A DNA stretch of 64,000 bases, taken from the IMG/VR virus record IMGVR_UViG_3300045120_000483, positions 40,882 to 104,881 of that record. One strand, written 5' to 3'. The translations under genes and the position numbers were made by a program. Source of the DNA: a virus. The notes below the pieces were generated by a model. That model ran no database searches. It was given only the letters and a program-made list of their open reading frames with translations, and was not told where the DNA came from. This document shows positions 1 through 64,000 of this stretch, one piece after another (within the stretch, counting starts at the first letter, position 1; every line of letters begins with the position of its first letter).

Positions 1-210
1 AGAATATCTCCCCTATGCCGTTCGAACAATTGATCATATCAACGGCCCCCTGATAGCCCGATTTCATTCAATGTCAGTAGCCGAAGATTTTGCGTTAGAG
101 AGGTCTAGGCGCTATCGAAATCACACATATTTTGTCATCGATACCAACTATAAAGACCCCCATATAACAACGATATTCCGAAATGGAGAAAGCATAACTT
201 AAAATAACAC

Positions 211-239
211 TTGACTTAAGATGCCGAATTTTGTATTCT
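211..239 (+). promoter_or_regulatory. sigma70-like early promoter
   Basis: TTGACT-N17-TATTCT upstream of ORF 279..614. Confidence 0.6.
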
Positions 240-278
240 CTCATTATCGGAAACGGGATGCAACGGAGGAACAAAATC

Positions 279-614
279 ATGGCAAATCATCTGGTTACCC
301 GCGACACGATGCAGACCCTGGTGAACAACCCGGCTCTTCGGGATCAGGTCATCGGGCGGGCCTTGGTTGTGATCTTCAAAAACCAGACTGCCTCAGAGCG
401 GATGGTCAATACCACTGAGGTAGACAACGGGGTGGGTTTCACCGGAGCGGACGCCAAGTCGGGCTCTATCACCGCCAAGTATTTCATCAAGCATGGAACT
501 TTGTTGGAGTGGCAGGTTGAAAGGTGGATGAAGCCCGGAAAGTCCGGCTTTGCGCGGATCACCAAATACTGGGCCCAATTGGATGAGGCCGCCAAGGCTA
601 AAGCGGCGGCTTAA
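279..614 (+). CDS. conserved phage hypothetical protein (early)
   Basis: GGAGG RBS before ATG 279; promoter upstream; hairpin AACCGGGT/ACCCGGTT downstream. Confidence 0.75.
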   Translation: MANHLVTRDTMQTLVNNPALRDQVIGRALVVIFKNQTASERMVNTTEVDNGVGFTGADAKSGSITAKYFIKHGTLLEWQVERWMKPGKSGFARITKYWAQLDEAAKAKAAA

Positions 615-627
615 AAAAGGAACCGGG

Positions 628-1128
628 TCAGGGAGAACTTACCCCCACCCGGTTCACTTCTGGCCCTAATATTGTAATCGAAACATTGATATCCTCTTCC
701 TGGATAGGCCAGATGTACTGTTGGAAAACATTACACCAGCGGGTCACTTTCGACCTGTAAATGGCCTGTCCAGGTTCGGCATCCTTCGGAATTGAAAACT
801 TAGTTTGAAAAGATTGTGGAGTGTGCTGCATCGCATAATGATAGGTCGTTGGAGCTTGTTCAAATTGTTGAACGATTGGCAGCATTCCAGGTTTATTCAC
901 ATTAGTAATTAAAAAGCGACGAACGATTCCATCACAATTACGATGTTCTGTGGCCAACCATTTGAAGGTTACTTCTGACCCGGGATAAATCTCCTTGGGA
1001 AAAATATCAACAGAATGAATTGTAATGGCGGGATGTCGATCCGCCAACATGAGAATAGGAGCGGCGATTACACTAATCGAAAATAATGCCGCCAAAATAT
1101 GACACATGATATAACGGGGAATCTTCAT
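628..1128 (-). CDS. membrane-anchored hypothetical protein
   Basis: N-terminal hydrophobic helix followed by a beta-rich domain with Cys pair; ATG 1128 coupled to upstream stop. Confidence 0.6.
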   Translation of the reverse strand: MKIPRYIMCHILAALFSISVIAAPILMLADRHPAITIHSVDIFPKEIYPGSEVTFKWLATEHRNCDGIVRRFLITNVNKPGMLPIVQQFEQAPTTYHYAMQHTPQSFQTKFSIPKDAEPGQAIYRSKVTRWCNVFQQYIWPIQEEDINVSITILGPEVNRVGVSSP

Positions 1129-1376
1129 TTTCCTACCCCCATAAAATGCTGAAGGGCCTCCCATGCTGCATAAAGAGCAACAGGAGCGCCAACAATCCAA
1201 CCAGCCCAGATTCTAACTGAGGCCCATAACCACTCCATTCTTGCATCCGACTCCATAATCTTTCGAAGCTGTTCAACCTCTTTATGGGTAAGTGGCCGGT
1301 GATCATCGGGGTCTCCCTCATATTTGTAGAATGGCCGATGAATTTCCGGATCGATACCCTTCTGTTCCTCAGTCAT
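1125..1376 (-). CDS. small protein with C-terminal TM helix (possible lysis accessory)
   Basis: WLWASVRIWAGWIVGAPVALYAAW helix; operon context. Confidence 0.55.
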   Translation of the reverse strand: MTEEQKGIDPEIHRPFYKYEGDPDDHRPLTHKEVEQLRKIMESDARMEWLWASVRIWAGWIVGAPVALYAAWEALQHFMGVGK

Positions 1377-1575
1377 CCTGCGCATCCCCCTTAACAAAGG
1401 AAATGCCATTTTGTTCCATAACTTTCTTTCTTTTTAAAAGAAAAGATGAAAACTTTCTACGCTTACCCAAAGCAGGATCATACATAGTCACCGGACCAGA
1501 TGTGGAGGAACTAGCCCCGGCACTACAAGTTGGGGCGTCTTCGTTGATTTCTTTAGATTCGTCTAAGTGCATCAA
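1369..1575 (-). CDS. small hypothetical protein (INE/DAPT motif, possible virion internal peptide)
   Basis: ORF in late operon; exact start uncertain. Confidence 0.45.
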   Translation of the reverse strand: MMHLDESKEINEDAPTCSAGASSSTSGPVTMYDPALGKRRKFSSFLLKRKKVMEQNGISFVKGDAQDD

Positions 1576-1945
1576 TGATCCCCTGATCCATCCCGATTTC
1601 GTCGGTCCTTATTATTCCCTCTTCCGAAACATTCCTAATAAGCTCCACCATGATCCCCAAATAGACTAAGAAGGGTTTCAGAAGAGACATATGCTGAACC
1701 ATTTTTAGGTAGAGAATTCTACATAATACCTCCGGAGAGAAGACATTATGTAGAACAATCAAATGGTTCAGTATCAGCCTATCTTTCAGTTCTCCTCTTT
1801 CTTGCCACCGGGTTAATAGTTTTTTAATGTACTTTATTCGGTTAACGTCTTCTAAAAATTCCTCCGTTGAGTGACACTGAGGATTGGAGTAGTTCTTGGC
1901 ACAGTATAAAAGAAAATTACGATCATTAAGGACTTCCATAATCAT
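1553..1945 (-). CDS. conserved T4-like phage hypothetical protein
   Basis: LNDRNFLLYCAKNYSNPQC...RLILNHLIVLHNVF motif typical of cyano-/alpha-T4-like phages. Confidence 0.8.
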   Translation of the reverse strand: MIMEVLNDRNFLLYCAKNYSNPQCHSTEEFLEDVNRIKYIKKLLTRWQERGELKDRLILNHLIVLHNVFSPEVLCRILYLKMVQHMSLLKPFLVYLGIMVELIRNVSEEGIIRTDEIGMDQGIIDALRRI

Positions 1946-2595
1946 GTAACTTTAATATGTAAAAGATCAACTCTATTAGAATATTCAGCTTTTGAGACTC
2001 TCAAAAAATTACCATTAAGGTCATGACAAGGTACTTTACCTTTGTATTTCAAACTATTTCCAGGTTTTAATTTTCCTTTATTACTATTACTAAGCTTAAT
2101 CCGAAGTTCATCAGGACAAGCTTTCCCTTTTAAGGCTTTCGAAAGGTTTAAACAATGTATAATCGACCTCTCTTTTCCTTTCAGTTTATTTGCATATTTG
2201 TTAACCCTTTCGTCTTTTTCTTTTGTCAATCCTTTATTCCAAGGAATTTTTCCTTTATTCACCACCCCTTTGCTTGAAGCACTAATTTTTCTTTTTGTAC
2301 TTTCATCACATTTTGCAAAATTTCCACCACCAGCTAATCGTGTTAAATTATAGTATTTTTTTCCAAGTTCATTCGGATGTATCAGATTAAGCCATTTTTG
2401 TTCAATCTCTCTTATAGTATCTTTTGTTTCAACGTATAATACTATCTTTCTCCTAAAGTCACTGGGTCTTCTTCTATATGAATTTAACATCCATTTTGAA
2501 CTACATACATAACCATCATTTTCCTCCCCCCAATGAGAACCTACATAATACATTCTTCGCTTCTTATCAAACCAAATATACACAAACCCGGACAT
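1942..2595 (-). mobile_element. GIY-YIG homing endonuclease (Seg-like) with NUMOD3-type repeats
   Basis: GFVYIW...YYVGSH N-terminus, YYNL, IPWNKG and basic NUMOD-like repeats; AT-rich. Confidence 0.85.
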
Positions 2596-2913
2596 TTAAA
2601 AATCACTTAATGCTACACGCTTAAGAACGTTATTTCCAGTAGCAAAATAAAGATAGGCATCACTGAATAACAAAGTCCCGGCCCCCACATTTAAAGCCGT
2701 GGAATTAGCCGGGTCTGAAATGGTGTTGGTAAAACCTAGATTGGCCGCTCTGATTTGAAGATTAGGGGTATTTGCCAGAAGATTGGCTAAGGTGATAATA
2801 GCCGTCTGAGCGGTAACAGAGTTGGCCGCATTATAGACAAAAAGGATTTTATCGGAAGTGTTTGCCGATGTCTTAACCGGCAACTCACTTGTTTTCTTGG
2901 TTGAGTCGGCCAC
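2596..2913 (-). CDS. putative virion structural protein
   Basis: Ala/Asn/Thr-rich; C-terminal YLYFATGNNVLKRVALSDF. Confidence 0.6.
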   Translation of the reverse strand: MADSTKKTSELPVKTSANTSDKILFVYNAANSVTAQTAIITLANLLANTPNLQIRAANLGFTNTISDPANSTALNVGAGTLLFSDAYLYFATGNNVLKRVALSDF

Positions 2914-2916
2914 GTA

Positions 2917-3771
2917 TTATGCCTCAGGCAAAATAGAATTTGCCGACGATGCGGTGTTGTTGCTCTGCAATGAAGACATTTCTACTAGGCATTCGTAATG
3001 AACTCTACCCGCACGTCCTCCCAGGACAGAGACGTTTGCAGCCCCGCCAGTGGACGCCTGAAGATTAGCTAGCAAAGTAGCCGATGAACCGTTGGAAGCA
3101 CCACCGTTGGCCGCCAGAACCGCAATAACAACATCCGTATTCGCTTTGGTATTTGCGAAAAGTCCGACGTTGGTCAGAGTAATATCGACATTACCAAAGC
3201 CCCCAATGGAGTTAGTCACCAAGGTGGCAGTGGCATTCACCGTTGCGTTACTTACTCTGATAGTATCGGTATTGTCATAACCCGAACCCCCAGTGACAGT
3301 CAGGTTCTTTAGAAGCTTCTCCCGCTGAAAAGCATAAACCAAACTGGAGTTGTTTGAAAAGATACCGGCCGCTCCGGTATTAACTGCCGCAGAGACAAGA
3401 TTTCCGGTTGCATTGGTTGTTAGAACCACCGTTGCATCAGAAGTGCCGCCACTAATCTTAAGAGTGCTACCATTCGCAAAAAGAGCGCCGTTGGCGACCA
3501 CTACCGTAACAATCGGGCCCTGACCTACCCGCCGAAGGTTCCAGCCCGGAGCGGTCACTTTTGACCCTTCTCCCGTAGTATTTGCCATTTTTGTCGGTGT
3601 TGCCGCCATCACCCCAATTGTCTGGGTATTAACAAAAGCATTAATGGTTGAATTAGCATACAATGCATCGTTATTGGCGCTTTGGTTTGTACGGCCCGAA
3701 CCCTTATTCAGGCTCATTGCGACGAACTTTGGGGCGTTATTAACTAAATCTACACCTTTATAAATTGGCAT
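2917..3771 (-). CDS. putative virion structural protein
   Basis: PGW and GRAGRVHYECLVEM motifs; GGSGY repeat; late promoter at 3800-3807. Confidence 0.7.
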   Translation of the reverse strand: MPIYKGVDLVNNAPKFVAMSLNKGSGRTNQSANNDALYANSTINAFVNTQTIGVMAATPTKMANTTGEGSKVTAPGWNLRRVGQGPIVTVVVANGALFANGSTLKISGGTSDATVVLTTNATGNLVSAAVNTGAAGIFSNNSSLVYAFQREKLLKNLTVTGGSGYDNTDTIRVSNATVNATATLVTNSIGGFGNVDITLTNVGLFANTKANTDVVIAVLAANGGASNGSSATLLANLQASTGGAANVSVLGGRAGRVHYECLVEMSSLQSNNTASSANSILPEA

Positions 3772-3776
3772 TTTTC

Positions 3777-5522
3777 TTAAACTCCTGATTTCTTTTGTGT
3801 ATTTATCATTTTGGATTCTACATTTAGGGTACTAGCCGACTTCCCCGTCTTATGGACATGGGCAATGGCATCATCCTGATTCTTAAAGACTTTGACCGGT
3901 CCCCCTCCGCCCGGAACGGCATGATACTTACCCTTCCGAAGATGAACATGACCAATCAGAAGACGACCCTTTCGGATACCTAGCTCATTGAGAGTTTCTT
4001 CCTTAGTCAGAAGGGGATGATGAAGACCATAGGTTCCATCGCGGCCTTTGGTAAGCTTTCCCCCTGATACCGGTTTGGGGCGGGCTCTTTTGACAATCGG
4101 CCCATGACCTTTCAACTTATCCCGGGCATCCTTATAGGTCTTGTACTGTTGGGCGTGATCTTTCATCTCCGCTTCAGCATCTCTTTTTTCCTTGGCGGCG
4201 TCCGCATAACGACCCAGATGATAGGCCCTCTGAGCCTGATTATGATGATAATCAGCAACTTTCTTTAGCTTATGATATTCATTTCCAGCCCTTCCGGTTG
4301 CCGCCCGGGCCTTATCACTAGCAGCTTCATACTTGTCTTCATGATGATTTTCGATATCACTTAATCGGCCCTTGCCGGTTAACTCCGAAAGGACATCCTC
4401 CTTCACATACTTCATTGCTTTTTCGTCCCATCTCTTACCCGGGAGTTTAGGCATAGCAAACGGGGGCTTGTCTTCTTTCTTATCATCTAACCGTTGGTTT
4501 TTGAAAGCATTATGAGCGGGCGTTACCTTCAGAAATAATCTCCGACCTTCTTCTAGCTCTTCCTTATTCAACCTCATGACATTCTGAGAATTCTGCTTCT
4601 GATGAGCCATCAACTTCATCAGTTTCTTACTGATAACCGGAGGCTTCTTTGGGGTGATCCAGGAAGGCTTCTTCAGAAGACTTTCATCCACTGCTTCATC
4701 AAAATATCTTTTCTCCAGGTACTTCTTAATCACCGGTAGATGTTCCTTTAGTTTTTTAACTTCATGGTCGGGTGCTTTGTGAATATAATTGGCAAGATGT
4801 TTTTGAGCAAAAGTATGGTGTAAGGATGCAGCTTCCAAAGCCGCCTTATGCTCTGACTCCTTTTTCTGACGGGCCCTATCACTCATTTTTTTAGTATTAA
4901 GTTCATGGTGAATATACTTGGCAAGACCATGCATCTCTTCGGATTGGGTGTTATGTTTCTCAAATTCTTTGACATGTTCATCGGACGTATAGCTACCCAT
5001 CTTCTTGGAGTTTAGAGCGGACTCCGAAAGCCGGTAGTGTTCCATGACCCGCTCAACGACGGTTTTCTTTTTGTCAAGAAGGACTTCCGAATCCTTTGCG
5101 GTCGGGTCAAGGATCACCGGGGTCTTACCTCCCAACTTAACCTTATCATCCTTTTTGGCTTCTTCTTCTTTCATCGTATTCTTTGTCATCTTTCGTAAGG
5201 CTAAGTTCATGGAATTCTTTCGTTTATTTAGCTTTTGGGCGGCATATTCCGGGTTGTCCTTCAGGTTCTTATTCCGCAGACCGGCATGAACGATATAGGG
5301 ACCCAACCGCTGATTTGACATTTCATTGATATTTTCGGCTGTTTTATGAGTTTTCACCAACCATTCAACGGCATCTTTTTTGGATGGATGATCCCTTTTT
5401 AAATTCCAATGAATAGACCGGGCATCCCAACCTTTTTTTCTAGGTTCAAAAATATTTCCTATATGCTTTCCATTGTATCTGACATTATGGACCGACCCGT
5501 CTTGTACTATCTTTACACTCAT
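3777..5522 (-). CDS. putative internal head protein / polyprotein
   Basis: Lys/His/Glu-rich with repeated (I/L)xE sites (INE, LSE, LEE, LNE) typical of prohead-protease substrates. Confidence 0.6.
   Translation of the reverse strand: MSVKIVQDGSVHNVRYNGKHIGNIFEPRKKGWDARSIHWNLKRDHPSKKDAVEWLVKTHKTAENINEMSNQRLGPYIVHAGLRNKNLKDNPEYAAQKLNKRKNSMNLALRKMTKNTMKEEEAKKDDKVKLGGKTPVILDPTAKDSEVLLDKKKTVVERVMEHYRLSESALNSKKMGSYTSDEHVKEFEKHNTQSEEMHGLAKYIHHELNTKKMSDRARQKKESEHKAALEAASLHHTFAQKHLANYIHKAPDHEVKKLKEHLPVIKKYLEKRYFDEAVDESLLKKPSWITPKKPPVISKKLMKLMAHQKQNSQNVMRLNKEELEEGRRLFLKVTPAHNAFKNQRLDDKKEDKPPFAMPKLPGKRWDEKAMKYVKEDVLSELTGKGRLSDIENHHEDKYEAASDKARAATGRAGNEYHKLKKVADYHHNQAQRAYHLGRYADAAKEKRDAEAEMKDHAQQYKTYKDARDKLKGHGPIVKRARPKPVSGGKLTKGRDGTYGLHHPLLTKEETLNELGIRKGRLLIGHVHLRKGKYHAVPGGGGPVKVFKNQDDAIAHVHKTGKSASTLNVESKMINTQKKSGV
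3800..3807 (-). promoter_or_regulatory. T4-type late promoter GATAAATA
   Basis: variant of TATAAATA upstream of a structural gene. Confidence 0.6.
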
Positions 5523-6058
5523 TGTTTCTTAATCAACTTTCGTATTGTTTTCAAGGTCTTAGAGCCTTGTCCGGGGGTGTCGTTTCGGTAATTCTTTAGA
5601 AGTTCGGGACTACCGGTCATGCGACGGGAGGACATCATTTCCATCTCTGTTAAGTCCCGATCAATATCCGCCCCGGCCAAAAAGCTATTGACCCGGTTGA
5701 ATGCCACATTTTCAGGTGTTAAATGGGAGGGACAATCTTGATTCAGACCCCTATTATAAACTTCCATAATGATTTCAAGAGGATAACCATGCTTATCCGC
5801 CTTGGCTTTTAGATTATCCAGGGCTTCCCGACGCATGTTATCCGCAAGCAAATCAACCCGCAGTCGCGAATACAACTGAGGGTCCTTCAGGACATATTTT
5901 ACAAGAGTTTCAAGGACCTCCGCCGCAAGGTCCCGGGTATAGGAATTGTTAAAAGATGAGCGGGGGTTGGTCAGAACTTGCCGATAATAGGCAATTCGGG
6001 AAATATTTTTTGCAAGTCCAGCCTGAAGTAATGCCGTTATTTTACCGTCTTGTGCCAT
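5519..6058 (-). CDS. conserved T4-like hypothetical late protein
   Basis: LKAKADKHG...EVYNRG...AFNRVNSFL and YRNDTPGQ motifs; late promoter at 6103-6110. Confidence 0.7.
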   Translation of the reverse strand: MAQDGKITALLQAGLAKNISRIAYYRQVLTNPRSSFNNSYTRDLAAEVLETLVKYVLKDPQLYSRLRVDLLADNMRREALDNLKAKADKHGYPLEIIMEVYNRGLNQDCPSHLTPENVAFNRVNSFLAGADIDRDLTEMEMMSSRRMTGSPELLKNYRNDTPGQGSKTLKTIRKLIKKQ

Positions 6059-6102
6059 CTCTAGGGTTGCCGTAGCCTTATCTAGGGGGTCAAATTTCCT
6101 AT

Positions 6103-6110
6103 TATTTATG
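6103..6110 (-). promoter_or_regulatory. T4-type late promoter CATAAATA
   Basis: consensus-like motif upstream of 6058. Confidence 0.65.
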
Positions 6111-6127
6111 AAATCTAGCCTTTTCAG

Positions 6128-6223
6128 CTAGATACCATGGATAACTAAGAAAATTACGACAACCCAAAGAGCTACTATTGCTAGTTGCAAAGCCCACTGA
6201 GGATCATTTGGACGTGTACTCAT
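6128..6223 (-). CDS. 31-aa membrane peptide
   Basis: MSTRPNDPQWALQLAIVALWVVVIFLVIHGI; CATAAATA and AGGG RBS upstream; below ORF-track cutoff. Confidence 0.45.
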   Translation of the reverse strand: MSTRPNDPQWALQLAIVALWVVVIFLVIHGI

Positions 6224-6264
6224 TTCACCCTATCCCTTTTTTAATTATTTATGGCATTTTGCTA

Positions 6265-6293
6265 TTGACAGGGAAATGGCATTTCTGTATAGT
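6265..6293 (+). promoter_or_regulatory. sigma70-like early promoter
   Basis: TTGACA-N17-TATAGT. Confidence 0.75.
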
Positions 6294-6322
6294 CGGGAAA
6301 TCGGAAACAGGAGGAACACCCC

Positions 6323-6598
6323 ATGGCTCTCAAGGTACCGACCATTCACCTCAATGGCACTTCCAAGAAAGACCTGTTGGATGGCTATAAGGCGGCCTAT
6401 CTGGCAGTCGGGGAAGCCCTTGATAAGCTTCAACAAACGGTCCCGCATGGTCGGGATTACTACGTCCAGGGTTCAGCAAGTTCTATCCAAGAGGCAATTG
6501 CTGAACATGTGGTCCGTTGGACCAAGCTGGATGATGTTCGGAAGGAGTTACTGGAGATCGCCATCGCCATTCAAGACCAGGGAAAGGACCGGTCATGA
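6323..6598 (+). CDS. hypothetical protein (early)
   Basis: AGGAGG RBS; PTIHLNGTS...PHGRDYY motif. Confidence 0.75.
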   Translation: MALKVPTIHLNGTSKKDLLDGYKAAYLAVGEALDKLQQTVPHGRDYYVQGSASSIQEAIAEHVVRWTKLDDVRKELLEIAIAIQDQGKDRS

Positions 6599-6861
6599 AC
6601 AAGTTCCCGATGAAGCTCAAGGTCACAGAACTGAAGCTGGGAGATGTTGTTGCCCTGGAATTCAATGGGGGGCCCTGGAACCATGCCATCGTGAGAAACA
6701 TAACCAAAACTGATGTGGTCCTTTGGCGGCCCTACGGGACTACCACCAATTTCTCCTATACGGGAGGGGTCATCTGCCTTATCGGGGTGGAGGATAATAT
6801 CGACTATTCTCTGACAACTGACCAAATCTTTGAAGTTGTCCAGCGGACGGAGTTGAAATAA
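6595..6861 (+). CDS. hypothetical protein
   Basis: ATGA-coupled to upstream ORF. Confidence 0.65.
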   Translation: MNKFPMKLKVTELKLGDVVALEFNGGPWNHAIVRNITKTDVVLWRPYGTTTNFSYTGGVICLIGVEDNIDYSLTTDQIFEVVQRTELK

Positions 6862-7127
6862 TGATCGTGATTCTCAATAAAGAAAATTTATTGAAAGAAC
6901 TACAAAAGCCCTATCGGGTCTTCGTAGAGGTCAAGAATGTGTGGATGGAAAGTAGATTTACTGGGTTAGGGGCGAAATATCCGCTAGGGTTTCAGGTTCC
7001 GAAAGGAGCAACAATTGAGCTAATTAAAACACACGTCCTTGACGATGCTCTATTCCGGGTCTGCATCGAAAATAATATCTATGTTCGCGTACCCAAAGAT
7101 ACCCTTACGTTCCTGGGACACATCTAG
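6861..7127 (+). CDS. hypothetical protein
   Basis: coupled to upstream ORF. Confidence 0.55.
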   Translation: MIVILNKENLLKELQKPYRVFVEVKNVWMESRFTGLGAKYPLGFQVPKGATIELIKTHVLDDALFRVCIENNIYVRVPKDTLTFLGHI

Positions 7128-7326
7128 ACACCCGCTTCCGAAATTCAAAAATGGAGTTCCGGAGGGCCCGGAAGGCATCATTAAGACTGTCCCGGTCCCC
7201 ATCATCAAGGTCCAGGACCTCTTCGTGAGTCCGCAGGACAGTATCAAAAACCTTCATCAGGTGTTCGGCATCAATTGCCAGATATTCAGCAAATTCAAGG
7301 GCATAGTCTTTGTTGTCTCTTGACAT
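7105..7326 (-). CDS. hypothetical protein
   Basis: ORF in - strand operon. Confidence 0.5.
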   Translation of the reverse strand: MSRDNKDYALEFAEYLAIDAEHLMKVFDTVLRTHEEVLDLDDGDRDSLNDAFRALRNSIFEFRKRVSRCVPGT

Positions 7327-7513
7327 AATTTAATTTTTTCCTAATCTCTTTTCGGTCAATTTCCCAGGAGGAAACAGCCTCTTCAACCTCTGAATTATCG
7401 GGGTACTTTTCTCTCAGGTCTATGATTGCTTCATCAATCTCTCTAAGAGTTTGTTCGGCCCGGACAATCCGTTGTTTCCGGGTCAGGACATAATCATCAA
7501 GACAGACCACCAT
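7295..7513 (-). CDS. hypothetical protein
   Basis: abuts upstream gene. Confidence 0.5.
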   Translation of the reverse strand: MVVCLDDYVLTRKQRIVRAEQTLREIDEAIIDLREKYPDNSEVEEAVSSWEIDRKEIRKKLNYVKRQQRLCP

Positions 7514-9349
7514 TTACTTCTTTCCTTTGGCCTGTTTCAGAGCAGTTCGCATTGTGACAAACATCCTCTTGGCCTTATTGTCATCTAGGTTAGCCGGGGC
7601 ATTCTTTCGGAAAGCTGGGAAGTCATTAGCCGCTACGGCCCGACGCTGTTTACTGGCGGACACTCCCCCAATTTCCTTGCTAGCCGGGTCTCTGTCCCCT
7701 CCGGAGACAATATTAATCTTTGAAAAATGGAACAATTTACCGGGCTCCGGTCCATTATATTTCGCCACAAGCTTCTTATAGTCCGCAACCCGGTCGGAAC
7801 CCGCCATAATCGTCAAATGTTTAACCCCCGAATGATGCATATGCTTCAACTGGGCGACAAGAGTGGCTTTATCGGGACCTGCGACCGCAACATCAGCCTT
7901 CGGAAACATACTTTTAAGCCATTTCAGTTTATCGGCCGGGGACAAGGGGTTTTTCTTATCTCCCTGAGAGCCTGAGGCGACCACTGATAACTTTCCGCCG
8001 GTTTTGGTAGCTATCCTACCCCCCTGATCAATTAATTGCCTGTGGCCCTCTGTGGGCGGATTAAAACGGCCCCAAACCAGGACGGTCGGGTTATCGGATG
8101 GATTGACCTTCGCATTCCAGTCAAAATTAGCCGCAGAGAAATGATTTCGATCCACCAGCTTGACGGGCTCATGATTTAGAGAAGCAACAAACCCCTCTGG
8201 TTTTGACTTGTTTCCTAGGATAGTCTCATCGTAAGGAGACTTGTGAGATAAAGTATCCACAAGCACGTTTTTAGCATTTTGAAGGTGTTTATGAGCCATA
8301 AACAGAGATTTGAAAGTATCTTCATTCCCCAAAACATTCTTAATCTCCGTATTCAAGTTAGATTTCAAGTTAGATTTACCTGAATCGGTCTTCAGGTCCT
8401 CCATTTTACTATTCATTTGCTTTCGAAGGAAGCTGATATAGCCTGAAACTGTATTTTCTTTCCGATTCTTTACCGCATCATTGATATAGGCCAGAAGGGT
8501 CTTTTCATGGTTCCGAACCGGCTCATGATCCGGAATTTTAGAAAAGACCTTTCGGGCCTTGGTCAGAGCATCACTGAACTTCTTCTGATCCCCGGGCGGA
8601 TAGTAAAAATTCCCCCCCACCTTGGTATTGAACAAATGGACATCTGGAGAATCCTTAAAAGCCCCATGATCAAATTTATATTTGGCTTTTAGAGTTCCAT
8701 CCATTTCGGGTTCATAAGTGGTATGGGGGGCAATCCCGATCTTCGAATCAGCTATTTTCCTGCCCTCCGCTGAGCCCTTCGGAACATGATAGGAAAGGGT
8801 ATTGGGAGAGAATGAATAATGGGAATTGTTAGCAACACCAACATCCTCCGCCGTGTACATCAGATCACCCTGATAAACGCCTTCCTTGGGGGTTATCCCC
8901 TTCAGGTGCTTCAGAGCATTCTTGAGCTTCTTAACCAGACCCGGGCTCTTTCCATGATTGGCCTCAATATCCTTATCCGAAAAGTTGATTTTTGGGCTCT
9001 TGTTGAAAAAAGCCTTGGTGCCTACAAAGAACTTTTTAGTTTCGGGGTGATGTCCCCAGACCAAAGAAGGGCTTCCGTCCATCTTTGTCGTCAAATTAAA
9101 CTTATCGTTCTTCTTGCCGGTCAGAAAATTATGAGTATGGGTCAGAAATTCTGAAGCCTTACTCAGACCATCGGGGTGACGGATTAGCAGGTCTTCAGCA
9201 TGATCTAAGTGCTGGTTTTTGGAAGATTTCTTCTCTTCCCTGGCTCCTTCGGTGAGAAGTTCGGCATCCTCAAAGATAGCCGAAAAATCCGGATCGACTA
9301 GAACGCCCTCCGGGAATAAATGGGTGATTTCATGTAATAATTTCATCAA
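7514..9349 (-). CDS. DUF6267-like ligase-fold domain fused to HIGH-type cytidyltransferase
   Basis: N-domain HLDHAED, TTKMDGSP, QGDLMY, EGFV, VKLVDR; C-domain GRFNPPTEGH, KNPL, GSDRV, SASKQR. Confidence 0.8.
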   Translation of the reverse strand: MMKLLHEITHLFPEGVLVDPDFSAIFEDAELLTEGAREEKKSSKNQHLDHAEDLLIRHPDGLSKASEFLTHTHNFLTGKKNDKFNLTTKMDGSPSLVWGHHPETKKFFVGTKAFFNKSPKINFSDKDIEANHGKSPGLVKKLKNALKHLKGITPKEGVYQGDLMYTAEDVGVANNSHYSFSPNTLSYHVPKGSAEGRKIADSKIGIAPHTTYEPEMDGTLKAKYKFDHGAFKDSPDVHLFNTKVGGNFYYPPGDQKKFSDALTKARKVFSKIPDHEPVRNHEKTLLAYINDAVKNRKENTVSGYISFLRKQMNSKMEDLKTDSGKSNLKSNLNTEIKNVLGNEDTFKSLFMAHKHLQNAKNVLVDTLSHKSPYDETILGNKSKPEGFVASLNHEPVKLVDRNHFSAANFDWNAKVNPSDNPTVLVWGRFNPPTEGHRQLIDQGGRIATKTGGKLSVVASGSQGDKKNPLSPADKLKWLKSMFPKADVAVAGPDKATLVAQLKHMHHSGVKHLTIMAGSDRVADYKKLVAKYNGPEPGKLFHFSKINIVSGGDRDPASKEIGGVSASKQRRAVAANDFPAFRKNAPANLDDNKAKRMFVTMRTALKQAKGKK

Positions 9350-9350
9350 A

Positions 9351-9358
9351 TATTTATC
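9351..9358 (-). promoter_or_regulatory. T4-type late promoter GATAAATA
   Basis: immediately upstream of 9349. Confidence 0.6.
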
Positions 9359-10720
9359 TCATTTGATCCCGGCAAATAACCCTTTCAGGACTTCCTTCCC
9401 GGCATCCATTACCGGGACACTATCCTTTTCGGGTTTAATGTCGGCAGAAACATCAAAAAGTCGCATCTTATCCAGGTCCAAACCCAGATGAAACCTCAAA
9501 TAGTAGTCCTTACGATTGTAGCGATTCTTAATTTGTTTGATAAAAACCTGTTTCAGAGCATCAAGCTCTTCCGTTCGAACAATTGCCAGAATAATATCAG
9601 CGGCGGCGGCAAGACCAAAGGATTCAGAGATATGATGCATCTCCGGTTCAGAACTCTTAAACCCCTCCCTATTGAACTGAGTGGCAGAAACAATGGGAAC
9701 GTTAAACTCCTTGGCCAACCCCCTGATCTCTTGAGCAATGGCCTGAACATATTCATAGAGACCGACGTTACCAGAAAGTTTAATTCGGGAGGACTTGCAG
9801 ATATTTAGATAGTCGATGTAGATGATATCCGGAACAAACTTCTTCTTCAACTTCAATTCATTGAGAAGATGACGAAAATTATCGGCCCCCGCCGTTGCTT
9901 CATTGTACTCCTGAATAATCAGCTTACCGGGAGTCTTGTCCCACACCTTCTTGATCTTATTATGAAAAGCCGCCTTATCCAGCTTAACAAGATCATTCAG
10001 GGCAACATCCATCAGATTGGCATCGATACGCTCCGCAATAAGCTGTTCGGCCATCTCCATAGTAATGTAGAGGACATTAAATCCCCTGACCAAATTAGCA
10101 GCCGCCATATGACACATGAACAGCGACTTACCGAAACCAACACCCCCCATAAGAATATTAAGGGTCTTTCGAATCAGACCCCCCTTGGTAATCTTGTTCA
10201 TAATCTCTAAATCAAAGGGGATACGAACATGCTTTTCATGAAAAAATGAGTGTCGATCTTCCCAATCTTCAAAATAGTCATGACCAATATGAGAATCAAA
10301 AGAAACAGCTAGAGCATCCGACAAGATTTGGGGGATAGCTCCCCGCCCCAGCGTGTTACCCTTTTTGTTCTCCATAATCGACATGGCCTTGTACAGACCA
10401 TTCTCAATCGCCTTATCCTGACAGAACTTCTCTGAGGCATTGACCAACCAATCCAACTCAAGCTTCTTACCGTCATAGGTGTCAACAATAACCTGACAAC
10501 CCTTGGCGGTTTCTTCCGTCAGGTCCCGTCGATTATCAATTTCAATCTTGACGGCCTGAAGCTCCGGAGACTTATTATACTTATTGACATAATCCCGGAT
10601 GACCTCAAAGGCTATCCGTTCGGAACGATCATGAAAATATTCCGGTTGAATATGAGGAAGAACTTTTCGGGAGAAATCTTCATTCGAAATCAGATTGTGA
10701 AGTATAGTTTGTTCGATCAA
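9359..10720 (-). CDS. 41: replicative DNA helicase gp41
   Basis: GGVGFGKS Walker A, YITMEMAE, IYIDYLNI, SATQFNR, SESFGL, KNRY. Confidence 0.97.
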   Translation of the reverse strand: MIEQTILHNLISNEDFSRKVLPHIQPEYFHDRSERIAFEVIRDYVNKYNKSPELQAVKIEIDNRRDLTEETAKGCQVIVDTYDGKKLELDWLVNASEKFCQDKAIENGLYKAMSIMENKKGNTLGRGAIPQILSDALAVSFDSHIGHDYFEDWEDRHSFFHEKHVRIPFDLEIMNKITKGGLIRKTLNILMGGVGFGKSLFMCHMAAANLVRGFNVLYITMEMAEQLIAERIDANLMDVALNDLVKLDKAAFHNKIKKVWDKTPGKLIIQEYNEATAGADNFRHLLNELKLKKKFVPDIIYIDYLNICKSSRIKLSGNVGLYEYVQAIAQEIRGLAKEFNVPIVSATQFNREGFKSSEPEMHHISESFGLAAAADIILAIVRTEELDALKQVFIKQIKNRYNRKDYYLRFHLGLDLDKMRLFDVSADIKPEKDSVPVMDAGKEVLKGLFAGIK

Positions 10721-11226
10721 TTTTGGGGAATTTCCTCTCTAGAAAGAACATAAACAACCGGTTCGGCATGAAACATCGACTCCTGAATGATCTCTGAAAT
10801 GATCTTCCAATCGCCGCCCCCTAGACCGGCCCCGATCTTTGGCATTGCCACGGCCGTAAAAGCGGGACCTCCAAAGTTTCCATCATAACAGAACGTGTTC
10901 AAACGCCTCATACATTCCCGAATGGCATTGTAATCAACATACTGTTTGTTTTGACGACCATAGAATTCTTGTGTGATGCAGTTCGCAATTGCCTTACCGC
11001 CCGAATAAGCAAAGATGATATCCCCCGGAACGAAAGGAGTTGTATCTTTAAATTCCATTATTTTTTGGGCGTAAGTTCTATAGGCAGATGGAAAAGCTTG
11101 TTTGATAGCTAAGGCGACTCCGGCCCCCATCACACCTTGAGCATTACAGCCATGAGCTATTATCGGCTCCGGAGCTTTTGTCAAATTCCCCACAACATAT
11201 CGAATATTTGTCATACACTTCTCCAA
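10717..11226 (-). CDS. macrodomain ADP-ribose hydrolase (Tk.4/Poa1-like)
   Basis: IAHGCNAQGVMGAGVA; MPKIGAGLGGGDW. Confidence 0.9.
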   Translation of the reverse strand: MEKCMTNIRYVVGNLTKAPEPIIAHGCNAQGVMGAGVALAIKQAFPSAYRTYAQKIMEFKDTTPFVPGDIIFAYSGGKAIANCITQEFYGRQNKQYVDYNAIRECMRRLNTFCYDGNFGGPAFTAVAMPKIGAGLGGGDWKIISEIIQESMFHAEPVVYVLSREEIPQN

Positions 11227-11241
11227 AACGACAAGTGTAGA

Positions 11242-12264
11242 TCACTCTACTGGGGTTGTCAAGTTTCCCTCCAAACAATATTTCTTCCGAATATGTTCCT
11301 TGAATTTCTCATTTTTGATTAGAACCTCCCAAAAGGAATCATCCTCTTCCAGAGTCTTGCGTTGAGACTTCTTCTCCATTCCTTCACATTGATACCAAGC
11401 CCCCGATTGAGTAATCAGCCCGGACTCTACCCCCTCTTCCAACAAACCCGACCACTTGAAGATGCCAGATTCAAATGAAACTGTAATCGGAATTTTGCTC
11501 TTTTCGCGAACCGTTCGGGATTTATCGATATTAATAATAAACTCATATCCAGACAATTCCTTGCCATCCTTATCCTGTTTACGTCCAATGACCCAAATAT
11601 CATTGCCGTTGTAGTAGCCGCCCCGGCCGCCGCTCACTACTTCTTTGGAATAGGTTTCCTGGGTCTGATAAGTGTGATTGACACAAATCAGAGGAATACC
11701 CTTGAGGGTCAATGACGGCCCAATAATTCGAAACACCGATTTAATTTGTTTTGCCCGGGTCATATCAGCCGCATCATTACCCTTCAGGGCATCGTCAACC
11801 TCTTTCTTTGAGGCGATATTTCCCAGAGAATCCACAAAGATAAAGACCTCATCCCCCTTTTTCATACTCTCAAGCTGAACAGCAATATCATGCTTGAACA
11901 TTTCGATATTAGTAATCGGGGTGTGAATAACCTTATCCATATTGATCTGAAGGGAATTGAAATACCCCTCCGGAGAACCAAACTCCGAATCATAAAACAA
12001 GCAGACCCCTTCGGGATACTTCCGTTGAAACGACTGTAGCATCAAAAGAGCAAAAATCGTTTTGAAATGTTTTGGGGGGCCCGCAATAATGGTCACCCCC
12101 GGTAGCAACCCGCCATCAAGTTCTCCACACAAGGCGACGTTGACCATGGGGACGACCGTTGATATTCGTTCCCGATCAGCAAAGACCGTTGATTCCGATA
12201 GAACGGAGGTCAGTTCGATAGTGGATGCTTTTAAAATACGATCCCGCAGGGTTGTATTAATCAT
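11242..12264 (-). CDS. uvsX: RecA-like recombinase UvsX
   Basis: AGPPKHFKT, YDSEFG, DSLGNIASKKE, ADMTRAKQIKS. Confidence 0.97.
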   Translation of the reverse strand: MINTTLRDRILKASTIELTSVLSESTVFADRERISTVVPMVNVALCGELDGGLLPGVTIIAGPPKHFKTIFALLMLQSFQRKYPEGVCLFYDSEFGSPEGYFNSLQINMDKVIHTPITNIEMFKHDIAVQLESMKKGDEVFIFVDSLGNIASKKEVDDALKGNDAADMTRAKQIKSVFRIIGPSLTLKGIPLICVNHTYQTQETYSKEVVSGGRGGYYNGNDIWVIGRKQDKDGKELSGYEFIINIDKSRTVREKSKIPITVSFESGIFKWSGLLEEGVESGLITQSGAWYQCEGMEKKSQRKTLEEDDSFWEVLIKNEKFKEHIRKKYCLEGNLTTPVE

Positions 12265-12463
12265 GATTTTTTTCCTTGTATATCTCTATGTCTGTTTGTG
12301 TTTTTTTGAGTTGAATGAAAAGTAAACTTTCTAGCTGTTGAAGGGTCACCTTCAGGGCTTCCGACCCTTTACATTCGGAATATAATGATTGCCAAAGTTG
12401 ACTTTGTAAGTCCAGAGCCGTTTGAAGCCGTTTTTCTTTCTTTACCAAAATATCATATATCAC
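12257..12463 (-). CDS. hypothetical protein
   Basis: short helical ORF between 43 and uvsX; AGGAG RBS. Confidence 0.5.
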   Translation of the reverse strand: MIYDILVKKEKRLQTALDLQSQLWQSLYSECKGSEALKVTLQQLESLLFIQLKKTQTDIEIYKEKNHD

Positions 12464-12532
12464 AGTATGACTACTCCTGTTAGGACTCCTGTTAAAATGA
12501 ATACAACTGCTATCATTAGCAGTAATTTGAGA

Positions 12533-15052
12533 TTATCCAAGAGCCGCGCCCAGTGTTGCTTTCTTCTCCGTATTCCAACCAATAACGCTGGTAATTGACT
12601 GGACCGGGTTTAGAAAAGTCTTCTCCCATTGGGTCACTCTGTCTACATACTTATCGACATTGATTTGCTTGGGAAGAAAGCCCTCATCCGGGAGGGTAAG
12701 AACGTGCGACCGAAAAATGTTGGGCTCTTTCAAATAGACAAACCGTATCTTGTCCCGGGACTTGATCTTGTTGAATTTGTTTTTCAGTTCATACTTATCG
12801 ATTTGTTCGTTATAGACAATTGCCCCTCTGACATGAATGGGGCAATGCGGTTTGAACCGAAACACCGGGTCAAAATAATCCTCAATCCCGTTGACGGTCT
12901 TGGGAAGAGCAATGTCCATAACGGACAATCTCATAAACTCCAGTTTAAACTTCTTCACAAGATCGTGAAGGGCTTTTTCATCCTTGAACATAATGATATT
13001 CAGGGCTTCTTTCATATGGTCCCGACAGGCCTTGGGTTTATCGGAACGGGCAACTTCAATACCCTTATAAAGGAGCTTGGGAGGATCATACCTAACCCCC
13101 TCCTTATCCAGAACGGACATCACATACATCTTCTTGCCGCGCCAAATCGCTTTGGCCGCGATCACTTCCCTCTTCATCTTTACAACATTATTGTAGCTGT
13201 TTAGCATTCGGGCCAAATCAGCACACTGTTTATCGATAAAGGGTTCTAGCTTTTTCTTACAAAGAGCATCAATAAAATCCAATTTCTTTTCCGGAGCAAT
13301 CTCCAGGGCCTTGGTAATAGCTTCGACTTTGATATACAAGCTATCCGTATCCCCCGCGACAATAAAATCCTGTCCCTCTGTCTTCAGAACCTTATTCAGA
13401 TAGATATTGATATTTCGCATTACCCACTTGATATACAACTGACCGGTCAAAGTCACCGACTCAGCCAAATTGATATCAAACCACCGGCAATATTCATTGC
13501 TCAAAGCGCCGTACAAACCATTAGTCAAAATTTTCAATGCATTCTGATAACTATCCAATTGTCCAATTTTGTTCTTGTCGGGATTATCAGACTTTTGCAT
13601 TTCCAGCATTTCTTGTTTAACCACATCTCTATCAGAGATAAACTGATCAACGATGGCCGGGATGAAGCCCCGAATATCTCTCCGATAGACACACTTATTT
13701 GCACATAATGTGAGGTTTTTGTCTTGGAGATATTCGGTAGCTCCATCCCAATTCTCTACGTCGAACTTAGTAAACTCCGGTATTCGATTGAAACCCGCCG
13801 TCAGAAACGTTTCCGGAGAAATGTTATGCTGAGAAATAAGAGAAGGATACAGGGACCTAAAGTCAAAAGAAATCACGTCATGGGAAAGACCAATCTGGGG
13901 GTCCAGAACGAAACCCCCACTAAAGTCCCGAACAGTCTGGGGTTTGTTCTGAGGGATAACAATTCCCCGCTCCAAAAGATAATTGTGAAGGATCACGTCC
14001 CAAGGTTTCACCGTCACAAAGGCATCATTCAAATTGACCTTGGCCTTGTAAGCCATGGCAAAAATCTGTCGAAGAAACCCCAACTTCTCTTCTAATTTTT
14101 GAACCAACACCGCATCATGAATATTGTAGTCATAGTAGCGTTCGGGGTCCTTCTCATACAAGTCATTCAGACTTTCAAACTCTGAATAATCCAGCTTGCG
14201 TTCCCCTAACTCCAGAAAGGCGATGTTGTCTAGTCGATAGGAATCCCGGGAAGAAGACGTGAATTTCTTGTAAAGCTGAATATAGTCAAGCTGACTGATC
14301 CCGGCAATCTCATAGATTTTATCCGTTCGATTCTCAATATTCTTCGAAGAATTAGACGTTGATTTGCCTCTAACCACATCCTTTTCATCTACAATCCGCC
14401 AGGGACTGAGCCGTAACATGGCATCCGTCCCAAGAATTCGTTCAATTCTATTAATAAGATAGGGCATGTCAAAACGGTCGGAATACCAACCGCTTACCAC
14501 ATCACAAACCCATTCATCCGACTCCCAGACATTTAGGAAATCATTCAACATCCTCCTTTCATCCTCATAGAGGACATAGACCACCTTAGGATTCTTCGGG
14601 AGATAATATTTGGTTCCGAAGGTAATAATCTTATCCCCCCGGACTAGAGTGATGGCCGTTACCTCATCCTCCCCTTTCATGGGGTTCGGCATTCCGTTCT
14701 TGGAATCGACCTCAATATCGATAAAATTAATTCGGATCAACCGGGGGTCATAATCCACCTTTCCCGGAAAATGATCGTTGATGAAGGGGTATTTAAAGTT
14801 CGTCATTCCATAGAATGGGATGTTCGAAACCCCTTCGTAATGCTTAATAAAGTCGCGGGCGGCTCCCAGACTATCGAATTCAACCTTTTGAGCGGAGGTC
14901 CCTTCAAGGGTCTTGAATGGCCCGGGGCCCGGTAAGAAGAGGTAGGGCTTATAATCAATTGTCTCTACAATACGCTTGTCCCCAAGGTATCCGATGAGAC
15001 AGATTTTATCACGTTTCTGATAAACGTTGGTATAAAAATACTTACTTGTCAT
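12533..15052 (-). CDS. 43: family B DNA polymerase gp43
   Basis: DIEV exonuclease, SFDFRSLYPS, KILTNGLYG, AGDTDS. Confidence 0.98.
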   Translation of the reverse strand: MTSKYFYTNVYQKRDKICLIGYLGDKRIVETIDYKPYLFLPGPGPFKTLEGTSAQKVEFDSLGAARDFIKHYEGVSNIPFYGMTNFKYPFINDHFPGKVDYDPRLIRINFIDIEVDSKNGMPNPMKGEDEVTAITLVRGDKIITFGTKYYLPKNPKVVYVLYEDERRMLNDFLNVWESDEWVCDVVSGWYSDRFDMPYLINRIERILGTDAMLRLSPWRIVDEKDVVRGKSTSNSSKNIENRTDKIYEIAGISQLDYIQLYKKFTSSSRDSYRLDNIAFLELGERKLDYSEFESLNDLYEKDPERYYDYNIHDAVLVQKLEEKLGFLRQIFAMAYKAKVNLNDAFVTVKPWDVILHNYLLERGIVIPQNKPQTVRDFSGGFVLDPQIGLSHDVISFDFRSLYPSLISQHNISPETFLTAGFNRIPEFTKFDVENWDGATEYLQDKNLTLCANKCVYRRDIRGFIPAIVDQFISDRDVVKQEMLEMQKSDNPDKNKIGQLDSYQNALKILTNGLYGALSNEYCRWFDINLAESVTLTGQLYIKWVMRNINIYLNKVLKTEGQDFIVAGDTDSLYIKVEAITKALEIAPEKKLDFIDALCKKKLEPFIDKQCADLARMLNSYNNVVKMKREVIAAKAIWRGKKMYVMSVLDKEGVRYDPPKLLYKGIEVARSDKPKACRDHMKEALNIIMFKDEKALHDLVKKFKLEFMRLSVMDIALPKTVNGIEDYFDPVFRFKPHCPIHVRGAIVYNEQIDKYELKNKFNKIKSRDKIRFVYLKEPNIFRSHVLTLPDEGFLPKQINVDKYVDRVTQWEKTFLNPVQSITSVIGWNTEKKATLGAALG

Positions 15053-15059
15053 TCATTCC

Positions 15060-15088
15060 ATGATATCTGAAAACGTCTTCTCTGTCAA
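15060..15088 (-). promoter_or_regulatory. sigma70-like promoter for gp43 (near-leaderless)
   Basis: TTGACA-N17-TATCAT just upstream of ATG 15052. Confidence 0.65.
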
Positions 15089-15091
15089 GAC

Positions 15092-15313
15092 CTAATGTAA
15101 CTTTCTCTCATTAGAAGTTTCGGCGGACGATACCACAAACCGATAACCATCCGGAGAGACCATATAAACCGGTTCCAGACCCGCCTTCTTGAAAATCTCC
15201 CCCCGAATCAGGAGGTTCTTGACATTCAACTCACATGTATAAATGTCCATCTTGGACTTCAACCAATCCTCCGTAACGATATCGTAAGTCGTAAAAACTT
15301 CGTAGGGTATCAT
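15092..15313 (-). CDS. hypothetical protein
   Basis: GAGGGAG RBS before ATG 15313. Confidence 0.55.
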   Translation of the reverse strand: MIPYEVFTTYDIVTEDWLKSKMDIYTCELNVKNLLIRGEIFKKAGLEPVYMVSPDGYRFVVSSAETSNERKLH

Positions 15314-15336
15314 TGCTACTCCCTCATTCTCACTTC

Positions 15337-15354
15337 TGTATTTAGCTAAATACA
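15337..15354. promoter_or_regulatory. palindromic divergent late promoter
   Basis: perfect 18-bp palindrome TGTATTTAGCTAAATACA giving GCTAAATA on both strands. Confidence 0.6.
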
Positions 15355-15357
15355 TGT

Positions 15358-15726
15358 ATGTTCGGTCTAAGCATCGGTACCAAGCTCATCATCATCTTAG
15401 GTCTTGTCCTTTCCCTTCTGGGAGCGGCGGGAGGAGGCTATCTGTTCATTCAGCATCAGGCCGCCCAAACTCAACTCTTGAAAGACCAAAAAGCTCAATT
15501 GGAACAAATCGTTGCCCAACAAAACAAAGTCATCGAACAAAATAATGCCATCATGGAACTGGGGGACGCCTCCACCAAGAAATTCTCCGAAGTCATTGAT
15601 ACTCTTAGCTTAAATCATGAAGCCCTGAAGGAATTTCTATCCTCCCCCGAAGCCAACAAAATGGATAGAGGGTCATCCGACCTACTTAAGAAAACCATAG
15701 AAGAATTATCTAAAAAGGGAAAATAA
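15358..15726 (+). CDS. i-spanin (Rz-like)
   Basis: N-terminal TM plus coiled coil; coupled to lipoprotein gene. Confidence 0.75.
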   Translation: MFGLSIGTKLIIILGLVLSLLGAAGGGYLFIQHQAAQTQLLKDQKAQLEQIVAQQNKVIEQNNAIMELGDASTKKFSEVIDTLSLNHEALKEFLSSPEANKMDRGSSDLLKKTIEELSKKGK

Positions 15727-16031
15727 TGAGAAAAACTATTCTAGCATCTATTTTGGGAACTTCCCTGCTACTTGCCGGTTGTAACGAAAATGACATGGTT
15801 CAACTTCAGACCCAATACAAGGTCGTAATCGCCCCCAACTCCTTGTATAATTGTCCTCAGGTCACTAAATGGCCAAAGGTAAAGACCCTGACAGACTTGC
15901 AGGTCGCCCGGGTCATGGTGCAATTGGCCGAAAGCAATAAGATTTGCGCGGCTAGCCTAAATGCCGTCAAGCAGTTCTATGCTGATGCCAAGGTTCGAAT
16001 TGAGGGTTCCAACCCTACTAAACGAAAGTAG
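15726..16031 (+). CDS. o-spanin lipoprotein (Rz1-like)
   Basis: LLAGC lipobox; P..LYNCP motif and second Cys. Confidence 0.75.
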   Translation: MRKTILASILGTSLLLAGCNENDMVQLQTQYKVVIAPNSLYNCPQVTKWPKVKTLTDLQVARVMVQLAESNKICAASLNAVKQFYADAKVRIEGSNPTKRK

Positions 16032-16277
16032 CCTCTTCGATGAGGGGTTTGTCTGCTAGCTGCATTCCCCGTAGGGACTTCAGAAAGTCGATCACTTCCT
16101 TCATGGAGGTAAAGAGCTTGGACTGATTAATCAGTTGCTTTTGCTCATTTCGATATTGATACGATACCTGAATCATCCAAATCCCCTATTTCTCTCTCAT
16201 TTAATGCTAAAATTGTACAGCATCTTCAATGAGTTGTCAAGGGGATTAATTTAACACAAATTCTACCAAAAATGGCA

Positions 16278-16306
16278 TTGACATCCTCCCAGAAATGAAC
16301 TATTAT
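16278..16306 (+). promoter_or_regulatory. sigma70-like promoter
   Basis: TTGACA-N17-TATTAT. Confidence 0.65.
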
Positions 16307-16357
16307 TTGCAATACTGAGGGCGACCGCCTTTCAGAGACAACAACCAGGGAGATATC

Positions 16358-16744
16358 ATGACTACATCAAGATTGGCCAAAAAGGCCGGAATTTCCGTGC
16401 AGAACGGAGAGGTTATCAAGCTGAACGTGATCACCACCGGACGCGATAAAGGGGGTGTTCCCATGCAACTTTCCGAAGTGGCGGGAGAAACGACCACTTG
16501 TTTCTACACCTTCACGCATCTTCCCAAGCCAATGAATAAGCTGGATGCCGCGAAGTACCTTCTGACCCTGCGGGAATATCAGGACCCCGCTACCGTTGCG
16601 TACCTACAGGCTGAAATTGCCAAACGGTCCAAGACGGAAATTACGATAAGAGTGGCGACCGACCCGGATACTACTTCTTCCGGTATTGATGCCATCAAGC
16701 AAGCCGTCAAGCAAGTTGTGAGAGAAGCCGCCCGAAAGGATTAA
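16358..16744 (+). CDS. hypothetical protein
   Basis: GGAG RBS, promoter and downstream hairpin. Confidence 0.7.
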   Translation: MTTSRLAKKAGISVQNGEVIKLNVITTGRDKGGVPMQLSEVAGETTTCFYTFTHLPKPMNKLDAAKYLLTLREYQDPATVAYLQAEIAKRSKTEITIRVATDPDTTSSGIDAIKQAVKQVVREAARKD

Positions 16745-16781
16745 TCCTTATGGCAAATTTGCCCTTCGGGAGCCAAAATGT

Positions 16782-16805
16782 AAGGGGGTCTAATCGGCCC
16801 CCTTC
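16782..16805. terminator. bidirectional hairpin between convergent genes
   Basis: AAGGGGGTC/GGCCCCCTT stem. Confidence 0.55.
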
Positions 16806-16816
16806 ATCATTCATTT

Positions 16817-17242
16817 TTACTTCTTTCCGCCAATGTTATATTTCGCTACAAGAGTATATTCCGACTTTTGGCTGTAGGGGAGAACCTTAATTTGATTGAG
16901 GGGAAGCTTATCCTTCACAAGCTCCGGATTGATAATCTTCAAAAGCCCCCAATCCTCCAGAAGAGAAACAACCAGATTGCGGCGTAACCGGTCCTCTTCG
17001 GAAAAATTGGTAGGCTTTCCATCAATACCAAACAATTCCTTAAAGTGCAGAATAGCATACTTCCCCTTCTTATGAAGGATATGACAGGACTGACATAGGG
17101 TCTTACTCTGAGTGGAGGGAATACCTACTCTTGTCAATGTTTCTCTGATTTTGAGAAAGGCGTCTCTTAGTTGGTCTTCAGCGGCGGCGTTTTGTGGTAG
17201 GGAAACCGGTACCCCATATCCCCGAAAAGTATCATTTTCCAT
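16817..17242 (-). CDS. regA: translational repressor RegA
   Basis: FLKIRETLTRVGI, QSCHILHKKGKYAILHFKELF, AKYNIG. Confidence 0.96.
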   Translation of the reverse strand: MENDTFRGYGVPVSLPQNAAAEDQLRDAFLKIRETLTRVGIPSTQSKTLCQSCHILHKKGKYAILHFKELFGIDGKPTNFSEEDRLRRNLVVSLLEDWGLLKIINPELVKDKLPLNQIKVLPYSQKSEYTLVAKYNIGGKK

Positions 17243-17264
17243 GATGTATTTCCTTTTATTGTTT

Positions 17265-17654
17265 TTATCCGCCCAACTCCATTGAGGTCTTGATTTGGGC
17301 CAGATCGTTCTTACTCAGTATATTTAGATACTCTTCGGCCTTCTTTCGGTTGACCTGATAATAAGTCATAAGCATTTCAGCCTGTTCAGTTTTTGGCTTC
17401 TTGGGCCATTTGGGATAGCCCCTCTTCATCCTTCGAATGGAATGCCAAAAGTAATCATATTCTTGCTTACCCGGGAGGGGAGCATAGAGGTTCATTTCAT
17501 TGGCGTAGAAGATAGCATCTAGATGCTGGGATAGCCCCCGTCTAGTCAGGAAGGCCATTTTCTCATAATCGGCGGCGTCCTGAGGGGTTTGAACCAGATG
17601 CTCTTTCTTATCGAAAATGGAGTTCAGGAACCGAAAGGGTTTATCATCTGTCAT
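17265..17654 (-). CDS. 62: clamp loader small subunit gp62
   Basis: RGLSQHLDAIFYANEMN; synteny. Confidence 0.9.
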   Translation of the reverse strand: MTDDKPFRFLNSIFDKKEHLVQTPQDAADYEKMAFLTRRGLSQHLDAIFYANEMNLYAPLPGKQEYDYFWHSIRRMKRGYPKWPKKPKTEQAEMLMTYYQVNRKKAEEYLNILSKNDLAQIKTSMELGG

Positions 17655-17938
17655 GAGGGGGGGTGCTTGGTCTGAACTATTGCATCATAGACGGCATCTC
17701 TCATTTCATGAGAAAGTCCGAAATCCCATACTTCTTTAGATACTAGAGCAAATCGGTTTATCTCTAGATAATAAAAATCCCTACCATCCAGAGCATCACT
17801 ACCCGGATTGGTGACATCCAGTTTAGTTACACCTATGATATCTGACCAATTTATAGGTCCGGGCCCTCTTCCAACATAATCGTATGGGGCCCTTACAATA
17901 TATCCCGGTACAAGATATTGTGAAACATGATCTGTCAT
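17651..17938 (-). CDS. hypothetical protein
   Basis: ORF inserted between 44 and 62. Confidence 0.55.
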   Translation of the reverse strand: MTDHVSQYLVPGYIVRAPYDYVGRGPGPINWSDIIGVTKLDVTNPGSDALDGRDFYYLEINRFALVSKEVWDFGLSHEMRDAVYDAIVQTKHPPS

Positions 17939-18127
17939 TTAACCCTCTTTCACAATCTCTCTCTTTTCAAGATCAACAACATGCCACCAGCGTTCTCTCC
18001 GGGAGAATTTCTTTACTATAATAGGATCAAGCATCGCTTCTTCAAGACTATCATAATCTTGATGGAGGTTATCCCATCCTCCCATACTTGATTCATAGAC
18101 ACCCACAAAAAGCAAATATCTCTTCAT
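17939..18127 (-). CDS. hypothetical protein
   Basis: GGAGG RBS; MKRYLLF..GGW..WWHVVDL motif. Confidence 0.6.
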   Translation of the reverse strand: MKRYLLFVGVYESSMGGWDNLHQDYDSLEEAMLDPIIVKKFSRRERWWHVVDLEKREIVKEG

Positions 18128-18129
18128 TT

Positions 18130-19065
18130 CTACCTCCATGAGGATTGTATCATTATTTCGACTAGACAAGATGCAAGATTGATCTCTTGATCGACCACAA
18201 AAACCGCCATGTGTTGGTATTTAGCCAGAATTGTCACAAGCTCTGCCACAAAAGACGGGGCGAAATGCTCCGCAGCCGTATCATAGAACTCCCGAAAGAT
18301 TGTTTGAGCATCATTCTGAACATTCTCTCCGACCCATTTCCGGACATTAGTGAAATCCTTATCCTTGAGGAAAGGAATAAGGGCGGTAATACTAGCTCCC
18401 TTCAGATTATTCAGAATGCCGCTGTCAATAGTCCCCGACATAGAATACTTCTGAAGTTCATTCAGGATACGTCGAAAATCAGGAAAGTGTTTATTGATAA
18501 CCCCAATTACCGCTTCCTTTTGGAAGGGAATATTCTCCAGAGTAAGGATTTCACAAACCCGCTTGAAAAAACGGGCGGCGATCTTTGGGCGATCCACTTT
18601 ACGATTGGTAAACTCAACGACAGAACATCGACTCTGAAGGGGAAGAATGATCTTGTTCTGAAAATTAGCTGTTAGGATGAAACCACAATTCTTGGCATAC
18701 CGCTCCATGAAGTTTCGAAGAGCACCTTGAGCCACATACGTAATGGAATCGGCCTCATCCAAGATGACGTATTTTCGTTTTCCTTTAAAAGAAACAGAAG
18801 AGGCAAACTGAGTGATTTGATTTCGGATGGTGTCAATATTGCCATCCAGACCACACGGCACAAAGATGTAATCACAATCCAGTTCCTCCAGAAGGGCTCT
18901 GGCGACTGTGGTCTTCCCCAATCCCGGAGGCCCCACTAAAAGCAGATTGGGGATATTTCCCTGAACAACCATCTGCTTGAAAATCTGGGTAAGGTCTACC
19001 GGTAGAATACACTCTTCAATTGTATGTGGTCTGTATTTTTCCGGCCAGACGAACTGTTCTCTCAT
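18130..19065 (-). CDS. 44: clamp loader large subunit gp44
   Basis: WPEKYRP, GPPGLGKT, ILDEAD, LQSRC, FPDFRR. Confidence 0.97.
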   Translation of the reverse strand: MREQFVWPEKYRPHTIEECILPVDLTQIFKQMVVQGNIPNLLLVGPPGLGKTTVARALLEELDCDYIFVPCGLDGNIDTIRNQITQFASSVSFKGKRKYVILDEADSITYVAQGALRNFMERYAKNCGFILTANFQNKIILPLQSRCSVVEFTNRKVDRPKIAARFFKRVCEILTLENIPFQKEAVIGVINKHFPDFRRILNELQKYSMSGTIDSGILNNLKGASITALIPFLKDKDFTNVRKWVGENVQNDAQTIFREFYDTAAEHFAPSFVAELVTILAKYQHMAVFVVDQEINLASCLVEIMIQSSWR

Positions 19066-19071
19066 AATCTA

Positions 19072-19263
19072 TCACTTTCCTATATCACCAACTTCTAGAT
19101 ATACTCCCGAAGCCTTAACATCAATCGGAAGAATAAAATCTACATGAGGACTAATACCAAAATCAGATACTATATTAGCACAAGGCCCGACCACCCTAAC
19201 ATCAATAATTTGTAGGCTGTGTTTATCGATTGTCAAACTCAAATACTGTTTACTCATTATCAA
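19072..19263 (-). CDS. hypothetical protein
   Basis: short ORF in operon. Confidence 0.4.
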   Translation of the reverse strand: MIMSKQYLSLTIDKHSLQIIDVRVVGPCANIVSDFGISPHVDFILPIDVKASGVYLEVGDIGK

Positions 19264-19437
19264 TCTCCAAGGGTAACAATTCCATTTACCAATTCAACAG
19301 ATTTCAAAATCTTTAAATTTGACGAATATCCCATATTTGGATGGGTATTGGAAACAGGTAAATCAGATAGAAGACGAACAGACGAAAAACCACCACAAGT
19401 ATTACTAATCCTAGGAATCGTAAATTCCAAATATTGT

Positions 19438-20124
19438 TTACTCATAGACGCTAGTATCCTCCGTCGCAATGAAATACTTCACATCCTGGGTAGTGAAGAC
19501 CCCAATTCCGACATCCACCCCCTTGATCGGGCCGTAGGTGATATCAATCTGATACTCCCCGGGAATGAGCTTCAGAAACTTATCGGCATTAATAAAGACA
19601 TTAAATTCCTTCTCAGAGGTTCCAACCTGACAAGTATAAGAGTCCCCCGTAGGATTTTCCGGATTGATACCCTCCACATTAACCTTCCCGTCATTAGCTC
19701 TGAGGGAGATTGTTGGAACTTTTAGAAAATTGGCCGCCTTGTTTAAGGCCGTGAAATCCTTTTCAAACAGCTTGAAAGAAGTAATAACCGGGGGTAGCGT
19801 TAGAGTATTTTCCGGATAGGCCGTCACTGCTTCCATATCGGCATAGACAAAGTTCAGCTTACGGGTTTCTTCATAGATCGTCAACATTGTATCAAAGAAC
19901 TCTACCCGGGGGTTCTTAAACAATGATAGCGCCCCCAATAGCCGGGAAAGCTCCCCCACCGCAAATTCCTGCGGAATGGTTTCTACAATAGAGGCTTCCG
20001 CAATAATATCCTGATGATCGGTTATAGTCTTCAGAAGGTTACCCGGCTTAAAGTGTAGAGACGGGTTGATTGCGGAGAAATTCGAAATGATATCCTTGGT
20101 TCTAGAAGAAAATTCAAATGTCAT
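19438..20124 (-). CDS. 45: sliding clamp gp45
   Basis: NFSAINPS, LKLIPGEY, YFIATE; synteny. Confidence 0.93.
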   Translation of the reverse strand: MTFEFSSRTKDIISNFSAINPSLHFKPGNLLKTITDHQDIIAEASIVETIPQEFAVGELSRLLGALSLFKNPRVEFFDTMLTIYEETRKLNFVYADMEAVTAYPENTLTLPPVITSFKLFEKDFTALNKAANFLKVPTISLRANDGKVNVEGINPENPTGDSYTCQVGTSEKEFNVFINADKFLKLIPGEYQIDITYGPIKGVDVGIGVFTTQDVKYFIATEDTSVYE

Positions 20125-20126
20125 AA

Positions 20127-20516
20127 TTATGTCCTCACATGTTCAATGGCTTTATCAATCGGTTGAGTTCGCCAATCCGGCCACTCCCGATTTTCATTCT
20201 TGGTCTGTTTGTATTGTAGCTTTGCTACAATCTCTTCCGGAGAATGTCCGCTTCTCCAGGCAGCATCACAAGCCAGGATGATGACATCAATCCATTCTTC
20301 CAGGTCTTGGCCGTTGACATCCTCAATCTCTTTCAATTCTTTTCGGATATGATCAAGAATTCCCTTGGTTCTATCTCCGGGTCCAAAGGTCTTCTCCGAA
20401 TGAGCTTTCTGACGGTAAAGATGGGCAACCAAATCAAAAACTGGCCTCACAGGATTAAATCCCCCACAATAATAAGTATCTAATACATCAGGGCTTATAG
20501 CAAACGACATAATCAA
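20127..20516 (-). CDS. DUF550 / MazG-like dNTP pyrophosphohydrolase
   Basis: HSEKTFGPG..GILDHIRKEL.E..DLEEWIDVIILA.D..KNENREWPDW. Confidence 0.85.
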   Translation of the reverse strand: MIMSFAISPDVLDTYYCGGFNPVRPVFDLVAHLYRQKAHSEKTFGPGDRTKGILDHIRKELKEIEDVNGQDLEEWIDVIILACDAAWRSGHSPEEIVAKLQYKQTKNENREWPDWRTQPIDKAIEHVRT

Positions 20517-20530
20517 ACCTTTCTTTTCCT

Positions 20531-20746
20531 CTAATACGTATAATTGTTAAATCTCTCAAAGAACGGATCATTCTTTCCTTGAATAGAGACTTCCATTAAG
20601 ACAGTATAATCCTCTCCAAATAGAGTAAAACTCAATTGAGGTTGGCATAATTCATGACAAACCCCTCTCCTAAAGTCCTTAATATCTTCAGGATTTGCAT
20701 CTTTCAATATCTCTTTAAAATGGTCTATCGTTTCAATTTTTGTCAT
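20531..20746 (-). CDS. hypothetical protein
   Basis: coupled ORF. Confidence 0.5.
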   Translation of the reverse strand: MTKIETIDHFKEILKDANPEDIKDFRRGVCHELCQPQLSFTLFGEDYTVLMEVSIQGKNDPFFERFNNYTY

Positions 20747-21606
20747 TTTTTACTCTTGTTCACTTCTTCGGGATCAGCAGTGGGATTCGCTCCCGCCGCC
20801 GCTAGATCAGCCAAAGACCCACTGAAAATATAGGTCCCGGTGTGTTGAAGCTTCATCCAGGGACAAAGCCATGTCTTCAATCCAATTTCATGGGCTTTCT
20901 GAGAAAACCAATAATCTTCACTCAGATAACGTTCCGTAGCAGGATCAACTTCCGCCTGAAAATACTGCATAATATAACGGGAACCATCGAAAGCCGCCGT
21001 CCGAATATGATCGGGCCGATATTTGTACCGTTCAAAATAAGCATCATGAAACTTATCCATGGTACGGCGGGGCACCATCATAAATCCCGTACCAATCTCC
21101 CGAACCTCCGCAGGCTCATTAATATTGATCGTCTGTTGTCCCGCCGCTGGATTGAATACAAAGTCTCCCACATACTTCTCTAGGTCATTGGGAGTACCTT
21201 TGGGAGGTTCCGCCAACCCCTTATTGACCGCTTGGACGACCTTCTCCCAGGCAATACATTTTTTGGGATAGGCCGCTCCAATAATATCGTAGTTGGGATT
21301 ACGATCAGTCAGGACCATCAAGGCCAAAATATCTCTGGGATTGAAGGTAATGTCCGCATCAATCCACATCAGATGTGTGGCGTCTGACCTCATAAACTCA
21401 TCGGCAATATAATTGCGGGCCCGGGTGATCAACGATTCATTGAACAAAAAATACAATGAAAGGGGGATGCTATATGCCGTACAAATCGCTGTTAGGTCAG
21501 CGGTTGACTTAGTAAATGTCCCGGTACACATACCCCCGAACATCGGGGTTCCAACAAATAACTTGAATTTCTTCAGTTCATCTGCATCAATCTGAATTTG
21601 CGCCAT
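20743..21606 (-). CDS. GT-A fold glycosyltransferase-like protein
   Basis: NESLITRARN, MWIDADI (DxD), GTGFMM, YLSEDYWF, HTG. Confidence 0.8.
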   Translation of the reverse strand: MAQIQIDADELKKFKLFVGTPMFGGMCTGTFTKSTADLTAICTAYSIPLSLYFLFNESLITRARNYIADEFMRSDATHLMWIDADITFNPRDILALMVLTDRNPNYDIIGAAYPKKCIAWEKVVQAVNKGLAEPPKGTPNDLEKYVGDFVFNPAAGQQTININEPAEVREIGTGFMMVPRRTMDKFHDAYFERYKYRPDHIRTAAFDGSRYIMQYFQAEVDPATERYLSEDYWFSQKAHEIGLKTWLCPWMKLQHTGTYIFSGSLADLAAAGANPTADPEEVNKSKK

Positions 21607-21638
21607 TTGTCTCCATTAAAAGGTAAAGAATATCAGAA

Positions 21639-21959
21639 TTAGTTCTTATTGTCAAGCTCAATTTGTTGTTTTTCGTTAATTTCTTTTTTGTAAAGATAGA
21701 GCAGAAGAAGACCATAATGGAGAACCTTCATGATGTCCCCATACTCTTCGCCCTTTTTCTGCTTCCACCGGGAAGCATATTTCAACATGTTTCCAATTGT
21801 GAAACCTTCCCCATGGCCGGTAGCAAAAATCAGGTCAAGAGTCTGAATATTGTCCTTTCCAACATAATGCTTGCCATAGGTTCCGGCAATGTAATTATGT
21901 AATTCCTTGATGAGGTTTGGCTCATCGTACTTGGCAGGAAAATCCTTGAATTCTGTCAT
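21639..21959 (-). CDS. DUF3310 / SaV-like protein
   Basis: YIAGTYGKHY, GNMLKYASRW..K, DIMKVLHY. Confidence 0.75.
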   Translation of the reverse strand: MTEFKDFPAKYDEPNLIKELHNYIAGTYGKHYVGKDNIQTLDLIFATGHGEGFTIGNMLKYASRWKQKKGEEYGDIMKVLHYGLLLLYLYKKEINEKQQIELDNKN

Positions 21960-21960
21960 T

Positions 21961-22302
21961 TTATCCACCCGCTCCATTGTTGTCGCCATAAGTAATAACC
22001 ACCGGGACTTCTTGTCCAAAAGGTCCGGGATTAGTAATGGTAATGCTAGTAATCCGATTATTCAGAAGTCCAATATAATCGGCCTTATTGGGCTCACAGG
22101 GACACCCAATCTTATCTTCCATTTCCTTGATCTCTTTCAGAAGATCACGATACTCCTTCAACTGTTCCAGGGTCCATTTAGGATGAGGGCCGGGTGTAAC
22201 TGGTTGGGGAATAGTGGGATAAACCGTTGGGTCTACATAAAAGGGGGGATTATGACGGAACGCCCAATCTCCCATACTACAATATGCACAAATAATTTTC
22301 AC
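21961..22302 (-). CDS. hypothetical protein
   Basis: coupled ORF. Confidence 0.5.
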   Translation of the reverse strand: MKIICAYCSMGDWAFRHNPPFYVDPTVYPTIPQPVTPGPHPKWTLEQLKEYRDLLKEIKEMEDKIGCPCEPNKADYIGLLNNRITSITITNPGPFGQEVPVVITYGDNNGAGG

Positions 22303-22868
22303 TCCCTATATAAATCAGTTATAGCTTGAATTGCCTCTGGGGATAAATTCTTGGGACGACTGCCAATTCCGGTGTACTTCCCCTGAGGCCTTGTTGGTTT
22401 ATTTATCTCCCAAATCAGCCGATTCTTATCCAAATGAGAAAATTTCTTCCAAACCGTATCGAAGACGTATATTTCGGGCACAGATAGCTGTATAGCCATT
22501 ACAACGGCCCAGGCCGTGCCTCCCTTGGGTCTCCCCTTCTCATCCAACTCAGTGGCGGCATAAACCCGTTCTGTGTCATAGACCTGATAATAATTCCGAC
22601 GAAGTAGGTTATTCACATCAGAGGTCTTGGTCGGAAACGTTCGCTGTAGGAGCTTATTAGCATCCTGAAGGTAGGTATCTGCCACCAACAGGTTTCGAAT
22701 GCTGAGAGGAAAACGATTTTCTATACCTTCATGATGTCCTTCAAAGGAAAAATGAACAACCTTATGACCGGCAGCTTTAGCTAGTTTTCCAAAAAGCTGA
22801 TCGGCCCCCGGGGCTCCTCCTGAAAATAGAATATCAGTCATCCCAATCATCCTTTTTCCTAAAAACAT
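22299..22868 (-). CDS. SLOG-superfamily (YspA/DprA-like) nucleotide-binding protein
   Basis: SGGAPGAD, LRRNYYQV, GGTAWAV, GIGSR. Confidence 0.7.
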   Translation of the reverse strand: MFLGKRMIGMTDILFSGGAPGADQLFGKLAKAAGHKVVHFSFEGHHEGIENRFPLSIRNLLVADTYLQDANKLLQRTFPTKTSDVNNLLRRNYYQVYDTERVYAATELDEKGRPKGGTAWAVVMAIQLSVPEIYVFDTVWKKFSHLDKNRLIWEINKPTRPQGKYTGIGSRPKNLSPEAIQAITDLYRE

Positions 22869-22965
22869 TCATAATAATAGCCCCCGTAGCTACCAAAATT
22901 GGAAACACCACAAAAATCACCAATATTAGTGCCCCTAAATTAAGCCAGCCCATAATAATCCTCTC

Positions 22966-23373
22966 CTACTGAATAAGATGGGAACCCGAAGACGTGGGTT
23001 CCGGGAGCCTTTCTTCCTCTTCGGGTTTGAAAGGAATTGAAAGATCAAACCCCCCAATAATCTGCTTATCCGCCGCCTGAACAGTCACCATGTTACTCAC
23101 ATTATGAAACAACTTACCATGCAACTGAAGAAAATGAAACGCAATGGCTGGTTTGGCAAACACAGAGCCAAAATCCAGGGGAATGATAATGGCCCTGGGA
23201 GGTTCCTGACTAACAAACAGAACAACCTCTACAATCCAAAACGATACCTTCTTCTCTTCGTCTATAAGTTCCGAAATGTTGTAAACGGCGGACTCATAGA
23301 GAAGCAAATGAAAATTGGGAAGAACAATTTCATTCTTCGGAAGATCATCAATAAGGGGGCTGTGCCATGTCAT
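22966..23373 (-). CDS. hypothetical protein
   Basis: ORF in operon. Confidence 0.55.
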   Translation of the reverse strand: MTWHSPLIDDLPKNEIVLPNFHLLLYESAVYNISELIDEEKKVSFWIVEVVLFVSQEPPRAIIIPLDFGSVFAKPAIAFHFLQLHGKLFHNVSNMVTVQAADKQIIGGFDLSIPFKPEEEERLPEPTSSGSHLIQ

Positions 23374-23908
23374 ATTTTGCTAACACAAGCTCCTTGGAGA
23401 AATAATCAAAGTTAAAGGGGTAAAAACTCTCTCCCCCTTTCAGTCTAGAGTTTTGTTGGGGCTTTATTCGTCTATCAGAAATCACCTTCTCAGCTTCCTT
23501 CCGAAAAACATTAAGATCAAGCAAATGCCATAAAACTAGATGGCCCCCCGCCGCCTTATCTCTCCAATAATACAAAAACTGATCACCATTTCCCTCCATT
23601 ATTTTAGCATACTCCGTAACAATATAAGCATTGGGATAACCCAATCGAATGGTAAATTGACCCAGATAATTCCGATAGGCTTCTTTATAATCCCTACCCC
23701 GGGATGCAATGTTGATTATACATGAAAGATTATCAGCTTCTACGACCCAATCAGTAGCCAATTTCCGGTCTTCATGGCTAGAAGCTTCTCTAATCAACCG
23801 CCCCGGATTTAGCTCCTGTAAAAGTTTTCTAACCCGTAACTTGTAATCTTTTTCAAATGCTTGACGCTGAGTAAACGTATCTTTTTCATAAAGTTTTGTT
23901 GTTATCAT
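23348..23908 (-). CDS. putative PD-(D/E)XK-like nuclease
   Basis: EDRKLATD, IASRGR, FTIR, TEYAKIMEG.GD.FLY. Confidence 0.5.
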   Translation of the reverse strand: MITTKLYEKDTFTQRQAFEKDYKLRVRKLLQELNPGRLIREASSHEDRKLATDWVVEADNLSCIINIASRGRDYKEAYRNYLGQFTIRLGYPNAYIVTEYAKIMEGNGDQFLYYWRDKAAGGHLVLWHLLDLNVFRKEAEKVISDRRIKPQQNSRLKGGESFYPFNFDYFSKELVLAKYDMAQPPY

Positions 23909-24432
23909 TTGGCGTATTTCATCATCCCTCTGTTGGAGTAATCATACTTACGCTTCTTCGCATCTTTGATAGAGCGGCTAAGTCTCAGCTTAGTAATACC
24001 TTCAAAAAACATCTTACCATCCAAATGACAAAGCTCATGTTGAGCAACCCGGGCGGACATACCCGTTAAGGTCCGGGAAAATGTCTCTCCATTTGGTCCC
24101 TGGAATCGAATACGAACTGAGGTTGAGCGGGGGACCTTGATAATCAGTCCCGGAAAGGATAAACACCCTTCCTCCAGGTTGTCTTTTTCTGGAGCAAAAT
24201 AAACAATCCGGGGGTTGAAGAAAACAAAGTCTTCCTGCGGACCTATCATCGCAAAGCAACGATAGGGAAGACCACACTGATTGGCGGCCAGACCATACCC
24301 ATTTCGGGAGTACATCGTCGCTACTAGATTAGTAGCTAATTCGGCTGGATCAATCGGGGGTTCATTAAAATCAAAATCCGGAACGGGCGTCGTCAGGAAC
24401 TCATCGTTATTCAGAGGGATGTCATATATCAC
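23905..24432 (-). CDS. def: peptide deformylase
   Basis: GYGLAANQCG, EGCLS, QHELCHLDG. Confidence 0.95.
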   Translation of the reverse strand: MIYDIPLNNDEFLTTPVPDFDFNEPPIDPAELATNLVATMYSRNGYGLAANQCGLPYRCFAMIGPQEDFVFFNPRIVYFAPEKDNLEEGCLSFPGLIIKVPRSTSVRIRFQGPNGETFSRTLTGMSARVAQHELCHLDGKMFFEGITKLRLSRSIKDAKKRKYDYSNRGMMKYAK

Positions 24433-24689
24433 TTCATCTTCACTTTCGTTGATGGTAGTTTCTTATAATCTTGAGATCGTTCCCTTACGTAATTATACTC
24501 CAAAGGAAACCGGTAAACATCCACAACAGTCCAATTTTCCCAAATCCCCTTCGCATTTCTCATCTCAAGAGGTCTACCAACTTCAGCAAAAACTGCGGGA
24601 ATCCATGAAGTAGTATATATTTGAGGATAAGGACCATCCTTCTCCAAATAACACTGCTTCATCTCATAATTATCCGACAAGGCTACCAA
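24429..24689 (-). CDS. hypothetical protein
   Basis: coupled ORF. Confidence 0.55.
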   Translation of the reverse strand: MVALSDNYEMKQCYLEKDGPYPQIYTTSWIPAVFAEVGRPLEMRNAKGIWENWTVVDVYRFPLEYNYVRERSQDYKKLPSTKVKMK

Positions 24690-24692
24690 AAT

Positions 24693-25067
24693 TCAATTCC
24701 TTCTCTTGATGCTCAAAATACAATATTTGGGGTGAAGAACCGCGGGAGAAAAAGCACAGGGAGCATGTTCAGCAGACGTTATATAAGTAATATTAAATGT
24801 TGCTGTACGTCCCGTGTAGACCTTTTCTCCCCAGTTGTATTCTTGGAGAACCAAGAAATCCCCAATCTTGTAGTCTCTATCCATGACACGAACATCATGG
24901 GTTTTATGACCTGCAAGAGCATCCGGAAACAAGGTTGTCCAAGATTTTACGTAATGAGTATCAGGAGGATACACCTTTTCAAGGTGCTTTTTTCCCCGAC
25001 AACAAGTCCCGGCTATGTTCATTGTATGGGCAAAGACACACCCCGGATCACAACTCAAAATTATCAA
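24693..25067 (-). CDS. ASCH / DUF3850 domain protein
   Basis: H.VKSW..F.....GHKTHDVR..DRDYKIGDFLVLQEY...YTGR. Confidence 0.85.
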   Translation of the reverse strand: MIILSCDPGCVFAHTMNIAGTCCRGKKHLEKVYPPDTHYVKSWTTLFPDALAGHKTHDVRVMDRDYKIGDFLVLQEYNWGEKVYTGRTATFNITYITSAEHAPCAFSPAVLHPKYCILSIKRRN

Positions 25068-26773
25068 CCTCTAATTTGTGAGAAATTTTTGGTTTTTTCG
25101 ACATGAAGAACTCTGGAAAATTTGTCTTCATATGAAGTAACCTTGTGAGAGATCATAACGATATTTTCGCCCATTGTCAAGCTCTGAATCAACTTTAAAA
25201 AGGCTTCCGAACCATCAATGTCCAAACTACCATCAAAAATCTCATCAAAAACTATGAGGTTTACATCTATAGACCCCCGGAGCTTTGCCAGGGCTCTCCA
25301 GGTAAAGAGAATTGCCAAATTCAATCGGGCTTTCTCTCCCTCCGAAAAACTAGCATAAGTGAAGTTATCCCTGAAACGGGATTTGATGGTCTCCTTAAAG
25401 TTCTCATCTAACTGAAACTCCACAAAGAAGTCCAGACAGGCCAGATACTTTTGAATTAGTTGATTGATGATCGGGACATAGGTCTTGATAATCTGAGCCT
25501 TGATGCCGGTATCTTTTAGCATTTGTGAGGCAAACGACATCACATGTTCTTCATCCCTCTTCGCCAAGATGTCCGCCTGAAGCCTGTCCTTCTCAATCAA
25601 CCAATCTACCAATCCGGACGCATCAATCACCTTCTTTTGAGACAGAGTTTCAATTTCCTTTTTGGTATTATCTACCGCCGTCTGATAATACCGAAGACCC
25701 TGTTGTAGCTCAATGATCTTGTTGGATCGAACATTAATCTCATTTTGAATATGAGAAATAGCATTCAGACGTAGTTGAACTTCCTCAAGCAGACCCCGAA
25801 GCTTCTTTAACCCCCCATCGATATCCCCCAGGACCTTACTCTTTTCAAAGGTAGTCTTTTGTTTAAAATCCTCTTCAATTTCTTGATGACAGGTCGGGCA
25901 AGAATCGTTGTTAGTCAAAAATGATACTTCCCTCTTTAGGCTTCCACTCTTTTGCTGCAACTGAGTTTGAATTTTTGTCAATTCGGCTAGCCGGGAATTA
26001 ACCTGTTTCAGGTCCGCCGTATCTTTCGCATATTCCTGAATTTCGTTCTGAAGGGTAGTAATCTGATTTTCCGTCTCCCGAAACTTTATAAAAGTTTCTT
26101 CAATGAACTTCTTCTTGACCTTAATCTGATCCTCATTGTCGATTTTCATTTGTTCGACATGTCGGGTCGTCAGGGTGATTTTCTCTTCCAAAAGCTTCTT
26201 TTCTGCTTCCCATCCCTCAATTAGCTTCTCCGTTTCAGAAACCTGATCCTTAAGGAGGGTATTCATCCGACTGAACACCTTCAGGTCCAAAAGGTCTTCA
26301 ATGATAGCCCGACGCTCCGGGGCCTTTAGAGCCATAAATGGGCTGAAAGTAGCGGACCCCAACATCACAATCTGAGAGAAGGTCTTGTGGTTGACCCGCA
26401 AAATATGCTTCTCAAAGGCATCCTGATAATCCCTAGTATCGGCCGCCTCTGTGATCAGTTCCCCGTCCTTATAGATTTCAAAAAGGGTCGGGCGGATACC
26501 CCTCCGAACCTGAAAATCATGACCATTGATTGAGAAAGCCAACTCCACTAGACACTGATGCTTGTTTAATGATGAAGCAAGTTGGGGCTTGTTGATATCC
26601 CGAAACGGCTTATTGAACAGGGCGAAGGAAATAGCATCAATCAGAGTGCTCTTACCGGCCCCGTTCTTTCCAACTATCAATGTCGTGGCATGTTTATCTA
26701 ACTCTACCTCCGTCCACTGGTTACCAAAGGATAGGAAATTTTGCCACCGGACACTCTTAAGATGTAGTCTCAT
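25064..26773 (-). CDS. 46: recombination ATPase gp46 (Rad50/SbcC-like)
   Basis: GKNGAGKS, CPTC hook, FSEGEK, FDEIFDGSLD. Confidence 0.97.
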   Translation of the reverse strand: MRLHLKSVRWQNFLSFGNQWTEVELDKHATTLIVGKNGAGKSTLIDAISFALFNKPFRDINKPQLASSLNKHQCLVELAFSINGHDFQVRRGIRPTLFEIYKDGELITEAADTRDYQDAFEKHILRVNHKTFSQIVMLGSATFSPFMALKAPERRAIIEDLLDLKVFSRMNTLLKDQVSETEKLIEGWEAEKKLLEEKITLTTRHVEQMKIDNEDQIKVKKKFIEETFIKFRETENQITTLQNEIQEYAKDTADLKQVNSRLAELTKIQTQLQQKSGSLKREVSFLTNNDSCPTCHQEIEEDFKQKTTFEKSKVLGDIDGGLKKLRGLLEEVQLRLNAISHIQNEINVRSNKIIELQQGLRYYQTAVDNTKKEIETLSQKKVIDASGLVDWLIEKDRLQADILAKRDEEHVMSFASQMLKDTGIKAQIIKTYVPIINQLIQKYLACLDFFVEFQLDENFKETIKSRFRDNFTYASFSEGEKARLNLAILFTWRALAKLRGSIDVNLIVFDEIFDGSLDIDGSEAFLKLIQSLTMGENIVMISHKVTSYEDKFSRVLHVEKTKNFSQIRG

Positions 26774-26990
26774 TCACCCCGCCATATCTAGTTCCAAATG
26801 ATAATGGTGGTACAAAAGATTCCGGTAAATTCTTAAAATGAAGAGGGATGTAAGGACAATAGACAACGACCGCATCAATAATCTGTTTGCCCTTATAATG
26901 CATAATCAGGGGTTGTGCTATACTCTTAAGAGGAGAAGCAACAACCGCTACGGCGGCAAACAGACCCGATAAGAACCCCCGTCTATTCAT
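26757..26990 (-). CDS. Tat-signal protein carrying a gp23 C-terminal-like segment
   Basis: MNRRGFL signal; YKG...DA...YCPYIPL...P...F.TRYG. Confidence 0.6.
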   Translation of the reverse strand: MNRRGFLSGLFAAVAVVASPLKSIAQPLIMHYKGKQIIDAVVVYCPYIPLHFKNLPESFVPPLSFGTRYGGVNETTS

Positions 26991-27372
26991 ATCCCATTCC
27001 TCTCAACACAAACAAATACAACGTCAGTATCAAGGTAGTTTGATGAATTAACTGATCCAATCCAATCACCACAAAAAAGGAATGGATATCTCCCTTACTA
27101 TAAAAATAAGCTGTTATCCGGCTGGTGATTGCATCTGTTATAAAATGAGCGAACCCATTGAAAAATACAAAACCCAACCACACAAAAGGAAATCCTATAA
27201 AAGCTAGTTCCATGGTCCCTACACCCAGAAGGGCTGTATAGAAAGTCACATGCTCTAATAAAGCATCCCAATTTTTACTCTTATTTTCGGCCTGCCATCG
27301 GGTCTGACAAACAAAATCAGCAAACCAGTGTATGCCTAAAAGACATACAACAATCAATATCACATTTTCCAT
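26983..27372 (-). CDS. DUF3307 membrane protein
   Basis: HWFADFVCQ..WQAENK..HFITD..GLDQLIH. Confidence 0.85.
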   Translation of the reverse strand: MENVILIVVCLLGIHWFADFVCQTRWQAENKSKNWDALLEHVTFYTALLGVGTMELAFIGFPFVWLGFVFFNGFAHFITDAITSRITAYFYSKGDIHSFFVVIGLDQLIHQTTLILTLYLFVLRGMGYE

Positions 27373-27376
27373 GATC

Positions 27377-28417
27377 TCACTCCATAGCCAAAGCTTGATT
27401 ATACAAATCAACAAACAAGGTGTCAAGCTTGGAATGATCGACTGTGGCGTTTACCGCTTTGGCATAATCCCGCATGATCGTCAGGGTATCTTTAGTATCG
27501 GAAATGATCAGGTCATCAGAGACCTTATCCAGGTTAAGATGATCCTCAACTATCTGAAACTCAATGGGCTTGGCGGCCTCTACTCTAGAAAGGAAATGAT
27601 CATATTTGATTTGATTGTTACGTTCCCTGACAATGACCTTGACGTATTTTCCGGTTATAGCGGCAGGATCGAATTGTCCTCCATCGGCATCGTCATAATG
27701 GACTTTGGCGAAAAGATCATACGGATTACAGATAAACTCAAGTTCTCTAGTGTCAGTATCAAAAATGTGAAAGCCCCTAGCATCACCAAAATCAGTCCAA
27801 GTAAACTGAGAATGACTCCCAAGATAATGGATATTGGCGCGTGAAGACCGGTGATGGAAATGTCCCGTACAGACCATTTCAAATTTTTGATAGATTGCCG
27901 GATCGTCGCCATCATGATTGAACACCCCTCTGAACATCGGAAATCCCGCTAACTCCAAATGACCAAAGACGATTTTGGCGTCTGTGCTATTTAGCAAATC
28001 GACCGTTTTGTCTCTGTTGCCGTCACATATCCAGGGAACGAAAAGAATTTTGGTACCGTTAAAAACAACTTCGGCGGGGTCCTCATAATAGGTCAGATCA
28101 TACTTATCCAGAATTTCAGTAGCAATAGAGATACACATATCTTCTCTGTTGAAGATATCATGGTTCCCCAAGATCAGATGAAAATCATAATCCCGACAAA
28201 GAGGTTCCACAAAATCCTTTCGTAAGCAGGAAAGACTTTTGAAGTTGATGTACTTACGTCGGTCAACGATATCACCCAAATGAACAACGGTCGTTATTCC
28301 CCGCTGTTTCAGGGTCGGAAAGAACACCATATCAAAGAAACGTTTATCGTTCTCTATGAAGACCGGAGCGTCATTCCGGACGCCTGCATGGGTATCAGTT
28401 ATCAAAGCAAGCTTCAT
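27377..28417 (-). CDS. 47: recombination nuclease gp47 (Mre11/SbcD-like)
   Basis: TDTHAG, HLGD, GNHD, GHLE, GHFH. Confidence 0.97.
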   Translation of the reverse strand: MKLALITDTHAGVRNDAPVFIENDKRFFDMVFFPTLKQRGITTVVHLGDIVDRRKYINFKSLSCLRKDFVEPLCRDYDFHLILGNHDIFNREDMCISIATEILDKYDLTYYEDPAEVVFNGTKILFVPWICDGNRDKTVDLLNSTDAKIVFGHLELAGFPMFRGVFNHDGDDPAIYQKFEMVCTGHFHHRSSRANIHYLGSHSQFTWTDFGDARGFHIFDTDTRELEFICNPYDLFAKVHYDDADGGQFDPAAITGKYVKVIVRERNNQIKYDHFLSRVEAAKPIEFQIVEDHLNLDKVSDDLIISDTKDTLTIMRDYAKAVNATVDHSKLDTLFVDLYNQALAME

Positions 28418-29040
28418 GTAAAGGCCGTAGCAAGGCTTGATTTAGGAATAGGCTTATCATCCGGACTGAAATGCGTATAGGTTGGTTCCAATTTAGGATC
28501 AAGAGGTAACATGGGTATGTTTCCATTATTTTCTAAATAATCAGCCATTCTTCGATGTAATTCTGCTTCTTCTCCCAACCTTGTATTACAGCTATGACAC
28601 AACAGACCCCGAATATCTCCTGTATAATGGTCATGATCAGACGCTAATCTTATAATCTTTCCCGATTTTGATCTCATAGACTCAGGCTTATTACAACATT
28701 TACAACGGCCCTCTTGTTCGGCAAATCGCCAAGGATATTCCGCTCTTGCTCTTTTTCGATTTTCAGATGCACACGTCTTGCAAATATTATCCTTCTGATG
28801 ATTGTTGTATCTTATAACTGCGAAACACGCTAATGGTTTGATTTCCTTACATTGTCTACAGGTCAGAGACGCCTTTCCGCCCCTGAATTGTTCATTGTTA
28901 ATCTTGTAAAACCCCTTCCTGATCATTTTATCACAATTCCCATCATTTTGCTGATTTAATTCAAAATTATCATATTGTAACATCATTTCAATGTTAGCTT
29001 CTATCACCTTTTTTACGTCAACTATATTAACATTACTCAC
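28414..29040 (-). mobile_element. Endonuclease VII-family (HNH) homing endonuclease
   Basis: QEGRCKCC...DHDHYTGDIRGLLCHSCNTRLG plus N-terminal Zn motifs; free-standing between 55 and 47. Confidence 0.8.
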
Positions 29041-29216
29041 TTTCTCCTTGCCTTCTTGGCATACTGTTCCAGGGATGCAATACAGTAATCCCGAATAACC
29101 TCAATCTGTTGAGCATAGGTGTCCCGAACCTCCGGGCGATTGGCCTCAGTAAGTAGCTGAGCTACTCTATCCTGAACAGCGGGGGGAACTAGATGTAAAT
29201 TCTTGATATTCCACAT
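29037..29216 (-). CDS. small hypothetical protein (59 aa)
   Basis: MWNIKNLHLVPPAVQDRV...IEVIRDYC; fills the gap after gp55. Confidence 0.5.
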   Translation of the reverse strand: MWNIKNLHLVPPAVQDRVAQLLTEANRPEVRDTYAQQIEVIRDYCIASLEQYAKKARRK

Positions 29217-29217
29217 A

Positions 29218-29739
29218 TTATTTCACTTTCTCTTTTTTCTTACGTAAGTATTCTTCGAACTCCGTTATAACTTTATCGGTGTATTCGTTATCCGTCGAAT
29301 CTCTTGAAAAGTTGCCAGTAACCTCATCAATGGTATGAAGCTCCCGGTAATTCTTGTGTTTTATGTAATTCTGTTTCTTCTCTATATTGATCCTATTTTG
29401 AAAGGCATGGTAGGCAATCATTGTAAAATAATTAAAAATGTTATTGGTCTTGGTAATCTTGGCGGGATCAAACTTCGTAATAGCTCTGCAACAAACCTCA
29501 ATGGCATCATCCACCATTGCCTCTTTCCAATTGTTCGTATAGCGAATGAACTTCGGGTGGTTGGAAAGACCGTTACAAAGGTCAAAAATATACATTCCAA
29601 AAACGTTGGGCTGATTGGGTATGATCTGCCCGTTCTCCCGGCAGAACCGGGCCCTCTCTTGATATTCCAGAACGACTTTTTCTAGGTCTTCTTTTTGAAT
29701 GTAAAATTTGTTGGGATCAGACGGCTTCTTTTTTCTCAT
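29218..29739 (-). CDS. 55: late sigma factor gp55
   Basis: PKFIRYT..WKEAMVDDAIE..FDP...FNYFTMIAYHAF..RI..EKKQ. Confidence 0.93.
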   Translation of the reverse strand: MRKKKPSDPNKFYIQKEDLEKVVLEYQERARFCRENGQIIPNQPNVFGMYIFDLCNGLSNHPKFIRYTNNWKEAMVDDAIEVCCRAITKFDPAKITKTNNIFNYFTMIAYHAFQNRINIEKKQNYIKHKNYRELHTIDEVTGNFSRDSTDNEYTDKVITEFEEYLRKKKEKVK

Positions 29740-31189
29740 TAAGTCCTATTTGGTAAAGTTTGTAATCGTATTGTTCTTCATTATAAAGCTTAATTCTCTC
29801 CATGCTATGTTTAATGATAGTATTCGGTCTATCCTTATAAGTCATATCATCAGCAATATCATAAAGTGTACAAGTTTGACCTTTGTATTTCCTCAGACCT
29901 CTTCCGATAGACTGAAGGACCTTGATTTTTGATTTGTAGGGACTACCGAATATGATGTGTTTCAGGGTCGGAGCATCAAACCCCTCCGACACACACCCGT
30001 AACTCCCCAACAAAACAGCATTGGACTGGTTTGCCAGCTTGGCCCTGATAAGCTCCCGCTCATTCAATCCGGTACCTCCATAAATCAAATGAAGGGGACG
30101 ATCCGGGGGAAGGAGCTTCTTCAGGTCCTCATAAAGAATTTTGCCATGTTTATCCACAAGGCGGAAAAGAATTATTGTATTCCCTTTAAGGGATAATGTC
30201 AAGTTGTTTATGTATCTCTTTCGACATTCTTGAGAAAGTATATATTCTAGCTCAGCGGGATAATCCGGATGATATCCCAGACCCTTACAGATAGGGTCCG
30301 GATACCTCAGGGATAGCACTTTTATCTTAAGTTGGGCAACATCTCCCCTGTCCATCAGTTCTTTGGTAGTTACGACCTTATGAATAGGGCCCAGAAGTCC
30401 TTCTATTACCCACTGGTTCATTTCAACATCATCTAGGGTACCGGTGAAGCCATAGCGGTATTCGACGCCCCTACAGGCCTCTAAAACGTTCTTAATAGAT
30501 TGGGACTTCGCTCCATGGACCTCATCGACCATAACCAGTTCAAATTGGTTAAAATATTCCGGGGGTTCCTGATAAATCGACTGCCAAGTGCTGACCACAA
30601 TCGTTTTGTCTGTTTTTTTAGATTGTCCCTCATAGATCGGATGAACTTCCCGGGGGTCCAGGCCATATTCTTTAAAATGCCCAATTAGCTGTTCAACCAA
30701 CCCAATCCGGGGGACGATAATCAGGGTCTTCATTCCCATGAAGTATCGCACCAAAAGATAGATAATCAGGCTTTTACCGGATGCAGTCGGAGAGATATAG
30801 ACCCCCCGCTTCTCCCGGGCGGCCTTGATGAAAGTGTCTAGCTGATAATCTCTAACAGGAAAAGGAAGCTTCAGGGATTTGATGAAATCCTCTGCTTCAA
30901 CAACGGAGAACTCATTCTGAATGATAGGATTGGCAAACTCAACGGAATAACCATTATCCTTCGCGAAATGCTCCAGATGATGACGTAGCCCCGCATAAAG
31001 CCGGGACCTACCCTTCTGGAAAAGATGTAATTTTCCGTCCCAGTTCTTCAGACGGGGCGACCTCTTCCTCATGTGTTCCGCGTTGGGAACATCAAAGGTA
31101 AAGGCGTCGTAAAGCTCCAGGGCTATGTGTTCTTCGCACTCAATTCGATCATAAACTGAATTTACCGAAAATACTTTAATGTCAGACAC
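29717..31189 (-). CDS. uvsW: DNA helicase UvsW
   Basis: WDGK, RDYQ, SPTASGKS, DEVH, GFTGT, QSIGRGLR. Confidence 0.97.
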   Translation of the reverse strand: MSDIKVFSVNSVYDRIECEEHIALELYDAFTFDVPNAEHMRKRSPRLKNWDGKLHLFQKGRSRLYAGLRHHLEHFAKDNGYSVEFANPIIQNEFSVVEAEDFIKSLKLPFPVRDYQLDTFIKAAREKRGVYISPTASGKSLIIYLLVRYFMGMKTLIIVPRIGLVEQLIGHFKEYGLDPREVHPIYEGQSKKTDKTIVVSTWQSIYQEPPEYFNQFELVMVDEVHGAKSQSIKNVLEACRGVEYRYGFTGTLDDVEMNQWVIEGLLGPIHKVVTTKELMDRGDVAQLKIKVLSLRYPDPICKGLGYHPDYPAELEYILSQECRKRYINNLTLSLKGNTIILFRLVDKHGKILYEDLKKLLPPDRPLHLIYGGTGLNERELIRAKLANQSNAVLLGSYGCVSEGFDAPTLKHIIFGSPYKSKIKVLQSIGRGLRKYKGQTCTLYDIADDMTYKDRPNTIIKHSMERIKLYNEEQYDYKLYQIGLNEKKEAV

Positions 31190-32015
31190 TTACAGTTGTA
31201 TTTACACTCCTATAATTCTCTTCAGCTACTTCACTGACAGCTACAACAATTTTTTCAATATCAGCACAATAATGACCGGCCGAATGAAAGTCACCCATTT
31301 CTATAATTTTCAATTCCCCATCCTCCATCGCTCCAATATCAAGAACCAAAACCAGGGTCGGATTCCACTCTCTTATTCGCTCTTCCGCAAAAGTAATTAC
31401 TTGTGGAGGTACATAAGGACTTTTTCTTAATTGCCCATCTACCCGATAGAGACTTCCGGTAACAACCTTTCCATCCACAATAAACAACCTCCATTCCTGT
31501 TCGATCACCTTAGGTAGGGAAACAGCAATTAAGAGGGACCCATCAAATTCATATCCACCTTTGCAAATTTCTTCAGACCATTTACAAAGGGAATTCACTG
31601 TCATAAGCATCCCATCAAACTGCTTCATATCCCCATTAGGACGAACAAAAACCTTATCATTTTGTCTATATGAAAAAAGTTTTGTTGAAACTACCCCAAG
31701 AGGAAGAATACTGGCATCATGATTGACCATGTACGGACCCCAATGATCTAAATAATTCTTTACCGTAAAAATATTCTCATCAAAAAAAGCCCCCGGGCTC
31801 CATCGGCCGGAATCCACTACATTTTTAATAAAACGGGTAGAACCATAAGCAATAATTGGACCATCATGATTTATAACAAGAAGACCTTCCGGACCCGTGA
31901 ACGGAATTACAACAATACCTTGAAATGATCGACCATGCTTAATACAAGCTGCTTGTATAGCAGCAGAACTATCCTCATTTAGTAAATTAGATTGGACTAC
32001 CCAAAGAGCTTTCAT
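31182..32015 (-). CDS. ATP-grasp (R2K / DUF4343-like) protein
   Basis: FVRP...KQFDG, EWRLFIVDGKVV.GSLY, VLDIG, KIIE. Confidence 0.85.
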   Translation of the reverse strand: MKALWVVQSNLLNEDSSAAIQAACIKHGRSFQGIVVIPFTGPEGLLVINHDGPIIAYGSTRFIKNVVDSGRWSPGAFFDENIFTVKNYLDHWGPYMVNHDASILPLGVVSTKLFSYRQNDKVFVRPNGDMKQFDGMLMTVNSLCKWSEEICKGGYEFDGSLLIAVSLPKVIEQEWRLFIVDGKVVTGSLYRVDGQLRKSPYVPPQVITFAEERIREWNPTLVLVLDIGAMEDGELKIIEMGDFHSAGHYCADIEKIVVAVSEVAEENYRSVNTTVSV

Positions 32016-32016
32016 T

Positions 32017-32259
32017 TCATTTCCCTTCTTTCCAATCCTGCCAAGAAATATATTTTCCTTTCGAAAAAGTCCTTAATTGCTTTCCTCTATCTAAATGATA
32101 GAGGATATCAGTTGGATCATTGAACCACATCTCAAAGAAACACTCCGGATCAGTCGCGTGATTATCCAGACATTCCTGACAAAACCCCAGGCTATAAGGT
32201 GCGGATGTCGCATACACACCAACTATCGGCCGCTCCCTATCACAAATTCCACAGTTCAT
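32017..32259 (-). CDS. small Zn-finger protein
   Basis: CGIC...CQEC. Confidence 0.55.
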   Translation of the reverse strand: MNCGICDRERPIVGVYATSAPYSLGFCQECLDNHATDPECFFEMWFNDPTDILYHLDRGKQLRTFSKGKYISWQDWKEGK

Positions 32260-32376
32260 TTCTTTCCAAACCTTTTATTCATCCAATCCGATATTAGAAT
32301 AATCAACGAAATTATCATTCTTAAGATAAATTCCACGATTGACCAAAATTTATGTTTTTTATCCCACCGGTACGGC

Positions 32377-32799
32377 TCACCCATTTTTCATCTTCTCTTC
32401 CAGAATCGCATTACGACGGGCCTGAATATGTTCAGAAAAGTCATTATCCAGGTTACTAGCAGAAGTGTGATACCTAGAAAGATGATCCAGGACCCGGTTA
32501 TCGCCAAAATGATAAGTGCGTATGACCTCTTGGTTTTTAACCCTTCCAGGCTGGTCTTTATTGATCTGAGCAACAATCCAGGGCTCCAATAGCTTTCCCA
32601 ACGCCGAAAAGGCCTCAGAGAAGTTCTGCTTCCGGCTGCGTTGCCGCTGTCCGGTGGTTTTCAGACCGGACGGAATGTGAGTGACCCGGCAACAAGCCTG
32701 AGATTTATTCCGGTTTTGGCCGCCGTTCCCTGTTCCGGAAAACCACTCTATCCGGAAGTCTTTTCGGGTGTAACAATATCGTTCGATTCGTTCTGCCAT
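32377..32799 (-). CDS. truncated class I release factor / peptidyl-tRNA hydrolase (GGQ)
   Basis: SGTGNGGQNRNK, RVTHIPSG, RSRKQN, IRTYHFGDNRVLDH. Confidence 0.9.
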   Translation of the reverse strand: MAERIERYCYTRKDFRIEWFSGTGNGGQNRNKSQACCRVTHIPSGLKTTGQRQRSRKQNFSEAFSALGKLLEPWIVAQINKDQPGRVKNQEVIRTYHFGDNRVLDHLSRYHTSASNLDNDFSEHIQARRNAILEEKMKNG

Positions 32800-33149
32800 G
32801 GATGCCGTTCCGGGTTAGGTACAACAATGAATTCATGATCACTCACAAAGGAGTATTGAATAATCTGGCTGTCGTCGGGAGGGACAGAATTGTACTTCAC
32901 CCAAGCCACAAATATTCCAATCCCCCGGTCGCGACTAACAACAGAATCATTGATTACTCCTCCCTGTTTAAGTAGGGCCAGAACCAACCAAATCCGACTA
33001 TGAGTGTAAATATCATAGGAATTCTCCACAGCCTCTTTCAAAGCCGTAAAGACCGTAATGCGGGGGTCCTCAGTCGCTAGAGAAAGGCGGGGGAGAAGAC
33101 TTACAAGGGCAGTTGCCGCCACACCCCGAAGCAGATTTCGTCTGTTCAT
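32748..33149 (-). CDS. Tat-signal hypothetical protein
   Basis: MNRRNLLRG...SLA signal. Confidence 0.6.
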   Translation of the reverse strand: MNRRNLLRGVAATALVSLLPRLSLATEDPRITVFTALKEAVENSYDIYTHSRIWLVLALLKQGGVINDSVVSRDRGIGIFVAWVKYNSVPPDDSQIIQYSFVSDHEFIVVPNPERHPWQNESNDIVTPEKTSG

Positions 33150-33272
33150 TGATCTCTCCTATGACCTGTTCAAGATTATTTCGGGCGTCCTGCACGTCCA
33201 TCACATCACCGAATCGCGTCCTAGCTGTGATTAACTGGTCGATAGCCTCAACTAAATCTCTGGCTACCCTCA

Positions 33273-33464
33273 TTATATATTCCTTTGTGACATAAGGTCA
33301 ATAAGGATTCGAACCGACTGAGCCAGAACTTGAATGCATTCATTCTGAGCTTGAATGACTAAAGCTAGATCGATAATTTTCTGTCCTAGGAATTCTTGTC
33401 GGGCTTTCAAGTCTTCGATTTCTTGGGCCACGCTAAAAATGGTTGGAGATGGTTCGTCTGTCAC
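33273..33464 (-). CDS. hypothetical coiled-coil protein
   Basis: coupled ORF. Confidence 0.5.
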   Translation of the reverse strand: MTDEPSPTIFSVAQEIEDLKARQEFLGQKIIDLALVIQAQNECIQVLAQSVRILIDLMSQRNI

Positions 33465-33661
33465 GTAATTTTCCTTCTGTGACTATTGGTATACAACGGT
33501 ACATCCTGGGAAAGGAGGATAAGAGACTTTTCCAAACGATTGTACTTCTCTTCCAACGTTTGATATTGTTCTTTTGTTACAAACCTGTCGTTTAATATCT
33601 CCAGGACAAGTTCGCCTAAACGAATACCCAAAGCCTGAGCTTCTTCTACATGTCCCATCAA
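33461..33661 (-). CDS. hypothetical protein
   Basis: coupled to uvsY. Confidence 0.5.
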   Translation of the reverse strand: MMGHVEEAQALGIRLGELVLEILNDRFVTKEQYQTLEEKYNRLEKSLILLSQDVPLYTNSHRRKIT

Positions 33662-34089
33662 TATTGTCCTTCCTTGAATCTCTCATGCTGCATTAGATTG
33701 TTGATGGCTCTGATATGCTCCGCCACCTGTCGAATGACCAGTTTGGCACACTCCACCCTTAATTCCAGGGCTGAGATGTTCTCTACAAGAACCAACACGT
33801 CTTCGTCCGCATCCACATAGGTCGGAACCTCTGTCTTCAGAATCTTTCCGGAGGCTGGCATTTTCCAACCGGGGCGGGCTTTCGCGGGCCCATACATATA
33901 ATGTTCATGCTTTTCCAACCGAAGCTTCTTCATTTGGCCTTCCAGGCCCCGAAGAGAAGCAACCGCTGAAACATATTCTCTTAAATACTTAGCATGAAGC
34001 CGAAGGGCTTCTTCTTGGGATTTTCGATAGTTAGTGGGATCGACAACGGTGTCTTTGTCCCATTGTTCTAATAGATTGGTTAGGTTCAT
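33658..34089 (-). CDS. uvsY: recombination mediator UvsY
   Basis: W.KD..VD...LHAKYL...Y.G...LKTEV.TYVDADED...F.EG. Confidence 0.9.
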   Translation of the reverse strand: MNLTNLLEQWDKDTVVDPTNYRKSQEEALRLHAKYLREYVSAVASLRGLEGQMKKLRLEKHEHYMYGPAKARPGWKMPASGKILKTEVPTYVDADEDVLVLVENISALELRVECAKLVIRQVAEHIRAINNLMQHERFKEGQY

Positions 34090-34096
34090 GTTATCA

Positions 34097-34125
34097 TTTA
34101 TATCTGAAAATCAACGGCTTGTCAA
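34097..34125 (-). promoter_or_regulatory. uvsY promoter
   Basis: TTGACA-N17-TATAAA; back-to-back with + promoter at 34138. Confidence 0.6.
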
Positions 34126-34137
34126 GTGAAAAAAGTC

Positions 34138-34166
34138 TTGACAAGAAATGCCATTTCTACTATTAT
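34138..34166 (+). promoter_or_regulatory. sigma70-like promoter
   Basis: TTGACA-N17-TATTAT. Confidence 0.65.
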
Positions 34167-34187
34167 CCCCAAATCGGAGGAAAACAA

Positions 34188-34652
34188 ATGACCGCCACAA
34201 TCTTCATAATCTCAGTAATGGTCATGAGCTTTCTCCTGGAAAAGGACCATGGCGATAAAGACGTTGCCCTCACCCCGGCTTGGTACCAACATCAGTTTCG
34301 GAGGATTTTCAGAATGAACACCTATACCTACACAACCGTAGATAGCAGGGTCTTTGTCATCCGGAATGGCATTGGTCAAGGCTATATCGATGAGACCCCG
34401 AATTCATATGTGATGGTCATCCATGGCTTTGATTCAACCTTTAATAGCATGAAACCCAAAAGCCTGGATGATGTCAAGAAACTGTTCAATGTCATCCAAT
34501 CCAGCCTGAACCCCCACTTTGGTAGGGACCTTGCCCGGGATGTAGCAAATCTGCCTGTTTCGAAAAATTATAGCAAACTTACCAGTTTCGAAAAAGCATG
34601 TAATGAACGTAGTTCAAGCAGGCCTGAGGCCTGCTTAGGCAAGAGCCTATAA
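34188..34652 (+). CDS. hypothetical protein (start 34188 or 34314)
   Basis: GGAGG RBS before both ATGs. Confidence 0.5.
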   Translation: MTATIFIISVMVMSFLLEKDHGDKDVALTPAWYQHQFRRIFRMNTYTYTTVDSRVFVIRNGIGQGYIDETPNSYVMVIHGFDSTFNSMKPKSLDDVKKLFNVIQSSLNPHFGRDLARDVANLPVSKNYSKLTSFEKACNERSSSRPEACLGKSL

Positions 34653-34689
34653 TGTTGTTTTTATTACATAATTATTATCTTATTCTTAA

Positions 34690-35140
34690 CAGCAATTGCC
34701 TGTGTTCGGAACGCACTTTTGGCTCCCTGACCAAAAGTGTACTTCCTAGGATAGGTTTTGCCTATGCGTCCCGGAGATAGCACATCGATTTGAACAACTC
34801 TCAAGCGGAGAGGAAAGCGCGGTTGCGCGGCTACTTTTTATGTTCAGGTTTTTCAACCCCAACCTATCATGCCAATCGATCAACAATGATAAGTCCCCGG
34901 GTCGCAAGTGAGACGTTGCCCGGTCGTGCTCCGATAATCAAATCGGAACTTGTCGTAAAGCATCATACCCCAGGCCTTGGGAAGCCTTTTCAAATAGGGA
35001 TAACCGCCGCTTTCGCCCGGGGGAGATTCGATAGATCGTTTTCAAAATACGATCACCACTTCAACATGACACGAAAGTTTCAATTTTTGAATGTATGTTA
35101 CTTATGTACGTATGTGAAATGTTTATATATTTTACTTATG
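34690..35140 (-). ncRNA. candidate large structured RNA / origin transcript
   Basis: promoter 35148-35176 (TTGACA-N17-TCTAAT), about 10 hairpins, no credible ORF. Confidence 0.45.
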
Positions 35141-35210
35141 AACGCCTATTAGAACACATCTGGAGGGACGTGTCAAGCCTTTATTTATTCTCTATTCAAA
35201 TGTAATACAG

Positions 35211-35741
35211 TTACAGGTCGCTACCTGATTGATAATCCCAATTGATATACGCAAATGTAGCATTACATTTGATGTGCTTGACCCCGGTAGCTGAGCTAGT
35301 GAAGACTATTTTTGACACTGAGATGGGGAAGGCATCGTAGTAGGTTATGTTGAAATTGGCATTCCTAGCCGAATCCAGGACAGAGACAACAATGTCGCTC
35401 TTGACCCCCAGACCGGTCCATTGGGGTTGATCGTCCAGGGCCTTGTATTGCTCAAAGTTATCGGCATGAGAAATGGACCTTATCCAGGAATGAACTTCTA
35501 TCCAGTTTAAAAAATCTTCATCGACCAGAAAGGTGATCGAAAGAGGATCGAAATCCAGATGATCTCCGGGTTCTGGAATGGGGACGAAGGGGGTAGATGC
35601 GGCCGGGGAAGGTAGATTGCAGCCCGGAAGCTCCACGTCTGTACAGAGAAAATTCAGGGTCGGGGTCCTTTTCATCAACACCCTGAAATTGATTTGAGAG
35701 AGCAGATTGGGGTTGATGATGTTATTTTGAAGAGCGGTCAT
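35211..35741 (-). CDS. 3: tail tube terminator / sheath stabiliser gp3
   Basis: NLLSQINFR..PTLNF...LPG...PGD.L.FDPLSITFLVDEDF.NW.EV..W...DAFP.S; late promoter 35747-35754. Confidence 0.85.
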   Translation of the reverse strand: MTALQNNIINPNLLSQINFRVLMKRTPTLNFLCTDVELPGCNLPSPAASTPFVPIPEPGDHLDFDPLSITFLVDEDFLNWIEVHSWIRSISHADNFEQYKALDDQPQWTGLGVKSDIVVSVLDSARNANFNITYYDAFPISVSKIVFTSSATGVKHIKCNATFAYINWDYQSGSDL

Positions 35742-35820
35742 AATGATATTTAGCCCTTGACAAATCGTATAGATGAGATATTGTGTTATATTCAATTGAT
35801 TTTATGAAAGGGAGGAAATT

Positions 35821-36450
35821 ATGAAATTATACAAGTTGACTGATGAAAATTTTCAGACCAAAAACCAGACTCAATGGGGGGAGAACGTCACCCATGAAAC
35901 TGGTGGGGAAGGTGACCTATGCGGCCCCGGTTGGCTTCATGCCTACCTGAATCCTTATCTGGCGGTCCTTCTCTCCCCTTTACATGTTTTCTTTGAGCAT
36001 CCTGTTCTTTGGGAGGCGGAGGGGGATGGGACATTCAAATACGAACGCCAGCTTAAGGTGGGTTGTACTAAACTAACAACCCTCAAACAGATACCAATGC
36101 CGGTTGTAATGACTGATGATATAGGATCAAATTTGCTATTCTTTGTGCCAAAAAGGTTTGTAATGATGAGAAGTGGAACCTATGGGCCGACAAGTGGTTG
36201 AGCGGGGAAGATAGGAGCAGTGAGGCTACTTATGCTGCCTATGCTGTTAATGCTGCTACTTATGCAGCTAATGCTGCTACTTATGCAGCTAATGCTGCTA
36301 CTTATGCTGCTGCTGCTACTTATGCTGCTGCTGCTGCTAATGCTGCTGCTAATGCTGCTACTTATGCAGCTAATGCCGCTCATTATGCTGTTGGTGCTGG
36401 TGGTGTCCTTTTCGATCTTCTTGAGATTGTCAAGGAAATGTGGTCAGAAT
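35821..36450 (+). pseudogene. frameshifted conserved phage protein with Ala-rich tail
   Basis: removing AT at 36121-36122 joins ORF 35821 to RIKFAILCAKKVCNDEKWNLWADKWLSGEDRS and the 36198 ORF. Confidence 0.7.
36226..36390 (+). repeat. low-complexity GCT/TAT/AAT repeat (AATYAAN)
   Basis: repeated TATGCAGCTAATGCTGCTACT-like units. Confidence 0.85.
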
Positions 36451-36455
36451 AAATA
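36448..36455 (+). promoter_or_regulatory. T4-type late promoter AATAAATA
   Basis: upstream of GAGGAG RBS and ATG 36473. Confidence 0.6.
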
Positions 36456-36472
36456 TACGTAGAGGAGTACTC

Positions 36473-37090
36473 ATGACCCGAAAGTTTTCCAGTTTCCTGA
36501 ACGAAGCCGCCCGAAAGTCCCTAAGCCGGGTACAATCTAAATTTGCCAATTCCAACGTGGGAATTATTACGGCCCACCGGGGTAATTACGACGACAAACC
36601 CGCCGAAGAGCACGCAGCCCATAACAATGTTCAGAATGGATACTTAGCTAAAGATATCCGTGCTCATGGTTTTGGGTTCCAACATATTCGGGGTCGTTTT
36701 ATTGAAAAACACGGTACCCCTGCGGCTCATCCGGTCGATGAGCACTCCTTCCTGGTCAGTCATCCCAACGCAAACAAGCTGAAGCACTTCCTAACGAAGC
36801 ACGGGGAGAAGTATGGTCAGGATTCGGTGCTGTTCAAGCACAAGGATTCGGAGCACGCCCACCTGATCGGGACCAAGGAAGGGGCCTTCCCCGGTAAGGG
36901 AGTAGAGCACTCCGTTGGTAAATTCCATGCCAATCGGTTTCCGGAGTTTCATAGTCTATTGCACCGGGGCGGGGATGCCAAGCCGGGGAAGACTGCCTCC
37001 ACCAAAAAAGGCTTTGCCTTTGAGGATTATGAGAACTTTGGGGTCTATATGCCGATTAGTTGGTTTTCCCGCCGGGAAGAACTCTATTAA
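36473..37090 (+). CDS. SAM-lyase (T3 SAMase)-like protein with capsid-targeting-like leader
   Basis: IITAHR..N..N..L..DIR..G.F.E..DEHSFLV..KYGQDSVLF..AHLIG aligns by eye with T3 SAMase motifs; MTRKFSSFLNE leader. Confidence 0.55.
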   Translation: MTRKFSSFLNEAARKSLSRVQSKFANSNVGIITAHRGNYDDKPAEEHAAHNNVQNGYLAKDIRAHGFGFQHIRGRFIEKHGTPAAHPVDEHSFLVSHPNANKLKHFLTKHGEKYGQDSVLFKHKDSEHAHLIGTKEGAFPGKGVEHSVGKFHANRFPEFHSLLHRGGDAKPGKTASTKKGFAFEDYENFGVYMPISWFSRREELY

Positions 37091-37161
37091 GAAATAGCAT
37101 TCTCTTCTTGACAGAACTGTTTCTTTCTGGTAGTCTGATTCTCTCTTAAAGGAGGTAAACC

Positions 37162-37368
37162 ATGGTTCAATCAATTCAAGAAAAACGTCAGTATACCGCT
37201 CTATTGGACTGTCCCCACGACGTTCTTCTGCTGAACGTTCGCAACGTCTATTTTTGTCGGGAATGTGGGGGAGAGGTATCGTTTCGGTGTGTGCGTATCG
37301 CGGTGCCGGGACAGGTTCTTCAAGAAGACGATAAGATTACCTTTTGTGAAGGGGAGAAATCCCTTTGA
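37162..37368 (+). CDS. small Cys-rich protein
   Basis: AAGGAGG RBS; promoter at about 37108. Confidence 0.6.
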   Translation: MVQSIQEKRQYTALLDCPHDVLLLNVRNVYFCRECGGEVSFRCVRIAVPGQVLQEDDKITFCEGEKSL

Positions 37369-37391
37369 GCTACTAAAAAGGAGGATATATC

Positions 37392-37634
37392 ATGTTTGGG
37401 AATAGGTCTGACCGGTATGAGGTCGGGGACGTTGTGAAGTTTCGGATATTTGACCCTGATTTTCCGGAACTGGTGGAGTGGGCGGAAGTAGTAGATGCCC
37501 TTCAACAAAATTTGGGGACCAAACCCTACAGGGTAACGAACATAGAGGACACTAAATTCAAAGCTCATCCTCAGTTTCTTACTATCAACGATGCTTTTAC
37601 TTATTCCGGCTGGTGGTTTGAACCGCTTCGATAA
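37392..37634 (+). CDS. hypothetical protein
   Basis: GAGG RBS. Confidence 0.6.
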   Translation: MFGNRSDRYEVGDVVKFRIFDPDFPELVEWAEVVDALQQNLGTKPYRVTNIEDTKFKAHPQFLTINDAFTYSGWWFEPLR

Positions 37635-37642
37635 ATAGGGAT

Positions 37643-37807
37643 ATGGGAAAGAAAAAAGCAGGACAACATGCCACTACCTGCAAGGCATATAAGGCCGGTA
37701 AGAGACGCGAAAAGAATAAGGTTCTCAAGCTACGGCGGCATTTGAAGCGTTTTGGGGATGATGCGGCGGCCCAGGCTTCTCTTGAAAAATATCAAAAAAT
37801 AGCATAA
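37643..37807 (+). CDS. 54-aa basic protein
   Basis: MGKKKAGQH...KLRRHLKRFGDDAAAQ; GATAAATA directly upstream. Confidence 0.55.
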   Translation: MGKKKAGQHATTCKAYKAGKRREKNKVLKLRRHLKRFGDDAAAQASLEKYQKIA

Positions 37808-37815
37808 AAAGACGC

Positions 37816-37844
37816 TTGACAGGGGGTTCGGTTTAGAGTAGACT
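37816..37844 (+). promoter_or_regulatory. sigma70-like promoter of ncRNA cluster
   Basis: TTGACA-N17-TAGACT. Confidence 0.6.
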
Positions 37845-37864
37845 CCAAAATATAGAGAGTGATC

Positions 37865-38082
37865 AAGAGGGGGAGAGATACCCCCGACATCCTAGTCAGG
37901 GGATTAGTCACAACCTGACACAACCCGGAGGCGTGTCATGTAACAAGAATCTCAGCTTTTGGACAGTAGTAATAGATAAAAAGTTGAAGTTTTGTGTTAT
38001 AATTGGTCGGGTGTCAAGTGTATGAGGGGGATGGAGGGCTTTAAGCTTAAGTCCCGACAGAGGCCTGTTGAAGTCCCCCTCT
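37865..38082 (+). ncRNA. candidate multi-stem ncRNA
   Basis: closing stem AAGAGGGG/CCCCTCTT; internal stems CCCGAC/GTCGGG, TGACAC/GTGTCA, TCAGCTTTT/AAAAGTTGA. Confidence 0.5.
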
Positions 38083-38091
38083 TCTAAAATC

Positions 38092-38195
38092 AGTATTCTC
38101 AAGCGGGAGGGTGTGGACCTTTACCTCCTTTCAGGTCCACCGGCCCCTAACACCCGGGTAACCACTAGTTAACCACCCTCCTACTTGAGGATATT
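38092..38195 (+). ncRNA. candidate sRNA with anti-SD loop
   Basis: 22-bp basal stem; TGGACCT-[TTACCTCCTTTC]-AGGTCCA hairpin. Confidence 0.6.
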
Positions 38196-38203
38196 CTGGA
38201 ATG

Positions 38204-38278
38204 GAAAGACAGGCCGGTCCTTTCAGCCGGGGCAGACCCTGATGAAATCTTACAATTGAACCGGGGTTCCTGTCTTTC
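38204..38278 (+). ncRNA. candidate sRNA with TCCTTTC loop
   Basis: GAAAGACAGG/CCTGTCTTTC stem; CCGG-[TCCTTTCAG]-CCGG. Confidence 0.5.
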
Positions 38279-38295
38279 TTTTTGAGGATATCATC

Positions 38296-38523
38296 ATGAA
38301 ATATGTTAGCATTAATAGCCATACCATCCGGCGAAATAAGAAGCATGGGGAGAATAATCCCCCAATTCGGATAGCCCGAACCCCCTCCGATAAGAAACCG
38401 GTCTATGCCTTTGAAGCGGAGATTGTGGGACCAGCTAAGCTCATTTATAATCCCAAGGCACCAATATTGAAGTGCGGGGCGCGGCTGGTCCTTCAATGTG
38501 AAAAAGTAAATATTCTGAAATAA
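38296..38523 (+). CDS. conserved phage hypothetical protein
   Basis: N.H.IRRN.KHG.N.PPI...YA.E..I.GP..L.Y.P..P.L.CGAR. Confidence 0.75.
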   Translation: MKYVSINSHTIRRNKKHGENNPPIRIARTPSDKKPVYAFEAEIVGPAKLIYNPKAPILKCGARLVLQCEKVNILK

Positions 38524-38848
38524 GGTACGAAATGCAGCTTCGAAAGAAAAATAAGTTACCACCCCACGTTGTCCCGGTGCATCCAGCATTTGGAGATATT
38601 CGGGCTTGGCAAACTCAGACTCATGAATATTGGATTCACCCTACAAAGGGATTGCGAAAAAGAAGGAAATAAGGCATCCAGCCTTAATTGAAAAACTAAA
38701 TAGAGGACTAGGTGAACTAGTTCTTGACATCATGAAATAAAATCTTATATAAGGGTACGATGAAAAACGCCTGTTCCATAAAAGTCAATACGAACCCCGC
38801 CCAAAAGCGGGGAGAGCGGACGTTTTCGAAGTATACTATTTAACTTTT

Positions 38849-39013
38849 CGGTTGGATCAATCCGGTCCTTCCGCAAAGGAGGGACGAAAGAGATCACAAA
38901 TCTCCCAATCCCTGTTTAAGACGTGGAAATAGGGAAATCCATTACATAAAAGCCCTCACCGGATAGACACAAAAGAATACGAATTGTGTTTATTTTTTCG
39001 GACGTGCCAACCG
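38849..39013 (+). ncRNA. candidate multi-branch ncRNA
   Basis: CGGTTGG/CCAACCG, ATCCGGT/ACCGGAT, GTCCTTCC-GCAAA-GGAGGGAC, TCCCTGTTT/AAATAGGGA; promoter at 38724. Confidence 0.55.
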
Positions 39014-39141
39014 CAATTTAAATTGCGCTGATAGGGTCATCTCTTGGGGCATACGGATAGAAACGGGTTCGTGTTCAAATTGAAATGGTAAAGCGCGGCT
39101 CCGACGCTAGTATCGGGCAACAATTACAATTCAGAGGGATT

Positions 39142-39897
39142 ATGCATAAGTTCTGGAAATCGGTTGAAAAGAACTTTAACGTTCAAGACTTGAACAATTT
39201 CAAGAATTGGGAGGATGTCCGCAAGATACCCCTTTACATTGAGCGGGACTGGGTTGACGGCTATTACCCGGACGTAAAGGCGATGATCGAAACCAACCCC
39301 AACAAGGATTGGGAGAAGGTCTATTTAGAACCGGCTCTGGGACATACGCCGGAAAGCCTGCTTCAGGCGGAATTTATTTTTGAAGGAAAAATCAGATCGA
39401 CAGGTTTCCGGTTGAAGTCCATGCATCATGGACTGACCTATGAAACGTTAGCCGGTAAATCGCTCCTCAATTATGATATGATAATTGAGTTTGGGGCGGG
39501 TATCGGAGAGTTAGCAAAAACAATTTTTGAGTTGGGTTATGGGGGTCGCTATGTTGTCGTGGACCTTCCGGTAATATCTCAGATTTCCAGTTTCTATAAT
39601 AACGGGATGACGGAGAGCGTTTCCTCAATTGACCAGATTCTTGGTATCCCGAAGAATACGTTGTTTATCGCAACGTGGTCACTCTCCGAAACTCCCTTTG
39701 GAGTCCGTAAGGTGGTGGCCGAAACTATCAAAGGTATGGACCAGTTGATTCTCTTTCAGAAGAGCTTTTTTGAGATTGAGAATTTTGAATATTTTACGGA
39801 AGAGTGGCCCCTTCTAACTAACACCTTCTTCCGGCTCAAGAAGATTTGGTTTCATGAACATCAGAACGGAAACTATTACTTAGTTTGTAAGTCGTGA
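39142..39897 (+). CDS. SAM-dependent (sugar O-)methyltransferase-like protein
   Basis: IIEFGAGIG, YVVVDLP, FIATWSLSE. Confidence 0.8.
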   Translation: MHKFWKSVEKNFNVQDLNNFKNWEDVRKIPLYIERDWVDGYYPDVKAMIETNPNKDWEKVYLEPALGHTPESLLQAEFIFEGKIRSTGFRLKSMHHGLTYETLAGKSLLNYDMIIEFGAGIGELAKTIFELGYGGRYVVVDLPVISQISSFYNNGMTESVSSIDQILGIPKNTLFIATWSLSETPFGVRKVVAETIKGMDQLILFQKSFFEIENFEYFTEEWPLLTNTFFRLKKIWFHEHQNGNYYLVCKS

Positions 39898-39899
39898 GA

Positions 39900-40048
39900 G
39901 GGCGTCGTCTTGTCGGTTGGTTTCTTCCATTGTTACCCAATCGGCGGTCATCCGGCAGAGAGAGGATGATAAATGTAAGGGGACAAAAGGTATTTCTCCG
40001 GAGTTGTGTATGTTGAAGTAAACGGAGAGTGTATAGTACAAACTCCCT
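39900..40048 (+). ncRNA. candidate structured RNA
   Basis: GTCGGTTGG/CCAATCGGC, TCATCC/GGATGA, GGAGTT..GT/ACAAACTCC; possible TTCTCCG/CGGAGAG pairing. Confidence 0.4.
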
Positions 40049-40051
40049 TAT

Positions 40052-40126
40052 GCTAGTTTAGCTTAAATGGTAGAGCATCTGATTCGTATCCAGATAGGTT
40101 CCTTTTCGATAAGGAAACTAGCACCA
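40052..40126 (+). tRNA. tRNA-Thr(CGT)
   Basis: cloverleaf, loop TTCGTAT, ACCA. Confidence 0.8.
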
Positions 40127-40133
40127 ATTTAAT

Positions 40134-40209
40134 GCCGATTTATCCTTAGTGGTTAAAGGTCTGCCCTTGTAACGCAGGTACGCGGGTTCGATTCCTGCAA
40201 TCGGCTCCA
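40134..40209 (+). tRNA. tRNA-Thr(TGT)
   Basis: cloverleaf, loop CTTGTAA, TCCA. Confidence 0.85.
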
Positions 40210-40216
40210 GTTCAAT

Positions 40217-40292
40217 GGGATCATAGTTTAGCGGTCAGAATCCCGCCCTTTCAAGGCGTGAGACCGGGGTTCGAATCCCCGTGGTCCTACCA
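40217..40292 (+). tRNA. tRNA-Glu(TTC)
   Basis: cloverleaf, loop CTTTCAA, ACCA. Confidence 0.9.
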
Positions 40293-40325
40293 TTCGAAGA
40301 AATGCATGAAATCATAAATACTTTC

Positions 40326-40688
40326 ATGCGTAATCAAATTAAATTAAAAGAATACAATCGACAACATTATTTGAAAATTCGGGTTTATCGTCGTGATGAA
40401 GTATTGGACCGTCAGCGTTTTATTAGAGGCAGAGTTAGGGAACTTAAAGTTGAACTTGGGTGTTCGCTTTGTGGATACAATAAATGTGCCAGGGCTCTCC
40501 AATTTCATCATTTAAGTGGAAAAGATGAAAATGTAGCAAGAATGGCGGCTCAAGGAAGATCGATGAAGAGAATTCTTGAAGAGATAGATAAGTGTGTTTG
40601 TGTATGTGCTAATTGTCATGCTGAATTACATGATGAAAAAGAGAAAAATAAAGCTCCGAAAGCTAACTTAGTAGAAGCGCCAGTCTGA
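40326..40688 (+). mobile_element. HNH endonuclease (putative homing endonuclease)
   Basis: CSLCGY..ALQFHH..EIDKC..VCANCHAELH; CATAAATA upstream. Confidence 0.85.
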
Positions 40689-40728
40689 AGAATTGGATGA
40701 GTGGGGGCGGAACCTACACGGGGCACCA
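40653..40728 (+). tRNA. tRNA-Phe(GAA)
   Basis: loop CTGAAGA; atypical T loop GCGGAAC; ACCA. Confidence 0.8.
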
Positions 40729-40732
40729 TTTT

Positions 40733-40826
40733 TGATCGGTAGCTTAAGCAAAGCGTATCTCACCAAAGGCCATACTGTGGTTTTTGGGGAGGTAAGATGG
40801 AGGTCCAAGCCCTCCCTGATCAGCCA
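40733..40826 (+). ncRNA. tRNA-like RNA with elongated anticodon arm
   Basis: TGATCGG/CTGATCA+GCCA, D and T arms, about 16-bp anticodon-position helix. Confidence 0.7.
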
Positions 40827-40831
40827 ATTTA

Positions 40832-40903
40832 TGTCCGATGTAGCTTAAGCGTAAAGCAGACCTCCAAGGGAGGATCGTTGAGGGTTCAAGCCCCTCCCGG
40901 GCA
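40832..40903 (+). ncRNA. degenerate tRNA-like RNA
   Basis: TGTCCG/CGGGCA, same D arm as 40733 element, T arm GAGGG-TTCAAGC-CCCTC, 3-nt anticodon-position loop, no CCA. Confidence 0.55.
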
Positions 40904-40968
40904 GAAACAAAACCGTGTAAGCCGGTGGCAAAGAGCGGGTTATCCCGCCGCTAGCTAAATCATTTTAA

Positions 40969-41042
40969 CGCGGGGTAGAGGAGTAGTTCCTTGCCAGCCT
41001 CATAAGCTGGAGACATCGGTGCAAGTCCGGTCCACGCAACCA
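40969..41042 (+). tRNA. initiator-type tRNA-fMet(CAT)
   Basis: CGCGGGG...CGCAACCA with C1xA72; loop CTCATAA. Confidence 0.85.
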
Positions 41043-41047
41043 TTAAT

Positions 41048-41131
41048 GGGCAAGGCGCGGTCTGGGAACCCAGAGAGTCTGTAAAACTCACGCTTATAGC
41101 TAGAGAGGTTCGATTCCTCTTTTGCCCACCA
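41048..41131 (+). tRNA. tRNA-Tyr(GTA)
   Basis: loop CTGTAAA, variable arm, ACCA. Confidence 0.85.
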
Positions 41132-41132
41132 T

Positions 41133-41211
41133 TTTCTACTCAGGTTCGAATCCTGACGTTCAAGGACAGTCTATAGGCGAACGAACACTTGCGGAGATCG
41201 GTCAGTAGAAA
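41133..41211 (+). ncRNA. circularly permuted tRNA-like RNA 1
   Basis: TTTCTAC/GTAGAAA terminal stem; T arm TCAGG-TTCGAAT-CCTGA first; then capped CGTTC/GAACG; weak D arm. Confidence 0.55.
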
Positions 41212-41220
41212 TTCATTTAT

Positions 41221-41297
41221 GGGACTGTAGCTCAATTGGGAGAGCAACGCTTTTGCAAAGCGAAGGTTGTGGGTTCAAGTCCCACCTGTTTCCACCA
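41221..41297 (+). tRNA. tRNA-Ala(TGC)
   Basis: G3:U70, loop TTTGCAA, ACCA. Confidence 0.85.
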
Positions 41298-41301
41298 TTA
41301 T

Positions 41302-41362
41302 GGAGGGGTACCGGCCGCCTCCGGATACGCTGGTCTCAAAGACCGTGAAAAGACCTCCACCA
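41302..41362 (+). ncRNA. NCCA-ended mini tRNA-like RNA (family A, copy 1)
   Basis: GGAGG/CCTCC-ACCA; homologous to 51672..51727. Confidence 0.55.
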
Positions 41363-41386
41363 AATTCTTATTATGGGAGAAAAGGA

Positions 41387-41830
41387 ATGAACTGGACGGA
41401 TAATTATCCAGAGTTTACGGATACAGCTAATTGCTTTATACGGGCAACTAGTATAGCCCTAGAGAAATCATATGAAGACTCTTACAAAGAAGTTTCATTT
41501 CTCATTGAAAAGAATAATGATCCGCCAGTGAGCCCCAATCAGGGTGTATATCTAGATGTTATGATTAACTACATGGAATCAGTAGGTTGGAAATGGAATG
41601 GAGTATCCCTCTACAGACCACAACGAAATGATGTTTTAGTGGGGGGTTATCTCAGGGATGTCCCCAAAAAAGGTTGTTTCGTTGTCCTAATTTTTCTTCC
41701 TGATTTGAAACAACCGAAACAACGTTATGATGGTCATGCCCTTGCTGTAATTGATGGCACTATTCATGAACATTCTGTTTTTAAAAAAGTTTTTGATGAG
41801 CACGCCCCTTTGTGGGGATATTTCTCATAG
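41387..41830 (+). CDS. papain-like (C39-type) peptidase-like protein
   Basis: NCFIRATSIAL...Y...GHALAVIDG; AAGGA RBS. Confidence 0.65.
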   Translation: MNWTDNYPEFTDTANCFIRATSIALEKSYEDSYKEVSFLIEKNNDPPVSPNQGVYLDVMINYMESVGWKWNGVSLYRPQRNDVLVGGYLRDVPKKGCFVVLIFLPDLKQPKQRYDGHALAVIDGTIHEHSVFKKVFDEHAPLWGYFS

Positions 41831-41848
41831 CAAAGTTTCCACCATTTC

Positions 41849-41923
41849 GCCTCTGTATTTTTAATGGTAGAAGTCATTCTTGGTACGAATGGAGATGGCG
41901 TTCGATTCGCCACTGAGGCACCA
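41849..41923 (+). tRNA. tRNA-Thr(GGT)
   Basis: loop TTGGTAC, ACCA. Confidence 0.85.
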
Positions 41924-41953
41924 TAGAAAAAGGAAAAGTTCAGAAGTAGGCAA

Positions 41954-42023
41954 GGGGGCTAGCCTCCGGTCGGTACTCTAGACCGGTGACCAACACAAAT
42001 CGTTGGTCTGATAAATGGCCCTC
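41954..42023 (+). ncRNA. candidate three-way-junction RNA
   Basis: GGGGGCTA/TGGCCCTC enclosing CCGGTC/GACCGG and GACCAAC/GTTGGTC. Confidence 0.45.
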
Positions 42024-42031
42024 AAATTTAA

Positions 42032-42115
42032 GGTGGATGGGGTCCAAGGTGGACACACGGCTTTGAATACCGTCCCTCCGAAAGGATGAGAGTTCGATTC
42101 TTTCATCCACCGCCA
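42032..42115 (+). tRNA. tRNA-Ser(TGA)
   Basis: loop TTTGAAT, long variable arm, GCCA. Confidence 0.85.
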
Positions 42116-42117
42116 GT

Positions 42118-42233
42118 TTCTTCGAAGATCACTGTAGTAGGTGTGGGTTCATGTTCCTTCTAGACTATAAGGAGCTAGCCGTACTAACAGGTGTCTAGAC
42201 CGATGTGGGCGATAATGTTAACCTTTCGAAGAA
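42118..42233 (+). ncRNA. candidate pseudoknotted RNA
   Basis: TTCTTCGAAG/TTTCGAAGAA; loop CTAGAC complementary to GTCTAG. Confidence 0.45.
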
Positions 42234-42240
42234 TTCAATT

Positions 42241-42322
42241 GCAGATATGGTGAAATGGAAAACACACTACGCTTAGAACGTAGCGCGAAAGCTTGCGGGT
42301 TCAAGTCCTGCTATCTGCACCA
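42241..42322 (+). tRNA. tRNA-Leu(TAG)
   Basis: loop CTTAGAA, variable arm, ACCA. Confidence 0.9.
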
Positions 42323-42328
42323 TAAATA
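42321..42328 (+). promoter_or_regulatory. late promoter CATAAATA overlapping tRNA CCA end
   Basis: upstream of GAGG RBS of 42352. Confidence 0.6.
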
Positions 42329-42351
42329 CTAAAAAAACAGAGGAAAATGAA

Positions 42352-43197
42352 ATGAAAAAATTGAGAGAAATCCTGAATGAAAAATTTATTAAAGATATGT
42401 CCTCTGTGGAACATAAGAGACATCGACAATCTGAAGCTGAAGGGAGCCAGTGGCATCAGGATCACCCCGTAAGTCATGAAAATATAATCAATCATTTTAA
42501 TGCTGCCACTTCGGAGGAGCATCATAATGGGATGAGTTGGTATAAAGATGCTCATCATACGATGAAGGCTTTAGCTCATGACACCAAAACTCCCCATCAT
42601 CAGATGGCGGGTCTAATTTCAAATTATTCGCCCCAGACACATTGGTTTACAAATATCCATACTGCCGCAAAAGTTGCCCGGGAGAAGAAAGCTGTGGGCG
42701 GCCCCGGATCAGGAGTTTTTGCTTCAGGTCAACAAAAACATGCTGCACATAGGATGTTGCAGGGGGAACATTATAATAACGTTCTTGTTGGACATAAGGT
42801 GAGACATTTTGCTCATTTAATTGAGCATGGGGGCAATGAACATCCCGATCACCCCCATGTTGTGTTGGATCGTCATGCACATTCGGTGGCATCAGGAAGC
42901 CGTATTACTGATGCGGCATTTAGTCAAGCCGGACTCAAATCCAAGAAAAAATATGCTGATATGAGTAATGCCTATATAAAAGCGGCTCATCATCTATCGG
43001 AAATTCACAAACAAACAATTCATCCTCATCAAGTTCAGGCTGTAACTTGGCTGGTACGTCAACGGTTGAATGCTCAAGAAGATAAAGGGCAGGCGAAAAA
43101 CAAAAGTAATAAGGCAAAAGATACATGGCACAAATATGCGGAGGAACATCATCCAAGTGTGATTGGTCAAGAGCCCGGAACAGGTTATGGCCATTGA
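42352..43197 (+). CDS. HhH-type DNA glycosylase-like (DUF7178-like) protein with capsid-targeting-like leader
   Basis: GMSWY..A..SPQTHW..N..GHKVRHF..LDRH..Y..AA..PHQVQAVTW; MKKLREILNE leader. Confidence 0.6.
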   Translation: MKKLREILNEKFIKDMSSVEHKRHRQSEAEGSQWHQDHPVSHENIINHFNAATSEEHHNGMSWYKDAHHTMKALAHDTKTPHHQMAGLISNYSPQTHWFTNIHTAAKVAREKKAVGGPGSGVFASGQQKHAAHRMLQGEHYNNVLVGHKVRHFAHLIEHGGNEHPDHPHVVLDRHAHSVASGSRITDAAFSQAGLKSKKKYADMSNAYIKAAHHLSEIHKQTIHPHQVQAVTWLVRQRLNAQEDKGQAKNKSNKAKDTWHKYAEEHHPSVIGQEPGTGYGH

Positions 43198-43206
43198 TTC
43201 AACTAA

Positions 43207-43282
43207 GCTTCACTAGCCCAGCGGTAGAGGCAGCAGATTTAAATCCTGTTAAGGCCGGGTCCGAATCCCGGGTGAAGCACCA
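43207..43282 (+). tRNA. tRNA-Leu(TAA), short variable loop
   Basis: loop TTTAAAT, 76 nt, ACCA. Confidence 0.8.
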
Positions 43283-43288
43283 TTTAAT

Positions 43289-43364
43289 GGCTCTTTAGAC
43301 AAACCGGCATAGTCGCTTCCCTCAAAAAGAAGAGTTCTGGATTCGAATTCCAGGAGAGCTACCA
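43289..43364 (+). tRNA. tRNA-Leu(CAA), short variable loop
   Basis: loop CTCAAAA, 76 nt, ACCA. Confidence 0.8.
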
Positions 43365-43373
43365 AAATATCTC

Positions 43374-43402
43374 TTGACATGTTCTGACACTTTGGTTATC
43401 AT
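43374..43402 (+). promoter_or_regulatory. sigma70-like promoter of second RNA block
   Basis: TTGACA-N17-TATCAT. Confidence 0.65.
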
Positions 43403-43410
43403 ATTGAAAG

Positions 43411-43552
43411 TGGATGGGAAGCGCGTTGTGTTTTCGTCTTTCAACAAAAGCGGTCCCGTCCATTCTTGTTCTTAATTGTGGAATACCTTGCTGTTCAAGG
43501 GCTTATGCAAGGGATAGACTTTGTAAGAAGGCGGTATTCCACAGTTAAGAAC
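43411..43552 (+). ncRNA. two long hairpin RNAs
   Basis: TGGATGGGA/TCCCGTCCA; 21-bp TGTTCTTAATTGTGGAATACC/GGTATTCCACAGTTAAGAACA. Confidence 0.5.
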
Positions 43553-43646
43553 ATGGTGTTCCTGGCTGGCTTAATCTAAGCTTCCCACAAGTCGCTTAGA
43601 ACGTTTTGTGGAACGTAAGGAAGGGTTCGAATCTCTTCGACACCAT
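43553..43646 (+). ncRNA. tRNA-like RNA with elongated arm bearing a Leu(TAG)-type loop
   Basis: TGGTGTT/GACACCA, GCTT/AAGC, CCACAAG.CG-CTTAGAA-CG.TTTGTGG, GTTCGAATC T loop. Confidence 0.6.
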
Positions 43647-43725
43647 CGTAATAAGAACGGGATGATATCTTAACCCGAATAACGGCGAATCCTTCGGAAA
43701 AGTCGTTTCGTTCTTTCTTTTTAAT

Positions 43726-43801
43726 GCCCCTTTAGCTCAGTGACCAGAGCGGTTGTTTTACATACAACGGGTCGGGAGTTTGATTCTCTCAAGGGGTACC
43801 A
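43726..43801 (+). tRNA. tRNA-Val(TAC)
   Basis: loop TTTACAT, ACCA. Confidence 0.9.
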
Positions 43802-43806
43802 GAGAT

Positions 43807-44000
43807 AACGGTGTTGTCGCACCGTAGCCCGGTTTGACGGGCTTAAAGGATAGCAGTAGCGATACTGTCAAAGTAAGGAAGCTTACAGCCTTACACCGGA
43901 GCAATCCGGCCCATTCAAGCAGGTCCGGTTCACCCGAAAGGGCAGTCATACTAGACTGTGGCGGGAAGCAGGACGATGAGGAGACAAGACCCGAAAGGGA
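43807..44000 (+). ncRNA. candidate GNRA-rich structured RNA
   Basis: eight hairpins with GCGA, GCAA and two GAAA tetraloops; TTTGAC/GTCAAA pseudoknot. Confidence 0.55.
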
Positions 44001-44009
44001 TAAGAATAT

Positions 44010-44083
44010 AGCCTAGTGCCGGAATGGTTACGGGACCGCCTGCAAAGCGGGAGACAGGAGTTCGATCCTCCTCTAGGCTTCCA
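44010..44083 (+). tRNA. tRNA-Cys(GCA)
   Basis: loop CTGCAAA, U73, CCA. Confidence 0.9.
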
Positions 44084-44195
44084 GCACACCGATGAAGATA
44101 TTCGTAGCGTTGTGGACCCGTGGCGAACGAATAAAAATAAGGGAGCAAATTTCAGTACGCGACTGACCCACAAGTTAACGGTTTTCCAATAGAAT

Positions 44196-44270
44196 GCATC
44201 TTTAGCTCAGAGGAAGAGTGTCGCATCGACATTGCGAAGGTCCGGATATCGTAATTCCGAAGATGTACCA
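44196..44270 (+). tRNA. tRNA-Val(GAC)
   Basis: loop TCGACAT (C33), T loop ATCGTAA, ACCA. Confidence 0.75.
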
Positions 44271-44291
44271 CCTTAAACAAAAGGAAACATT

Positions 44292-44441
44292 ATGTTTGAA
44301 GCTCTGTTGATGACAATTTTAATTGCTGTTGTTATTGTGGTTATAGCGGAATGGTTTTCTCCGGATGCCCGTCTTACATGGATTGTTCGTTTGTTGGTTT
44401 TTGTTTGGTTGATTTACAAGCTTCTTCCGTTTTTGAAGTAA
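44292..44441 (+). CDS. 49-aa two-TM membrane protein
   Basis: AAGGA RBS; MFEALLMTILIAVVIVVIAEWFSPDARLTWIVRLLVFVWLIYKLLPFLK. Confidence 0.6.
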   Translation: MFEALLMTILIAVVIVVIAEWFSPDARLTWIVRLLVFVWLIYKLLPFLK

Positions 44442-44448
44442 AGTTAAT

Positions 44449-44527
44449 GTGGGAGTAGGGGAGTCTGGCCGTCCCCTCTTGCCTTGGAAGCAAGAAATCG
44501 TGAGTTCGAATCTCACTTCCCGCACCA
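44449..44527 (+). tRNA. tRNA-Pro(TGG)
   Basis: loop CTTGGAA, ACCA. Confidence 0.85.
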
Positions 44528-44535
44528 TTTAGGAG

Positions 44536-44730
44536 TTGATAATGTTTTGGAAAAGCCTTACACCCCCTGAAGCCGTTGAGTATTATAATCTTCTACAAAA
44601 GATTAGCATTTGGTCGGGCCACTGTGAGACTTGTCGAAAGGCAAAGTCTCCGGTACAAGAAGACTTGCGACCAACGGACCAAGAGTTTATGCGTTGGAAT
44701 GAACTGTTCTGGAAATTTTGGACAAAATAA
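44536..44730 (+). CDS. hypothetical protein
   Basis: AGGAG RBS. Confidence 0.5.
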   Translation: MIMFWKSLTPPEAVEYYNLLQKISIWSGHCETCRKAKSPVQEDLRPTDQEFMRWNELFWKFWTK

Positions 44731-44770
44731 AACATAATTCTAGCTAATCGGAGAAGCGACGTTAGTTTAT

Positions 44771-44847
44771 GGGGGTATAGTTCAAAGGTAGAATAGGCGC
44801 TTGATAGGCGTTTGATCGTTCGGGTTCGATTCCCCGTATCCCTACCA
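44771..44847 (+). tRNA. tRNA-Ile(GAT)
   Basis: loop TTGATAG, ACCA. Confidence 0.85.
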
Positions 44848-44866
44848 GTTTTTTAAAAGCAATCGT

Positions 44867-45199
44867 CTATTTAGCGTCGTCTGGCGACGTGGAATAATCG
44901 TCTGGAGACAACTCCACAAGAGGTTGGGGTGGCGCTTCGGGAGTGTGCTCTGTCTGAATCCTAGCCATTGCCAGGGCATCGGAAGTTGATCGTAAAGTAA
45001 AAGCTAGCTTAGCTAGGTCTTTGTTATATTTACTAATACCGGCCTCAATGCCTTTGTCAATTTCTTTCTGGATGTCAACCCTGTCTTCTTGACAGTTTTT
45101 ATAGTATAAATCGTCACACTCCCGGTCCCTTCGGGCTAGTTCTCTATCATGCAGGATAATTGCTTCTAGGGTGGCGACGATCATTTGTCGAAAGTTCAT
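44867..45199 (-). CDS. hypothetical late protein
   Basis: GATAAATA and GAGG upstream. Confidence 0.55.
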   Translation of the reverse strand: MNFRQMIVATLEAIILHDRELARRDRECDDLYYKNCQEDRVDIQKEIDKGIEAGISKYNKDLAKLAFTLRSTSDALAMARIQTEHTPEAPPQPLVELSPDDYSTSPDDAK

Positions 45200-45231
45200 T
45201 TAATTTCCCTCTCTAAATCAATATTTATCGC

Positions 45232-45260
45232 TTGACATTCCTTATAATATAAAGTATCAT
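45232..45260 (+). promoter_or_regulatory. sigma70-like promoter (near-leaderless HD gene)
   Basis: TTGACA-N17-TATCAT. Confidence 0.65.
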
Positions 45261-45267
45261 TATTGGA

Positions 45268-45825
45268 ATGAATAGAGATTTTACCAGAATCAACGATGCC
45301 TGTATGTACGCCGGTCTGGCCCATGCATCCATTGGGCAGGTACGTAAGTACAGTAAAGAGTCCTATATCGTTCATCCCATGCGGGTTTGCCGCCTTCTTG
45401 ATGAAGTGGGGGAAACCGATGATGTTCTTATTGGCGCTCTTCTTCATGATGTGGTAGAAGATACGCCGATTACGTTGGCGGAAATTCAGGCCAAATTTGG
45501 GATGGAAATTGCCAAATATGTGGAAGGGATGACAGATGTCTCTAAACCTGAGGATGGTAACAGAGCCGTTCGTAAAACGATTGATAGGGAGCATTCTTGG
45601 GAAGCGTGTGGAGAATCCCAGACGATCAAGTGTGCGGACCTTATCGACAACACAGAGGACATTACTTCCCACGATAAAGATTTCTCTCAGGTTTACCTCC
45701 GGGAAAAGAGACTACTTCTTCCGGGTCTGACCAAAGCCAATCCAGCCCTTATTCAAAAGGCCTGGGAGACATTGGAAGCCGCTGAAATCAAAATTTTTGG
45801 AATTATTCAAGGAGAAAGAACATGA
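45268..45825 (+). CDS. HD-domain small alarmone hydrolase ((p)ppGpp hydrolase, Mesh1/SpoT-like)
   Basis: AH..GQVRKY..YIVHP..ALLHDVVEDT..IKCADLIDN. Confidence 0.9.
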   Translation: MNRDFTRINDACMYAGLAHASIGQVRKYSKESYIVHPMRVCRLLDEVGETDDVLIGALLHDVVEDTPITLAEIQAKFGMEIAKYVEGMTDVSKPEDGNRAVRKTIDREHSWEACGESQTIKCADLIDNTEDITSHDKDFSQVYLREKRLLLPGLTKANPALIQKAWETLEAAEIKIFGIIQGERT

Positions 45826-46052
45826 AGGTTGACGTGAAGGTGACTAGTGCGGGGAACGGCTCCCGGGCATATCCTAAAATTAGAAGGAGTATTGCCTACC
45901 AATACTTGGTTTGGTTCTCCACCCCTACAGTGGGGATAGTTGTATCCCAAGGTACGGGAACACAACTTCCCGGAAAATATTCAAATGATTGGGCCCCGGA
46001 GTGTTTTGAAGAGTGGACGGGAGAGGTCGTTTTAACGCTGACACAGGAGTAA
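45822..46052 (+). CDS. hypothetical protein
   Basis: coupled ORF; resembles 46056 and 53375 small proteins. Confidence 0.55.
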   Translation: MKVDVKVTSAGNGSRAYPKIRRSIAYQYLVWFSTPTVGIVVSQGTGTQLPGKYSNDWAPECFEEWTGEVVLTLTQE

Positions 46053-46055
46053 ATC

Positions 46056-46307
46056 ATGACATTGAGAGTCAAAGCTACAGAGGCCGAAGCTAAGAAAGCT
46101 GAGTTAGCGTTTCCCTGCCTGATGAGGTCCAAGAGCGATGGTTGGATTATGTTAGTTACGGGGGTAGAGAATAATATTGTTAGTGGTATGGTTGTTTCCG
46201 ATCCTAATAAGTATTGGTCTTCTCCGATCTTGAGATATTCGAATCGAATGACCGCTATTTCGACTCTTGAACCCTGGGTTGGTAAGGTAGAGTTTATTTC
46301 AGAGTAA
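46056..46307 (+). CDS. hypothetical protein
   Basis: AGGAG RBS. Confidence 0.55.
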   Translation: MTLRVKATEAEAKKAELAFPCLMRSKSDGWIMLVTGVENNIVSGMVVSDPNKYWSSPILRYSNRMTAISTLEPWVGKVEFISE

Positions 46308-46311
46308 GCCG

Positions 46312-46422
46312 GATGGTGGACAGTGAGGATGCATTCCCTGAGTGGTCAAAAGGGCCGGTCTTTTAAACCGATGCGAAAGCTACGTGGGTTCGAATCCCCC
46401 TGCATCCTCACTGTCCATTATC
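46312..46422 (+). tRNA. atypical tRNA-Lys(TTT)-like RNA (class II body, 22-bp extended acceptor helix, no CCA)
   Basis: core 46327..46408; loop CTTTTAA; GC-GAAA-GC variable arm. Confidence 0.7.
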
Positions 46423-47250
46423 ATATAATTTATAGAGGTCTTTGATTTTAAGACCGGTTTTGTTTTCTACATAACTGAAAACCTCCTGGAGGTCCGGTAG
46501 ATAAAGAATTTGGATGGGTTCTGTTACTCCTGAAAGTTTAAAGTCATCAACGGGAGATTTGAAGCCTTTGATTTCGATTAATTTTCCGTTTACCCGAAAG
46601 TCTGGGTAAAAGTTATGTTCTCTTTGAGTTATAGGATTGAAGTATAGATAAGGGGCCTTGTTTCTAGTAATGGAAATTTGGTGTTCTGTGCAAAAAATAT
46701 AGTAAGCTATTTCGTATGTGGAATTACAAAAAAATCCTTGATAGTATCCCTGTTTTCCTCTCCCCGCCCGGTGTCGAAAGCATCCAGGTTTTCCTTTTTT
46801 AGTTATGCTGATATTCTTCGCAGAAAGCGCCTTATTGCACTTAAGAGAACATGTCTTTAAACGTCGGTGTGTATATGGAAGAGGTACCTTGCATTCTTGA
46901 CATATTGAGGGAGATTGCAAATAAAGCTTTTTTGTGATTAAAGATTTTTGTTGTCCTGATATTCTAGAAATTTCCGAAAGACGTTTTTTAGTTTCTGATG
47001 AATGTTGCCACCCGCTTTCTTCTCTCTTTTTCATATTAGCTTTAGCTCCACAAGATTTAGAACAATACCGATATAAGCGACTTTTGTAGGAAATAGGATT
47101 CTGACAAAATTCACAGATTTTTGGGTTTAAAGCGTATTTTTGTTGACTACGCTCAGAAAGCCTGATACCATGGCAAGTAGGAGAACAAATTTTACTTCGC
47201 GGGTCTTGAGGGGTAAAAGGGGCTGAACAAACAAGACAAGAAATTGTCAT
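46408..47250 (-). mobile_element. PD-(D/E)XK homing endonuclease with Zn-ribbon repeats
   Basis: three CxxC..CS..C repeats; STYE..FYPDF..LIEIKG; AT-rich; in tRNA cluster. Confidence 0.8.
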
Positions 47251-47310
47251 TTCTAGAATTAACTCCGGAGTTGATAGGTTACAACTCTATTTATCTTCCA
47301 AAATATAGAT

Positions 47311-47387
47311 GGATCAATGGCTAGACTGGCAATGCAACGGACTCTTAATCCGTCCCCATGGGGGTTCGATTCCCCCTTGATCCTCCA
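47311..47387 (+). tRNA. tRNA-Lys(CTT)
   Basis: loop CTCTTAA, TCCA. Confidence 0.85.
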
Positions 47388-47394
47388 AAATTAT

Positions 47395-47458
47395 GCGGAG
47401 TTCCGATCTGGAAGTAACAAGAACTAATAGGATTTATCCTGATTAGTCCTCCGCACCA
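47395..47458 (+). ncRNA. ACCA-ended mini tRNA-like RNA
   Basis: GCGGAG/CTCCGC-ACCA with two internal hairpins and no anticodon loop. Confidence 0.55.
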
Positions 47459-47463
47459 AGTTT

Positions 47464-47539
47464 ACCCGTAGATGCTGCTAGTTGTGGCAGAATGATTGTC
47501 AATCATTTGAGTGGAGGGCAGAACTCCATACGGGTGCCA
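47464..47539 (+). tRNA. tRNA-Asp(GTC)
   Basis: loop TTGTCAA, G73, atypical T loop GCAGAAC. Confidence 0.75.
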
Positions 47540-47544
47540 TTTAA

Positions 47545-47601
47545 GGGGTCGGGTATATTGGTACCAGATAAGATGCGGTAAAAGTCCGTCTCACCCCACC
47601 A
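47545..47601 (+). ncRNA. anticodon-armless mini tRNA-like RNA
   Basis: GGGGT/ACCCC-ACCA; D-like GGTA-TATTGG-TACC; T-like GCGG-TAAAAGT-CCGT. Confidence 0.6.
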
Positions 47602-47606
47602 AGTCA

Positions 47607-47675
47607 GGAAGAAACATCGGTGCAAATCCGGTACAGATAACGGTTTCTGTTCGTCCAGTAGACTAGGACGCTTCC
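47607..47675 (+). ncRNA. circularly permuted tRNA-like RNA 2
   Basis: GGAAG-var-T arm-capped acceptor ACAGA/TCTGT-D arm GTCC/GGAC-CTTCC. Confidence 0.75.
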
Positions 47676-47768
47676 GCTCCTACCTGGGTATAGCTTTCCC
47701 CTAAGAGTGGTTTCTGGGGGTAAAGGGTGAGCGTCCCATAAAAAACGGAACCCACTAATTTTGAGCTA

Positions 47769-47842
47769 GGGGGAGATACGGTTCGATTCCGATACTAGTC
47801 GCGCGTGAAAGCTAGTTGGACCTAATGGATATGGTCGCCCCC
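47769..47842 (+). ncRNA. circularly permuted tRNA-like RNA 3
   Basis: GGGGG-var-CGG TTCGATT CCG-capped ACTAGT/GCTAGT-D arm GACC TAATGGATAT GGTC-CCCCC. Confidence 0.75.
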
Positions 47843-47846
47843 GTTA

Positions 47847-47937
47847 CCCGTCTAGAACTGGTGTTCAGAGGAGCCTTATAAACTCTTTGCTCCGGACTGG
47901 AGTCTTTGGCGCGGATCGTAACCGTGAGGCGGGACCA
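47847..47937 (+). ncRNA. tRNA-like RNA with 14-nt anticodon-position loop
   Basis: CCCGTCT/AGGCGGG-ACCA; GAAC/GTTC; GGAGC/GCTCC; T arm CGCGG-ATCGTAA-CCGTG. Confidence 0.6.
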
Positions 47938-47953
47938 ATTTAAGGAGTCTGTT

Positions 47954-48121
47954 ATGGAAGATGAAGAGGAAATATTCTACCGGGTTAAGTGTGTTCATTG
48001 CGGTCGTTTCATGTCGTCCAAAGACGCCCGTTATCACTTTATTCCGGATAGTCATTTTGGACCGGAAGAGGGATGGTGGGAGCATCGGGGATACTGTAAT
48101 GAAAATATATCTAAAGTTTGA
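47954..48121 (+). CDS. small Zn-finger protein
   Basis: AAGGAG RBS; CVHCGRF. Confidence 0.5.
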   Translation: MEDEEEIFYRVKCVHCGRFMSSKDARYHFIPDSHFGPEEGWWEHRGYCNENISKV

Positions 48122-48491
48122 TGAGAATGTCTTTCCCCCGAAGCTGACGCTTTCTGTCAAAGGTGCTCCCCATTCCCGTCAACACCGGGCAATTTTTAAG
48201 ACTTATCGAAATGCAATCTGGGAAGCTTGGGAGAAGGCAGGTTATAATCATCAGATTGATTATCCCATTGACCTGGACGTAATTTTTTGTGATCCGGCAT
48301 CACCAGATTTAGACCATACCCTAATGGCGCTCTATTCTGCTATTGATGGCAAGTCCACGCTGAAGGGTAATAAGAATGACAAGAGTCCAAGGCACCCGGC
48401 TCTGATGACGGATGATGGATATATTTCAGAAATTCGAATGCGAAACTTCTGGCCTAACGAAGCTACCAGAGCCGACAACCGAATCTATTAA
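48099..48491 (+). CDS. RusA-like resolvase/nuclease
   Basis: PDLDHTLMALYSAIDG...MTDDGYISE. Confidence 0.6.
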   Translation: MKIYLKFDENVFPPKLTLSVKGAPHSRQHRAIFKTYRNAIWEAWEKAGYNHQIDYPIDLDVIFCDPASPDLDHTLMALYSAIDGKSTLKGNKNDKSPRHPALMTDDGYISEIRMRNFWPNEATRADNRIY

Positions 48492-48505
48492 CAGGGAGAG
48501 AGATT

Positions 48506-48820
48506 ATGCAAGCAGAGATCAAGACCAAGTGGGCGAACGCTCTTCGTTCCGGAAAGTATGCCCAGGGCACCGGGGGCCTTAAGAAAGATAATGCCTTTTG
48601 TTGTTTGGGAGTCCTTTGTGATATTATTAATCCCGATGGTTGGGAGGATAGTACCATACCATCCCAAAGATTTACTTATGGAGGAGAAAGTTCTTATTGT
48701 TCCTTACCCGAAAGCCTAAAGACAGAGCTTGGGTTTAAAGCTACTCTGAGGTTCATTGAAATGAATGATCAACAAGGACGATCTTTCGACTATATTGCAG
48801 ATTATGTGGAGAACCTATGA
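48506..48820 (+). CDS. hypothetical protein, CCLGV/MND paralog family
   Basis: KW..ALRSGKYAQG..FCCLGVLC..MND..SF..IAD. Confidence 0.8.
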   Translation: MQAEIKTKWANALRSGKYAQGTGGLKKDNAFCCLGVLCDIINPDGWEDSTIPSQRFTYGGESSYCSLPESLKTELGFKATLRFIEMNDQQGRSFDYIADYVENL

Positions 48821-49005
48821 CCGTCCTGGAGCAATTTATAGAAACTTTTGGGGAAGCTTGTGATATGGATTCGCCGGACAGACTGTTTGTCTTCAAATCA
48901 ATTCTTCTTGAGTTTGCCACCTTGGCTATAAATGATAAGGACTTTCAAGAAGAAGTGCTTTCCGAAGCAAAGAAGGTCAATGAAATTTTAGCTAAAATGA
49001 CATAA
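48817..49005 (+). CDS. hypothetical protein
   Basis: coupled ORF. Confidence 0.5.
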   Translation: MTVLEQFIETFGEACDMDSPDRLFVFKSILLEFATLAINDKDFQEEVLSEAKKVNEILAKMT

Positions 49006-49081
49006 GCCTACGTAATTCAATGGATAGAAATCATGCCTTCGAAGCATGAAGTTGCGGGTCCGAATCCTGCCGTAGGTTCCA
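49006..49081 (+). tRNA. tRNA-Arg(TCG)
   Basis: loop CTTCGAA, TCCA. Confidence 0.85.
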
Positions 49082-49100
49082 CCTTAAAAAAGGATATATT

Positions 49101-49448
49101 ATGAAGCAACATAGTTTTCGTTATATTCTGCTTGAGCTTTTTGATGGAAATAATGTTTATTGGGATTATGGGTCGCCGCTCATTCTGAGAAAAGATGAAA
49201 CTTTTACATTTTTTGCGGCTTATTCTGCCAAAGATTTTCCGGAGTTTGAGGACCGACTAGCCATCAATTCTATGATACTTCCTAAAAAAGTAGTCTGGAA
49301 ATGGGATGATCTAGGTTCTAAAAAAGAGGCGGCCGGTACTTTCTCCTTGAGAGAGAAGCTTCCAGATTTTGCGCGCAGACTATCTGTCAAAGGTGTTAAT
49401 GATCCAACAGCCCTTAAAGCTGAAGGTCGGGTCCTGACCAAAGACTAA
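49101..49448 (+). CDS. hypothetical protein
   Basis: AAGGA RBS. Confidence 0.6.
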   Translation: MKQHSFRYILLELFDGNNVYWDYGSPLILRKDETFTFFAAYSAKDFPEFEDRLAINSMILPKKVVWKWDDLGSKKEAAGTFSLREKLPDFARRLSVKGVNDPTALKAEGRVLTKD

Positions 49449-49474
49449 ATTCACTTGTAGTCATACAACACTAT

Positions 49475-49939
49475 TTACTTGCATTCGTCAAAAATCTGAA
49501 ATGCCACAATTTGATCTGCCATCATGTAGCTGACTTTAGGCGTCAGGGGTCGTCTAGTGTCGATGAATGCCTGGACGATCTCCGGATAGAATCTTCGAAT
49601 TAGCATATCAGTTAGTTCGGGTTCCGGAACACTCCCTCTAGGGGTCTGGGTAGATGCCAAATGAAAACCAAAGCTGGCCCGGGGAGTCACACAGACTTGT
49701 TCCTTGGGAAGCATCAGAACAAGGGTACAGGCAGAGACACACCAGCCATCGATTTTGACCGGGGCATGAGAGGCCAGAAGGCGTTTATACCATTTGTTAT
49801 ATTCATCGACTTCGCCACCCCAATCATCTGCAATGGTGAAGTAGGTCTGACCGGAAGAGATAGAGGAAGTAGCAGGTTGGGCAAAACAGGTGGAGATTGT
49901 CAGAAAAAGAGCAAAAAAAGTCGAAAGAAATCTTGACAT
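49475..49939 (-). CDS. secreted ClpP/crotonase-like protein
   Basis: signal peptide; DWGGEV, IDGWCVSACTL, FGFH; GCTAAATA upstream. Confidence 0.65.
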   Translation of the reverse strand: MSRFLSTFFALFLTISTCFAQPATSSISSGQTYFTIADDWGGEVDEYNKWYKRLLASHAPVKIDGWCVSACTLVLMLPKEQVCVTPRASFGFHLASTQTPRGSVPEPELTDMLIRRFYPEIVQAFIDTRRPLTPKVSYMMADQIVAFQIFDECK

Positions 49940-50080
49940 GGGGCCTCTCTCTTGATAAGATACTAGGCATATTTAGCAAATTAGGAATTAGCCCGGAAGT
50001 AAGGCAATTCCTGATACCGAAGAAGGGGACTAACGTATTCCTCTTTTTCACCCCAATTTTCTGTGAAAAGGAACTTTATT

Positions 50081-50428
50081 ATGTCAGAGGTAGAGAAAGT
50101 CGTTCTGTCCCCCGAACAAATTCTGAATAGGGCAGCCGACCTGATTGATAAGAATGGTTTGGCCAAGGCAAGCTTTTGTACGGCGGACTTAGGAAACGAT
50201 TGGACGGAACAGGATTGTTTCTGTATAGCGGGGGCTATTGCTTTTGCTTCTGGTTATTCTGGTTCGCCCCGGTCTCCAATAAAATTACATAAGGCTTATA
50301 GTATTCCCCTTGAGAAGGAGTTTAGAGACTCTACTGAGGCCTTTGAATGGAATGATGACCCCAAAACCACCAAAAAAATGGTAGTCAATTGTTTGAGAGA
50401 TATGGCAAAGAAGGAGACGAAATCATGA
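50081..50428 (+). CDS. hypothetical protein (DUF6197-like, CIAGA/WND)
   Basis: L.RAADLI.KNG..C.CIAGAI..WND; promoter at 49933. Confidence 0.75.
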   Translation: MSEVEKVVLSPEQILNRAADLIDKNGLAKASFCTADLGNDWTEQDCFCIAGAIAFASGYSGSPRSPIKLHKAYSIPLEKEFRDSTEAFEWNDDPKTTKKMVVNCLRDMAKKETKS

Positions 50429-50748
50429 GCACTCTGAAGGATGTCTATCTAAAAGCGGCGGAATTGATTGAGAAGAATGGCCTCTACACGGCCGGGGGAT
50501 ATGCCAATAAACCTCTTTATTGTTGTAAAGAAAATGATTGTGTTTGTATAGCCGGGGCAGTTGTGATTGCTAAGGGGTTGTTGCTTGGTAAAGATGAATT
50601 CGATAATTATGCTAAAGAAGCAACAAAACCTTTGTTTTGTTATTTTGACCCGGATGGTCAATATGATAAACTGTTTGATTGGAATGACAGTCAAGGTACC
50701 AAGGAAGCAGCTATAGCAATCCTGAAAGAGATTGCCGAAACACTGTGA
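50425..50748 (+). CDS. tandem paralog of 50081 protein
   Basis: KAAELIEKNG..CIAGAV..WND. Confidence 0.75.
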   Translation: MSTLKDVYLKAAELIEKNGLYTAGGYANKPLYCCKENDCVCIAGAVVIAKGLLLGKDEFDNYAKEATKPLFCYFDPDGQYDKLFDWNDSQGTKEAAIAILKEIAETL

Positions 50749-50910
50749 GTTTTAGTCCACATGAAGCATTTGCCGCATGGTGGAACGCTCATTCCCATGA
50801 GGATCGACAAAGGTTAGTAACTGATAATGTACATATTGCTCTTGGAACGTGGGAGAGGATCGAAGGCCGGGATGTTTATATACGACAAATAGGTCAAAGT
50901 TACAGAGTTT

Positions 50911-50964
50911 GCCCGATCAGTATATTTTCGGAGCCATTAATTGGTGGTCCCGAATCGGGCACCA
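50911..50964 (+). ncRNA. ACCA-ended mini tRNA-like RNA
   Basis: 7-bp GCCCGAT/ATCGGGC-ACCA plus one long hairpin. Confidence 0.5.
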
Positions 50965-50970
50965 GTTCAA

Positions 50971-51044
50971 GCGGGAGTAGTTCAATGACAGAACATTGCT
51001 TTGCCAAGGCAAATACGGGGGTTTGATTCCCCCTTTCCGCTCCA
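50971..51044 (+). tRNA. tRNA-Gly(GCC)
   Basis: GCGGGAG, loop TTGCCAA, TCCA. Confidence 0.9.
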
Positions 51045-51050
51045 GTTTAT

Positions 51051-51137
51051 GGAAATGTCAACTAGCGGGGAGCTAGCACTGTTTGGAAAACAGTTGAGAC
51101 CGAAAGGTTGAGGGATCGTTTCCCTGAGTTTCCGCCA
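51051..51137 (+). tRNA. tRNA-Ser(GGA)
   Basis: loop TTGGAAA, variable arm, GCCA. Confidence 0.8.
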
Positions 51138-51146
51138 TTTTAAGTA

Positions 51147-51222
51147 GGGCCTGTAGTGATAGAAGGTAGCATTCCGCACTTGCAATGCGGGGGACACGGG
51201 GCAGTACCGTGCTGGTCCACCA
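51147..51222 (+). tRNA. tRNA-Ala(TGC), second divergent copy
   Basis: G3:U70, loop CTTGCAA, T loop GCAGTAC. Confidence 0.8.
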
Positions 51223-51248
51223 TTTAACATAATGAAAGGAAATACATC

Positions 51249-51716
51249 ATGGAAGCGTCAGAGGTTTTGAAGATTGTTGCTAACGGACTGGCCTCTCAGG
51301 GGGGCCCGGCTTATGAAAGTGGAGCGTGTCTTTATCGGGCTTCGGGAGGTCGAAAGTGTGCGGCCGGATGGATCATTACCGATGAAGAGATTATGAGGGG
51401 CGTTCGGAGTATGAATTTATCTAGCTTGAAACATGAAGGAACCCTTCCAAAGAGTTGTGAGGAACATTTTAGTCTATTAGAATTATTGCAAGAAGTTCAT
51501 GATAGTTGTGCTTTGAATTATTCATATGTTTCAGTAACAAAACCCGAACCGGATCAATTGGCTATGTGGAAGAATGTCCATGGACCATGCGGTATTGCAA
51601 CCAAACTGAGAAGGGTTGCCCGGGAAAATGATCTTGATCCGGAGATTGTGACTGAAGCGTTCAAAAATTATGGAGGGGTCACGGCCGATTCCGATGATGC
51701 TAGAAATAGCGAATAA
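51249..51716 (+). CDS. hypothetical protein
   Basis: L..QG.PA...CLYR..GRKCAAG...LQEVHD. Confidence 0.75.
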   Translation: MEASEVLKIVANGLASQGGPAYESGACLYRASGGRKCAAGWIITDEEIMRGVRSMNLSSLKHEGTLPKSCEEHFSLLELLQEVHDSCALNYSYVSVTKPEPDQLAMWKNVHGPCGIATKLRRVARENDLDPEIVTEAFKNYGGVTADSDDARNSE

Positions 51717-51727
51717 AACCTCCGCCA
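51672..51727 (+). ncRNA. NCCA-ended mini RNA (family A, copy 2)
   Basis: GGAGGGGT..CGGCCG..CCG..hairpin..AAA.CCTCC-GCCA, like 41302. Confidence 0.55.
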
Positions 51728-51736
51728 AATTTTAAT

Positions 51737-51811
51737 GACTTGGTAGCTCAGTGACAGAGCGGGAGTCCGTTAAACTCTTGGTCGGGGGTTTGATTCCCTC
51801 CCTTGTCTCCA
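51737..51811 (+). tRNA. atypical tRNA-Asn(GTT)
   Basis: loop CCGTTAA (C33), two U-U mismatches in acceptor, U73. Confidence 0.6.
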
Positions 51812-51825
51812 AATTAAAAATTTAT

Positions 51826-51906
51826 TCCCACGAAGGCGAAGCAAGGTGCATTCGCGTCCGCTGTTAACGGAAGATTAGGCAGGTTCGATTCCTGCGGTGG
51901 GAGCCA
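51826..51906 (+). tRNA. tRNA-Asn(GTT)
   Basis: TCCCAC/GTGGGA-GCCA, loop CTGTTAA. Confidence 0.85.
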
Positions 51907-51912
51907 ATTTTT

Positions 51913-51987
51913 GGGGTATTCGTCTAGCGGTCAGGATGCTGCTTTCTCAATGCAGTGACAGGGATTCAACTTCCCTATACCCTACCA
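51913..51987 (+). tRNA. tRNA-Glu(CTC)
   Basis: loop TTCTCAA, ACCA. Confidence 0.85.
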
Positions 51988-51993
51988 GTTCAT

Positions 51994-52070
51994 ACTCTAG
52001 TAGCTCAGTGGAATAGAGCGTCACCCTGCGAAGGTGAGGGTCGGAAGTTCGAATCTTCCTTAGAGTGCCA
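51994..52070 (+). tRNA. tRNA-Arg(GCG)
   Basis: loop CTGCGAA, GCCA. Confidence 0.85.
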
Positions 52071-52076
52071 TAGAAA

Positions 52077-52098
52077 AAGGGAGCCGTTAAGCTCCCTT
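52077..52098. terminator. hairpin terminator between convergent units
   Basis: AAGGGAGC-CGTTAA-GCTCCCTT with A-run. Confidence 0.55.
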
Positions 52099-52122
52099 CC
52101 CCAACTCTTATTGAAAAGGTTA

Positions 52123-52314
52123 TTAACCTTTTACAGATACGTCCAAAGCGTCGGCCGCGTCATGAAGCTTGGTTGTCAGTTCGACAACTGCGGCTTTGTC
52201 ACCGCCTGCTGCGGCGATCTGGTCGGCAAGGTCCTTGAACTTTACGACGGCAAGACCGACTTCGGTTACCATACGGTCAACTTCAGTAGATAGGGCATCG
52301 AATTCTACGCTCAT
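52123..52314 (-). CDS. small Ala-rich helical late protein
   Basis: AAGGA RBS; GATAAATA upstream. Confidence 0.6.
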   Translation of the reverse strand: MSVEFDALSTEVDRMVTEVGLAVVKFKDLADQIAAAGGDKAAVVELTTKLHDAADALDVSVKG

Positions 52315-52389
52315 ATTTTATATTCCTTCTTTTGTTTGTTGTTGCAACAATAATAACGTCATGTGTACTATTTATCTTTCAAATTTCTT

Positions 52390-52464
52390 GGGGAATTAGC
52401 ATAACGGCTAGTGCATTCGGCTCTGACCCGAAAGGTGGGGGATCATTCCCCTCATTCCCTTCCA
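52390..52464 (+). tRNA. tRNA-Gln(CTG)
   Basis: loop CTCTGAC, atypical T loop, TCCA. Confidence 0.8.
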
Positions 52465-52472
52465 TTTTCTTC

Positions 52473-52501
52473 TTGACAACCCCTCTTTCATTCAATATAA
52501 T
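52473..52501 (+). promoter_or_regulatory. consensus sigma70 promoter
   Basis: TTGACA-N17-TATAAT. Confidence 0.85.
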
Positions 52502-52540
52502 GTGAAAATTGAACATGACAACAAAAAGGATATTTTCGTC

Positions 52541-52765
52541 ATGAATGACCGTCCGCAACTTAGTATAAAGCCCCGTAATTGGCCCGAAGCGGTATCTATG
52601 GGTAAGGAAAAAAGTTCCAAGTGTACCAAGCCTTATCGGAATACCGATGGGGGCAAGCTGGGACGTAAGCAGGCCAATTTGAGTCGCCGCCGCAACGACC
52701 ATGCCGCGACTATTAAGGCCGCCCGTGATCCTCAGGCATATAAGACACCGGGGAGCATGAAGTAG
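52541..52765 (+). CDS. small basic protein
   Basis: AAGGA RBS; ends YKTPGSMK. Confidence 0.55.
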   Translation: MNDRPQLSIKPRNWPEAVSMGKEKSSKCTKPYRNTDGGKLGRKQANLSRRRNDHAATIKAARDPQAYKTPGSMK

Positions 52766-53184
52766 ATGATGTCTCCCTATGAGATGAAACATCTTCATGA
52801 TTTTCGAATTTCCTGGTTCCGGGTTCTTGTGAATGGGACTAATGAAATTCTTCTGAATCATATGAAACTTCGGGAACCTACCGCTGAAATGGCGGAGTTC
52901 AATTTTCGAAGAGAATATCCGAAAGTTGATGATTATGAACTGGTGGAAATATGAGATATGTAGCCCTTACAAAATGGACCTTTTCTAAAAAGGTCATATG
53001 GCGACAATATATTTCCTTTCATGGTGGGTATACGGAGTATACCTGGATATTCTTGGATCGTTATAAGGAATATAGGGGAGAGTCTTTTCATATTAATGCA
53101 GAGGTTTATGTATCGGGAAGTATTACCCCCGATATTGGTCCGTGGTATGATGCGTTGAAGAGACATCCTTTCACCGTGTTTTAA
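52766..53184 (+). CDS. two coupled small hypothetical ORFs (52766..52954, 52951..53184)
   Basis: ATGA coupling. Confidence 0.45.
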
Positions 53185-53328
53185 TTTAAATGGAGGAACA
53201 ACAAATGGACGTAAAGACCTACTTGTTGCAAGACCGACAATGGCCCCGGGAGTTGCGTATCGCCCATGCTCAATTTCAGTTGAAGAAGGTTACTGTTCCG
53301 GAGGAATTTGATTTCTGGAAGGCCGTTC

Positions 53329-53383
53329 TGGAGGCAAACGAATCATGAAATCACTTGGTGGAGACAAACGAATCATGAAATCA
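53329..53383 (+). repeat. 30-bp-period tandem duplication of RBS/start region
   Basis: TGGAG(G/A)CAAACGAATCATGAAATCA twice. Confidence 0.8.
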
Positions 53384-53629
53384 ACATTTGTACAGGCTCA
53401 AGAACCGATTAAACCGGAATACCCTTGCTTCAAAAGGTTTTCTAGATACATGGATGGGGAATCGGAGGTTAGGCCGGGGGACCAATACATCGTTTTTTTT
53501 ACTTCTCCGGGAAATGGGGTAGTAGTTCAGAAGAATGAAGATGTTGTGTTTTATATTGGATATACATCTAATTGTTGGATGGAATCCCGTTTTGATAAGG
53601 TTCACGGTGTTATCACTCTAGAGTTTTAA
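53375..53629 (+). CDS. hypothetical protein (start 53345 or 53375)
   Basis: YPC...IVFFTSPGNGVVV...F...G.ITL. Confidence 0.6.
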   Translation: MKSTFVQAQEPIKPEYPCFKRFSRYMDGESEVRPGDQYIVFFTSPGNGVVVQKNEDVVFYIGYTSNCWMESRFDKVHGVITLEF

Positions 53630-53708
53630 ACCCTTGTATGCCGCCACACTTCTAATGTGGAGAAAGCTAACTGGAAACATGCGGGTTCGAATCCTGCCAA
53701 GGGTGCCA
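53630..53708 (+). tRNA. D-armless tRNA-Arg(TCT)
   Basis: ACCCTTG/CAAGGGT-GCCA; CCACA-CTTCTAA-TGTGG; canonical T arm; 20-nt variable region. Confidence 0.75.
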
Positions 53709-53712
53709 CTAA

Positions 53713-53788
53713 ACCCCAGTACCGGTCTTGTTTCCTAAACAAGATACCGTAAGGGACTATAGGGGTCCGACTCCCCTCTGGGGTTCCA
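53713..53788 (+). tRNA. D-armless tRNA-Arg(CCT)
   Basis: ACCCCAG/CTGGGGT-TCCA; CTTGT-TTCCTAA-ACAAG. Confidence 0.7.
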
Positions 53789-53812
53789 CTGTTAACAAAG
53801 GAAAGAGATTTT

Positions 53813-54013
53813 ATGAAAAAAGGAATCTGTCTTATCTATTTTTTGGGAGTTGTAGTAGTATTCGGCTATTCCTGGAAATATGATTGTGTTCTTGATAGTA
53901 GTAGTGTCTTTGTCGTCAGGAAGAGTGATCAAATTTTTTGTTCGACAGGAAATGCGTTGGCTTGGCCCATTATACTTCCCCTGAAGGCTTCGATTTGGGT
54001 TTGGAGTAAGTGA
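53813..54013 (+). CDS. small membrane protein
   Basis: two hydrophobic segments. Confidence 0.5.
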   Translation: MKKGICLIYFLGVVVVFGYSWKYDCVLDSSSVFVVRKSDQIFCSTGNALAWPIILPLKASIWVWSK

Positions 54014-54015
54014 TC

Positions 54016-54333
54016 ATGGATCAAGATATCAAAGACAGGTGGGTTGCCGCCCTCCGTAGTGGAGAATATGCTCAGGGACATACCAGACTCCGGACTGATG
54101 ATGATATTCCAAAATATTGTTGTTTGGGGGTCCTTTGTCGGATCGTTGGGCTTCCAATAAGTGAAGATGGGATGTCTATAGACGGGGAGAAGTTTGGGGG
54201 TTATTGGGCTCTGGGAAGGTTTATGTCGAACGAACAGATGACAGTTCTTTGGAACATGAATGACGGATTAGATACTTGTACTAGGGTCCATAGTTTCGAA
54301 GAGATTGCGGACTACATAGAGAAGAATTTATAA
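54016..54333 (+). CDS. hypothetical protein, CCLGV/MND paralog family
   Basis: WVAALRSGEYAQG..CCLGVLC..MND..SFEEIADYIE. Confidence 0.8.
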   Translation: MDQDIKDRWVAALRSGEYAQGHTRLRTDDDIPKYCCLGVLCRIVGLPISEDGMSIDGEKFGGYWALGRFMSNEQMTVLWNMNDGLDTCTRVHSFEEIADYIEKNL

Positions 54334-54419
54334 AGAAAGCTAACCAGATGGGTTCTGGACACGCCTGCTAAGCGTTGTGTCCCTGAGGGGGTGTGGGTCG
54401 GGACCACAGTTTTCTGCCA
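54334..54419 (+). tRNA. tRNA-Ser(GCT)
   Basis: loop CTGCTAA, variable arm, GCCA. Confidence 0.75.
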
Positions 54420-54436
54420 ACTTAAAGGATAGATAA

Positions 54437-54625
54437 ATGAAATTCAATTATGAACAGTTTGTTGTCGATATCAAAGCAGTCTGCGATCAACATGGTGTTG
54501 AGATCGCCGGTACATGTGATAGTGAAGGAATCTATGGAGAAATTACCATAGAACGTAAAGGGGATGCTACTTATAAAGGGTGGAATGAACGTAAATTTAA
54601 TTTTTCTGAAGGAACCACTCTATAA
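54437..54625 (+). CDS. hypothetical protein
   Basis: AAGGA RBS. Confidence 0.55.
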   Translation: MKFNYEQFVVDIKAVCDQHGVEIAGTCDSEGIYGEITIERKGDATYKGWNERKFNFSEGTTL

Positions 54626-54629
54626 TAAT

Positions 54630-54703
54630 GCGTGGCTGGTATATTGGCAGTGCCTTAGCCTTCCAAGCTTTTGATAGGGGTTCGATTCCCCTGCTACGCT
54701 CCA
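54630..54703 (+). tRNA. tRNA-Gly(TCC)
   Basis: loop CTTCCAA, TCCA. Confidence 0.9.
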
Positions 54704-54737
54704 GATAAATACTCTTACAAATAGAAGGAAATTAAAT

Positions 54738-54908
54738 ATGACTGCGTTTGTTGCTGTTTTGCTTTTGGCCACCGTTCTGGGACATTCCAATGTCTCTCCC
54801 CGGGTTCATTCTACATCTGCCGTTCATGATGTATATGTCGGCGGTAAGTATGTTGGGTCTGATCCGGACGTGAGGGTCCGTAGGGAACTGGCCAGAGATC
54901 AATATTAA
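54738..54908 (+). CDS. 56-aa secreted peptide
   Basis: signal-like N-terminus; DVYVGGKYVGSDPD.RVR.ELARD; GATAAATA upstream. Confidence 0.55.
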   Translation: MTAFVAVLLLATVLGHSNVSPRVHSTSAVHDVYVGGKYVGSDPDVRVRRELARDQY

Positions 54909-54956
54909 ATAGCCCTGATAGACGGCCCCCTAGGTAATAGTCTATCTCTAATTTAA

Positions 54957-55030
54957 TGTGGTTTCGTCCAGTGACAGGGCCGGGGTCTTTGAAGCCTCAG
55001 ACGTAGGTTTGATTCCTACAACCACTGCCA
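54957..55030 (+). tRNA. tRNA-Gln(TTG)
   Basis: loop CTTTGAA, GCCA. Confidence 0.85.
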
Positions 55031-55037
55031 TTTTAAT

Positions 55038-55104
55038 GCTCTTGTACCGGCGTACAACTTTCTTTCATACGGAAGGTTTGGCGGGATCGACCCCCGCAAG
55101 AGCT
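55038..55104 (+). tRNA. atypical tRNA-Met/Ile2(CAT)-like
   Basis: GCTCTT/AAGAGC, reduced D arm, 8-bp anticodon stem, loop TTCATAC, no CCA. Confidence 0.55.
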
Positions 55105-55106
55105 AC

Positions 55107-55180
55107 GCTACCGTAGCCCAAAAGTAAGGCGTCTGACTGTGAATCAGGATAATTAGGGGCGGTACCTAACGGTAGTACCA
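55107..55180 (+). tRNA. tRNA-His(GTG), alphaproteobacterial type (no G-1, A73)
   Basis: loop CTGTGAA; ACCA; preceded by C. Confidence 0.85.
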
Positions 55181-55186
55181 TTTAAT

Positions 55187-55261
55187 GCGTTGGTAGTGTA
55201 ACGGCAACACATCGGCCTCCAAACCCGTAAAATGGGCGTTCGAATCGCTCCCAACGTGCCA
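55187..55261 (+). tRNA. tRNA-Trp(CCA)
   Basis: loop CTCCAAA, G73. Confidence 0.8.
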
Positions 55262-55301
55262 GCTTTTCTCAATTTGAACACGAATCCGAAAGAAACAGAT
55301 A

Positions 55302-55403
55302 ATGCCCATAATCCTATTACTCTCTTTCCTGCTTGTCGGTTGCGGCGGACCTGGAGCTTGTCCCGCTAGCGATCCCGCCTGTACATATCCCACCCAAAAA
55401 TAA
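55302..55403 (+). CDS. 33-aa lipoprotein
   Basis: MPIILLLSFLLVGC lipobox; two more Cys. Confidence 0.5.
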   Translation: MPIILLLSFLLVGCGGPGACPASDPACTYPTQK

Positions 55404-55420
55404 TTGGAGTAATCTTGATC

Positions 55421-55639
55421 ATGGCCGATACCATAGATAAAATCTATATCGCGATAGCTCTGGTCCGTCATATTGCTAAACGATATGATATGTATAACGA
55501 CCGGAAAGAACCCGGGGATTTGCATCTCCTGGGAAAGGAAATTGGTGATACCTTGGAACATCTGGAAAGTTTGAAACATTATCAATGCTCCTGTCGGGAA
55601 CCAACTTGGGTTGAGGATCGAAAAGAGAATTTATCATGA
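55421..55639 (+). CDS. hypothetical protein
   Basis: GGAG RBS; coupled to transporter gene. Confidence 0.5.
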   Translation: MADTIDKIYIAIALVRHIAKRYDMYNDRKEPGDLHLLGKEIGDTLEHLESLKHYQCSCREPTWVEDRKENLS

Positions 55640-56940
55640 CAATGGCATATGAAAAATTCTTTGCCGCTAATCGCAACGTCGGGTTGTTGGTTGGCGGCCT
55701 TACGGTATGTGCCTCTTGGCTGTGGGGGATTGCTCTTTTAGTATCCTCTCAACAAGCATTTGTGGGAGGTATAGCACAGTTCCTGTGGTTTGCTGTTCCT
55801 AATGCCTTGGCCCTTCTTCTCTTTGCATTTTTGACCATTCGAATCCAGAAGGTTATGCCGAACGGTTACACCGTTATGGATGTGATTGATAATGGAGAAC
55901 GGGTTTCTCCTAAATCCCTAACCCTATCCTTTTGGGGTATTACCCTTCTCACCGAAGTATATTCCTTTACGGTTCAATTGACAGCCGCCACCCTGCTTTT
56001 TAGTTTTCTTTTTTCGACCGTTCCGGCATGGGTAGTAGCTTCGAATTTGGCGGGTCTCATGTATATTACTGTTCGCTGGGGAGGATTAAATGTAATTACC
56101 AAGTATGCCGATCTTTTCAAGATGGGGTTGATCCTGATCCTTTTGGGAGCGATTGGATATTCTTTTTATGATCTAAGTACCATGGCTCTTACGGAAAACC
56201 CGATGGCAAACGCCTTAAACTTTGGGGACCTATTTAACTGGCACCCCGCCATTGATTTTGGTCTTCCCATTTCCATTTCTCTTCTGTCGGGGGTGGTGAT
56301 CGGTAATCAGGTCTGGCAACGAAACACTGCCCTGTCTCCCAAAAATGTACAATCTTCCTTCATTCTAGGAGCTTGTATTTGGTGGGTTGTTGTTTTTGGT
56401 CTGGGAATGTTGGGGTTACTTGCATCTGGTATTTTTCTTGATGTGTGGAATACCCAATTGGTCGGGGTCTTTACCCTCTCCCGTTTTCTCCCAAACCTCA
56501 CCATTGGGCTTGTGTCCGCATTTATCGGGGTTCTGGTGGTGTCCGGGGCTAGTGCCCTCTCATCCTTCGCTTCTTTGATAGCGGCTGATGTCAGTCATGG
56601 AATAGAGACAAAGATAAGTGCTATTCTTCTGGGCCGGATTAGCATTTTTGTGGTGGGTATAGTCGGTTATTTTTTGACCCTTCTACAAATTCCTTTAGTC
56701 ACCATGCTTCAATTCCTGGGGGTTCGCGCCGCCTTCTTTATTCCATTTCTCATAATTCTTTATTCTAAACCTGATACCAAATTCACTTTCGACTTGACAT
56801 TGGCCATTTGGTTCGGTATACTGGTTTACATGATATTATTCTTTGGAACGGACCTGAAGGCCTTTGCTGGTTTGGCGGCCCTTCTCCTTCCCGGATATGT
56901 CTTCCTCAACAAATCGTTAATAGCGGAGAGATCAACATGA
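55636..56940 (+). CDS. solute:sodium symporter family transporter
   Basis: about 12 TM; FFAANR.VG, ASWLW, GGL.V..YAD, NQVWQR. Confidence 0.85.
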   Translation: MTMAYEKFFAANRNVGLLVGGLTVCASWLWGIALLVSSQQAFVGGIAQFLWFAVPNALALLLFAFLTIRIQKVMPNGYTVMDVIDNGERVSPKSLTLSFWGITLLTEVYSFTVQLTAATLLFSFLFSTVPAWVVASNLAGLMYITVRWGGLNVITKYADLFKMGLILILLGAIGYSFYDLSTMALTENPMANALNFGDLFNWHPAIDFGLPISISLLSGVVIGNQVWQRNTALSPKNVQSSFILGACIWWVVVFGLGMLGLLASGIFLDVWNTQLVGVFTLSRFLPNLTIGLVSAFIGVLVVSGASALSSFASLIAADVSHGIETKISAILLGRISIFVVGIVGYFLTLLQIPLVTMLQFLGVRAAFFIPFLIILYSKPDTKFTFDLTLAIWFGILVYMILFFGTDLKAFAGLAALLLPGYVFLNKSLIAERST

Positions 56941-56956
56941 ATGTCGGGGTGAAATA

Positions 56957-57975
56957 ATGGGGCCTGAGATTGGAATTATAGCGTTAATAGTTTTGGGGGT
57001 CGCGGGGCTTTCCCTCTACCTTCTTACCCGCCCTCCTAGGAAGACAGAGGACCTTATTGCAAGAGAAGATGCATTAAAGACTCTTTTAATGGAAGACGAT
57101 CAAATAGCAAAATATGCTCAACAGATTAGTAAAGATGTTGCTACAAAGCGTATTTTGAAAGAAAGGAAACAGGAGTTACCCGGTCTTAACACTCAGCCTT
57201 GGTATCCTCCGGAGAACCCCCAATAAGACAAAAATGATGAGAATTCTATTTTGTATAAACTGTGGATGGTGGATTAGTGGGGCTGGGATGGCGATGAAAC
57301 CTGTCTGTCCGGATTGTGAACATGGGCTTAGTTTTGTTAATTATGAACCGGAAGAGCAGGATGAAGTAGATCGCATTTTAGAAGGATACAAAATGACAAA
57401 TGAGACAGTCGAATTTACCAGAGAGCTTACACGCTTATTAAATAGGTACTGTAAAGATCATGAGTGTAAGACACCGGACTATATTCTGGCCGAACACATT
57501 GTCAATTATCTAAAGGTCTATCGGGATACTTTGCAACTGAATGCCGGGTGGCATCAATGGAAGGTCTTGTAATGACAACAATCAAAGATTGGACTGTTAA
57601 AGAAGTTGTCGATGAAATGAATTCCGAAACAACTTTGAATAACGTCCGCCGTCTATTTGCTTTTGGGTCAGCGAAGATTGAGAACGCCAACGCCCAAAAA
57701 ACACCACTCAATATCATTGAAATGAGAAAGATGGAATTTGAAATTGCTCAGAAGATTATTAATCTTGTAAGGGCGGCCGTATGAAAATTAGCATTCGAAT
57801 CGCCCATGAAACGGGATGGTCTACGTTTATAGGGAATGTTCCGGATGGAAGTGATGAAGAATGTTATAGACTTCCGAAGGTTGAGGGGGAAGCAGCCTCT
57901 AGAGCGGAATTTTGGTCGGCCCAGACGGGTTTAAATATCCCGGAAGGTCGGGGATTAATTTGGGAAGTGGTATAA
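56957..57975 (+). CDS. cluster of small hypothetical ORFs (56957, 57234, 57572, 57781)
   Basis: closely packed or coupled ORFs; 57234 includes LLNRYC.D..CKTPDYILA motif. Confidence 0.5.
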
Positions 57976-58011
57976 AATAAAATTCCTCTTTATCTGTCAA
58001 GAGGAATGTGA

Positions 58012-58019
58012 GATAAATA
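58012..58019 (+). promoter_or_regulatory. late promoter GATAAATA upstream of tmRNA
   Basis: motif about 15 nt before the acceptor piece. Confidence 0.5.
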
Positions 58020-58029
58020 TGATTGTTGC

Positions 58030-58360
58030 TAGATGAAATAGCTACTAGGTAGCAGGATACCCGGGGCGCGACCCCCCGGCATCTCCACCAAGGGCTCACT
58101 AGGCTTCCTGTACAAGGTTCTGATCAAACCTCCAGGTAAGAGCTTCGAAATTAGACTACTAGTGAGCCTTTGGGGGGGATGAGCAGGTTCGATCTTGTAC
58201 TGAAAAGGTTGTGGATAGCGACTCACTGGCCAAGTGGCCGTAAACTAACCGGCAACACTCTTGTAGCCGATAATGACAACTCTTTCGGTGAGCTTGCGCT
58301 TGCTGCCTAAGTTGGCATAATCTGGGGTCTGGAACCGTACCTTATTACCCAAACGGTTCA
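58030..58360 (+). ncRNA. ssrA: two-piece (circularly permuted) tmRNA
   Basis: 3' piece ending CATCTCCACCA (58090), intervening hairpin, GGGGATG (58175) with G3:U70; tag ORF 58269..58310 DNDNSFGELALAA*. Confidence 0.92.
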
Positions 58361-58388
58361 CTTCCCTCTTTTCAAAAGGAAATTATAC

Positions 58389-58770
58389 ATGGTATATACG
58401 CTTGTTATTTTGGCTTGCCTAATAGCTGCTAAGGATAGTTGTGAGGTTGTCTACACGCCCCCTACGACTTATGCGACTTTAGAGGCTTGTGAAACAACGG
58501 TAGAAGTGTTTAAGGATAATTGGGCCCCGCTGCCAGGGTATGTATTTGTGAGTTCTTGTTCCAAAATCACAGGACCATAATATGTCATTTACCTTAGTAG
58601 TCTTTATTTGTACCTCCCTGACTTTTGGTTGTCAGGTTCGTCCCATTATGTCTTTTAAGACCGAATCTCAATGTAATCTTGCCGCTTTAACGTATGCAGA
58701 AGGTATTATTAAGGACCTTGACCCAGAAAGAAAAGACGGAACAGAAGTTAGGGCCATTTGTTTTCGATGA
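58389..58770 (+). CDS. two small Cys-containing paralogous secreted proteins (58389..58580, 58582..58770)
   Basis: M..TLV...C......C.......T...C...C pattern. Confidence 0.55.
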
Positions 58771-59009
58771 TCGAATTTGATAATCTAGACATTTCCCACA
58801 CATTTTTTTCCGAAGTTGAAGAACTGGTCAAGGCGACCGACAACTCCTATATAGATGTCATCTGTTCTTGGTGCGACCGCAATTGTATTGAGCTTGAGGT
58901 TGTGGCCAAAATCATTCAGTCCAACCCGGCGTGGTTAGCCAAGCTTCAGATTGAGGGAGAAAAACTCCACATGGTTGCGAAGAGTGGGAAGAAGAGGTTG
59001 CCGTTATGA
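58767..59009 (+). CDS. 33: late transcription co-activator gp33
   Basis: F..EVEELV....SYID....C....IELE.VAKII...L.AKL..E...L...RLPL. Confidence 0.88.
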   Translation: MIEFDNLDISHTFFSEVEELVKATDNSYIDVICSWCDRNCIELEVVAKIIQSNPAWLAKLQIEGEKLHMVAKSGKKRLPL

Positions 59010-59268
59010 CATTTTGGTTTTTATTATGGTATCTAATAGGGTGCGGTAAGTTTTTTCTATTGGTATAACAGAGAACATGATTTTACTACATCAGATATTT
59101 GTCCCATGCTTTGTATAAGCCTCTTAGGCCCGTTTATGTTTATTGCGGGATGGTTTATTTTTGGTAAACCCCCTTCCTAAAAAGATATTGATTAAGAAAA
59201 GACAGAAGAATGTTTGAACTAGGAATGTTAATATATTATCTATTCGTCCTCTGGCTTTTGGTAATGCC

Positions 59269-59799
59269 GTGAATCATTGGGACCTGAAATATCTTGATCT
59301 ATGCCGGAAGGTGGCGTCCTGGAGTAAAGACCCCTCCACAAAATGTGGGGCCTGGATTGTCGATGATGAGCACCGCCCCCTTTCTTTTGGTTTCAATGGC
59401 TTCCCCCGGGGCGTAGATGACCGCCCAGAGCTTTATCTGGATAGAGAGGCCAAATACGCCCGGGTCGAACATGCCGAAAAGAATGCCCTTTGGAATTGTA
59501 ATTTAAGACCGGTCGGGGCAACCCTGTATGTTTGGTCTTCCACCGGATGGGCGGTTTGTAATGAATGTGCCAAAGGTATTATTCAGACCGGTATCAGGCG
59601 TGTCGTTATGCCATCTGTTTTTACCTCCCCCAACCGGTCTCAATCTCAAGTTAAAGTTGCATTAGAAATGATGATACAACGGGGGTTGCAAGTGACTGAA
59701 TATTTCCCAGGGCTAAATATTCCGGACTACACCATTTGGGGGCCGGTTACCTATGAGGATTGCTCTTGTAAATGTACCGGAGAAGATAACAAGCACTGA
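59269..59799 (+). CDS. cd: dCMP deaminase
   Basis: SKDPSTKCGA, GFNGFPRG, HAEKNA, CNECAKGIIQ. Confidence 0.93.
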   Translation: MNHWDLKYLDLCRKVASWSKDPSTKCGAWIVDDEHRPLSFGFNGFPRGVDDRPELYLDREAKYARVEHAEKNALWNCNLRPVGATLYVWSSTGWAVCNECAKGIIQTGIRRVVMPSVFTSPNRSQSQVKVALEMMIQRGLQVTEYFPGLNIPDYTIWGPVTYEDCSCKCTGEDNKH

Positions 59800-60259
59800 A
59801 ATCAGGCAAGCCATTGATTTCTTTAATAAATATCTGCTAACCGAACGGCTTGCTCAAGAAATAGCATTAAATATTACATTTGTCCCGGGATTGCGAAAAG
59901 AGCAAAAATGTGTCGCTCAGTGTTATCCGGCAGCAGATGCGACAGCTAAGCGACCCCGGTCCTTTCGGATGGATATCGATCCCAAGATACCCCGGATGAA
60001 AATTATAAAAACTCTAGCCCATGAGTTAATACATGTGCGACAATGGGCAAAGGGTTATCTCTACGACTATGCTAATCATCAGGAGTCCAGGTGGAAAGGA
60101 CAAATTCATCGATACTCCCTGAAAGAGACCTTTGAAGAATACTATATGTTTCCCTGGGAGTGGGAAGCCTACGGGGGGGAACTATGTCTTATGAGACTCT
60201 ATGCCAAAGAGCGAAAACGGATAAAACGGAAAATTCGTAATGGAACAAGCAAACAGTGA
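59753..60259 (+). CDS. zincin-like metallopeptidase
   Basis: TLAHELIHVRQ...PWEWEAY. Confidence 0.8.
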   Translation: MRIALVNVPEKITSTEIRQAIDFFNKYLLTERLAQEIALNITFVPGLRKEQKCVAQCYPAADATAKRPRSFRMDIDPKIPRMKIIKTLAHELIHVRQWAKGYLYDYANHQESRWKGQIHRYSLKETFEEYYMFPWEWEAYGGELCLMRLYAKERKRIKRKIRNGTSKQ

Positions 60260-60596
60260 GGGGGTCTTTACCCCGGATATCTATTTGAAACCAGACCGAC
60301 CAACGTGTAAATGTGGTAGTGGTAAAGAGATAACATGTTTGGTTTCTATGAAAGAGGGTGGATGGGTTATGCGATGTGAGGAGTGTGCCAATGAAGAATT
60401 TGAAAAACGGAAGTCTGGTTGAGGCCTTTCATATTTCCGGAAAGAGGTATGGTAAGATAGTCGGAAGGATGTTAGCAATAGAATGTTGGATGGTGGATTT
60501 TGGAGAGGAATTTTCAACGGATTATCCCTTTTCGGTCGTTCTTTTTGACGATGATAGTGTACGTCCCCTGAAGCTTCAAACAAAACCAGATTGGTC

Positions 60597-61163
60597 ATGA
60601 ACGGCCCCGAAGCCTATGGCCTCTACATGGCCTTACGCCTTCATTTTTCAGTTAAGAGCTATGATGCCAAAAAGTTCAATTTCAAGACAAAACATAGATA
60701 TGAAGGACGGGCCGACAACTATCTGTTTGTTAAGCTAGCAAAGCACCGCGACCCTCAGGGCCTCATGATTGCTAACTTCTCTCATGATCCAGGAATGTGG
60801 TTCGGTCAACTGTTCTCCGCTGAGGCTCAAAAACGATATACCAATTGGGCGGGCTATCGGGAAGCGATGCCCTATTTCTTTTCTCAAGAGCTTAATAAGC
60901 TGGATAGGGATGACTTCCGGGCAGATAGCCAACATCCCCCGGCTCTTCGGAAGTTCTTCCGAAAAGAAATAACCCTTGATACCCTGACGATCTGTAATGA
61001 TTTCATTCGGTTTTCAGAGGTCTGGAAAAGGGGGCTAGGAAATGATCCGACATGGAAGGAGGTTCACCACTTAATTCAAAAAAACAAAACCTTTCTGGAC
61101 TATGATAAAGAAAAGTTCAAAACTATTTTAGCTAAATGGCTAGAAAACTGCTTGACATCATGA
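60597..61163 (+). CDS. 59: helicase loader gp59
   Basis: AY..Y.AL.LHF...YD..K...F.KLA...HPP.L...I.L.TL; synteny with 33 and 32. Confidence 0.88.
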   Translation: MNGPEAYGLYMALRLHFSVKSYDAKKFNFKTKHRYEGRADNYLFVKLAKHRDPQGLMIANFSHDPGMWFGQLFSAEAQKRYTNWAGYREAMPYFFSQELNKLDRDDFRADSQHPPALRKFFRKEITLDTLTICNDFIRFSEVWKRGLGNDPTWKEVHHLIQKNKTFLDYDKEKFKTILAKWLENCLTS

Positions 61164-61180
61164 TAAATATCAGTTACAAT
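61152..61180 (+). promoter_or_regulatory. gp32 promoter: sigma70 with nested late motif
   Basis: TTGACA-N17-TACAAT containing GATAAATA. Confidence 0.7.
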
Positions 61181-61242
61181 CTGTTTTTTATGATCGCAAG
61201 TGGATAAACAACATACATTAACATAAGGAAATAAGTACATAC

Positions 61243-62220
61243 ATGTCTACATTTCTAGAACTTAAGAAAAATCGCGAACTAGCTTCCAAGCAAAGAATGG
61301 CTGCAATGGCCAAGACGGCGGCAGGAAAATCCAAGGGAGACGATGACACCTATTGGGCTCCCACAATCGATACGGAAGGAAATGGCGAAGCTCTTATTCG
61401 CTATCTTACCGCTCCGGAGGGAGAAGACCTTGCCCTAATTCCCTATTGGGACCATGTTTTTAATGGTCCGGGAGGCTGGTTTTTCGAAAAATCCCTAACA
61501 ACTCTTGGACAGACTGGCGAACCTTTCGATTCTCTTCGGGAAATTTTCGGGTCTGATGATCCCGTTACGGAATACAATTCCATGCTCTGGAACAGAAATG
61601 GTCCGGGAGATCGGGAGAGAGTGTCGGGACAACCCCTTAAGAAAATTCCGGGAACAAAGCGTAAGCTTCATTATGTCTCCAATGTCTACATTATCAATGA
61701 TCCCGCCAAACCTCAGATGAATGGTACGGTCAAGCGATATAAGTACGGAGCCAAACTTTTTGGGATTTTAAATAACGCAGCAAACCCAAAGTTTGCAAGT
61801 CAAAGGCCGTGTGATCCCTTTAATATGTGGGATGGAGCAAATCTCCGAATCCGCGTCATGAAGGACGCGGGATGGCCCAGCTATTCTTCAAGCGTTCTGG
61901 AAACACCGGGTCCCCTGGTTGTCGGGAGCGATGGTCAGGCCGATGATGCCGCTATTGAGGCTATCTGGAAACAATGCCATTCTTTGCTGGCTGTTGTTGC
62001 CCGTTCGGAATTTAAAAGTTACGCGGTTCTGAAAGCCCGAATGAATAAGGTCCTAGGATTGACAGGAGATGTTGGAACACCGACTCCTGCTACGGCTCCA
62101 GTAACTATTCCGGGTACTGTTGCTCTTGATCCACAGGCTGCAACAGCATCAGAAGCTCCTTGGGATGAAGACACTAAAGTAGATGATGATTTGGACGGCT
62201 TTCGGGCCCTGGCGAACTAA
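61243..62220 (+). CDS. 32: single-stranded DNA-binding protein gp32
   Basis: GNG.A.IR, H.F.GPGGW..E.SLTT, KRKL.Y.SN, DPF..WDGAN, FKSY..LK, acidic tail. Confidence 0.96.
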   Translation: MSTFLELKKNRELASKQRMAAMAKTAAGKSKGDDDTYWAPTIDTEGNGEALIRYLTAPEGEDLALIPYWDHVFNGPGGWFFEKSLTTLGQTGEPFDSLREIFGSDDPVTEYNSMLWNRNGPGDRERVSGQPLKKIPGTKRKLHYVSNVYIINDPAKPQMNGTVKRYKYGAKLFGILNNAANPKFASQRPCDPFNMWDGANLRIRVMKDAGWPSYSSSVLETPGPLVVGSDGQADDAAIEAIWKQCHSLLAVVARSEFKSYAVLKARMNKVLGLTGDVGTPTPATAPVTIPGTVALDPQAATASEAPWDEDTKVDDDLDGFRALAN

Positions 62221-62231
62221 GGAGATAGATC

Positions 62232-63272
62232 ATGAAGCAGTACATCGGTTTGGTCCGTGACAAGAGTATCTCTATGCGCGGACATGCTAAGAAGGCCTTG
62301 GAAGACTACAATTCCAACATCGATATCATTAAGCGAAACGCCGCAACATTTGATATTGATACCATAGTCTCTGTGGTTGATTGTGGGGGCCCGGGAGTCA
62401 AGGATGCCGTCATTAACTCAAGCGTCAATAGCCTGAAGGTATTGACAACATATGATACTCCGGGAGGTTCTACTCCACTCTATGATTCTATCGGGCGGGT
62501 TATTGATATTCTTAAATCTGTTCCCGATAAAGATGACAAAAATGTTTCTTTTCTGGTCATGGTCATTACAGATGGGGAAGAAAATGCTTCCATAAAGTGG
62601 AATAATTATAGCTTAGGGGGGGCCATCCAGGGTCTTCAGAACTCTGATCGTTGGACTTTTACGTTCAGAGTACCTAGGGGTTATGGCCAAAACATTGTTA
62701 ATAATTTGAATATTCCGATTGGTAATGTGGTTGAATGGGAACAGACGGAAAAGGGTTGGAGAGAAGCAACGACCGTTAATCAAGACTCTGTTGCAGCTTA
62801 TTATCATACCCGTTCTACCGGACAAACCGCCACCCGAAACTTCTTTACCAATATCGATACCGGTAAGATGAAGACGGATATCAAGAAGCTCCAGGATTTT
62901 TCGGACGAAATCAAGAGCTATACGGTAACAATCCGGGATGCCATTAAAAAGTCTGCAAAGGGGGTGGCTTGTATTGATATCCTTCCCTTTGTGGAGAAGA
63001 AGACTAAGAAGCCTTACGTTCAAGGAACGGCCTTTTATCAACTCCTGAAGAAGGAAGAGGTCCAGGTCGGAAAGCGGATTTTGATCCGAAATAAGAATGG
63101 TAAGGTTTTTGGAGGTACTCAGGCCAGAGACGTACTGGGTCTTCCCAAGAAGGAAAGTATCAAGCTGTTTCCCGGTTATCATGGGGATTATGATATATTT
63201 GTTCAGTCAACGTCTGTGAACAGATTACTTCCGGTCGGGACAGAATTGTTGTATTGGCCGACATCTGTCTAA
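62232..63272 (+). CDS. vWA (MIDAS) domain protein
   Basis: DKSISM, GSTPLYDSIG, VITDGEENAS; C-terminal FVQSTSVNR. Confidence 0.85.
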   Translation: MKQYIGLVRDKSISMRGHAKKALEDYNSNIDIIKRNAATFDIDTIVSVVDCGGPGVKDAVINSSVNSLKVLTTYDTPGGSTPLYDSIGRVIDILKSVPDKDDKNVSFLVMVITDGEENASIKWNNYSLGGAIQGLQNSDRWTFTFRVPRGYGQNIVNNLNIPIGNVVEWEQTEKGWREATTVNQDSVAAYYHTRSTGQTATRNFFTNIDTGKMKTDIKKLQDFSDEIKSYTVTIRDAIKKSAKGVACIDILPFVEKKTKKPYVQGTAFYQLLKKEEVQVGKRILIRNKNGKVFGGTQARDVLGLPKKESIKLFPGYHGDYDIFVQSTSVNRLLPVGTELLYWPTSV

Positions 63273-63285
63273 AGCGAAATGATCG

Positions 63286-63360
63286 GGAGAGTACCAACAG
63301 GGCCATCGGACGATCAGAAGGGTTAGGACTGTCCGATGGAGTCTCCTAAGCCTAACCTTC
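63286..63360 (+). ncRNA. candidate pseudoknotted cis-element
   Basis: CCATCGGAC/GTCCGATGG stem; loop GAAGGGTTAGG pairs with CCTAACCTTC. Confidence 0.45.
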
Positions 63361-63467
63361 AACTCAAGAAGAAATGACCGGAATATTGGTTTAAGGTCTA
63401 TGGCTCAAAACCGACCATTCAACTTCCAAGTTTTGAGATTTTAAACAAATCAACAGGAGAAGAAATT

Positions 63468-63875
63468 ATGAAGAGATCATGGGCAAGAAAATGGGCATCG
63501 TATTTGGAAAAGCCCTATGTACGTCAGGCTCAAGAGTGTCTGATGAGTGGAAAAGACACACGTTGTTGTCTGGGTCATGCGGAGGTCGTGGCCGGGAAGA
63601 AGTTCTACCGTTCCAAGAACGTTTTTAACGGCAAAGCATCATATGTAGTTAGGGATGAGGATCGGGACATAGAAAAGGAAGACCTTTTGACAGATGATAC
63701 CAAGCATTTGTTTGAAATGGCAACCAATAATGGTCAGTTTGAAGGATATGTTAGGGTAGAAGGATTTACCCCTGATGATGAACGGGGATATGGTAGTCTT
63801 GCAGAAATGAACGACGCGGGCGTCCCTCTCAAAACTATCGCCAAGATCATCCGAAAGAAGTACAAGGAACTCTAG
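63468..63875 (+). CDS. hypothetical protein, CCLG/MND paralog family
   Basis: KW..YL....RQ....CCLG..EMND.G..L..IAKII. Confidence 0.7.
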   Translation: MKRSWARKWASYLEKPYVRQAQECLMSGKDTRCCLGHAEVVAGKKFYRSKNVFNGKASYVVRDEDRDIEKEDLLTDDTKHLFEMATNNGQFEGYVRVEGFTPDDERGYGSLAEMNDAGVPLKTIAKIIRKKYKEL

Positions 63876-64000
63876 GCTTGAATGGAGTCGGATAGGCTAG
63901 AAGAATATAAGTGCTTGATCCGATATGGATAAAGGAGGGGAGGGCCTTTATCCGTTCAGTTTGCCATAGGCGTGAATTCCAAGAATAGCTCCAAACGCAA

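Follow-up and report, generated by a model that had tools for sequence, protein, structure and literature searches.

A structured ORF-free gap of a T4-type phage with an anti-Shine-Dalgarno motif in a predicted hairpin loop

Can a phage RNA that presents a copy of the 16S rRNA 3' tail in a hairpin loop act on translation initiation, or is such a motif an incidental part of a structured leader? The question is raised by a short locus in the 64,000-nucleotide stretch of viral DNA analyzed here (the window). An earlier note, made from the letters of this DNA alone, had described the locus as a phage small RNA (sRNA) displaying the anti-Shine-Dalgarno (anti-SD) motif, and had proposed that it works as a trans-acting SD sponge or as a mimic of the 16S tail. 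The analysis reported below partly confirms that observation and partly supports its interpretation.

The gap, its genes, and its promoters

The window makes up the right-hand 64 kb of an IMG/VR virus record of 104.9 kb, which was judged 59% complete. The phage is of the T4 type, and its DNA polymerase shows no more than 39% identity to those of GenBank phages, among which Synechococcus myoviruses come nearest. Genes lie on the - strand up to approximately 34 kb and on the + strand beyond, where ARAGORN predicted an island of 26 tRNA genes (40051-55261, + strand) that begins 1.8 kb downstream of the hairpin element. RegA, the translational repressor of T4, has a homolog in the window, and RegB was looked for in the 59%-complete record and not found. 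The element itself occupies a gap of 488 nt without an ORF (37808-38295), which separates a 54-aa ORF from a 75-aa ORF, both on the + strand. The genes referred to below are the following:

12533-15052, - strand: family B DNA polymerase
16817-17242, - strand: RegA homolog (PF01818, E 1.4e-36)
29717-31189, - strand: UvsW
36440-37090, + strand: S-adenosylmethionine (SAM) lyase-family ORF (PF23780, E 5e-10)
ATG at 37643, + strand: 54-aa ORF, upstream border of the gap
38296-38523, + strand: 75-aa ORF (phrog_8676, function unknown)
38532-38672, + strand: 46-aa ORF

None of the ORFs that can be read in the gap, on either strand, matched PHROGs or Pfam; this includes two - strand ORFs of 64 aa and 152 aa. 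With no family match for any gap ORF, the earlier placement of an RNA-level structure in an ORF-free gap is supported. A tRNA, tmRNA, or tRNA-like identity was ruled out, since ARAGORN reported nothing in the gap and Rfam gave no tRNA or tmRNA match.

Several features of the surroundings were recorded along the way. No tmRNA was found in the 64-kb window. Two IMG/VR phage contigs carry a permuted (two-piece) tmRNA with the tag ANDESYALAA (L005:1051-1421 and L007:634-1018, both + strand), and each has a 46% identical SAM-lyase-like gene approximately 4 kb downstream of the tmRNA. Homologs of this SAM-lyase-like ORF were found in many uncultured phages. Downstream of the 46-aa ORF lies a second structured block without ORFs (38673-39084, 412 nt, + strand); it has its own TTGACA promoter at 38724, folds to -98.8 kcal/mol (z -2.9), and contains a hairpin at 38867-38891 in which CCUUCC is paired with GGAGGG.

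The earlier note had placed an early-type promoter at 37816, and such a site is present:

37816-37844, + strand: sigma-70-like early-type promoter TTGACA-N17-TAGACT, with transcription predicted to start near 37851

The site belongs to a recurrent class in this phage, cTTGACA-N17-TAnnnT, with approximately 12 sites at the front of + strand units in the + arm, most of whose units begin in this way; members of the class are found at 34138, 35757, 37108, 37816, 38724, 43374, 45232, 49933, 52473, and 61152. Its -10 hexamer, TAG(A/T)CT, is common to the sites at 37108 and at -28024. No promoter-like site was found from 38200 to 38295, where the element gives way to the 75-aa ORF; the first one downstream of the element is that at 38724, past the 46-aa ORF. 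Transcription of the 75-aa and 46-aa ORFs therefore has to pass through the element, which would make the latter at least their 5' leader. The window nowhere contains the strict T4 late promoter TATAAATA, and it shows no enrichment of ATAAATA. The sequence GATAAATA occurs at 37631-37645 (+ strand), 5 nt before the ATG of the 54-aa ORF (37643), which is the position of a T4-type late promoter in front of a leaderless gene.

Fold of the element, its strand, and the downstream ribosome-binding site

Folding of the + strand of the gap yields three successive domains, the second of which carries the loop in question:

37865-38083, + strand: domain A, a multi-hairpin region closed by a perfect 10-bp helix (37865-37874/38074-38083); -74.4 kcal/mol, z -3.4
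38091-38198, + strand: domain B, a four-way junction on a 22-bp basal stem, with two further small hairpins
38113-38140, + strand: hairpin 1 of domain B, displaying the anti-SD motif; 8-bp stem and 12-nt loop UUACCUCCUUUC (38121-38132), z -5.1
38204-38278, + strand: domain C, a long stem-loop followed by CUUUUU; -29.4 kcal/mol, z -3.4

The hairpin at the core of the earlier claim was found as described, with TGGACCT at 38114-38120, the loop TTACCTCCTTTC at 38121-38132, and AGGTCCA at 38133-38139; its stem reaches 8 bp once a flanking G-C pair is counted (38113-38120/38133-38140). The basal stem likewise has the 22 bp attributed to it, as 13 + 9 pairs interrupted by one 1x1 mismatch (C38104/A38184). 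Domain B folds to -45.5 kcal/mol (z -5.4 against mononucleotide shuffles), and the + strand of 38085-38285 to -78.2 kcal/mol (z -4.3 against dinucleotide shuffles). Loop 1, centered on a 10-nt identity with the 16S tail, is as openly displayed as had been proposed: in five transcript contexts of 200 to 490 nt, the probability of being unpaired was 0.95 for the loop and 1.00 for its CCUCC. Among 734 sliding windows of the + arm (34-56 kb), the element ranks seventh by z-score, and several other windows fold as well or better. The 110-nt windows at 39400-39509, 36190-36389, and 43450-43559 (+ strand) reach z-scores of -4.5 to -5.7, equal to or better than that of the element; one of them falls inside a 270-aa ORF. 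Domain A also contains an extended -10 motif, TGTTATAAT, at 37995-38003.

The earlier note had further claimed a second stem-loop at 38204-38278 that would present a second anti-SD loop. The structure is real and corresponds to domain C, but its proposed loop, TCCTTTCAG, is mostly paired (mean probability of being unpaired, 0.37), and a fold that opens it costs 3.3 kcal/mol relative to the best fold. Nine nucleotides of loop 1, UCCUUUCAG, do recur exactly at 38218-38226, without the CCUCC core. As far as the folding models go, there is one robust anti-SD loop, not two. Domain C resembles a terminator, but its interior measures 55 nt, and a 75-nt branched stem with a U-tract is not a compact terminator; compact intrinsic terminators are scarce on the + strand. 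Given read-through into the downstream ORFs, domain C cannot be a fully efficient terminator.

The choice of strand deserves separate consideration. The 200-nt core (38085-38285) folds about equally well on the - strand (-78.7 kcal/mol, z -3.6), where both loops read CUGAAAGGA. Both points speak for a - strand feature, either the ribosome-binding site (RBS) of a - strand gene or an RNA with GGA loops (GAAAGGAGGUAA, AAAGGAC) resembling the CsrB/RsmZ sponges. We nonetheless regard a - strand feature as very improbable. Read on that strand, the loop motif is GAAAGGAGGTAA, and no start codon lies 5 to 12 nt downstream; the first start is a TTG 21 nt after AGGAGGT, and the motif is thus not the RBS of a real - strand gene, a possibility that the earlier note had itself named. 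The - strand ORFs lack PHROG and Pfam matches, as described above, all genes from 34 kb onward lie on the + strand, and no good - strand promoter leads into the element. The two candidate GGA loops have neither a promoter or gene context nor an Rfam match. When the whole gap is folded, the + strand is better by 10.7 kcal/mol and contains 15 G-U pairs versus 10 on the - strand; two G-U pairs of the domain B basal stem become A-C mismatches on the - strand. Because the neighboring genes are all on the + strand, an early-type promoter lies upstream, and the whole-gap fold is better on this strand, it is the + strand that is likely to be transcribed across the gap. The fold itself is real, and it very probably works at the RNA level on the + strand.

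The same folds bear on the 75-aa ORF. The 10-mer TTGAGGATAT is present exactly twice in the 64 kb:

38185-38194, + strand: copy 1 of TTGAGGATAT, 3' strand of the domain B basal stem
38282-38291, with the RBS region extending to 38298, + strand: copy 2 of TTGAGGATAT, at the SD (GAGGA) and AUG of the 75-aa ORF

Bases 38189-38196 are able to pair alternatively with the RBS of this ORF. With the downstream sequence added, the fold of lowest energy opens the outer basal stem and pairs 38189-38196 with 38284-38291, thereby extending the domain C helix over the SD of the 75-aa ORF, for which the probability of being unpaired is 0.16. This sequestered state (-85.1 kcal/mol) is favored over the open one (-77.7 kcal/mol) by 7.4 kcal/mol. 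Growing transcripts, when folded in silico, acquire the complete basal stem of domain B first; for a time, therefore, the RBS of the 75-aa ORF would be free before being buried. Loop 1 was also considered as the anti-SD of this ORF and ruled out, as its duplex with the RBS has only 4 bp (-5.6 kcal/mol).

Searches for relatives and likeness to known systems

Searches with Rfam covariance models at E values up to 10, covering 36000-41000 and 37800-38310 on both strands, returned noise only (e.g., SOX2OT), and neither blastn nor megablast found a match in 50,697 phage records. Neighboring genes were used as anchors in IMG/VR. From the 75-aa ORF, a single unrelated phage of high GC content was reached; the SAM-lyase-like ORF led to five loci at 46% identity, and UvsW to 80 loci at no more than 48% identity, all without the element; the closest IMG/VR relatives are thus those at 48% (UvsW) and 46% (SAM-lyase-like ORF). 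The 270-aa ORF, used singly and as an alignment, found nothing in IMG/VR or in GTDB genomes. The only closer relatives appeared on two Logan contigs, one of 11,383 bp that encodes P0002, a SAM-lyase-like protein with 76% identity, and one of 11,546 bp that encodes P0043, which is 59% identical to the 270-aa ORF. In other T4-like phages, homologs of the 75-aa ORF abut the preceding gene, with no structured leader in between.

Queries made from the element itself gave a similar picture. No homolog was found with nhmmer over the related loci, and a covariance model of domain B, built from its single sequence and run on 48 loci (708 kb) and five whole related records, recovered only itself. The exact 24-mer pattern of the loop has zero matches in IMG/VR. 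The 16-mer pattern has 47 matches there, none with a comparable flanking stem (at most 5 pairs), and most of them read like an RBS and its start codon in reverse complement. A 20-mer gave one chance match in JGI metagenomes, within an apparent bacterial coding region. The genome contains no repeats of the element elsewhere.

An orphan sequence without any homolog found, whose 200-nt core folds nearly equally on both strands, could be a nonfunctional relic or an element acting at the DNA level, such as a decayed gene, the remnant of a mobile element, or a site of replication or recombination. We consider this unlikely. The long and nested stems are intact and include G-U pairs on the + strand; there are no genomic repeats and no residual coding signal; and the element sits inside a promoter-headed transcription unit.

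Mechanistically, the closest known systems are the alphaproteobacterial sRNAs with unpaired anti-SD motifs, which include AbcR1/2, the alpha-r14 "cuckoo" family (NfeR1), and MmgR (PMC7143759, PMC4152367). In alpha-r14 and AbcR (alpha-r15), two or three hairpin loops present the motif in unpaired form (PMC7143759). The phage element resembles these RNAs in that a CU-rich anti-SD sequence is held single stranded in a loop, suited to pairing with an RBS and to blocking translation. The bacterial sRNAs, however, are short (approximately 77 to 120 nt), chromosomal, and Hfq dependent, and they have their own terminators; in alpha-r14, all three loops carry the motif. The phage element, in contrast, has one robust loop on a four-way junction within a putative phage operon leader of approximately 430 nt. 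Membership in alpha-r14 or AbcR (alpha-r15) was rejected: no Rfam family matched at E values up to 10, and only loop 1 is open.

By position, the closest counterparts are rnaC and rnaD of T4 (species 1 and 2, AF158101), which are likewise noncoding, stable-looking, adjacent to tRNA genes in a T4-type phage, and of unknown function. Like them, the phage element would probably be cut from a longer transcript. The differences are nonetheless considerable, since rnaC has a tRNA-like T arm, neither RNA has an anti-SD loop, and no sequence similarity links them to the element, which lies outside the tRNA array, 1.8 kb upstream. Kinship was accordingly rejected, as neither sequence nor loop is held in common.

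A third comparison concerns the buried RBS and the long helices. Phage early leaders processed by RNase III include the early sites of T7 and the N leader of lambda, in which cleavage frees a buried RBS. By analogy, these leaders appear to be the closest systems for this part of the element, which shares with them intergenic helices of approximately 22 bp in what would be an early polycistronic RNA, one of them burying the SD of the gene that follows. At the T7 and lambda sites, however, there is just one hairpin, with neither a four-way junction nor an anti-SD loop, and their sequences are unrelated to that of the element.

Possible partners of the loop and meaning for the phage

If loop 1 pairs in trans, two ORFs immediately upstream offer the best partners among real RBSs:

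37148-37164, + strand: RBS and AUG of a 68-aa ORF, with AAAGGAGGTAA (37148-37158), an 11-nt perfect complement of loop 1
37377-37394, + strand: RBS and AUG of an 80-aa ORF, with AAAGGAGG, an 8-nt complement of loop 1 (-12.2 kcal/mol)

The RBS of the 68-aa ORF is the longest complement of loop 1 in the 105-kb record (11 bp, -15.6 kcal/mol) and lies 6 nt before the ATG; that of the 80-aa ORF is the second-best real RBS. Both ORFs are part of the unit that the promoter at 37108 heads and that immediately precedes the element. The predicted pairing involves an accessible seed complementary to a target RBS, a trait of trans-acting anti-SD RNAs. The match to the 68-aa ORF exceeds a generic strong SD by three bases only, with a chance estimated at ~0.1 or more. 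As evidence of targeting, the complementarity to the two RBSs is suggestive but weak.

How often such motifs arise by chance was estimated in several ways. The 9-mer ACCTCCTTT occurs once per strand in the 64 kb, and its near-matches number 19, against 21.6 expected. CCTCC is found in the loop of 3 of the 313 + strand hairpins (stem of at least 7 bp) in the 105-kb record, which is about the chance level; a recurrent theme of anti-SD loops within this genome was rejected on that ground. For a single genome, a hairpin loop with a 10-nt match to the 16S tail is a rare event, estimated at ~0.2 to 1%. Across a large scan, such a match is expected many times, and the motif alone is therefore no proof of function.

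It is accordingly possible, though on balance somewhat unlikely, that the motif arose by chance in a structured leader or a processing or stability module whose loop has no role with SDs. The lack of enrichment of near-matches and the chance-level count of CCTCC loops fit this well, as do the many equally structured windows of the RNA-rich + arm and the lack of a conserved copy in the nhmmer, covariance-model, and IMG/VR and JGI pattern searches. They have to be set against the rarity per genome of a 10-nt 16S-tail identity in an always-open 12-nt loop, and against the nature of the best partner, a real and strong RBS at a distance of less than 1 kb.

The opposite reading takes the element as a stand-alone, abundant, trans-acting mimic of the 16S 3' tail that would cover SDs on a global scale, serving host shut-off or timing, and would thereby favor leaderless phage mRNAs. 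Its appeal lies partly in the accessible loop, the upstream promoter, and the U-tract after domain C, and partly in the leaderless genes themselves. The earlier note had described several phage genes as near-leaderless, and this holds for the DNA polymerase and several others: at several TTGACA-N17-TAnnnT promoters, the ATG of a long ORF lies 5 to 8 nt after the -10 hexamer. The promoters close to an ATG are the following:

15052-15088, - strand: within the window
34086-34125, - strand: within the window
45232-45270, + strand: within the window
-434, -6455, and -12536 (window coordinates), all - strand: left of the window

The ORFs predicted to be leaderless are the DNA polymerase (839 aa) and ORFs of 185, 342, 207, and 236 aa. 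Starts placed in this way include those at 15052 (DNA polymerase) and 45268, together with three others located left of the window. To judge from promoter positions, early mRNAs with an ATG 5 to 8 nt past the -10 hexamer would lack a leader, an unusual trait in a T4-type phage, and several early genes, including that of the DNA polymerase, would be immune to SD masking. Other early units have long leaders with strong SDs.

Most of the remaining evidence runs against a global mimic, and we think it decidedly unlikely. Strong SDs of the GGAGG type are common in this phage, 50 of the 177 ORFs giving -8 kcal/mol or better with an anti-SD probe, and a global SD sponge would strike these genes of the phage as well. 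Only one anti-SD loop is robust, the second being mostly paired. On account of these two points, a global sponge is the least likely version of the earlier proposal. A stoichiometric sponge would, moreover, need very high abundance, and the searches made revealed no conservation. A stand-alone sRNA is doubtful in its own right, since no other promoter was found for the 75-aa and 46-aa ORFs and read-through is required, and domain C is no compact intrinsic terminator. What stands of the sRNA or SD-sponge reading is the accessible anti-SD RNA loop; the second open loop does not.

Our preferred explanation, which we hold tentatively, is that the element is a structured early leader of the 75-aa and 46-aa ORFs, whose loop, if functional, pairs with strong SDs such as those of the 68-aa and 80-aa ORFs. 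An early RNA of approximately 430 nt, free of ORFs and read from the + strand, would start at the promoter at 37816 and enter the 75-aa and 46-aa ORFs. During transcription, the 22-bp stem of domain B would form first and leave the RBS of the 75-aa ORF briefly free; the last helix would then extend over the SD and AUG of this ORF (38189-38196 with 38284-38291), so that at equilibrium translation would be held off. Both long helices (~22 bp each) are of a size cut by RNase III, and cleavage could release domain B as a stable RNA of approximately 110 nt. From what is known of phage early leaders, we infer that cutting by RNase III might intervene before the RBS of the 75-aa ORF is buried. The loop UUACCUCCUUUC on domain B would be single stranded throughout, and, if it is functional, its likeliest pairing would be with strong SDs of the AAAGGAGG type. 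The first candidate targets would be the 68-aa and 80-aa ORFs of the upstream operon, whose translation might be damped.

Little is known of phage-encoded RNAs that influence translation initiation. Should the motif prove incidental, the element would be an ordinary structured early leader; should the loop be functional, a T4-type virus would be using an anti-SD RNA alongside the RegA repressor. A bolder idea, which we judge quite improbable, is that a phage RNA with the 16S 3' tail masks SDs of host mRNAs at large or of a subset of the phage's own early genes with strong SDs, while its many leaderless early mRNAs, including that of the DNA polymerase, are still translated; if true, the phage would carry a switch between translation that depends on SDs and translation of leaderless mRNAs. 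Its combination of strongly SD-led and apparently leaderless early genes is unusual, and the phage may thus offer a natural system for the partitioning of ribosomes between classes of mRNA.

Follow-up and report, generated by a model that had tools for sequence, protein, structure and literature searches.

Among the tRNA genes of a T4-like phage lie five short elements that end in CCA and appear to lack any means of decoding. The phage contig comes from IMG/VR (105 kb, 59% complete according to CheckV), and the window analysed is a stretch of 64,000 nucleotides that includes an array of ~15 kb (15.3 kb) with ~30 tRNA genes. The elements, here called E1 to E5, are interspersed on the tRNA strand of this array (Table 1), and sequence inspection confirmed that all five lie where a preliminary description of the DNA had placed them. 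Also within the array are HNH endonuclease genes, a gene for an HD_4 (RelA/SpoT-type) hydrolase, and several full-size units whose anticodon loops are predicted by folding to be sealed.

Table 1. Positions of the five elements and of neighbouring features in the window
Feature	Length	Position	Strand	Context
tRNA-Ala(UGC), encoded CCA		41221..41297	+	directly upstream of E1; called by ARAGORN
E1, three-way junction	61 nt	41302..41362	+	4 nt after tRNA-Ala-CCA; R1 83.6 bits
E2	64 nt	47395..47458	+	7 nt after tRNA-Lys(CUU)-CCA; A-CCA
tRNA-shaped unit between E2 and E3	76 nt	47464..47539	+	G-CCA; outside the five
E3	57 nt	47545..47601	+	5 nt after CCA of unit 47464-47539; A-CCA
E4	54 nt	50911..50964	+	ends 6 nt before tRNA-Gly(GCC); A-CCA
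ORF	155 aa	51249..51716	+	conserved part stops at ...FKNY (codon 141)
E5, second copy of the E1 family	56 nt	51672..51727	+	9 nt before tRNA-Asn; R1 73.3 bits

Common features of the five elements

The elements are 54-64 nt long and are predicted to adopt compact folds, mostly three-way junctions, without a T loop. All five have the acceptor helix, discriminator and 3' CCA of a canonical tRNA: a closing helix of Watson-Crick pairs (5 in E1, E3 and E5, 6 in E2, and 7 in E4), a purine discriminator (A or G), and an encoded CCA. Their A/T-rich leaders are of the ...TTAT|G / TTTAA|G type, as in 29 tRNAs of the array, and a gap of 4-9 nt separates every element from a neighbouring tRNA or tRNA-like unit, which bears out the earlier remark that they are spaced like tRNA genes. 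For E3 this punctuation is supplied by the 76-nt unit upstream, which has a loop of 3-5 nt at the anticodon-loop position.

E2 has a 6-bp closing helix (GCGGAG/CUCCGC), a short hairpin of 4 bp, and a long, bulged hairpin of 10 bp. In E4, a perfect 7-bp closing helix (GCCCGAU/AUCGGGC) encloses 10 nt of single strand plus a hairpin of 10 bp that abuts the 3' strand. E3 combines a 5-bp closing helix with a D-like hairpin that has GG in its loop, and with a second hairpin of 6-7 bp and a 7-nt loop that is stacked on the closing helix (~12 bp in total). The D-like arm and the missing anticodon arm of E3 agree with the preliminary description, whereas the loop of its proposed T-like arm, UAAAAGU, departs from the T-loop consensus.

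Folding z-scores are strong for E2 (-3.4) and E4 (-4.0), but E1 (-0.9), E3 (-1.2) and E5 (-1.7) fold no better than shuffled sequences. When each element was folded with 40-nt flanks, the pair probability of the closing helix was 0.99 for E2, 0.94 for E4, 0.63 for E3 and 0.04 for E1. The closing helices of E2 to E5 all fall within 0.63-0.99 in genomic context, compared with a median of 0.59 for tRNAs, and the same probability spans 0.00-0.97 among the real tRNAs of the array. Folding of long stretches as one piece was uninformative. Support for E2 to E4 comes from the shared grammar only, and conservation is seen in the single intragenomic pair E1/E5.

Comparison with known RNA classes

Canonical tRNAs and the armless tRNAs of mitochondria share with E1 to E5 an acceptor helix, a discriminator, CCA and the spacing of their genes. 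Unlike canonical tRNAs, the elements lack a T loop and an anticodon arm with a 7-nt loop. Folding predicts loops of 3-6 nt apart from one of 7 nt, UAAAAGU in E3, which is without U33 and occupies the T-arm position. ARAGORN calls none of the five a tRNA, and the Rfam model RF00005 (family threshold 29 bits) does not match over any of them, even at E<=5. These observations support the earlier view that the elements resemble acceptor ends and are incapable of decoding.

We found no parent tRNA for E1 to E5 within the genome, where the strongest matches to other sites span 10-16 nt (E>=0.02), and their acceptor helices agree with those of the phage tRNAs over just 3-4 consecutive pairs. A BLAST comparison of E1 with plasmids turned up no tRNA. 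The GGAGGGG...CCUCCACCA combination presumably resembles the acceptor stems of bacterial tRNA-Tyr, although we do not rely on this.

The tRNA-like domain of tmRNA is also a poor fit. No element has G3-U70, position 3-70 being A-U in E1 and E5, G-C in E2 and E3, and C-G in E4. E1 to E5 have neither a T arm nor a match to the tmRNA model, whose sole match in the window is at 58027-58310. At E<=5, the model for Y RNAs of the YrlA type (RF02553) matches nowhere in 39900-58500. The absence of Rfam matches led us to reject known families of riboswitches or sRNAs, and intrinsic terminators were rejected as no T run follows the elements.

The closest likeness is to stable RNAs of phage tRNA clusters, with which E1 to E5 have in common their location in the cluster, strand and tRNA-like punctuation. 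T4 RNAC and RNAD (species 1 and 2 RNAs) are small stable RNAs in the tRNA cluster with an unknown role (PMC3014915, PMC9697503). They too lie on the tRNA strand, among tRNA genes and with short A/T-rich spacers, but they are 119-139 nt long, occur in a single copy each in T4, and have no sequence similarity to E1 to E5. T4 rnaD ends in ...GCACCA, and T4 rnaC has a tRNA T arm, which E1 to E5 do not. BLAST of rnaD and rnaC against the window found tRNA T-loop motifs only, none of them in the five elements. T5 RNA1, RNA2 and RNA3 are annotated as "tRNA-like stable RNA with unknown functions", and RNAI, RNAIII and RNAIV are also in the T5 tRNA region. The T5 stable RNAs are dispersed among tRNAs, small ORFs and HNH endonuclease genes, which is the type of array seen here, but they are 73-144 nt long and come from an unrelated phage family (Demerecviridae).

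Outside phages, mascRNA of MALAT1 is ~61 nt long and CCA-ended. Plant mitochondrial t-elements have tRNA-like folds (PMC1920247). Like E1 to E5, both are tRNA-like and non-decoding, and they are cut from longer transcripts by tRNA-processing enzymes; unlike them, they are eukaryotic or organellar, their CCA is added and not encoded, and they form the ends of flanking RNAs. Synthetic minihelices and microhelices share the acceptor helix, discriminator, CCA and absence of an anticodon, although these are laboratory constructs with a single 12-bp helix and a T loop, whereas E1 to E5 are natural and mostly three-way junctions. Enzymes that recognise the acceptor end alone, the toxSAS FaRel2 among them, use such constructs as substrates.

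The E1/E5 family

E1 and E5 had been described as a two-copy family with differing internal hairpins, and this family is real. Both carry GGAGGGGT-nn-CGGCCG-nnn-CCG ... AAAA-(0/2)-CCTCC-R-CCA, and their flanks ATTAT and AATT are common as well. A repeat search recovered the 5' part of the two elements as family D13 (34 nt, 79% identity). When ~105,000 windows from both strands of the genome were scanned semi-globally with E1, E5 scored 39 and the runner-up 26; a coarser scan (52,377 windows) gave a mean of 4.8 and a standard deviation of 3.3. The similarity therefore lies ~10 standard deviations over background, and each element is the unique reciprocal best match of the other in the genome.

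E1 folds into a closing helix GGAGG/CCUCC, a hairpin 1 of 7 bp with one bulged A and the loop CCGCCU, a hairpin 2 (GGUCU-CAA-AGACC), an 8-nt A-rich strand, and A-CCA. E5 has the same closing helix, a variant of hairpin 1, a hairpin 2 of GCUA-GAAA-UAGC, an 8-nt A-rich strand, and G-CCA. Between the two, the seven pairs of hairpin 1, its bulged A and the A-rich strand are kept; three pairs differ and all are still paired (G-C to G-U, A-U to C-G, and C-G to A-U), while hairpin 2 is exchanged for another hairpin. Since pairs change together and one hairpin replaces another within a retained fold, the comparison argues for selection acting on the E1/E5 structure. The preliminary description had set compensatory against random change among relatives; the changes are compensatory within this genome for the E1/E5 pair, the one comparison made.

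The 3' end of ORF 51249-51716, its stop codon and the 14 sense codons before it, is read from E5. A relative of this ORF that is 63% identical, P0122, terminates exactly at the 5' edge of E5, so E5 lies outside the conserved ORF. That E1 and E5 are coding sequence was rejected, as the common sequence falls in different reading frames.

Searches for relatives

A covariance model of the E1/E5 family (R1), a kind of search that had been suggested, recovers E1 and E5 but finds no other copy in the 105-kb genome or in 30 other phage records. Pattern scans for E1/E5 in IMG/VR, JGI metagenomes and GTDB genomes gave only chance matches in GC-rich DNA without tRNAs. There are no close relatives in INPHARED, nor, judging from neighbouring proteins, in IMG/VR, where gp32 is <=44% and DNA polymerase <=39% identical to anything. 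DUF7178 has relatives at 93% and 61-66% identity; its homologues in IMG/VR occupy 52 loci that have no further gene in common with the array, and these are therefore not syntenic relatives.

Proposed nature of the elements

Our preferred reading, which we hold tentatively, is that E1 to E5 are non-decoding tRNA-style units of phage polycistronic tRNA operons. Probably, they are co-transcribed and excised in the manner of tRNAs to give small CCA-ended RNAs, and would then be a short variant of T4 RNAC/RNAD and T5 RNA1-3. Transcription together with the tRNAs is predicted to start from promoters of the early type within the array. Because RNase P requires no more than a helix with RCCA behind it, we propose that this enzyme would cleave at the 5' side of each element. 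The usual 3' trimming would halt at CCA, so that the predicted products are CCA-ended and 54-64 nt long. However, a cut at the start of E5 would deprive the upstream ORF of its stop codon, and the same would apply to E4 if ORF 50745-51026 is real, which counts against the proposal. ORF 50745-51026 is a candidate gene with 0 homologues and no self entry in the protein collection.

If such RNAs are made, they could act in trans by occupying acceptor-end-binding proteins, and not on the ribosome. This is doubtful, and is proposed because the elements keep only the features that such proteins read. Such partners could be synthetases, CCA or processing enzymes, or host effectors directed against the 3' ends of tRNAs. 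Among these effectors, the toxSAS FaRel2 is reported to recognise nothing beyond the first five acceptor pairs and CCA, a minihelix being sufficient as substrate (bioRxiv 10.1101/2024.07.05.602228). E2 has all four of the positive determinants of FaRel2, namely G1-C72, C2-G71, G4-C69 and Pu5-Py68 (bioRxiv 10.1101/2024.07.05.602228).

A more specific version seems quite improbable to us: a putative panel of RNase P-excised, CCA-ended acceptor mimics with differing helices would sequester or misdirect host immune effectors that recognise no more than the first five acceptor pairs and CCA, such as toxSAS pyrophosphokinases, MenT-type nucleotidyltransferases and GNAT acetylases. The panel would act together with the array's complete set of tRNAs and its gene for the HD-type hydrolase. 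Charging of the elements as minihelices, titration of toxins and interference with the sensing of uncharged tRNA, all suggested earlier, are speculative. The HD_4 hydrolase gene and minihelix recognition by FaRel2 are compatible with this putative decoy idea, but what speaks against it is the great abundance that a competitor of catalytic toxins would require. The wider picture of a "modular array" that spans the elbow, the acceptor end and the anticodon loop is a storyline and not a finding.

Alternative explanations

The alternative that survives best, although we consider it rather unlikely, is that E1 to E5 are decaying or rearranged tRNA genes, deletion derivatives of array shuffling that are perhaps still excised but functionless in themselves. 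There are clear signs of rearrangement in the array: positions 47611-47635 (25 nt) match the T-arm region of tRNA-Met at 88% identity (repeat family D18), the final 12 nt of tRNA-Ala(UGC) recur at 41835-41846, 547 nt downstream, and HNH genes are present. Sealed anticodon loops occur in several full-size units, mini elements are missing from a second T4-like array that shares the CCA grammar, and the size and layout of E3 fit a tRNA minus its anticodon arm. However, decay does not readily account for the non-cloverleaf fold that E1 and E5 keep through paired changes and a swapped hairpin, for the lack of similarity to the genome's tRNAs beyond 3-4 acceptor pairs, or for a perfect helix, RCCA and leader in all five elements.

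It is unlikely that the elements are cis-acting punctuation, which would set or protect the ends of interleaved small mRNAs much as t-elements and mascRNA do, with the excised RNA as a by-product. Besides the t-element precedent (PMC1920247), the positions of three of the five, at ORF/tRNA junctions, favour this: E1 is between tRNA-Ala and ORF 41387-41830, and E4 and E5 are each between an ORF end and a tRNA. Most such junctions nonetheless have no element, with gaps of 0-48 nt (43197/43207, 44441/44449, 49005/49006, 53629/53630, 54625/54630 and others), so E1 to E5 are better seen as extra units than as obligatory spacers. Moreover, E2 and E3 are in an RNA-only run with no adjoining ORF, the stop codon of ORF 51249-51716 falls within E5, and a generic signal would not require the hairpin 1 loop and A-rich strand to be as specifically conserved as they are in E1/E5.

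That helix-plus-NCCA patterns were merely picked by eye from a structured, tRNA-rich region is very improbable. The bare pattern (at least 6 pairs with one G-U allowed, NCCA, 45-95 nt) is indeed common, matching at 91 sites on the + strand, of which 29 belong to annotated tRNAs, and at 49 on the - strand; three of the five folding z-scores are also unremarkable. But a scan by rules derived from tRNAs (helix, NCCA, leader rule and size range) gave 7 matches in the 15.3-kb array, five of which are E1 to E5, where the rest of the window would predict ~2.3-2.8. Outside the array, the + strand (48.7 kb) yielded 9 in the same scan; the entire - strand yielded 8, none of them within the array. Chance would also have to explain why all five lie so close to a tRNA or tRNA-like unit, and for E1/E5, given their distance from background, it is already unlikely.

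For E1/E5 only, a mobility or recombination repeat at the edges of inserted ORF cassettes, and not an RNA gene, is highly improbable. In its favour, the 547-nt segment of E1 plus an ORF is bracketed by the direct repeat GTTTCCACCATT, with E1 first inside, E5 starts exactly where the homologous ORF of a relative (P0122) ends, and a variable centre with conserved ends resembles the layout of a recombination site. Against it, there are just two copies per 105 kb and no recombinase nearby, both copies are on one strand with exactly tRNA-like NCCA and leader, and the 12-nt repeat is tRNA punctuation in its own right, a kind of sequence through which microhomology recombination is to be expected.

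Implications

The function of the stable RNAs in the tRNA clusters of T4 and T5 has been unexplained for ~fifty years. Short units that have an encoded CCA and no anticodon reduce this problem to the acceptor end, and thereby to fewer possible partners, and the E1/E5 pair provides a defined fold that is testable. If the elements are relics, they would reflect turnover of the array in which processability is retained. If they are made and bind tRNA-end enzymes or toxins, they would represent RNA-based phage counter-defence or translation control.

Short CCA-ended elements in a T4-type phage

Five short, non-decoding tRNA-like elements ending in CCA, E1 to E5, are interspersed in the tRNA array of a T4-type phage (see table). 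All five were located where the preliminary description had placed them, and its claims of an acceptor-like stem followed by NCCA and of a layout like that of tRNA genes hold for each. Every element has 5 to 7 Watson-Crick closing pairs, a purine discriminator and CCA, and each obeys the tRNA punctuation of the array, lying 4 to 9 nt from a neighbouring unit. CCA is gene-encoded in nearly all of the array tRNAs, and 4 to 9 A/T-rich bases, typically ...TTAAT or ...TTTAT before an initial G, lead to the next unit.

None of the elements is called as a tRNA by ARAGORN or matched by RF00005, even at E<=5, and model searches rule out a tRNA, a tmRNA domain or a Y RNA. Terminators are ruled out by the lack of a T run 3' of any element, and obligatory spacers are ruled out as well, given that most ORF/tRNA junctions in the array span 0 to 48 nt without such an element.

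A helix with NCCA after it is by itself a common pattern in the window, and we therefore scanned with stricter rules taken from genuine tRNAs. These required a closing helix of at least 5 Watson-Crick pairs, NCCA, a length of 45 to 70 nt, and an A/T leader in which position -1 is A or T. The + strand of the 15.3-kb array contains seven matches, five of which are E1 to E5; the others lie in a DUF7178 gene and inside an 87-nt unit at 51051. Outside the array, the + strand (48.7 kb) has nine matches; the whole - strand has eight, none of them within the array. The set of elements is enriched and strand-specific.

Features of the array and its surroundings (window positions)
Feature	Position	Strand	Remarks
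tRNA array	40.0-55.3 kb	+	26 tRNAs by ARAGORN, 4 further by Rfam
E1	41302-41362	+	61 nt; starts 4 nt after CCA of tRNA-Ala
E2	47395-47458	+	64 nt; starts 7 nt after CCA of tRNA-Lys(CUU), ends 5 nt before unit 47464-47539
E3	47545-47601	+	57 nt; starts 5 nt after CCA of 76-nt tRNA-shaped unit 47464-47539
E4	50911-50964	+	54 nt; ends 6 nt before tRNA-Gly(GCC)
E5	51672-51727	+	56 nt; ends 9 nt before tRNA-Asn
Direct repeat GTTTCCACCATT, 12 nt	41288-41299, 41835-41846		tRNA-Ala 3' end plus spacer
HD_4 ORF, 185 aa	45268-45825	+	PF13328 (RelA/SpoT-type HD hydrolase domain), E 1.5e-13; phrog_990; inside array
Permuted (two-piece) tmRNA gene	58027-58310		RF04321, 48.1 bits; 3 kb downstream of array
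Full-size tRNA-shaped units	40733-40826, 47464-47539, 51051-51137, 51826-51906, 53713-53788		CCA-ended, same leaders; no call by ARAGORN or Rfam
HNH endonuclease ORF	40305-40688		3' end overlaps unit 40653-40728
Weak tRNA-like unit	40653-40728		RF00005 24.3 bits (below threshold); 3' terminus ACCA
Structured ORF-free regions	43365-43725, 43802-44009		~360 and ~210 nt; between tRNAs

The phage and its tRNA array

The window is the terminal 64 kb of a single 104,881-nt IMG/VR virus record that is classed as linear and is 59% complete according to CheckV. It encodes gp43 DNA polymerase, gp41 helicase, the clamp proteins gp44/gp45, UvsX, gp46/gp47 and gp32. The closest phage or IMG/VR sequences share at most 39% identity in the polymerase and 44% in gp32; by these comparisons the phage is remote from all searchable sequences. 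The permuted tmRNA gene hints at a host that also has a permuted tmRNA.

Small ORFs, an HNH endonuclease gene and the HD_4 hydrolase gene are interleaved with the tRNAs. The HD_4 ORF may encode a small alarmone hydrolase; a strong sigma-70-like promoter lies ahead of it, at 45232. Both ORF-free regions are highly structured. A near-consensus promoter (TTGACA-17-TATCAT at 43374) stands at the start of the longer one, which also has a GGGTTCGAATC motif that resembles a T arm but lacks CCA. In the five full-size units, the arm at the anticodon position is long or has a 3- to 5-nt loop, or the D arm is missing. The HNH ORF runs into a tRNA-like unit in the same layout as is found at E5. Just 3' of E3, positions 47611-47635 are 88% identical over 25 nt to the variable/T-arm region of tRNA-Met(CAU) (41010-41034), and the element directly after E3 therefore derives from a tRNA gene.

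E1 and E5 form a family

E1 and E5 carry the common motif that had been described for them. With its flanks, the shared 5' part reads ATTAT-GGAGGGGT-nn-CGGCCG-nnn-CCG and the 3' part AAAA-(0/2)-CCTCC-R-CCA-AATT (repeat family D13). When E1 is aligned semi-globally along the entire genome, E5 scores 39 and the next-best stretch 26; the background of a coarser scan of this kind has a mean of 4.8 (sd 3.3). A covariance model built from the two elements recovers only E1 and E5, with no third copy in the genome. All matches listed in pattern scans of metagenomes and genomes were chance hits. Similarity between protein-coding sequences is ruled out as the source of their likeness, as the reading frames at the two sites differ.

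The same three-way junction is predicted for both. A 5-bp closing helix is followed by one G and then by two hairpins; a single-stranded A-rich stretch of 8 nt leads back into the closing helix, whose 3' strand is followed by R-CCA. Hairpin 1 has 7 pairs, a bulged A and a 6-nt CCGNNU loop, and all three pairs that differ between the elements are still paired (G-C/G-U, A-U/C-G and C-G/A-U). As previously noted, the internal hairpins differ: hairpin 2 is GGUCU-CAA-AGACC in E1 and GCUA-GAAA-UAGC in E5, unrelated in sequence yet still a hairpin in the same place. By a rough judgement, not a computed statistic, all of these features would survive neutral drift in about one case in a thousand. Among the five elements, such comparisons give evidence of selection for E1 and E5 only.

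E1 is the first unit inside a 547-nt segment that also contains ORF 41387-41830 and is bracketed by the direct repeat. The segment looks like an insertion, or the result of unit shuffling, at the CCA punctuation, which suggests that units of the array are shuffled by recombination at these points.

The final 14 sense codons of ORF 51249-51716, together with its stop codon, lie within E5. In a collection of 5.8 billion proteins this ORF has a single close homologue, P0122 (63% identity), whose alignment extends as far as ...EAFKNY. P0122 then stops (...FKNYS stop), at a point that corresponds exactly to the first base of E5. E5 therefore lies outside the conserved gene, and in this phage the ORF simply continues into E5. 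The ending of P0122 also implies that the relative has no GGAGG-starting copy directly after the Tyr codon at that spot.

E2, E3 and E4 are singletons

For the three elements found once each, decay of tRNA genes is a serious rival explanation. No similarity between E1 to E5 and the tRNAs of the same genome extends beyond 3 or 4 acceptor pairs. E2 and E4 fold far better than shuffled sequences (z -3.4 and -4.0), whereas E3 does not (z -1.2). With 40-nt flanks, the closing helix has a probability of 0.99 in E2, 0.94 in E4 and 0.63 in E3, compared with a median of 0.59 for real tRNAs. The T-like arm ascribed to E3 is borne out in part. Its 5-bp closing helix is predicted to stack directly on a 6- to 7-bp hairpin that has a 7-nt loop and sits where the T arm would be. 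The stack is 12 bp long, as in the acceptor/T minihelix of a tRNA, but the loop sequence, UAAAAGU, is not that of a T loop.

E2 and E3 sit in an RNA-only run of 570 nt. At E4, a 93-codon frame (50745-51026) that has a GTGA overlap with the preceding DUF6197 gene runs through the element into tRNA-Gly. The protein collection contains neither a homologue of this frame nor the frame itself, which may therefore be non-genic beyond about codon 55.

Possible processing and function

What the elements retain of a tRNA gene is the helix, the purine discriminator and the CCA, together with an A/U-rich leader in which position -1 is U or A. Because bacterial RNase P and 3' trimming use these same features, we infer that the elements would be excised as CCA-ended RNAs of 54 to 64 nt. 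PMC12710915 also discusses the requirement for RCCA. Excision of E5 would remove the stop codon of ORF 51249-51716, a genuine problem for every model that involves processing.

The preliminary description suggested that the elements could be decoys that titrate toxins attacking CCA ends, an idea with some biochemical plausibility. Reported contacts of the toxSAS toxin FaRel2 are confined to the CCA and the first five acceptor pairs, and a minihelix can serve as its substrate (bioRxiv 10.1101/2024.07.05.602228). The four pairs that this study names as determinants are present in E2, and the array context includes the HD_4 hydrolase gene. However, any RNA that competes for a catalytic toxin has to be present at high levels.

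Relation to other phage RNAs

Our T4-like comparison is a single record (G006), whose array has 29 tRNAs with encoded CCA and the same spacer grammar, and whose polymerase is 39% identical. CCA-ended mini elements are absent from its array (locus L156, G006:C1:61500-76500), which contains other hairpin spacers and, at 5442-5570, a ~130-nt unit that has an 8- to 9-bp closing helix and a canonical T arm, lacks CCA, and resembles T4 rnaC. A class II tRNA-Tyr(GUA) at 4291-4373 of this locus was missed by ARAGORN. An unrelated GC-rich phage array (L031) has stem-closed spacers, also without CCA. Structured non-tRNA units are thus common in phage tRNA arrays, but the short form with encoded CCA is not general.

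T4 itself encodes RNAC and RNAD beside its tRNAs; rnaC has a T arm, rnaD ends in ...GCACCA, and the spacer between them, AAATTAT, is also that between tRNA-Lys and E2. The roles of RNAC and RNAD are unknown (PMC3014915; PMC9697503). In a T5 record, RNA1, RNA2 and RNA3 are annotated as tRNA-like stable RNAs of unknown function, located among tRNAs, small ORFs and HNH endonuclease genes. The best reading of E1 to E5 is as a short variant, with encoded CCA, of the tRNA-like stable RNAs that occur in phage tRNA clusters.

Follow-up and report, generated by a model that had tools for sequence, protein, structure and literature searches.

The tRNA island and the gene order around tRNA-Lys(UUU)

The window, i.e. 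the whole stretch of 64,000 nucleotides that was analyzed (positions 40,882 to 104,881 of IMG/VR record IMGVR_UViG_3300045120_000483), forms the right-hand part (64 kb) of a contig of 104.9 kb, whose completeness is estimated at 59%. Among its genes are those of a T4-like replication module: a family B polymerase, a DnaB-like helicase, UvsW and a Rad50-like ATPase. A tRNA island is located at about 40-55 kb, in which 26 tRNAs were predicted by ARAGORN and several more by Rfam only. The Rfam tRNAs missed by ARAGORN under default settings lie at 44196-44267, 51147-51219, 53630-53705, 55107-55177 and 40653-40725, and some of the Rfam-only tRNAs have unusual T loops, e.g. GGCGGTACC.

One tRNA of this island, a tRNA-Lys(UUU), is enclosed in a long helix formed by its own leader and trailer, which we call the clamp. 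The features of the locus are the following.

45232-45260, plus strand: sigma-70-like promoter, TTGACA-17-TATCAT (11 of 12 matches), heading the HD hydrolase gene, ORF76, ORF83 and the clamped tRNA
45268-45825, plus strand: HD-domain phosphohydrolase (Pfam HD_4, PHROG 990), preceded by a strong promoter of its own and predicted to be co-transcribed with the clamped tRNA
46056-46307, plus strand: ORF83, an orphan, ending 4 nt before the clamp
46312-46326, plus strand: 5' leader arm of the clamp (15 nt), pairing with 46408-46422, in the 19-nt gap after the ORF83 stop codon
46327-46408, plus strand: class-II-shaped tRNA-Lys(UUU), 82 nt including discriminator U46408, detected by ARAGORN, Rfam and the family model R1 (see below)
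46409-46422, plus strand: 3' trailer arm of the clamp, which together with U46408 pairs with the leader; it takes the place of CCA and is antisense to the last codons of the nuclease ORF
46437-46455, plus strand: terminator-like hairpin with a T-rich tail, 15 nt past the clamp (a consensus match only)
46408-47250, minus strand: nuclease ORF of 280 aa with CxxC zinc-ribbon repeats and a PD-(D/E)XK core, antisense to the tRNA array
47311-47387, plus strand: ordinary tRNA-Lys(CUU) with an encoded CCA, head-to-head with the start of the nuclease ORF

This layout of promoter, operon and terminator places the clamped tRNA at the 3' end of an mRNA, with antisense RNA of the nuclease gene beyond it. 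No homologue of ORF83 was found among 5.8 billion proteins.

Anatomy of the clamped tRNA-Lys(UUU)

ARAGORN predicted a tRNA-Lys(ttt) at 46327-46409. The score of this tRNA against the Rfam model RF00005 is 37.8 bits, above the gathering score of 29 and among the lowest Rfam scores of the tRNAs in the island. The tRNA consists of a 7-bp acceptor stem (GGATGCA/TGCATCC), a class-II-style D arm, the anticodon loop CTTTTAA with the anticodon ttt (the U34-U35-U36 of lysine identity), a variable region of 12 nt (T-GC-GAAA-GC-TAC) and the T loop TTCGAAT. The anticodon loop, the GC-GAAA-GC arm and the T loop had been pointed out in the original prediction and can all be read directly from the sequence; the T stem contains a U.C mismatch (U50.C64), and the pair 27:43 is C.A, both of which recur in relatives. 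The description of the arm as Ser/Leu-type needs a small correction, as the arm is short and looks more Tyr-like than Ser/Leu-like.

The gene does not encode CCA. The sequence T-CAC follows C46407, whereas 23 of the 25 other ARAGORN tRNAs of the window encode N-CCA, in agreement with what had been noted about this tRNA and its neighbours. The discriminator is U73 and thus differs from A73, the discriminator rule for E. coli tRNA-Lys identity and for recognition by E. coli LysRS. Both the GGAU start and U73 are common to the clamped tRNA and the ordinary tRNA-Lys(CUU) of the same phage.

At normal thresholds, the clamped tRNA is the sole tRNA(UUU) of the entire 104.9-kb contig, so that its proposed uniqueness within the window extends to all of the available sequence. 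A second tRNA(UUU) candidate at 51292-51390 was rejected; it is a low-threshold ARAGORN call inside an ORF, and neither covariance model sees it. The codon AAA is used 32.6 times per 1000 codons, and the clamped tRNA is its only decoder on the contig.

Among the leucine tRNAs of the island, tRNA-Leu(UAA) and tRNA-Leu(CAA), at 43207-43282 and 43289-43364, are both 73 nt long without CCA and lack the long variable arm that is usual for bacterial tRNA-Leu. Short leucine tRNAs are also frequent in other phage arrays. In the window phage the leucine tRNAs are thus short-armed and the lysine tRNA is long-armed, the reverse of the usual pattern.

A family of tRNA-Lys(UUU) genes with a long variable arm

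In bacterial tRNAs, a long variable arm is described in textbooks as reserved for Leu, Ser and Tyr. A degenerate pattern built on the anticodon loop, variable arm and T arm detected the same arm sequence in other IMG/VR contigs (loci L003/L004 and L011), where it belongs to 81-nt tRNA(UUU) genes located in dense arrays and having ordinary flanks. With a looser pattern, in which CTTTTAA is followed 18-24 nt later by GGTTCRAATCC, at least 62 unique class-II-shaped tRNA(UUU) genes of 79-90 nt were found. Their variable arm of 11-17 nt has a short stem and usually a tetraloop, and they have a D arm of the class-II type, the CUUUUAA loop, 7/5 acceptor/T geometry and either U73 or A73. The window gene shares the defining traits, i.e. 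a variable region of at least 11 nt with a stem, the CUUUUAA loop and 7/5 geometry. The variable stems of the members differ in sequence while their pairing is kept, and compensatory changes can be observed in 18 of the 20 pairs of the family cloverleaf.

A family covariance model (R1) was built from 59 members, with the window gene left out. The window gene matches this model with 73.8 bits (E about 1e-22) over its full length (1-84), and the match ends exactly at 46327 and 46408; for comparison, the scores of the training members range from 75 to 91 bits, and the second-best tRNA of the window reaches 50.3. All of the seemingly aberrant features of the window gene recur in the family, namely C27.A43, U50.C64 and the three nucleotides that are left unpaired ahead of the D stem. 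Among the matches listed, U73 occurs in 22 of 62 members, the other members have ordinary flanks and encode CCA as is customary in their array, and the combination A39-C40-C41 is found in the window tRNA only.

A comparable pattern was used for 185,579 prokaryote species (one genome each), and 15 of the 80 matches proved to be real. In 12 of these 15, further tRNA genes lie in the same locus, and several of these loci are dense arrays of the prophage or mobile kind with 12-26 tRNAs. Since the matches in cellular genomes are few and mostly accompanied by further tRNA genes, the family is essentially phage-borne. It appears to be widespread in phage tRNA arrays and to lack a description in the literature, as full-text searches did not find a paper on a long-armed phage tRNA-Lys(UUU) family.

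As for the origin of the family, scoring its members against Lys, Tyr, Ser and Leu profile sets gave a mixed result, and a BLAST search with one member matched phage tRNA-Tyr, which bears on a possible derivation in which the anticodon of a Ser(GCU), Tyr or Ser body was changed. Against such a derivation counts the observation that the long-armed Asn and Thr tRNAs described below keep the acceptor ends specific for their isotypes.

The original prediction had also considered an allo-tRNA-like species in need of special processing. The latter part stands, as the clamp and the missing CCA imply non-standard maturation. The likeness to allo-tRNAs is limited to a long variable arm on an anticodon other than Ser, Leu or Tyr: allo-tRNAs reportedly have acceptor/T stems of 8/4 or 9/3, whereas the window tRNA, with its 7-bp acceptor stem and 5-bp T stem, and its family have the canonical 7/5, as given by both ARAGORN and the covariance-model alignments. 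The window tRNA was therefore not assigned to the allo-tRNAs.

The long variable arm and defence nucleases

Well-formed class-II-shaped tRNAs of other kinds, namely Thr(UGU), Thr(CGU), Asn(GUU), Lys(CUU), Ile(UAU), Arg(UCU), Trp and Cys, also occur in the IMG/VR arrays (loci L014-L127). Arm length was counted in the fetched arrays, with tRNAs of 79 nt or more taken as long and with Leu, Ser, Tyr and the selected Lys(UUU) tRNAs left out. Long forms make up 16 of the 71 Thr(UGU), Asn(GUU) and Thr(CGU) tRNAs vs. 22 of the 552 remaining tRNAs (odds ratio 7.0, p = 5e-7), in a sample biased by the choice of loci via Lys(UUU) and by the relatedness of the phages. In E. coli, these three isoacceptors and tRNA-Lys(UUU) are the ones cut by the PARIS nuclease AriB (PMC12409363). 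The cut is made between positions 40 and 41, in the anticodon-stem strand that leads into the variable region. The enrichment of long arms in the isoacceptors cut by AriB suggests that the arm may hinder AriB-like nucleases and thereby shield phage tRNAs, an idea that the bias of the sample keeps at the level of a suggestion. In that respect, the proposal of a nuclease-resistant species was right in spirit as far as the arm is concerned, given that the long forms concentrate in Lys(UUU), Thr(UGU) and Asn(GUU).

The tRNA-Lys(UUU) encoded by phage T5 is known to escape AriB (PMC11464382; PMC12409363), and its escape is brought about by the changes U39A and A41C (PMC12409363). Like the T5 tRNA, the window tRNA is a phage-encoded tRNA-Lys(UUU) with A39 and C41, the changes that block AriB. 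In the published work, the T5 escape is explained solely by the two changes in the stem, and PMC12409363 makes no use of the word "variable".

The A-C-C at positions 39-41 also bears on the proposal that the clamped tRNA is a non-chargeable decoy or sponge, whose lysine anticodon arm would occupy or inhibit nucleases of the PrrC or AriB type. The missing CCA and the sealed acceptor end fit a decoy, and it has been suggested that over-expressed viral tRNAs might inhibit AriB (PMC12409363). However, A-C-C is the non-substrate combination of the T5 tRNA-Lys, which makes the window tRNA a poor bait, and a stoichiometric bait would probably be a weak counter to a catalytic nuclease. Moreover, the tRNA body is intact, the other family members have normal ends, and clamps are not specific for lysine, being found also on Asp and Gln tRNAs (see below). 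The decoy is therefore unsupported, and we regard it as a most improbable explanation.

The 22-bp leader-trailer helix

The segments 46312-46333 and 46401-46422 form an inverted repeat of 22 nt with 20 Watson-Crick and two G.U pairs. The acceptor helix is thereby unbroken over 22 bp, about two helical turns, with 15 pairs added to the 7-bp stem. The helix is present in both the minimum-free-energy and the centroid fold (z = -4.85), and none of 200 shuffled sequences folds as well; the 22-bp acceptor stem that had been proposed is thus corroborated by both the repeat and the predicted fold. Further copies of the clamp arms were not found in the window, where the arms are unique.

Both non-Watson-Crick positions of the clamp are G.U in plus-strand RNA and C.A on the minus strand. 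Another long helix of the tRNA island, at 43467-43553, is formed by arms of 21 nt whose only imperfect pair is a U.G on the plus strand; it encloses 45 nt without an Rfam match (fold z = -4.97) and may be another processing stalk. In the two helices taken together, the imperfect positions are G.U on the plus strand in three of three cases, which is modest evidence that the helices matter as plus-strand RNA.

The antisense nuclease ORF

The stop codon of the nuclease ORF is complementary to 46408-46410, and the 3' arm of the clamp contains the four final codons of the ORF (D-N-G-Q). The ORF has no Pfam family match. Fourteen homologues at 34-47% identity were found, and E180, P216-D217-F218 and E226-I227-K228-G229 are invariant in 14-15 homologues, which corresponds to the catalytic PD-(D/E)XK signature. 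The homologues contain repeated CxxC...CSxxC zinc-ribbon modules, and one of them carries PF18780, the Pfam "homing endonuclease associated repeat". The best PDB profile matches, which are weak, are T7 endonuclease I and Bax1, both PD-(D/E)XK nucleases. A relative with 33% identity (L002:2992-3741) is also located antisense between tRNA genes, in the array of another phage, which suggests that nucleases of this family are dedicated to tRNA islands. The Pfam repeat, the PDB matches and the antisense location of the relative together favour a homing-type nuclease.

Members of this family normally stop 0-7 residues past a conserved LYD/E motif, so that the window ORF ends at a natural place, and the 3' arm of the clamp holds only the conserved Asp codon and the non-conserved tail of the ORF. 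The 3' strand of the helix had been described as the end of an antisense homing-endonuclease ORF. The overlap is real and comprises the last four codons and the stop codon; the homing identity is putative, "homing endonuclease" being a reasonable label for what, judged by its sequence, is a homing-endonuclease-like protein.

A known enzyme offers a partial parallel. SegB is a GIY-YIG enzyme, whereas the window ORF has a PD-(D/E)XK core and zinc-ribbon repeats, and homing is putative here. Like the window ORF, the SegB gene is a nuclease gene inside a T4-like tRNA island, SegB being a free-standing homing endonuclease of the T4/T6 tRNA cluster (PMC13096335).

Clamped tRNAs in other phage tRNA arrays

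Pairing beyond the acceptor stem was measured for 949 ARAGORN tRNAs from the window and all fetched phage loci. In 946 of them the extension amounts to 0-3 pairs, and in the remaining three to 13-15 pairs. The expectation for 15 consecutive extra pairs by chance is about 4e-7 per tRNA (0.375^15), or about 4e-4 in the set of 949 tRNAs; the clamps are thus rare and non-random. Apart from the window tRNA-Lys, the following two tRNAs, both located in unrelated jumbo-phage arrays, are clamped.

L017:1513-1587: clamped tRNA-Asp, 14 extra bp, without CCA
L102:4617-4691, minus strand: clamped tRNA-Gln, 13 extra bp, without CCA

The total helices of the three clamped tRNAs (Lys, Asp and Gln) are 22, 21 and 20 bp long. 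CCA is encoded by none of the three, yet by most of the tRNAs in their arrays. As the anticodons differ, the clamp is not tied to lysine. The clamped tRNA-Gln of L102 is located just downstream of a consensus promoter. In L098, a relative of L102, a tRNA-Gln (2858-2932) behind the same promoter sequence is unclamped and has CCA, and clamps therefore look sporadic rather than conserved.

The original prediction had named absence of the extension from relatives as an observation that would speak against it, and the extension is indeed absent from the other long-armed family members, the sole relatives available. Near relatives of the window phage were found neither in INPHARED (near and distant modes) nor in IMG/VR (by DNA and by three proteins), and a search of JGI metagenomes with two exact patterns matched only an unrelated tRNA-Ala. 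Alleles lacking the endonuclease gene were likewise not found in the INPHARED, IMG/VR and JGI metagenome searches. The clamp, together with the loss of CCA beside a nuclease gene, is a rare, lineage-specific addition and not a trait of the family.

Two possible sources of such a structure were tested and rejected. A transposon or MITE with terminal repeats is not consistent with the lack of target-site duplications, which are missing from all three clamped tRNAs, or with the uniqueness of the arms in the window. Nor is the tRNA a replacement nested in a broken older copy, because no truncated tRNA was found within 1 kb even with filters off.

If the helix served the minus strand, it would form a 3' end structure or terminator of the nuclease mRNA or take part in sense-antisense control, and the tRNA would merely be enclosed. 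The position of the stop codon and last four codons of the ORF within the 3' arm can be read in this way, as can the antisense location of the nuclease family inside the tRNA arrays of at least two phages. On the other hand, the C.A mismatches that arise from the two wobbles make the helix weaker in minus-strand RNA, no T-run follows on the minus strand, and no nuclease-type ORF adjoins the clamped tRNAs of L017 and L102. We consider a minus-strand role very unlikely.

A more serious alternative, although still rather unlikely in our view, is that the clamp is a functionless mutational by-product and the tRNA is poorly processed or dead, i.e. a young pseudogene. According to this explanation, the 7-bp inverted repeat of the acceptor stem would have been a quasi-palindrome that was lengthened in a single step. 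Template switching or repair at the adjacent nuclease gene would have placed a copy of one flank on the opposite side and erased CCA. Several of the observations described above are compatible with such an origin: the absence of CCA from all three clamped tRNAs in mostly CCA-encoding arrays, the unclamped tRNA behind the same promoter in L098, the occurrence of clamps on the unrelated anticodons Lys, Asp and Gln, and the low generic tRNA score of 37.8 bits. In addition, the sequence of one clamp arm doubles as the end of the coding region of a nuclease gene of the mobile type, conserved Asp codon included. However, the tRNA has kept a complete cloverleaf whose score differs by only a few bits from those of bona fide members of the family, and a pseudogene would leave the phage without its only decoder of AAA on the contig. 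Both changes that followed the duplication keep G.U pairing on the plus strand, for which the probability is about 1 in 16 to 1 in 36 if the changes were neutral, and neither a broken older copy nor a target-site duplication is present nearby.

Proposed maturation of the clamped tRNA

According to the reading that we favour, the clamped tRNA is functional and serves as a lysine tRNA after it has been freed from an operon mRNA by a double-strand cut, trimmed and supplied with CCA. We put the probability of this reading at about even. The tRNA would be transcribed at the 3' end of a small operon consisting of the promoter at 45232, the HD hydrolase gene, two small ORFs and the tRNA. A double-strand-specific host endonuclease of the RNase III type would then cut the stalk, whereby the tRNA would be separated both from the mRNA and from the nuclease-gene antisense RNA. 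The ends would subsequently be trimmed by RNase P and a 3' nuclease, and the host CCA-adding enzyme would supply the CCA that is missing from the gene. The mature tRNA would be charged with lysine, and its long variable arm together with A39 and C41 would plausibly keep it usable when defence nucleases cut the host tRNA-Lys. The anatomy, the family membership, the operon layout and the finding that clamps are rare and non-random are observations, from which we infer the RNase III cleavage, CCA addition, lysine charging and nuclease resistance that make up this scheme.

Several results count for a working tRNA, namely the intact body, the family match of 73.8 bits, the recurrence of its mismatches in the family, the GGAU start and U73 shared with tRNA-Lys(CUU), and the position as the only AAA decoder. 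The operon layout, the G.U pairs on the plus strand and the connection of long arms with defence nucleases also count for the favoured reading. A perfect duplex of two helical turns is a classic RNase III substrate, about 20-22 bp being the minimal substrate size. The clamp has the continuous flank duplex of about 20 bp or longer that characterizes an RNase III stalk (22 bp), and the agreement of the three clamp helices, at 20-22 bp, with the minimal substrate size counts for the RNase III route. T4 itself has CCA-less tRNA genes, which are matured by host RNase BN and the CCA-adding enzyme, and in bacterial rRNA operons leader-trailer processing stalks are cut by RNase III. E. coli RNase III has been reported to take part in T4 tRNA maturation (PMC4810235). 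Like the stalks of rRNA operons, the clamp has paired flanks, a duplex of about two turns and a longer transcript around it, and the phage studied here is T4-like. It differs from them in that no unpaired nucleotide separates it from the acceptor stem of the one tRNA that it encloses, and cleavage would here be a prediction from the structure.

Other results count against the favoured reading. For bacterial RNase P, base pairing of the leader acts as an anti-determinant. The paired leader of the clamped tRNA, the absence of CCA in an otherwise CCA-encoding array and the sporadic occurrence of clamps all weigh against normal function. The same holds for the lack of a gene for RNase III or for a CCA-adding enzyme on the 105-kb contig. 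The G.U evidence comes from three positions only, and a near relative that could reveal selection on the clamp was not found in the searched collections; both points also count against the favoured reading.

A related possibility, which we consider improbable, is that the clamp is a deliberate pro-tRNA device that would hide the acceptor end from defence enzymes until a double-strand RNA cut controlled by the phage or by stress released the tRNA, or that would keep it as an uncharged sponge. The defence enzymes in question attack the 3' ends or anticodon arms of tRNAs. If this were true, the clamp and the long arm would together make up a two-layer anti-defence tRNA.

Whatever the role of the clamp, a lysine tRNA with a long variable arm departs from the textbook restriction of such arms to Leu, Ser and Tyr tRNAs, and the protection of phage tRNAs against defence nucleases by an extra arm is a testable idea. 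If the clamped tRNA is not functional, the locus would show a homing-type gene disabling its neighbour. If it is functional, as in the reading that we favour, it would document an RNase III-type route to a bacterial-type tRNA. The clamp raises the questions of how a fully end-paired, CCA-less tRNA is matured in bacteria and whether mobile nuclease genes may be the makers of clamps.
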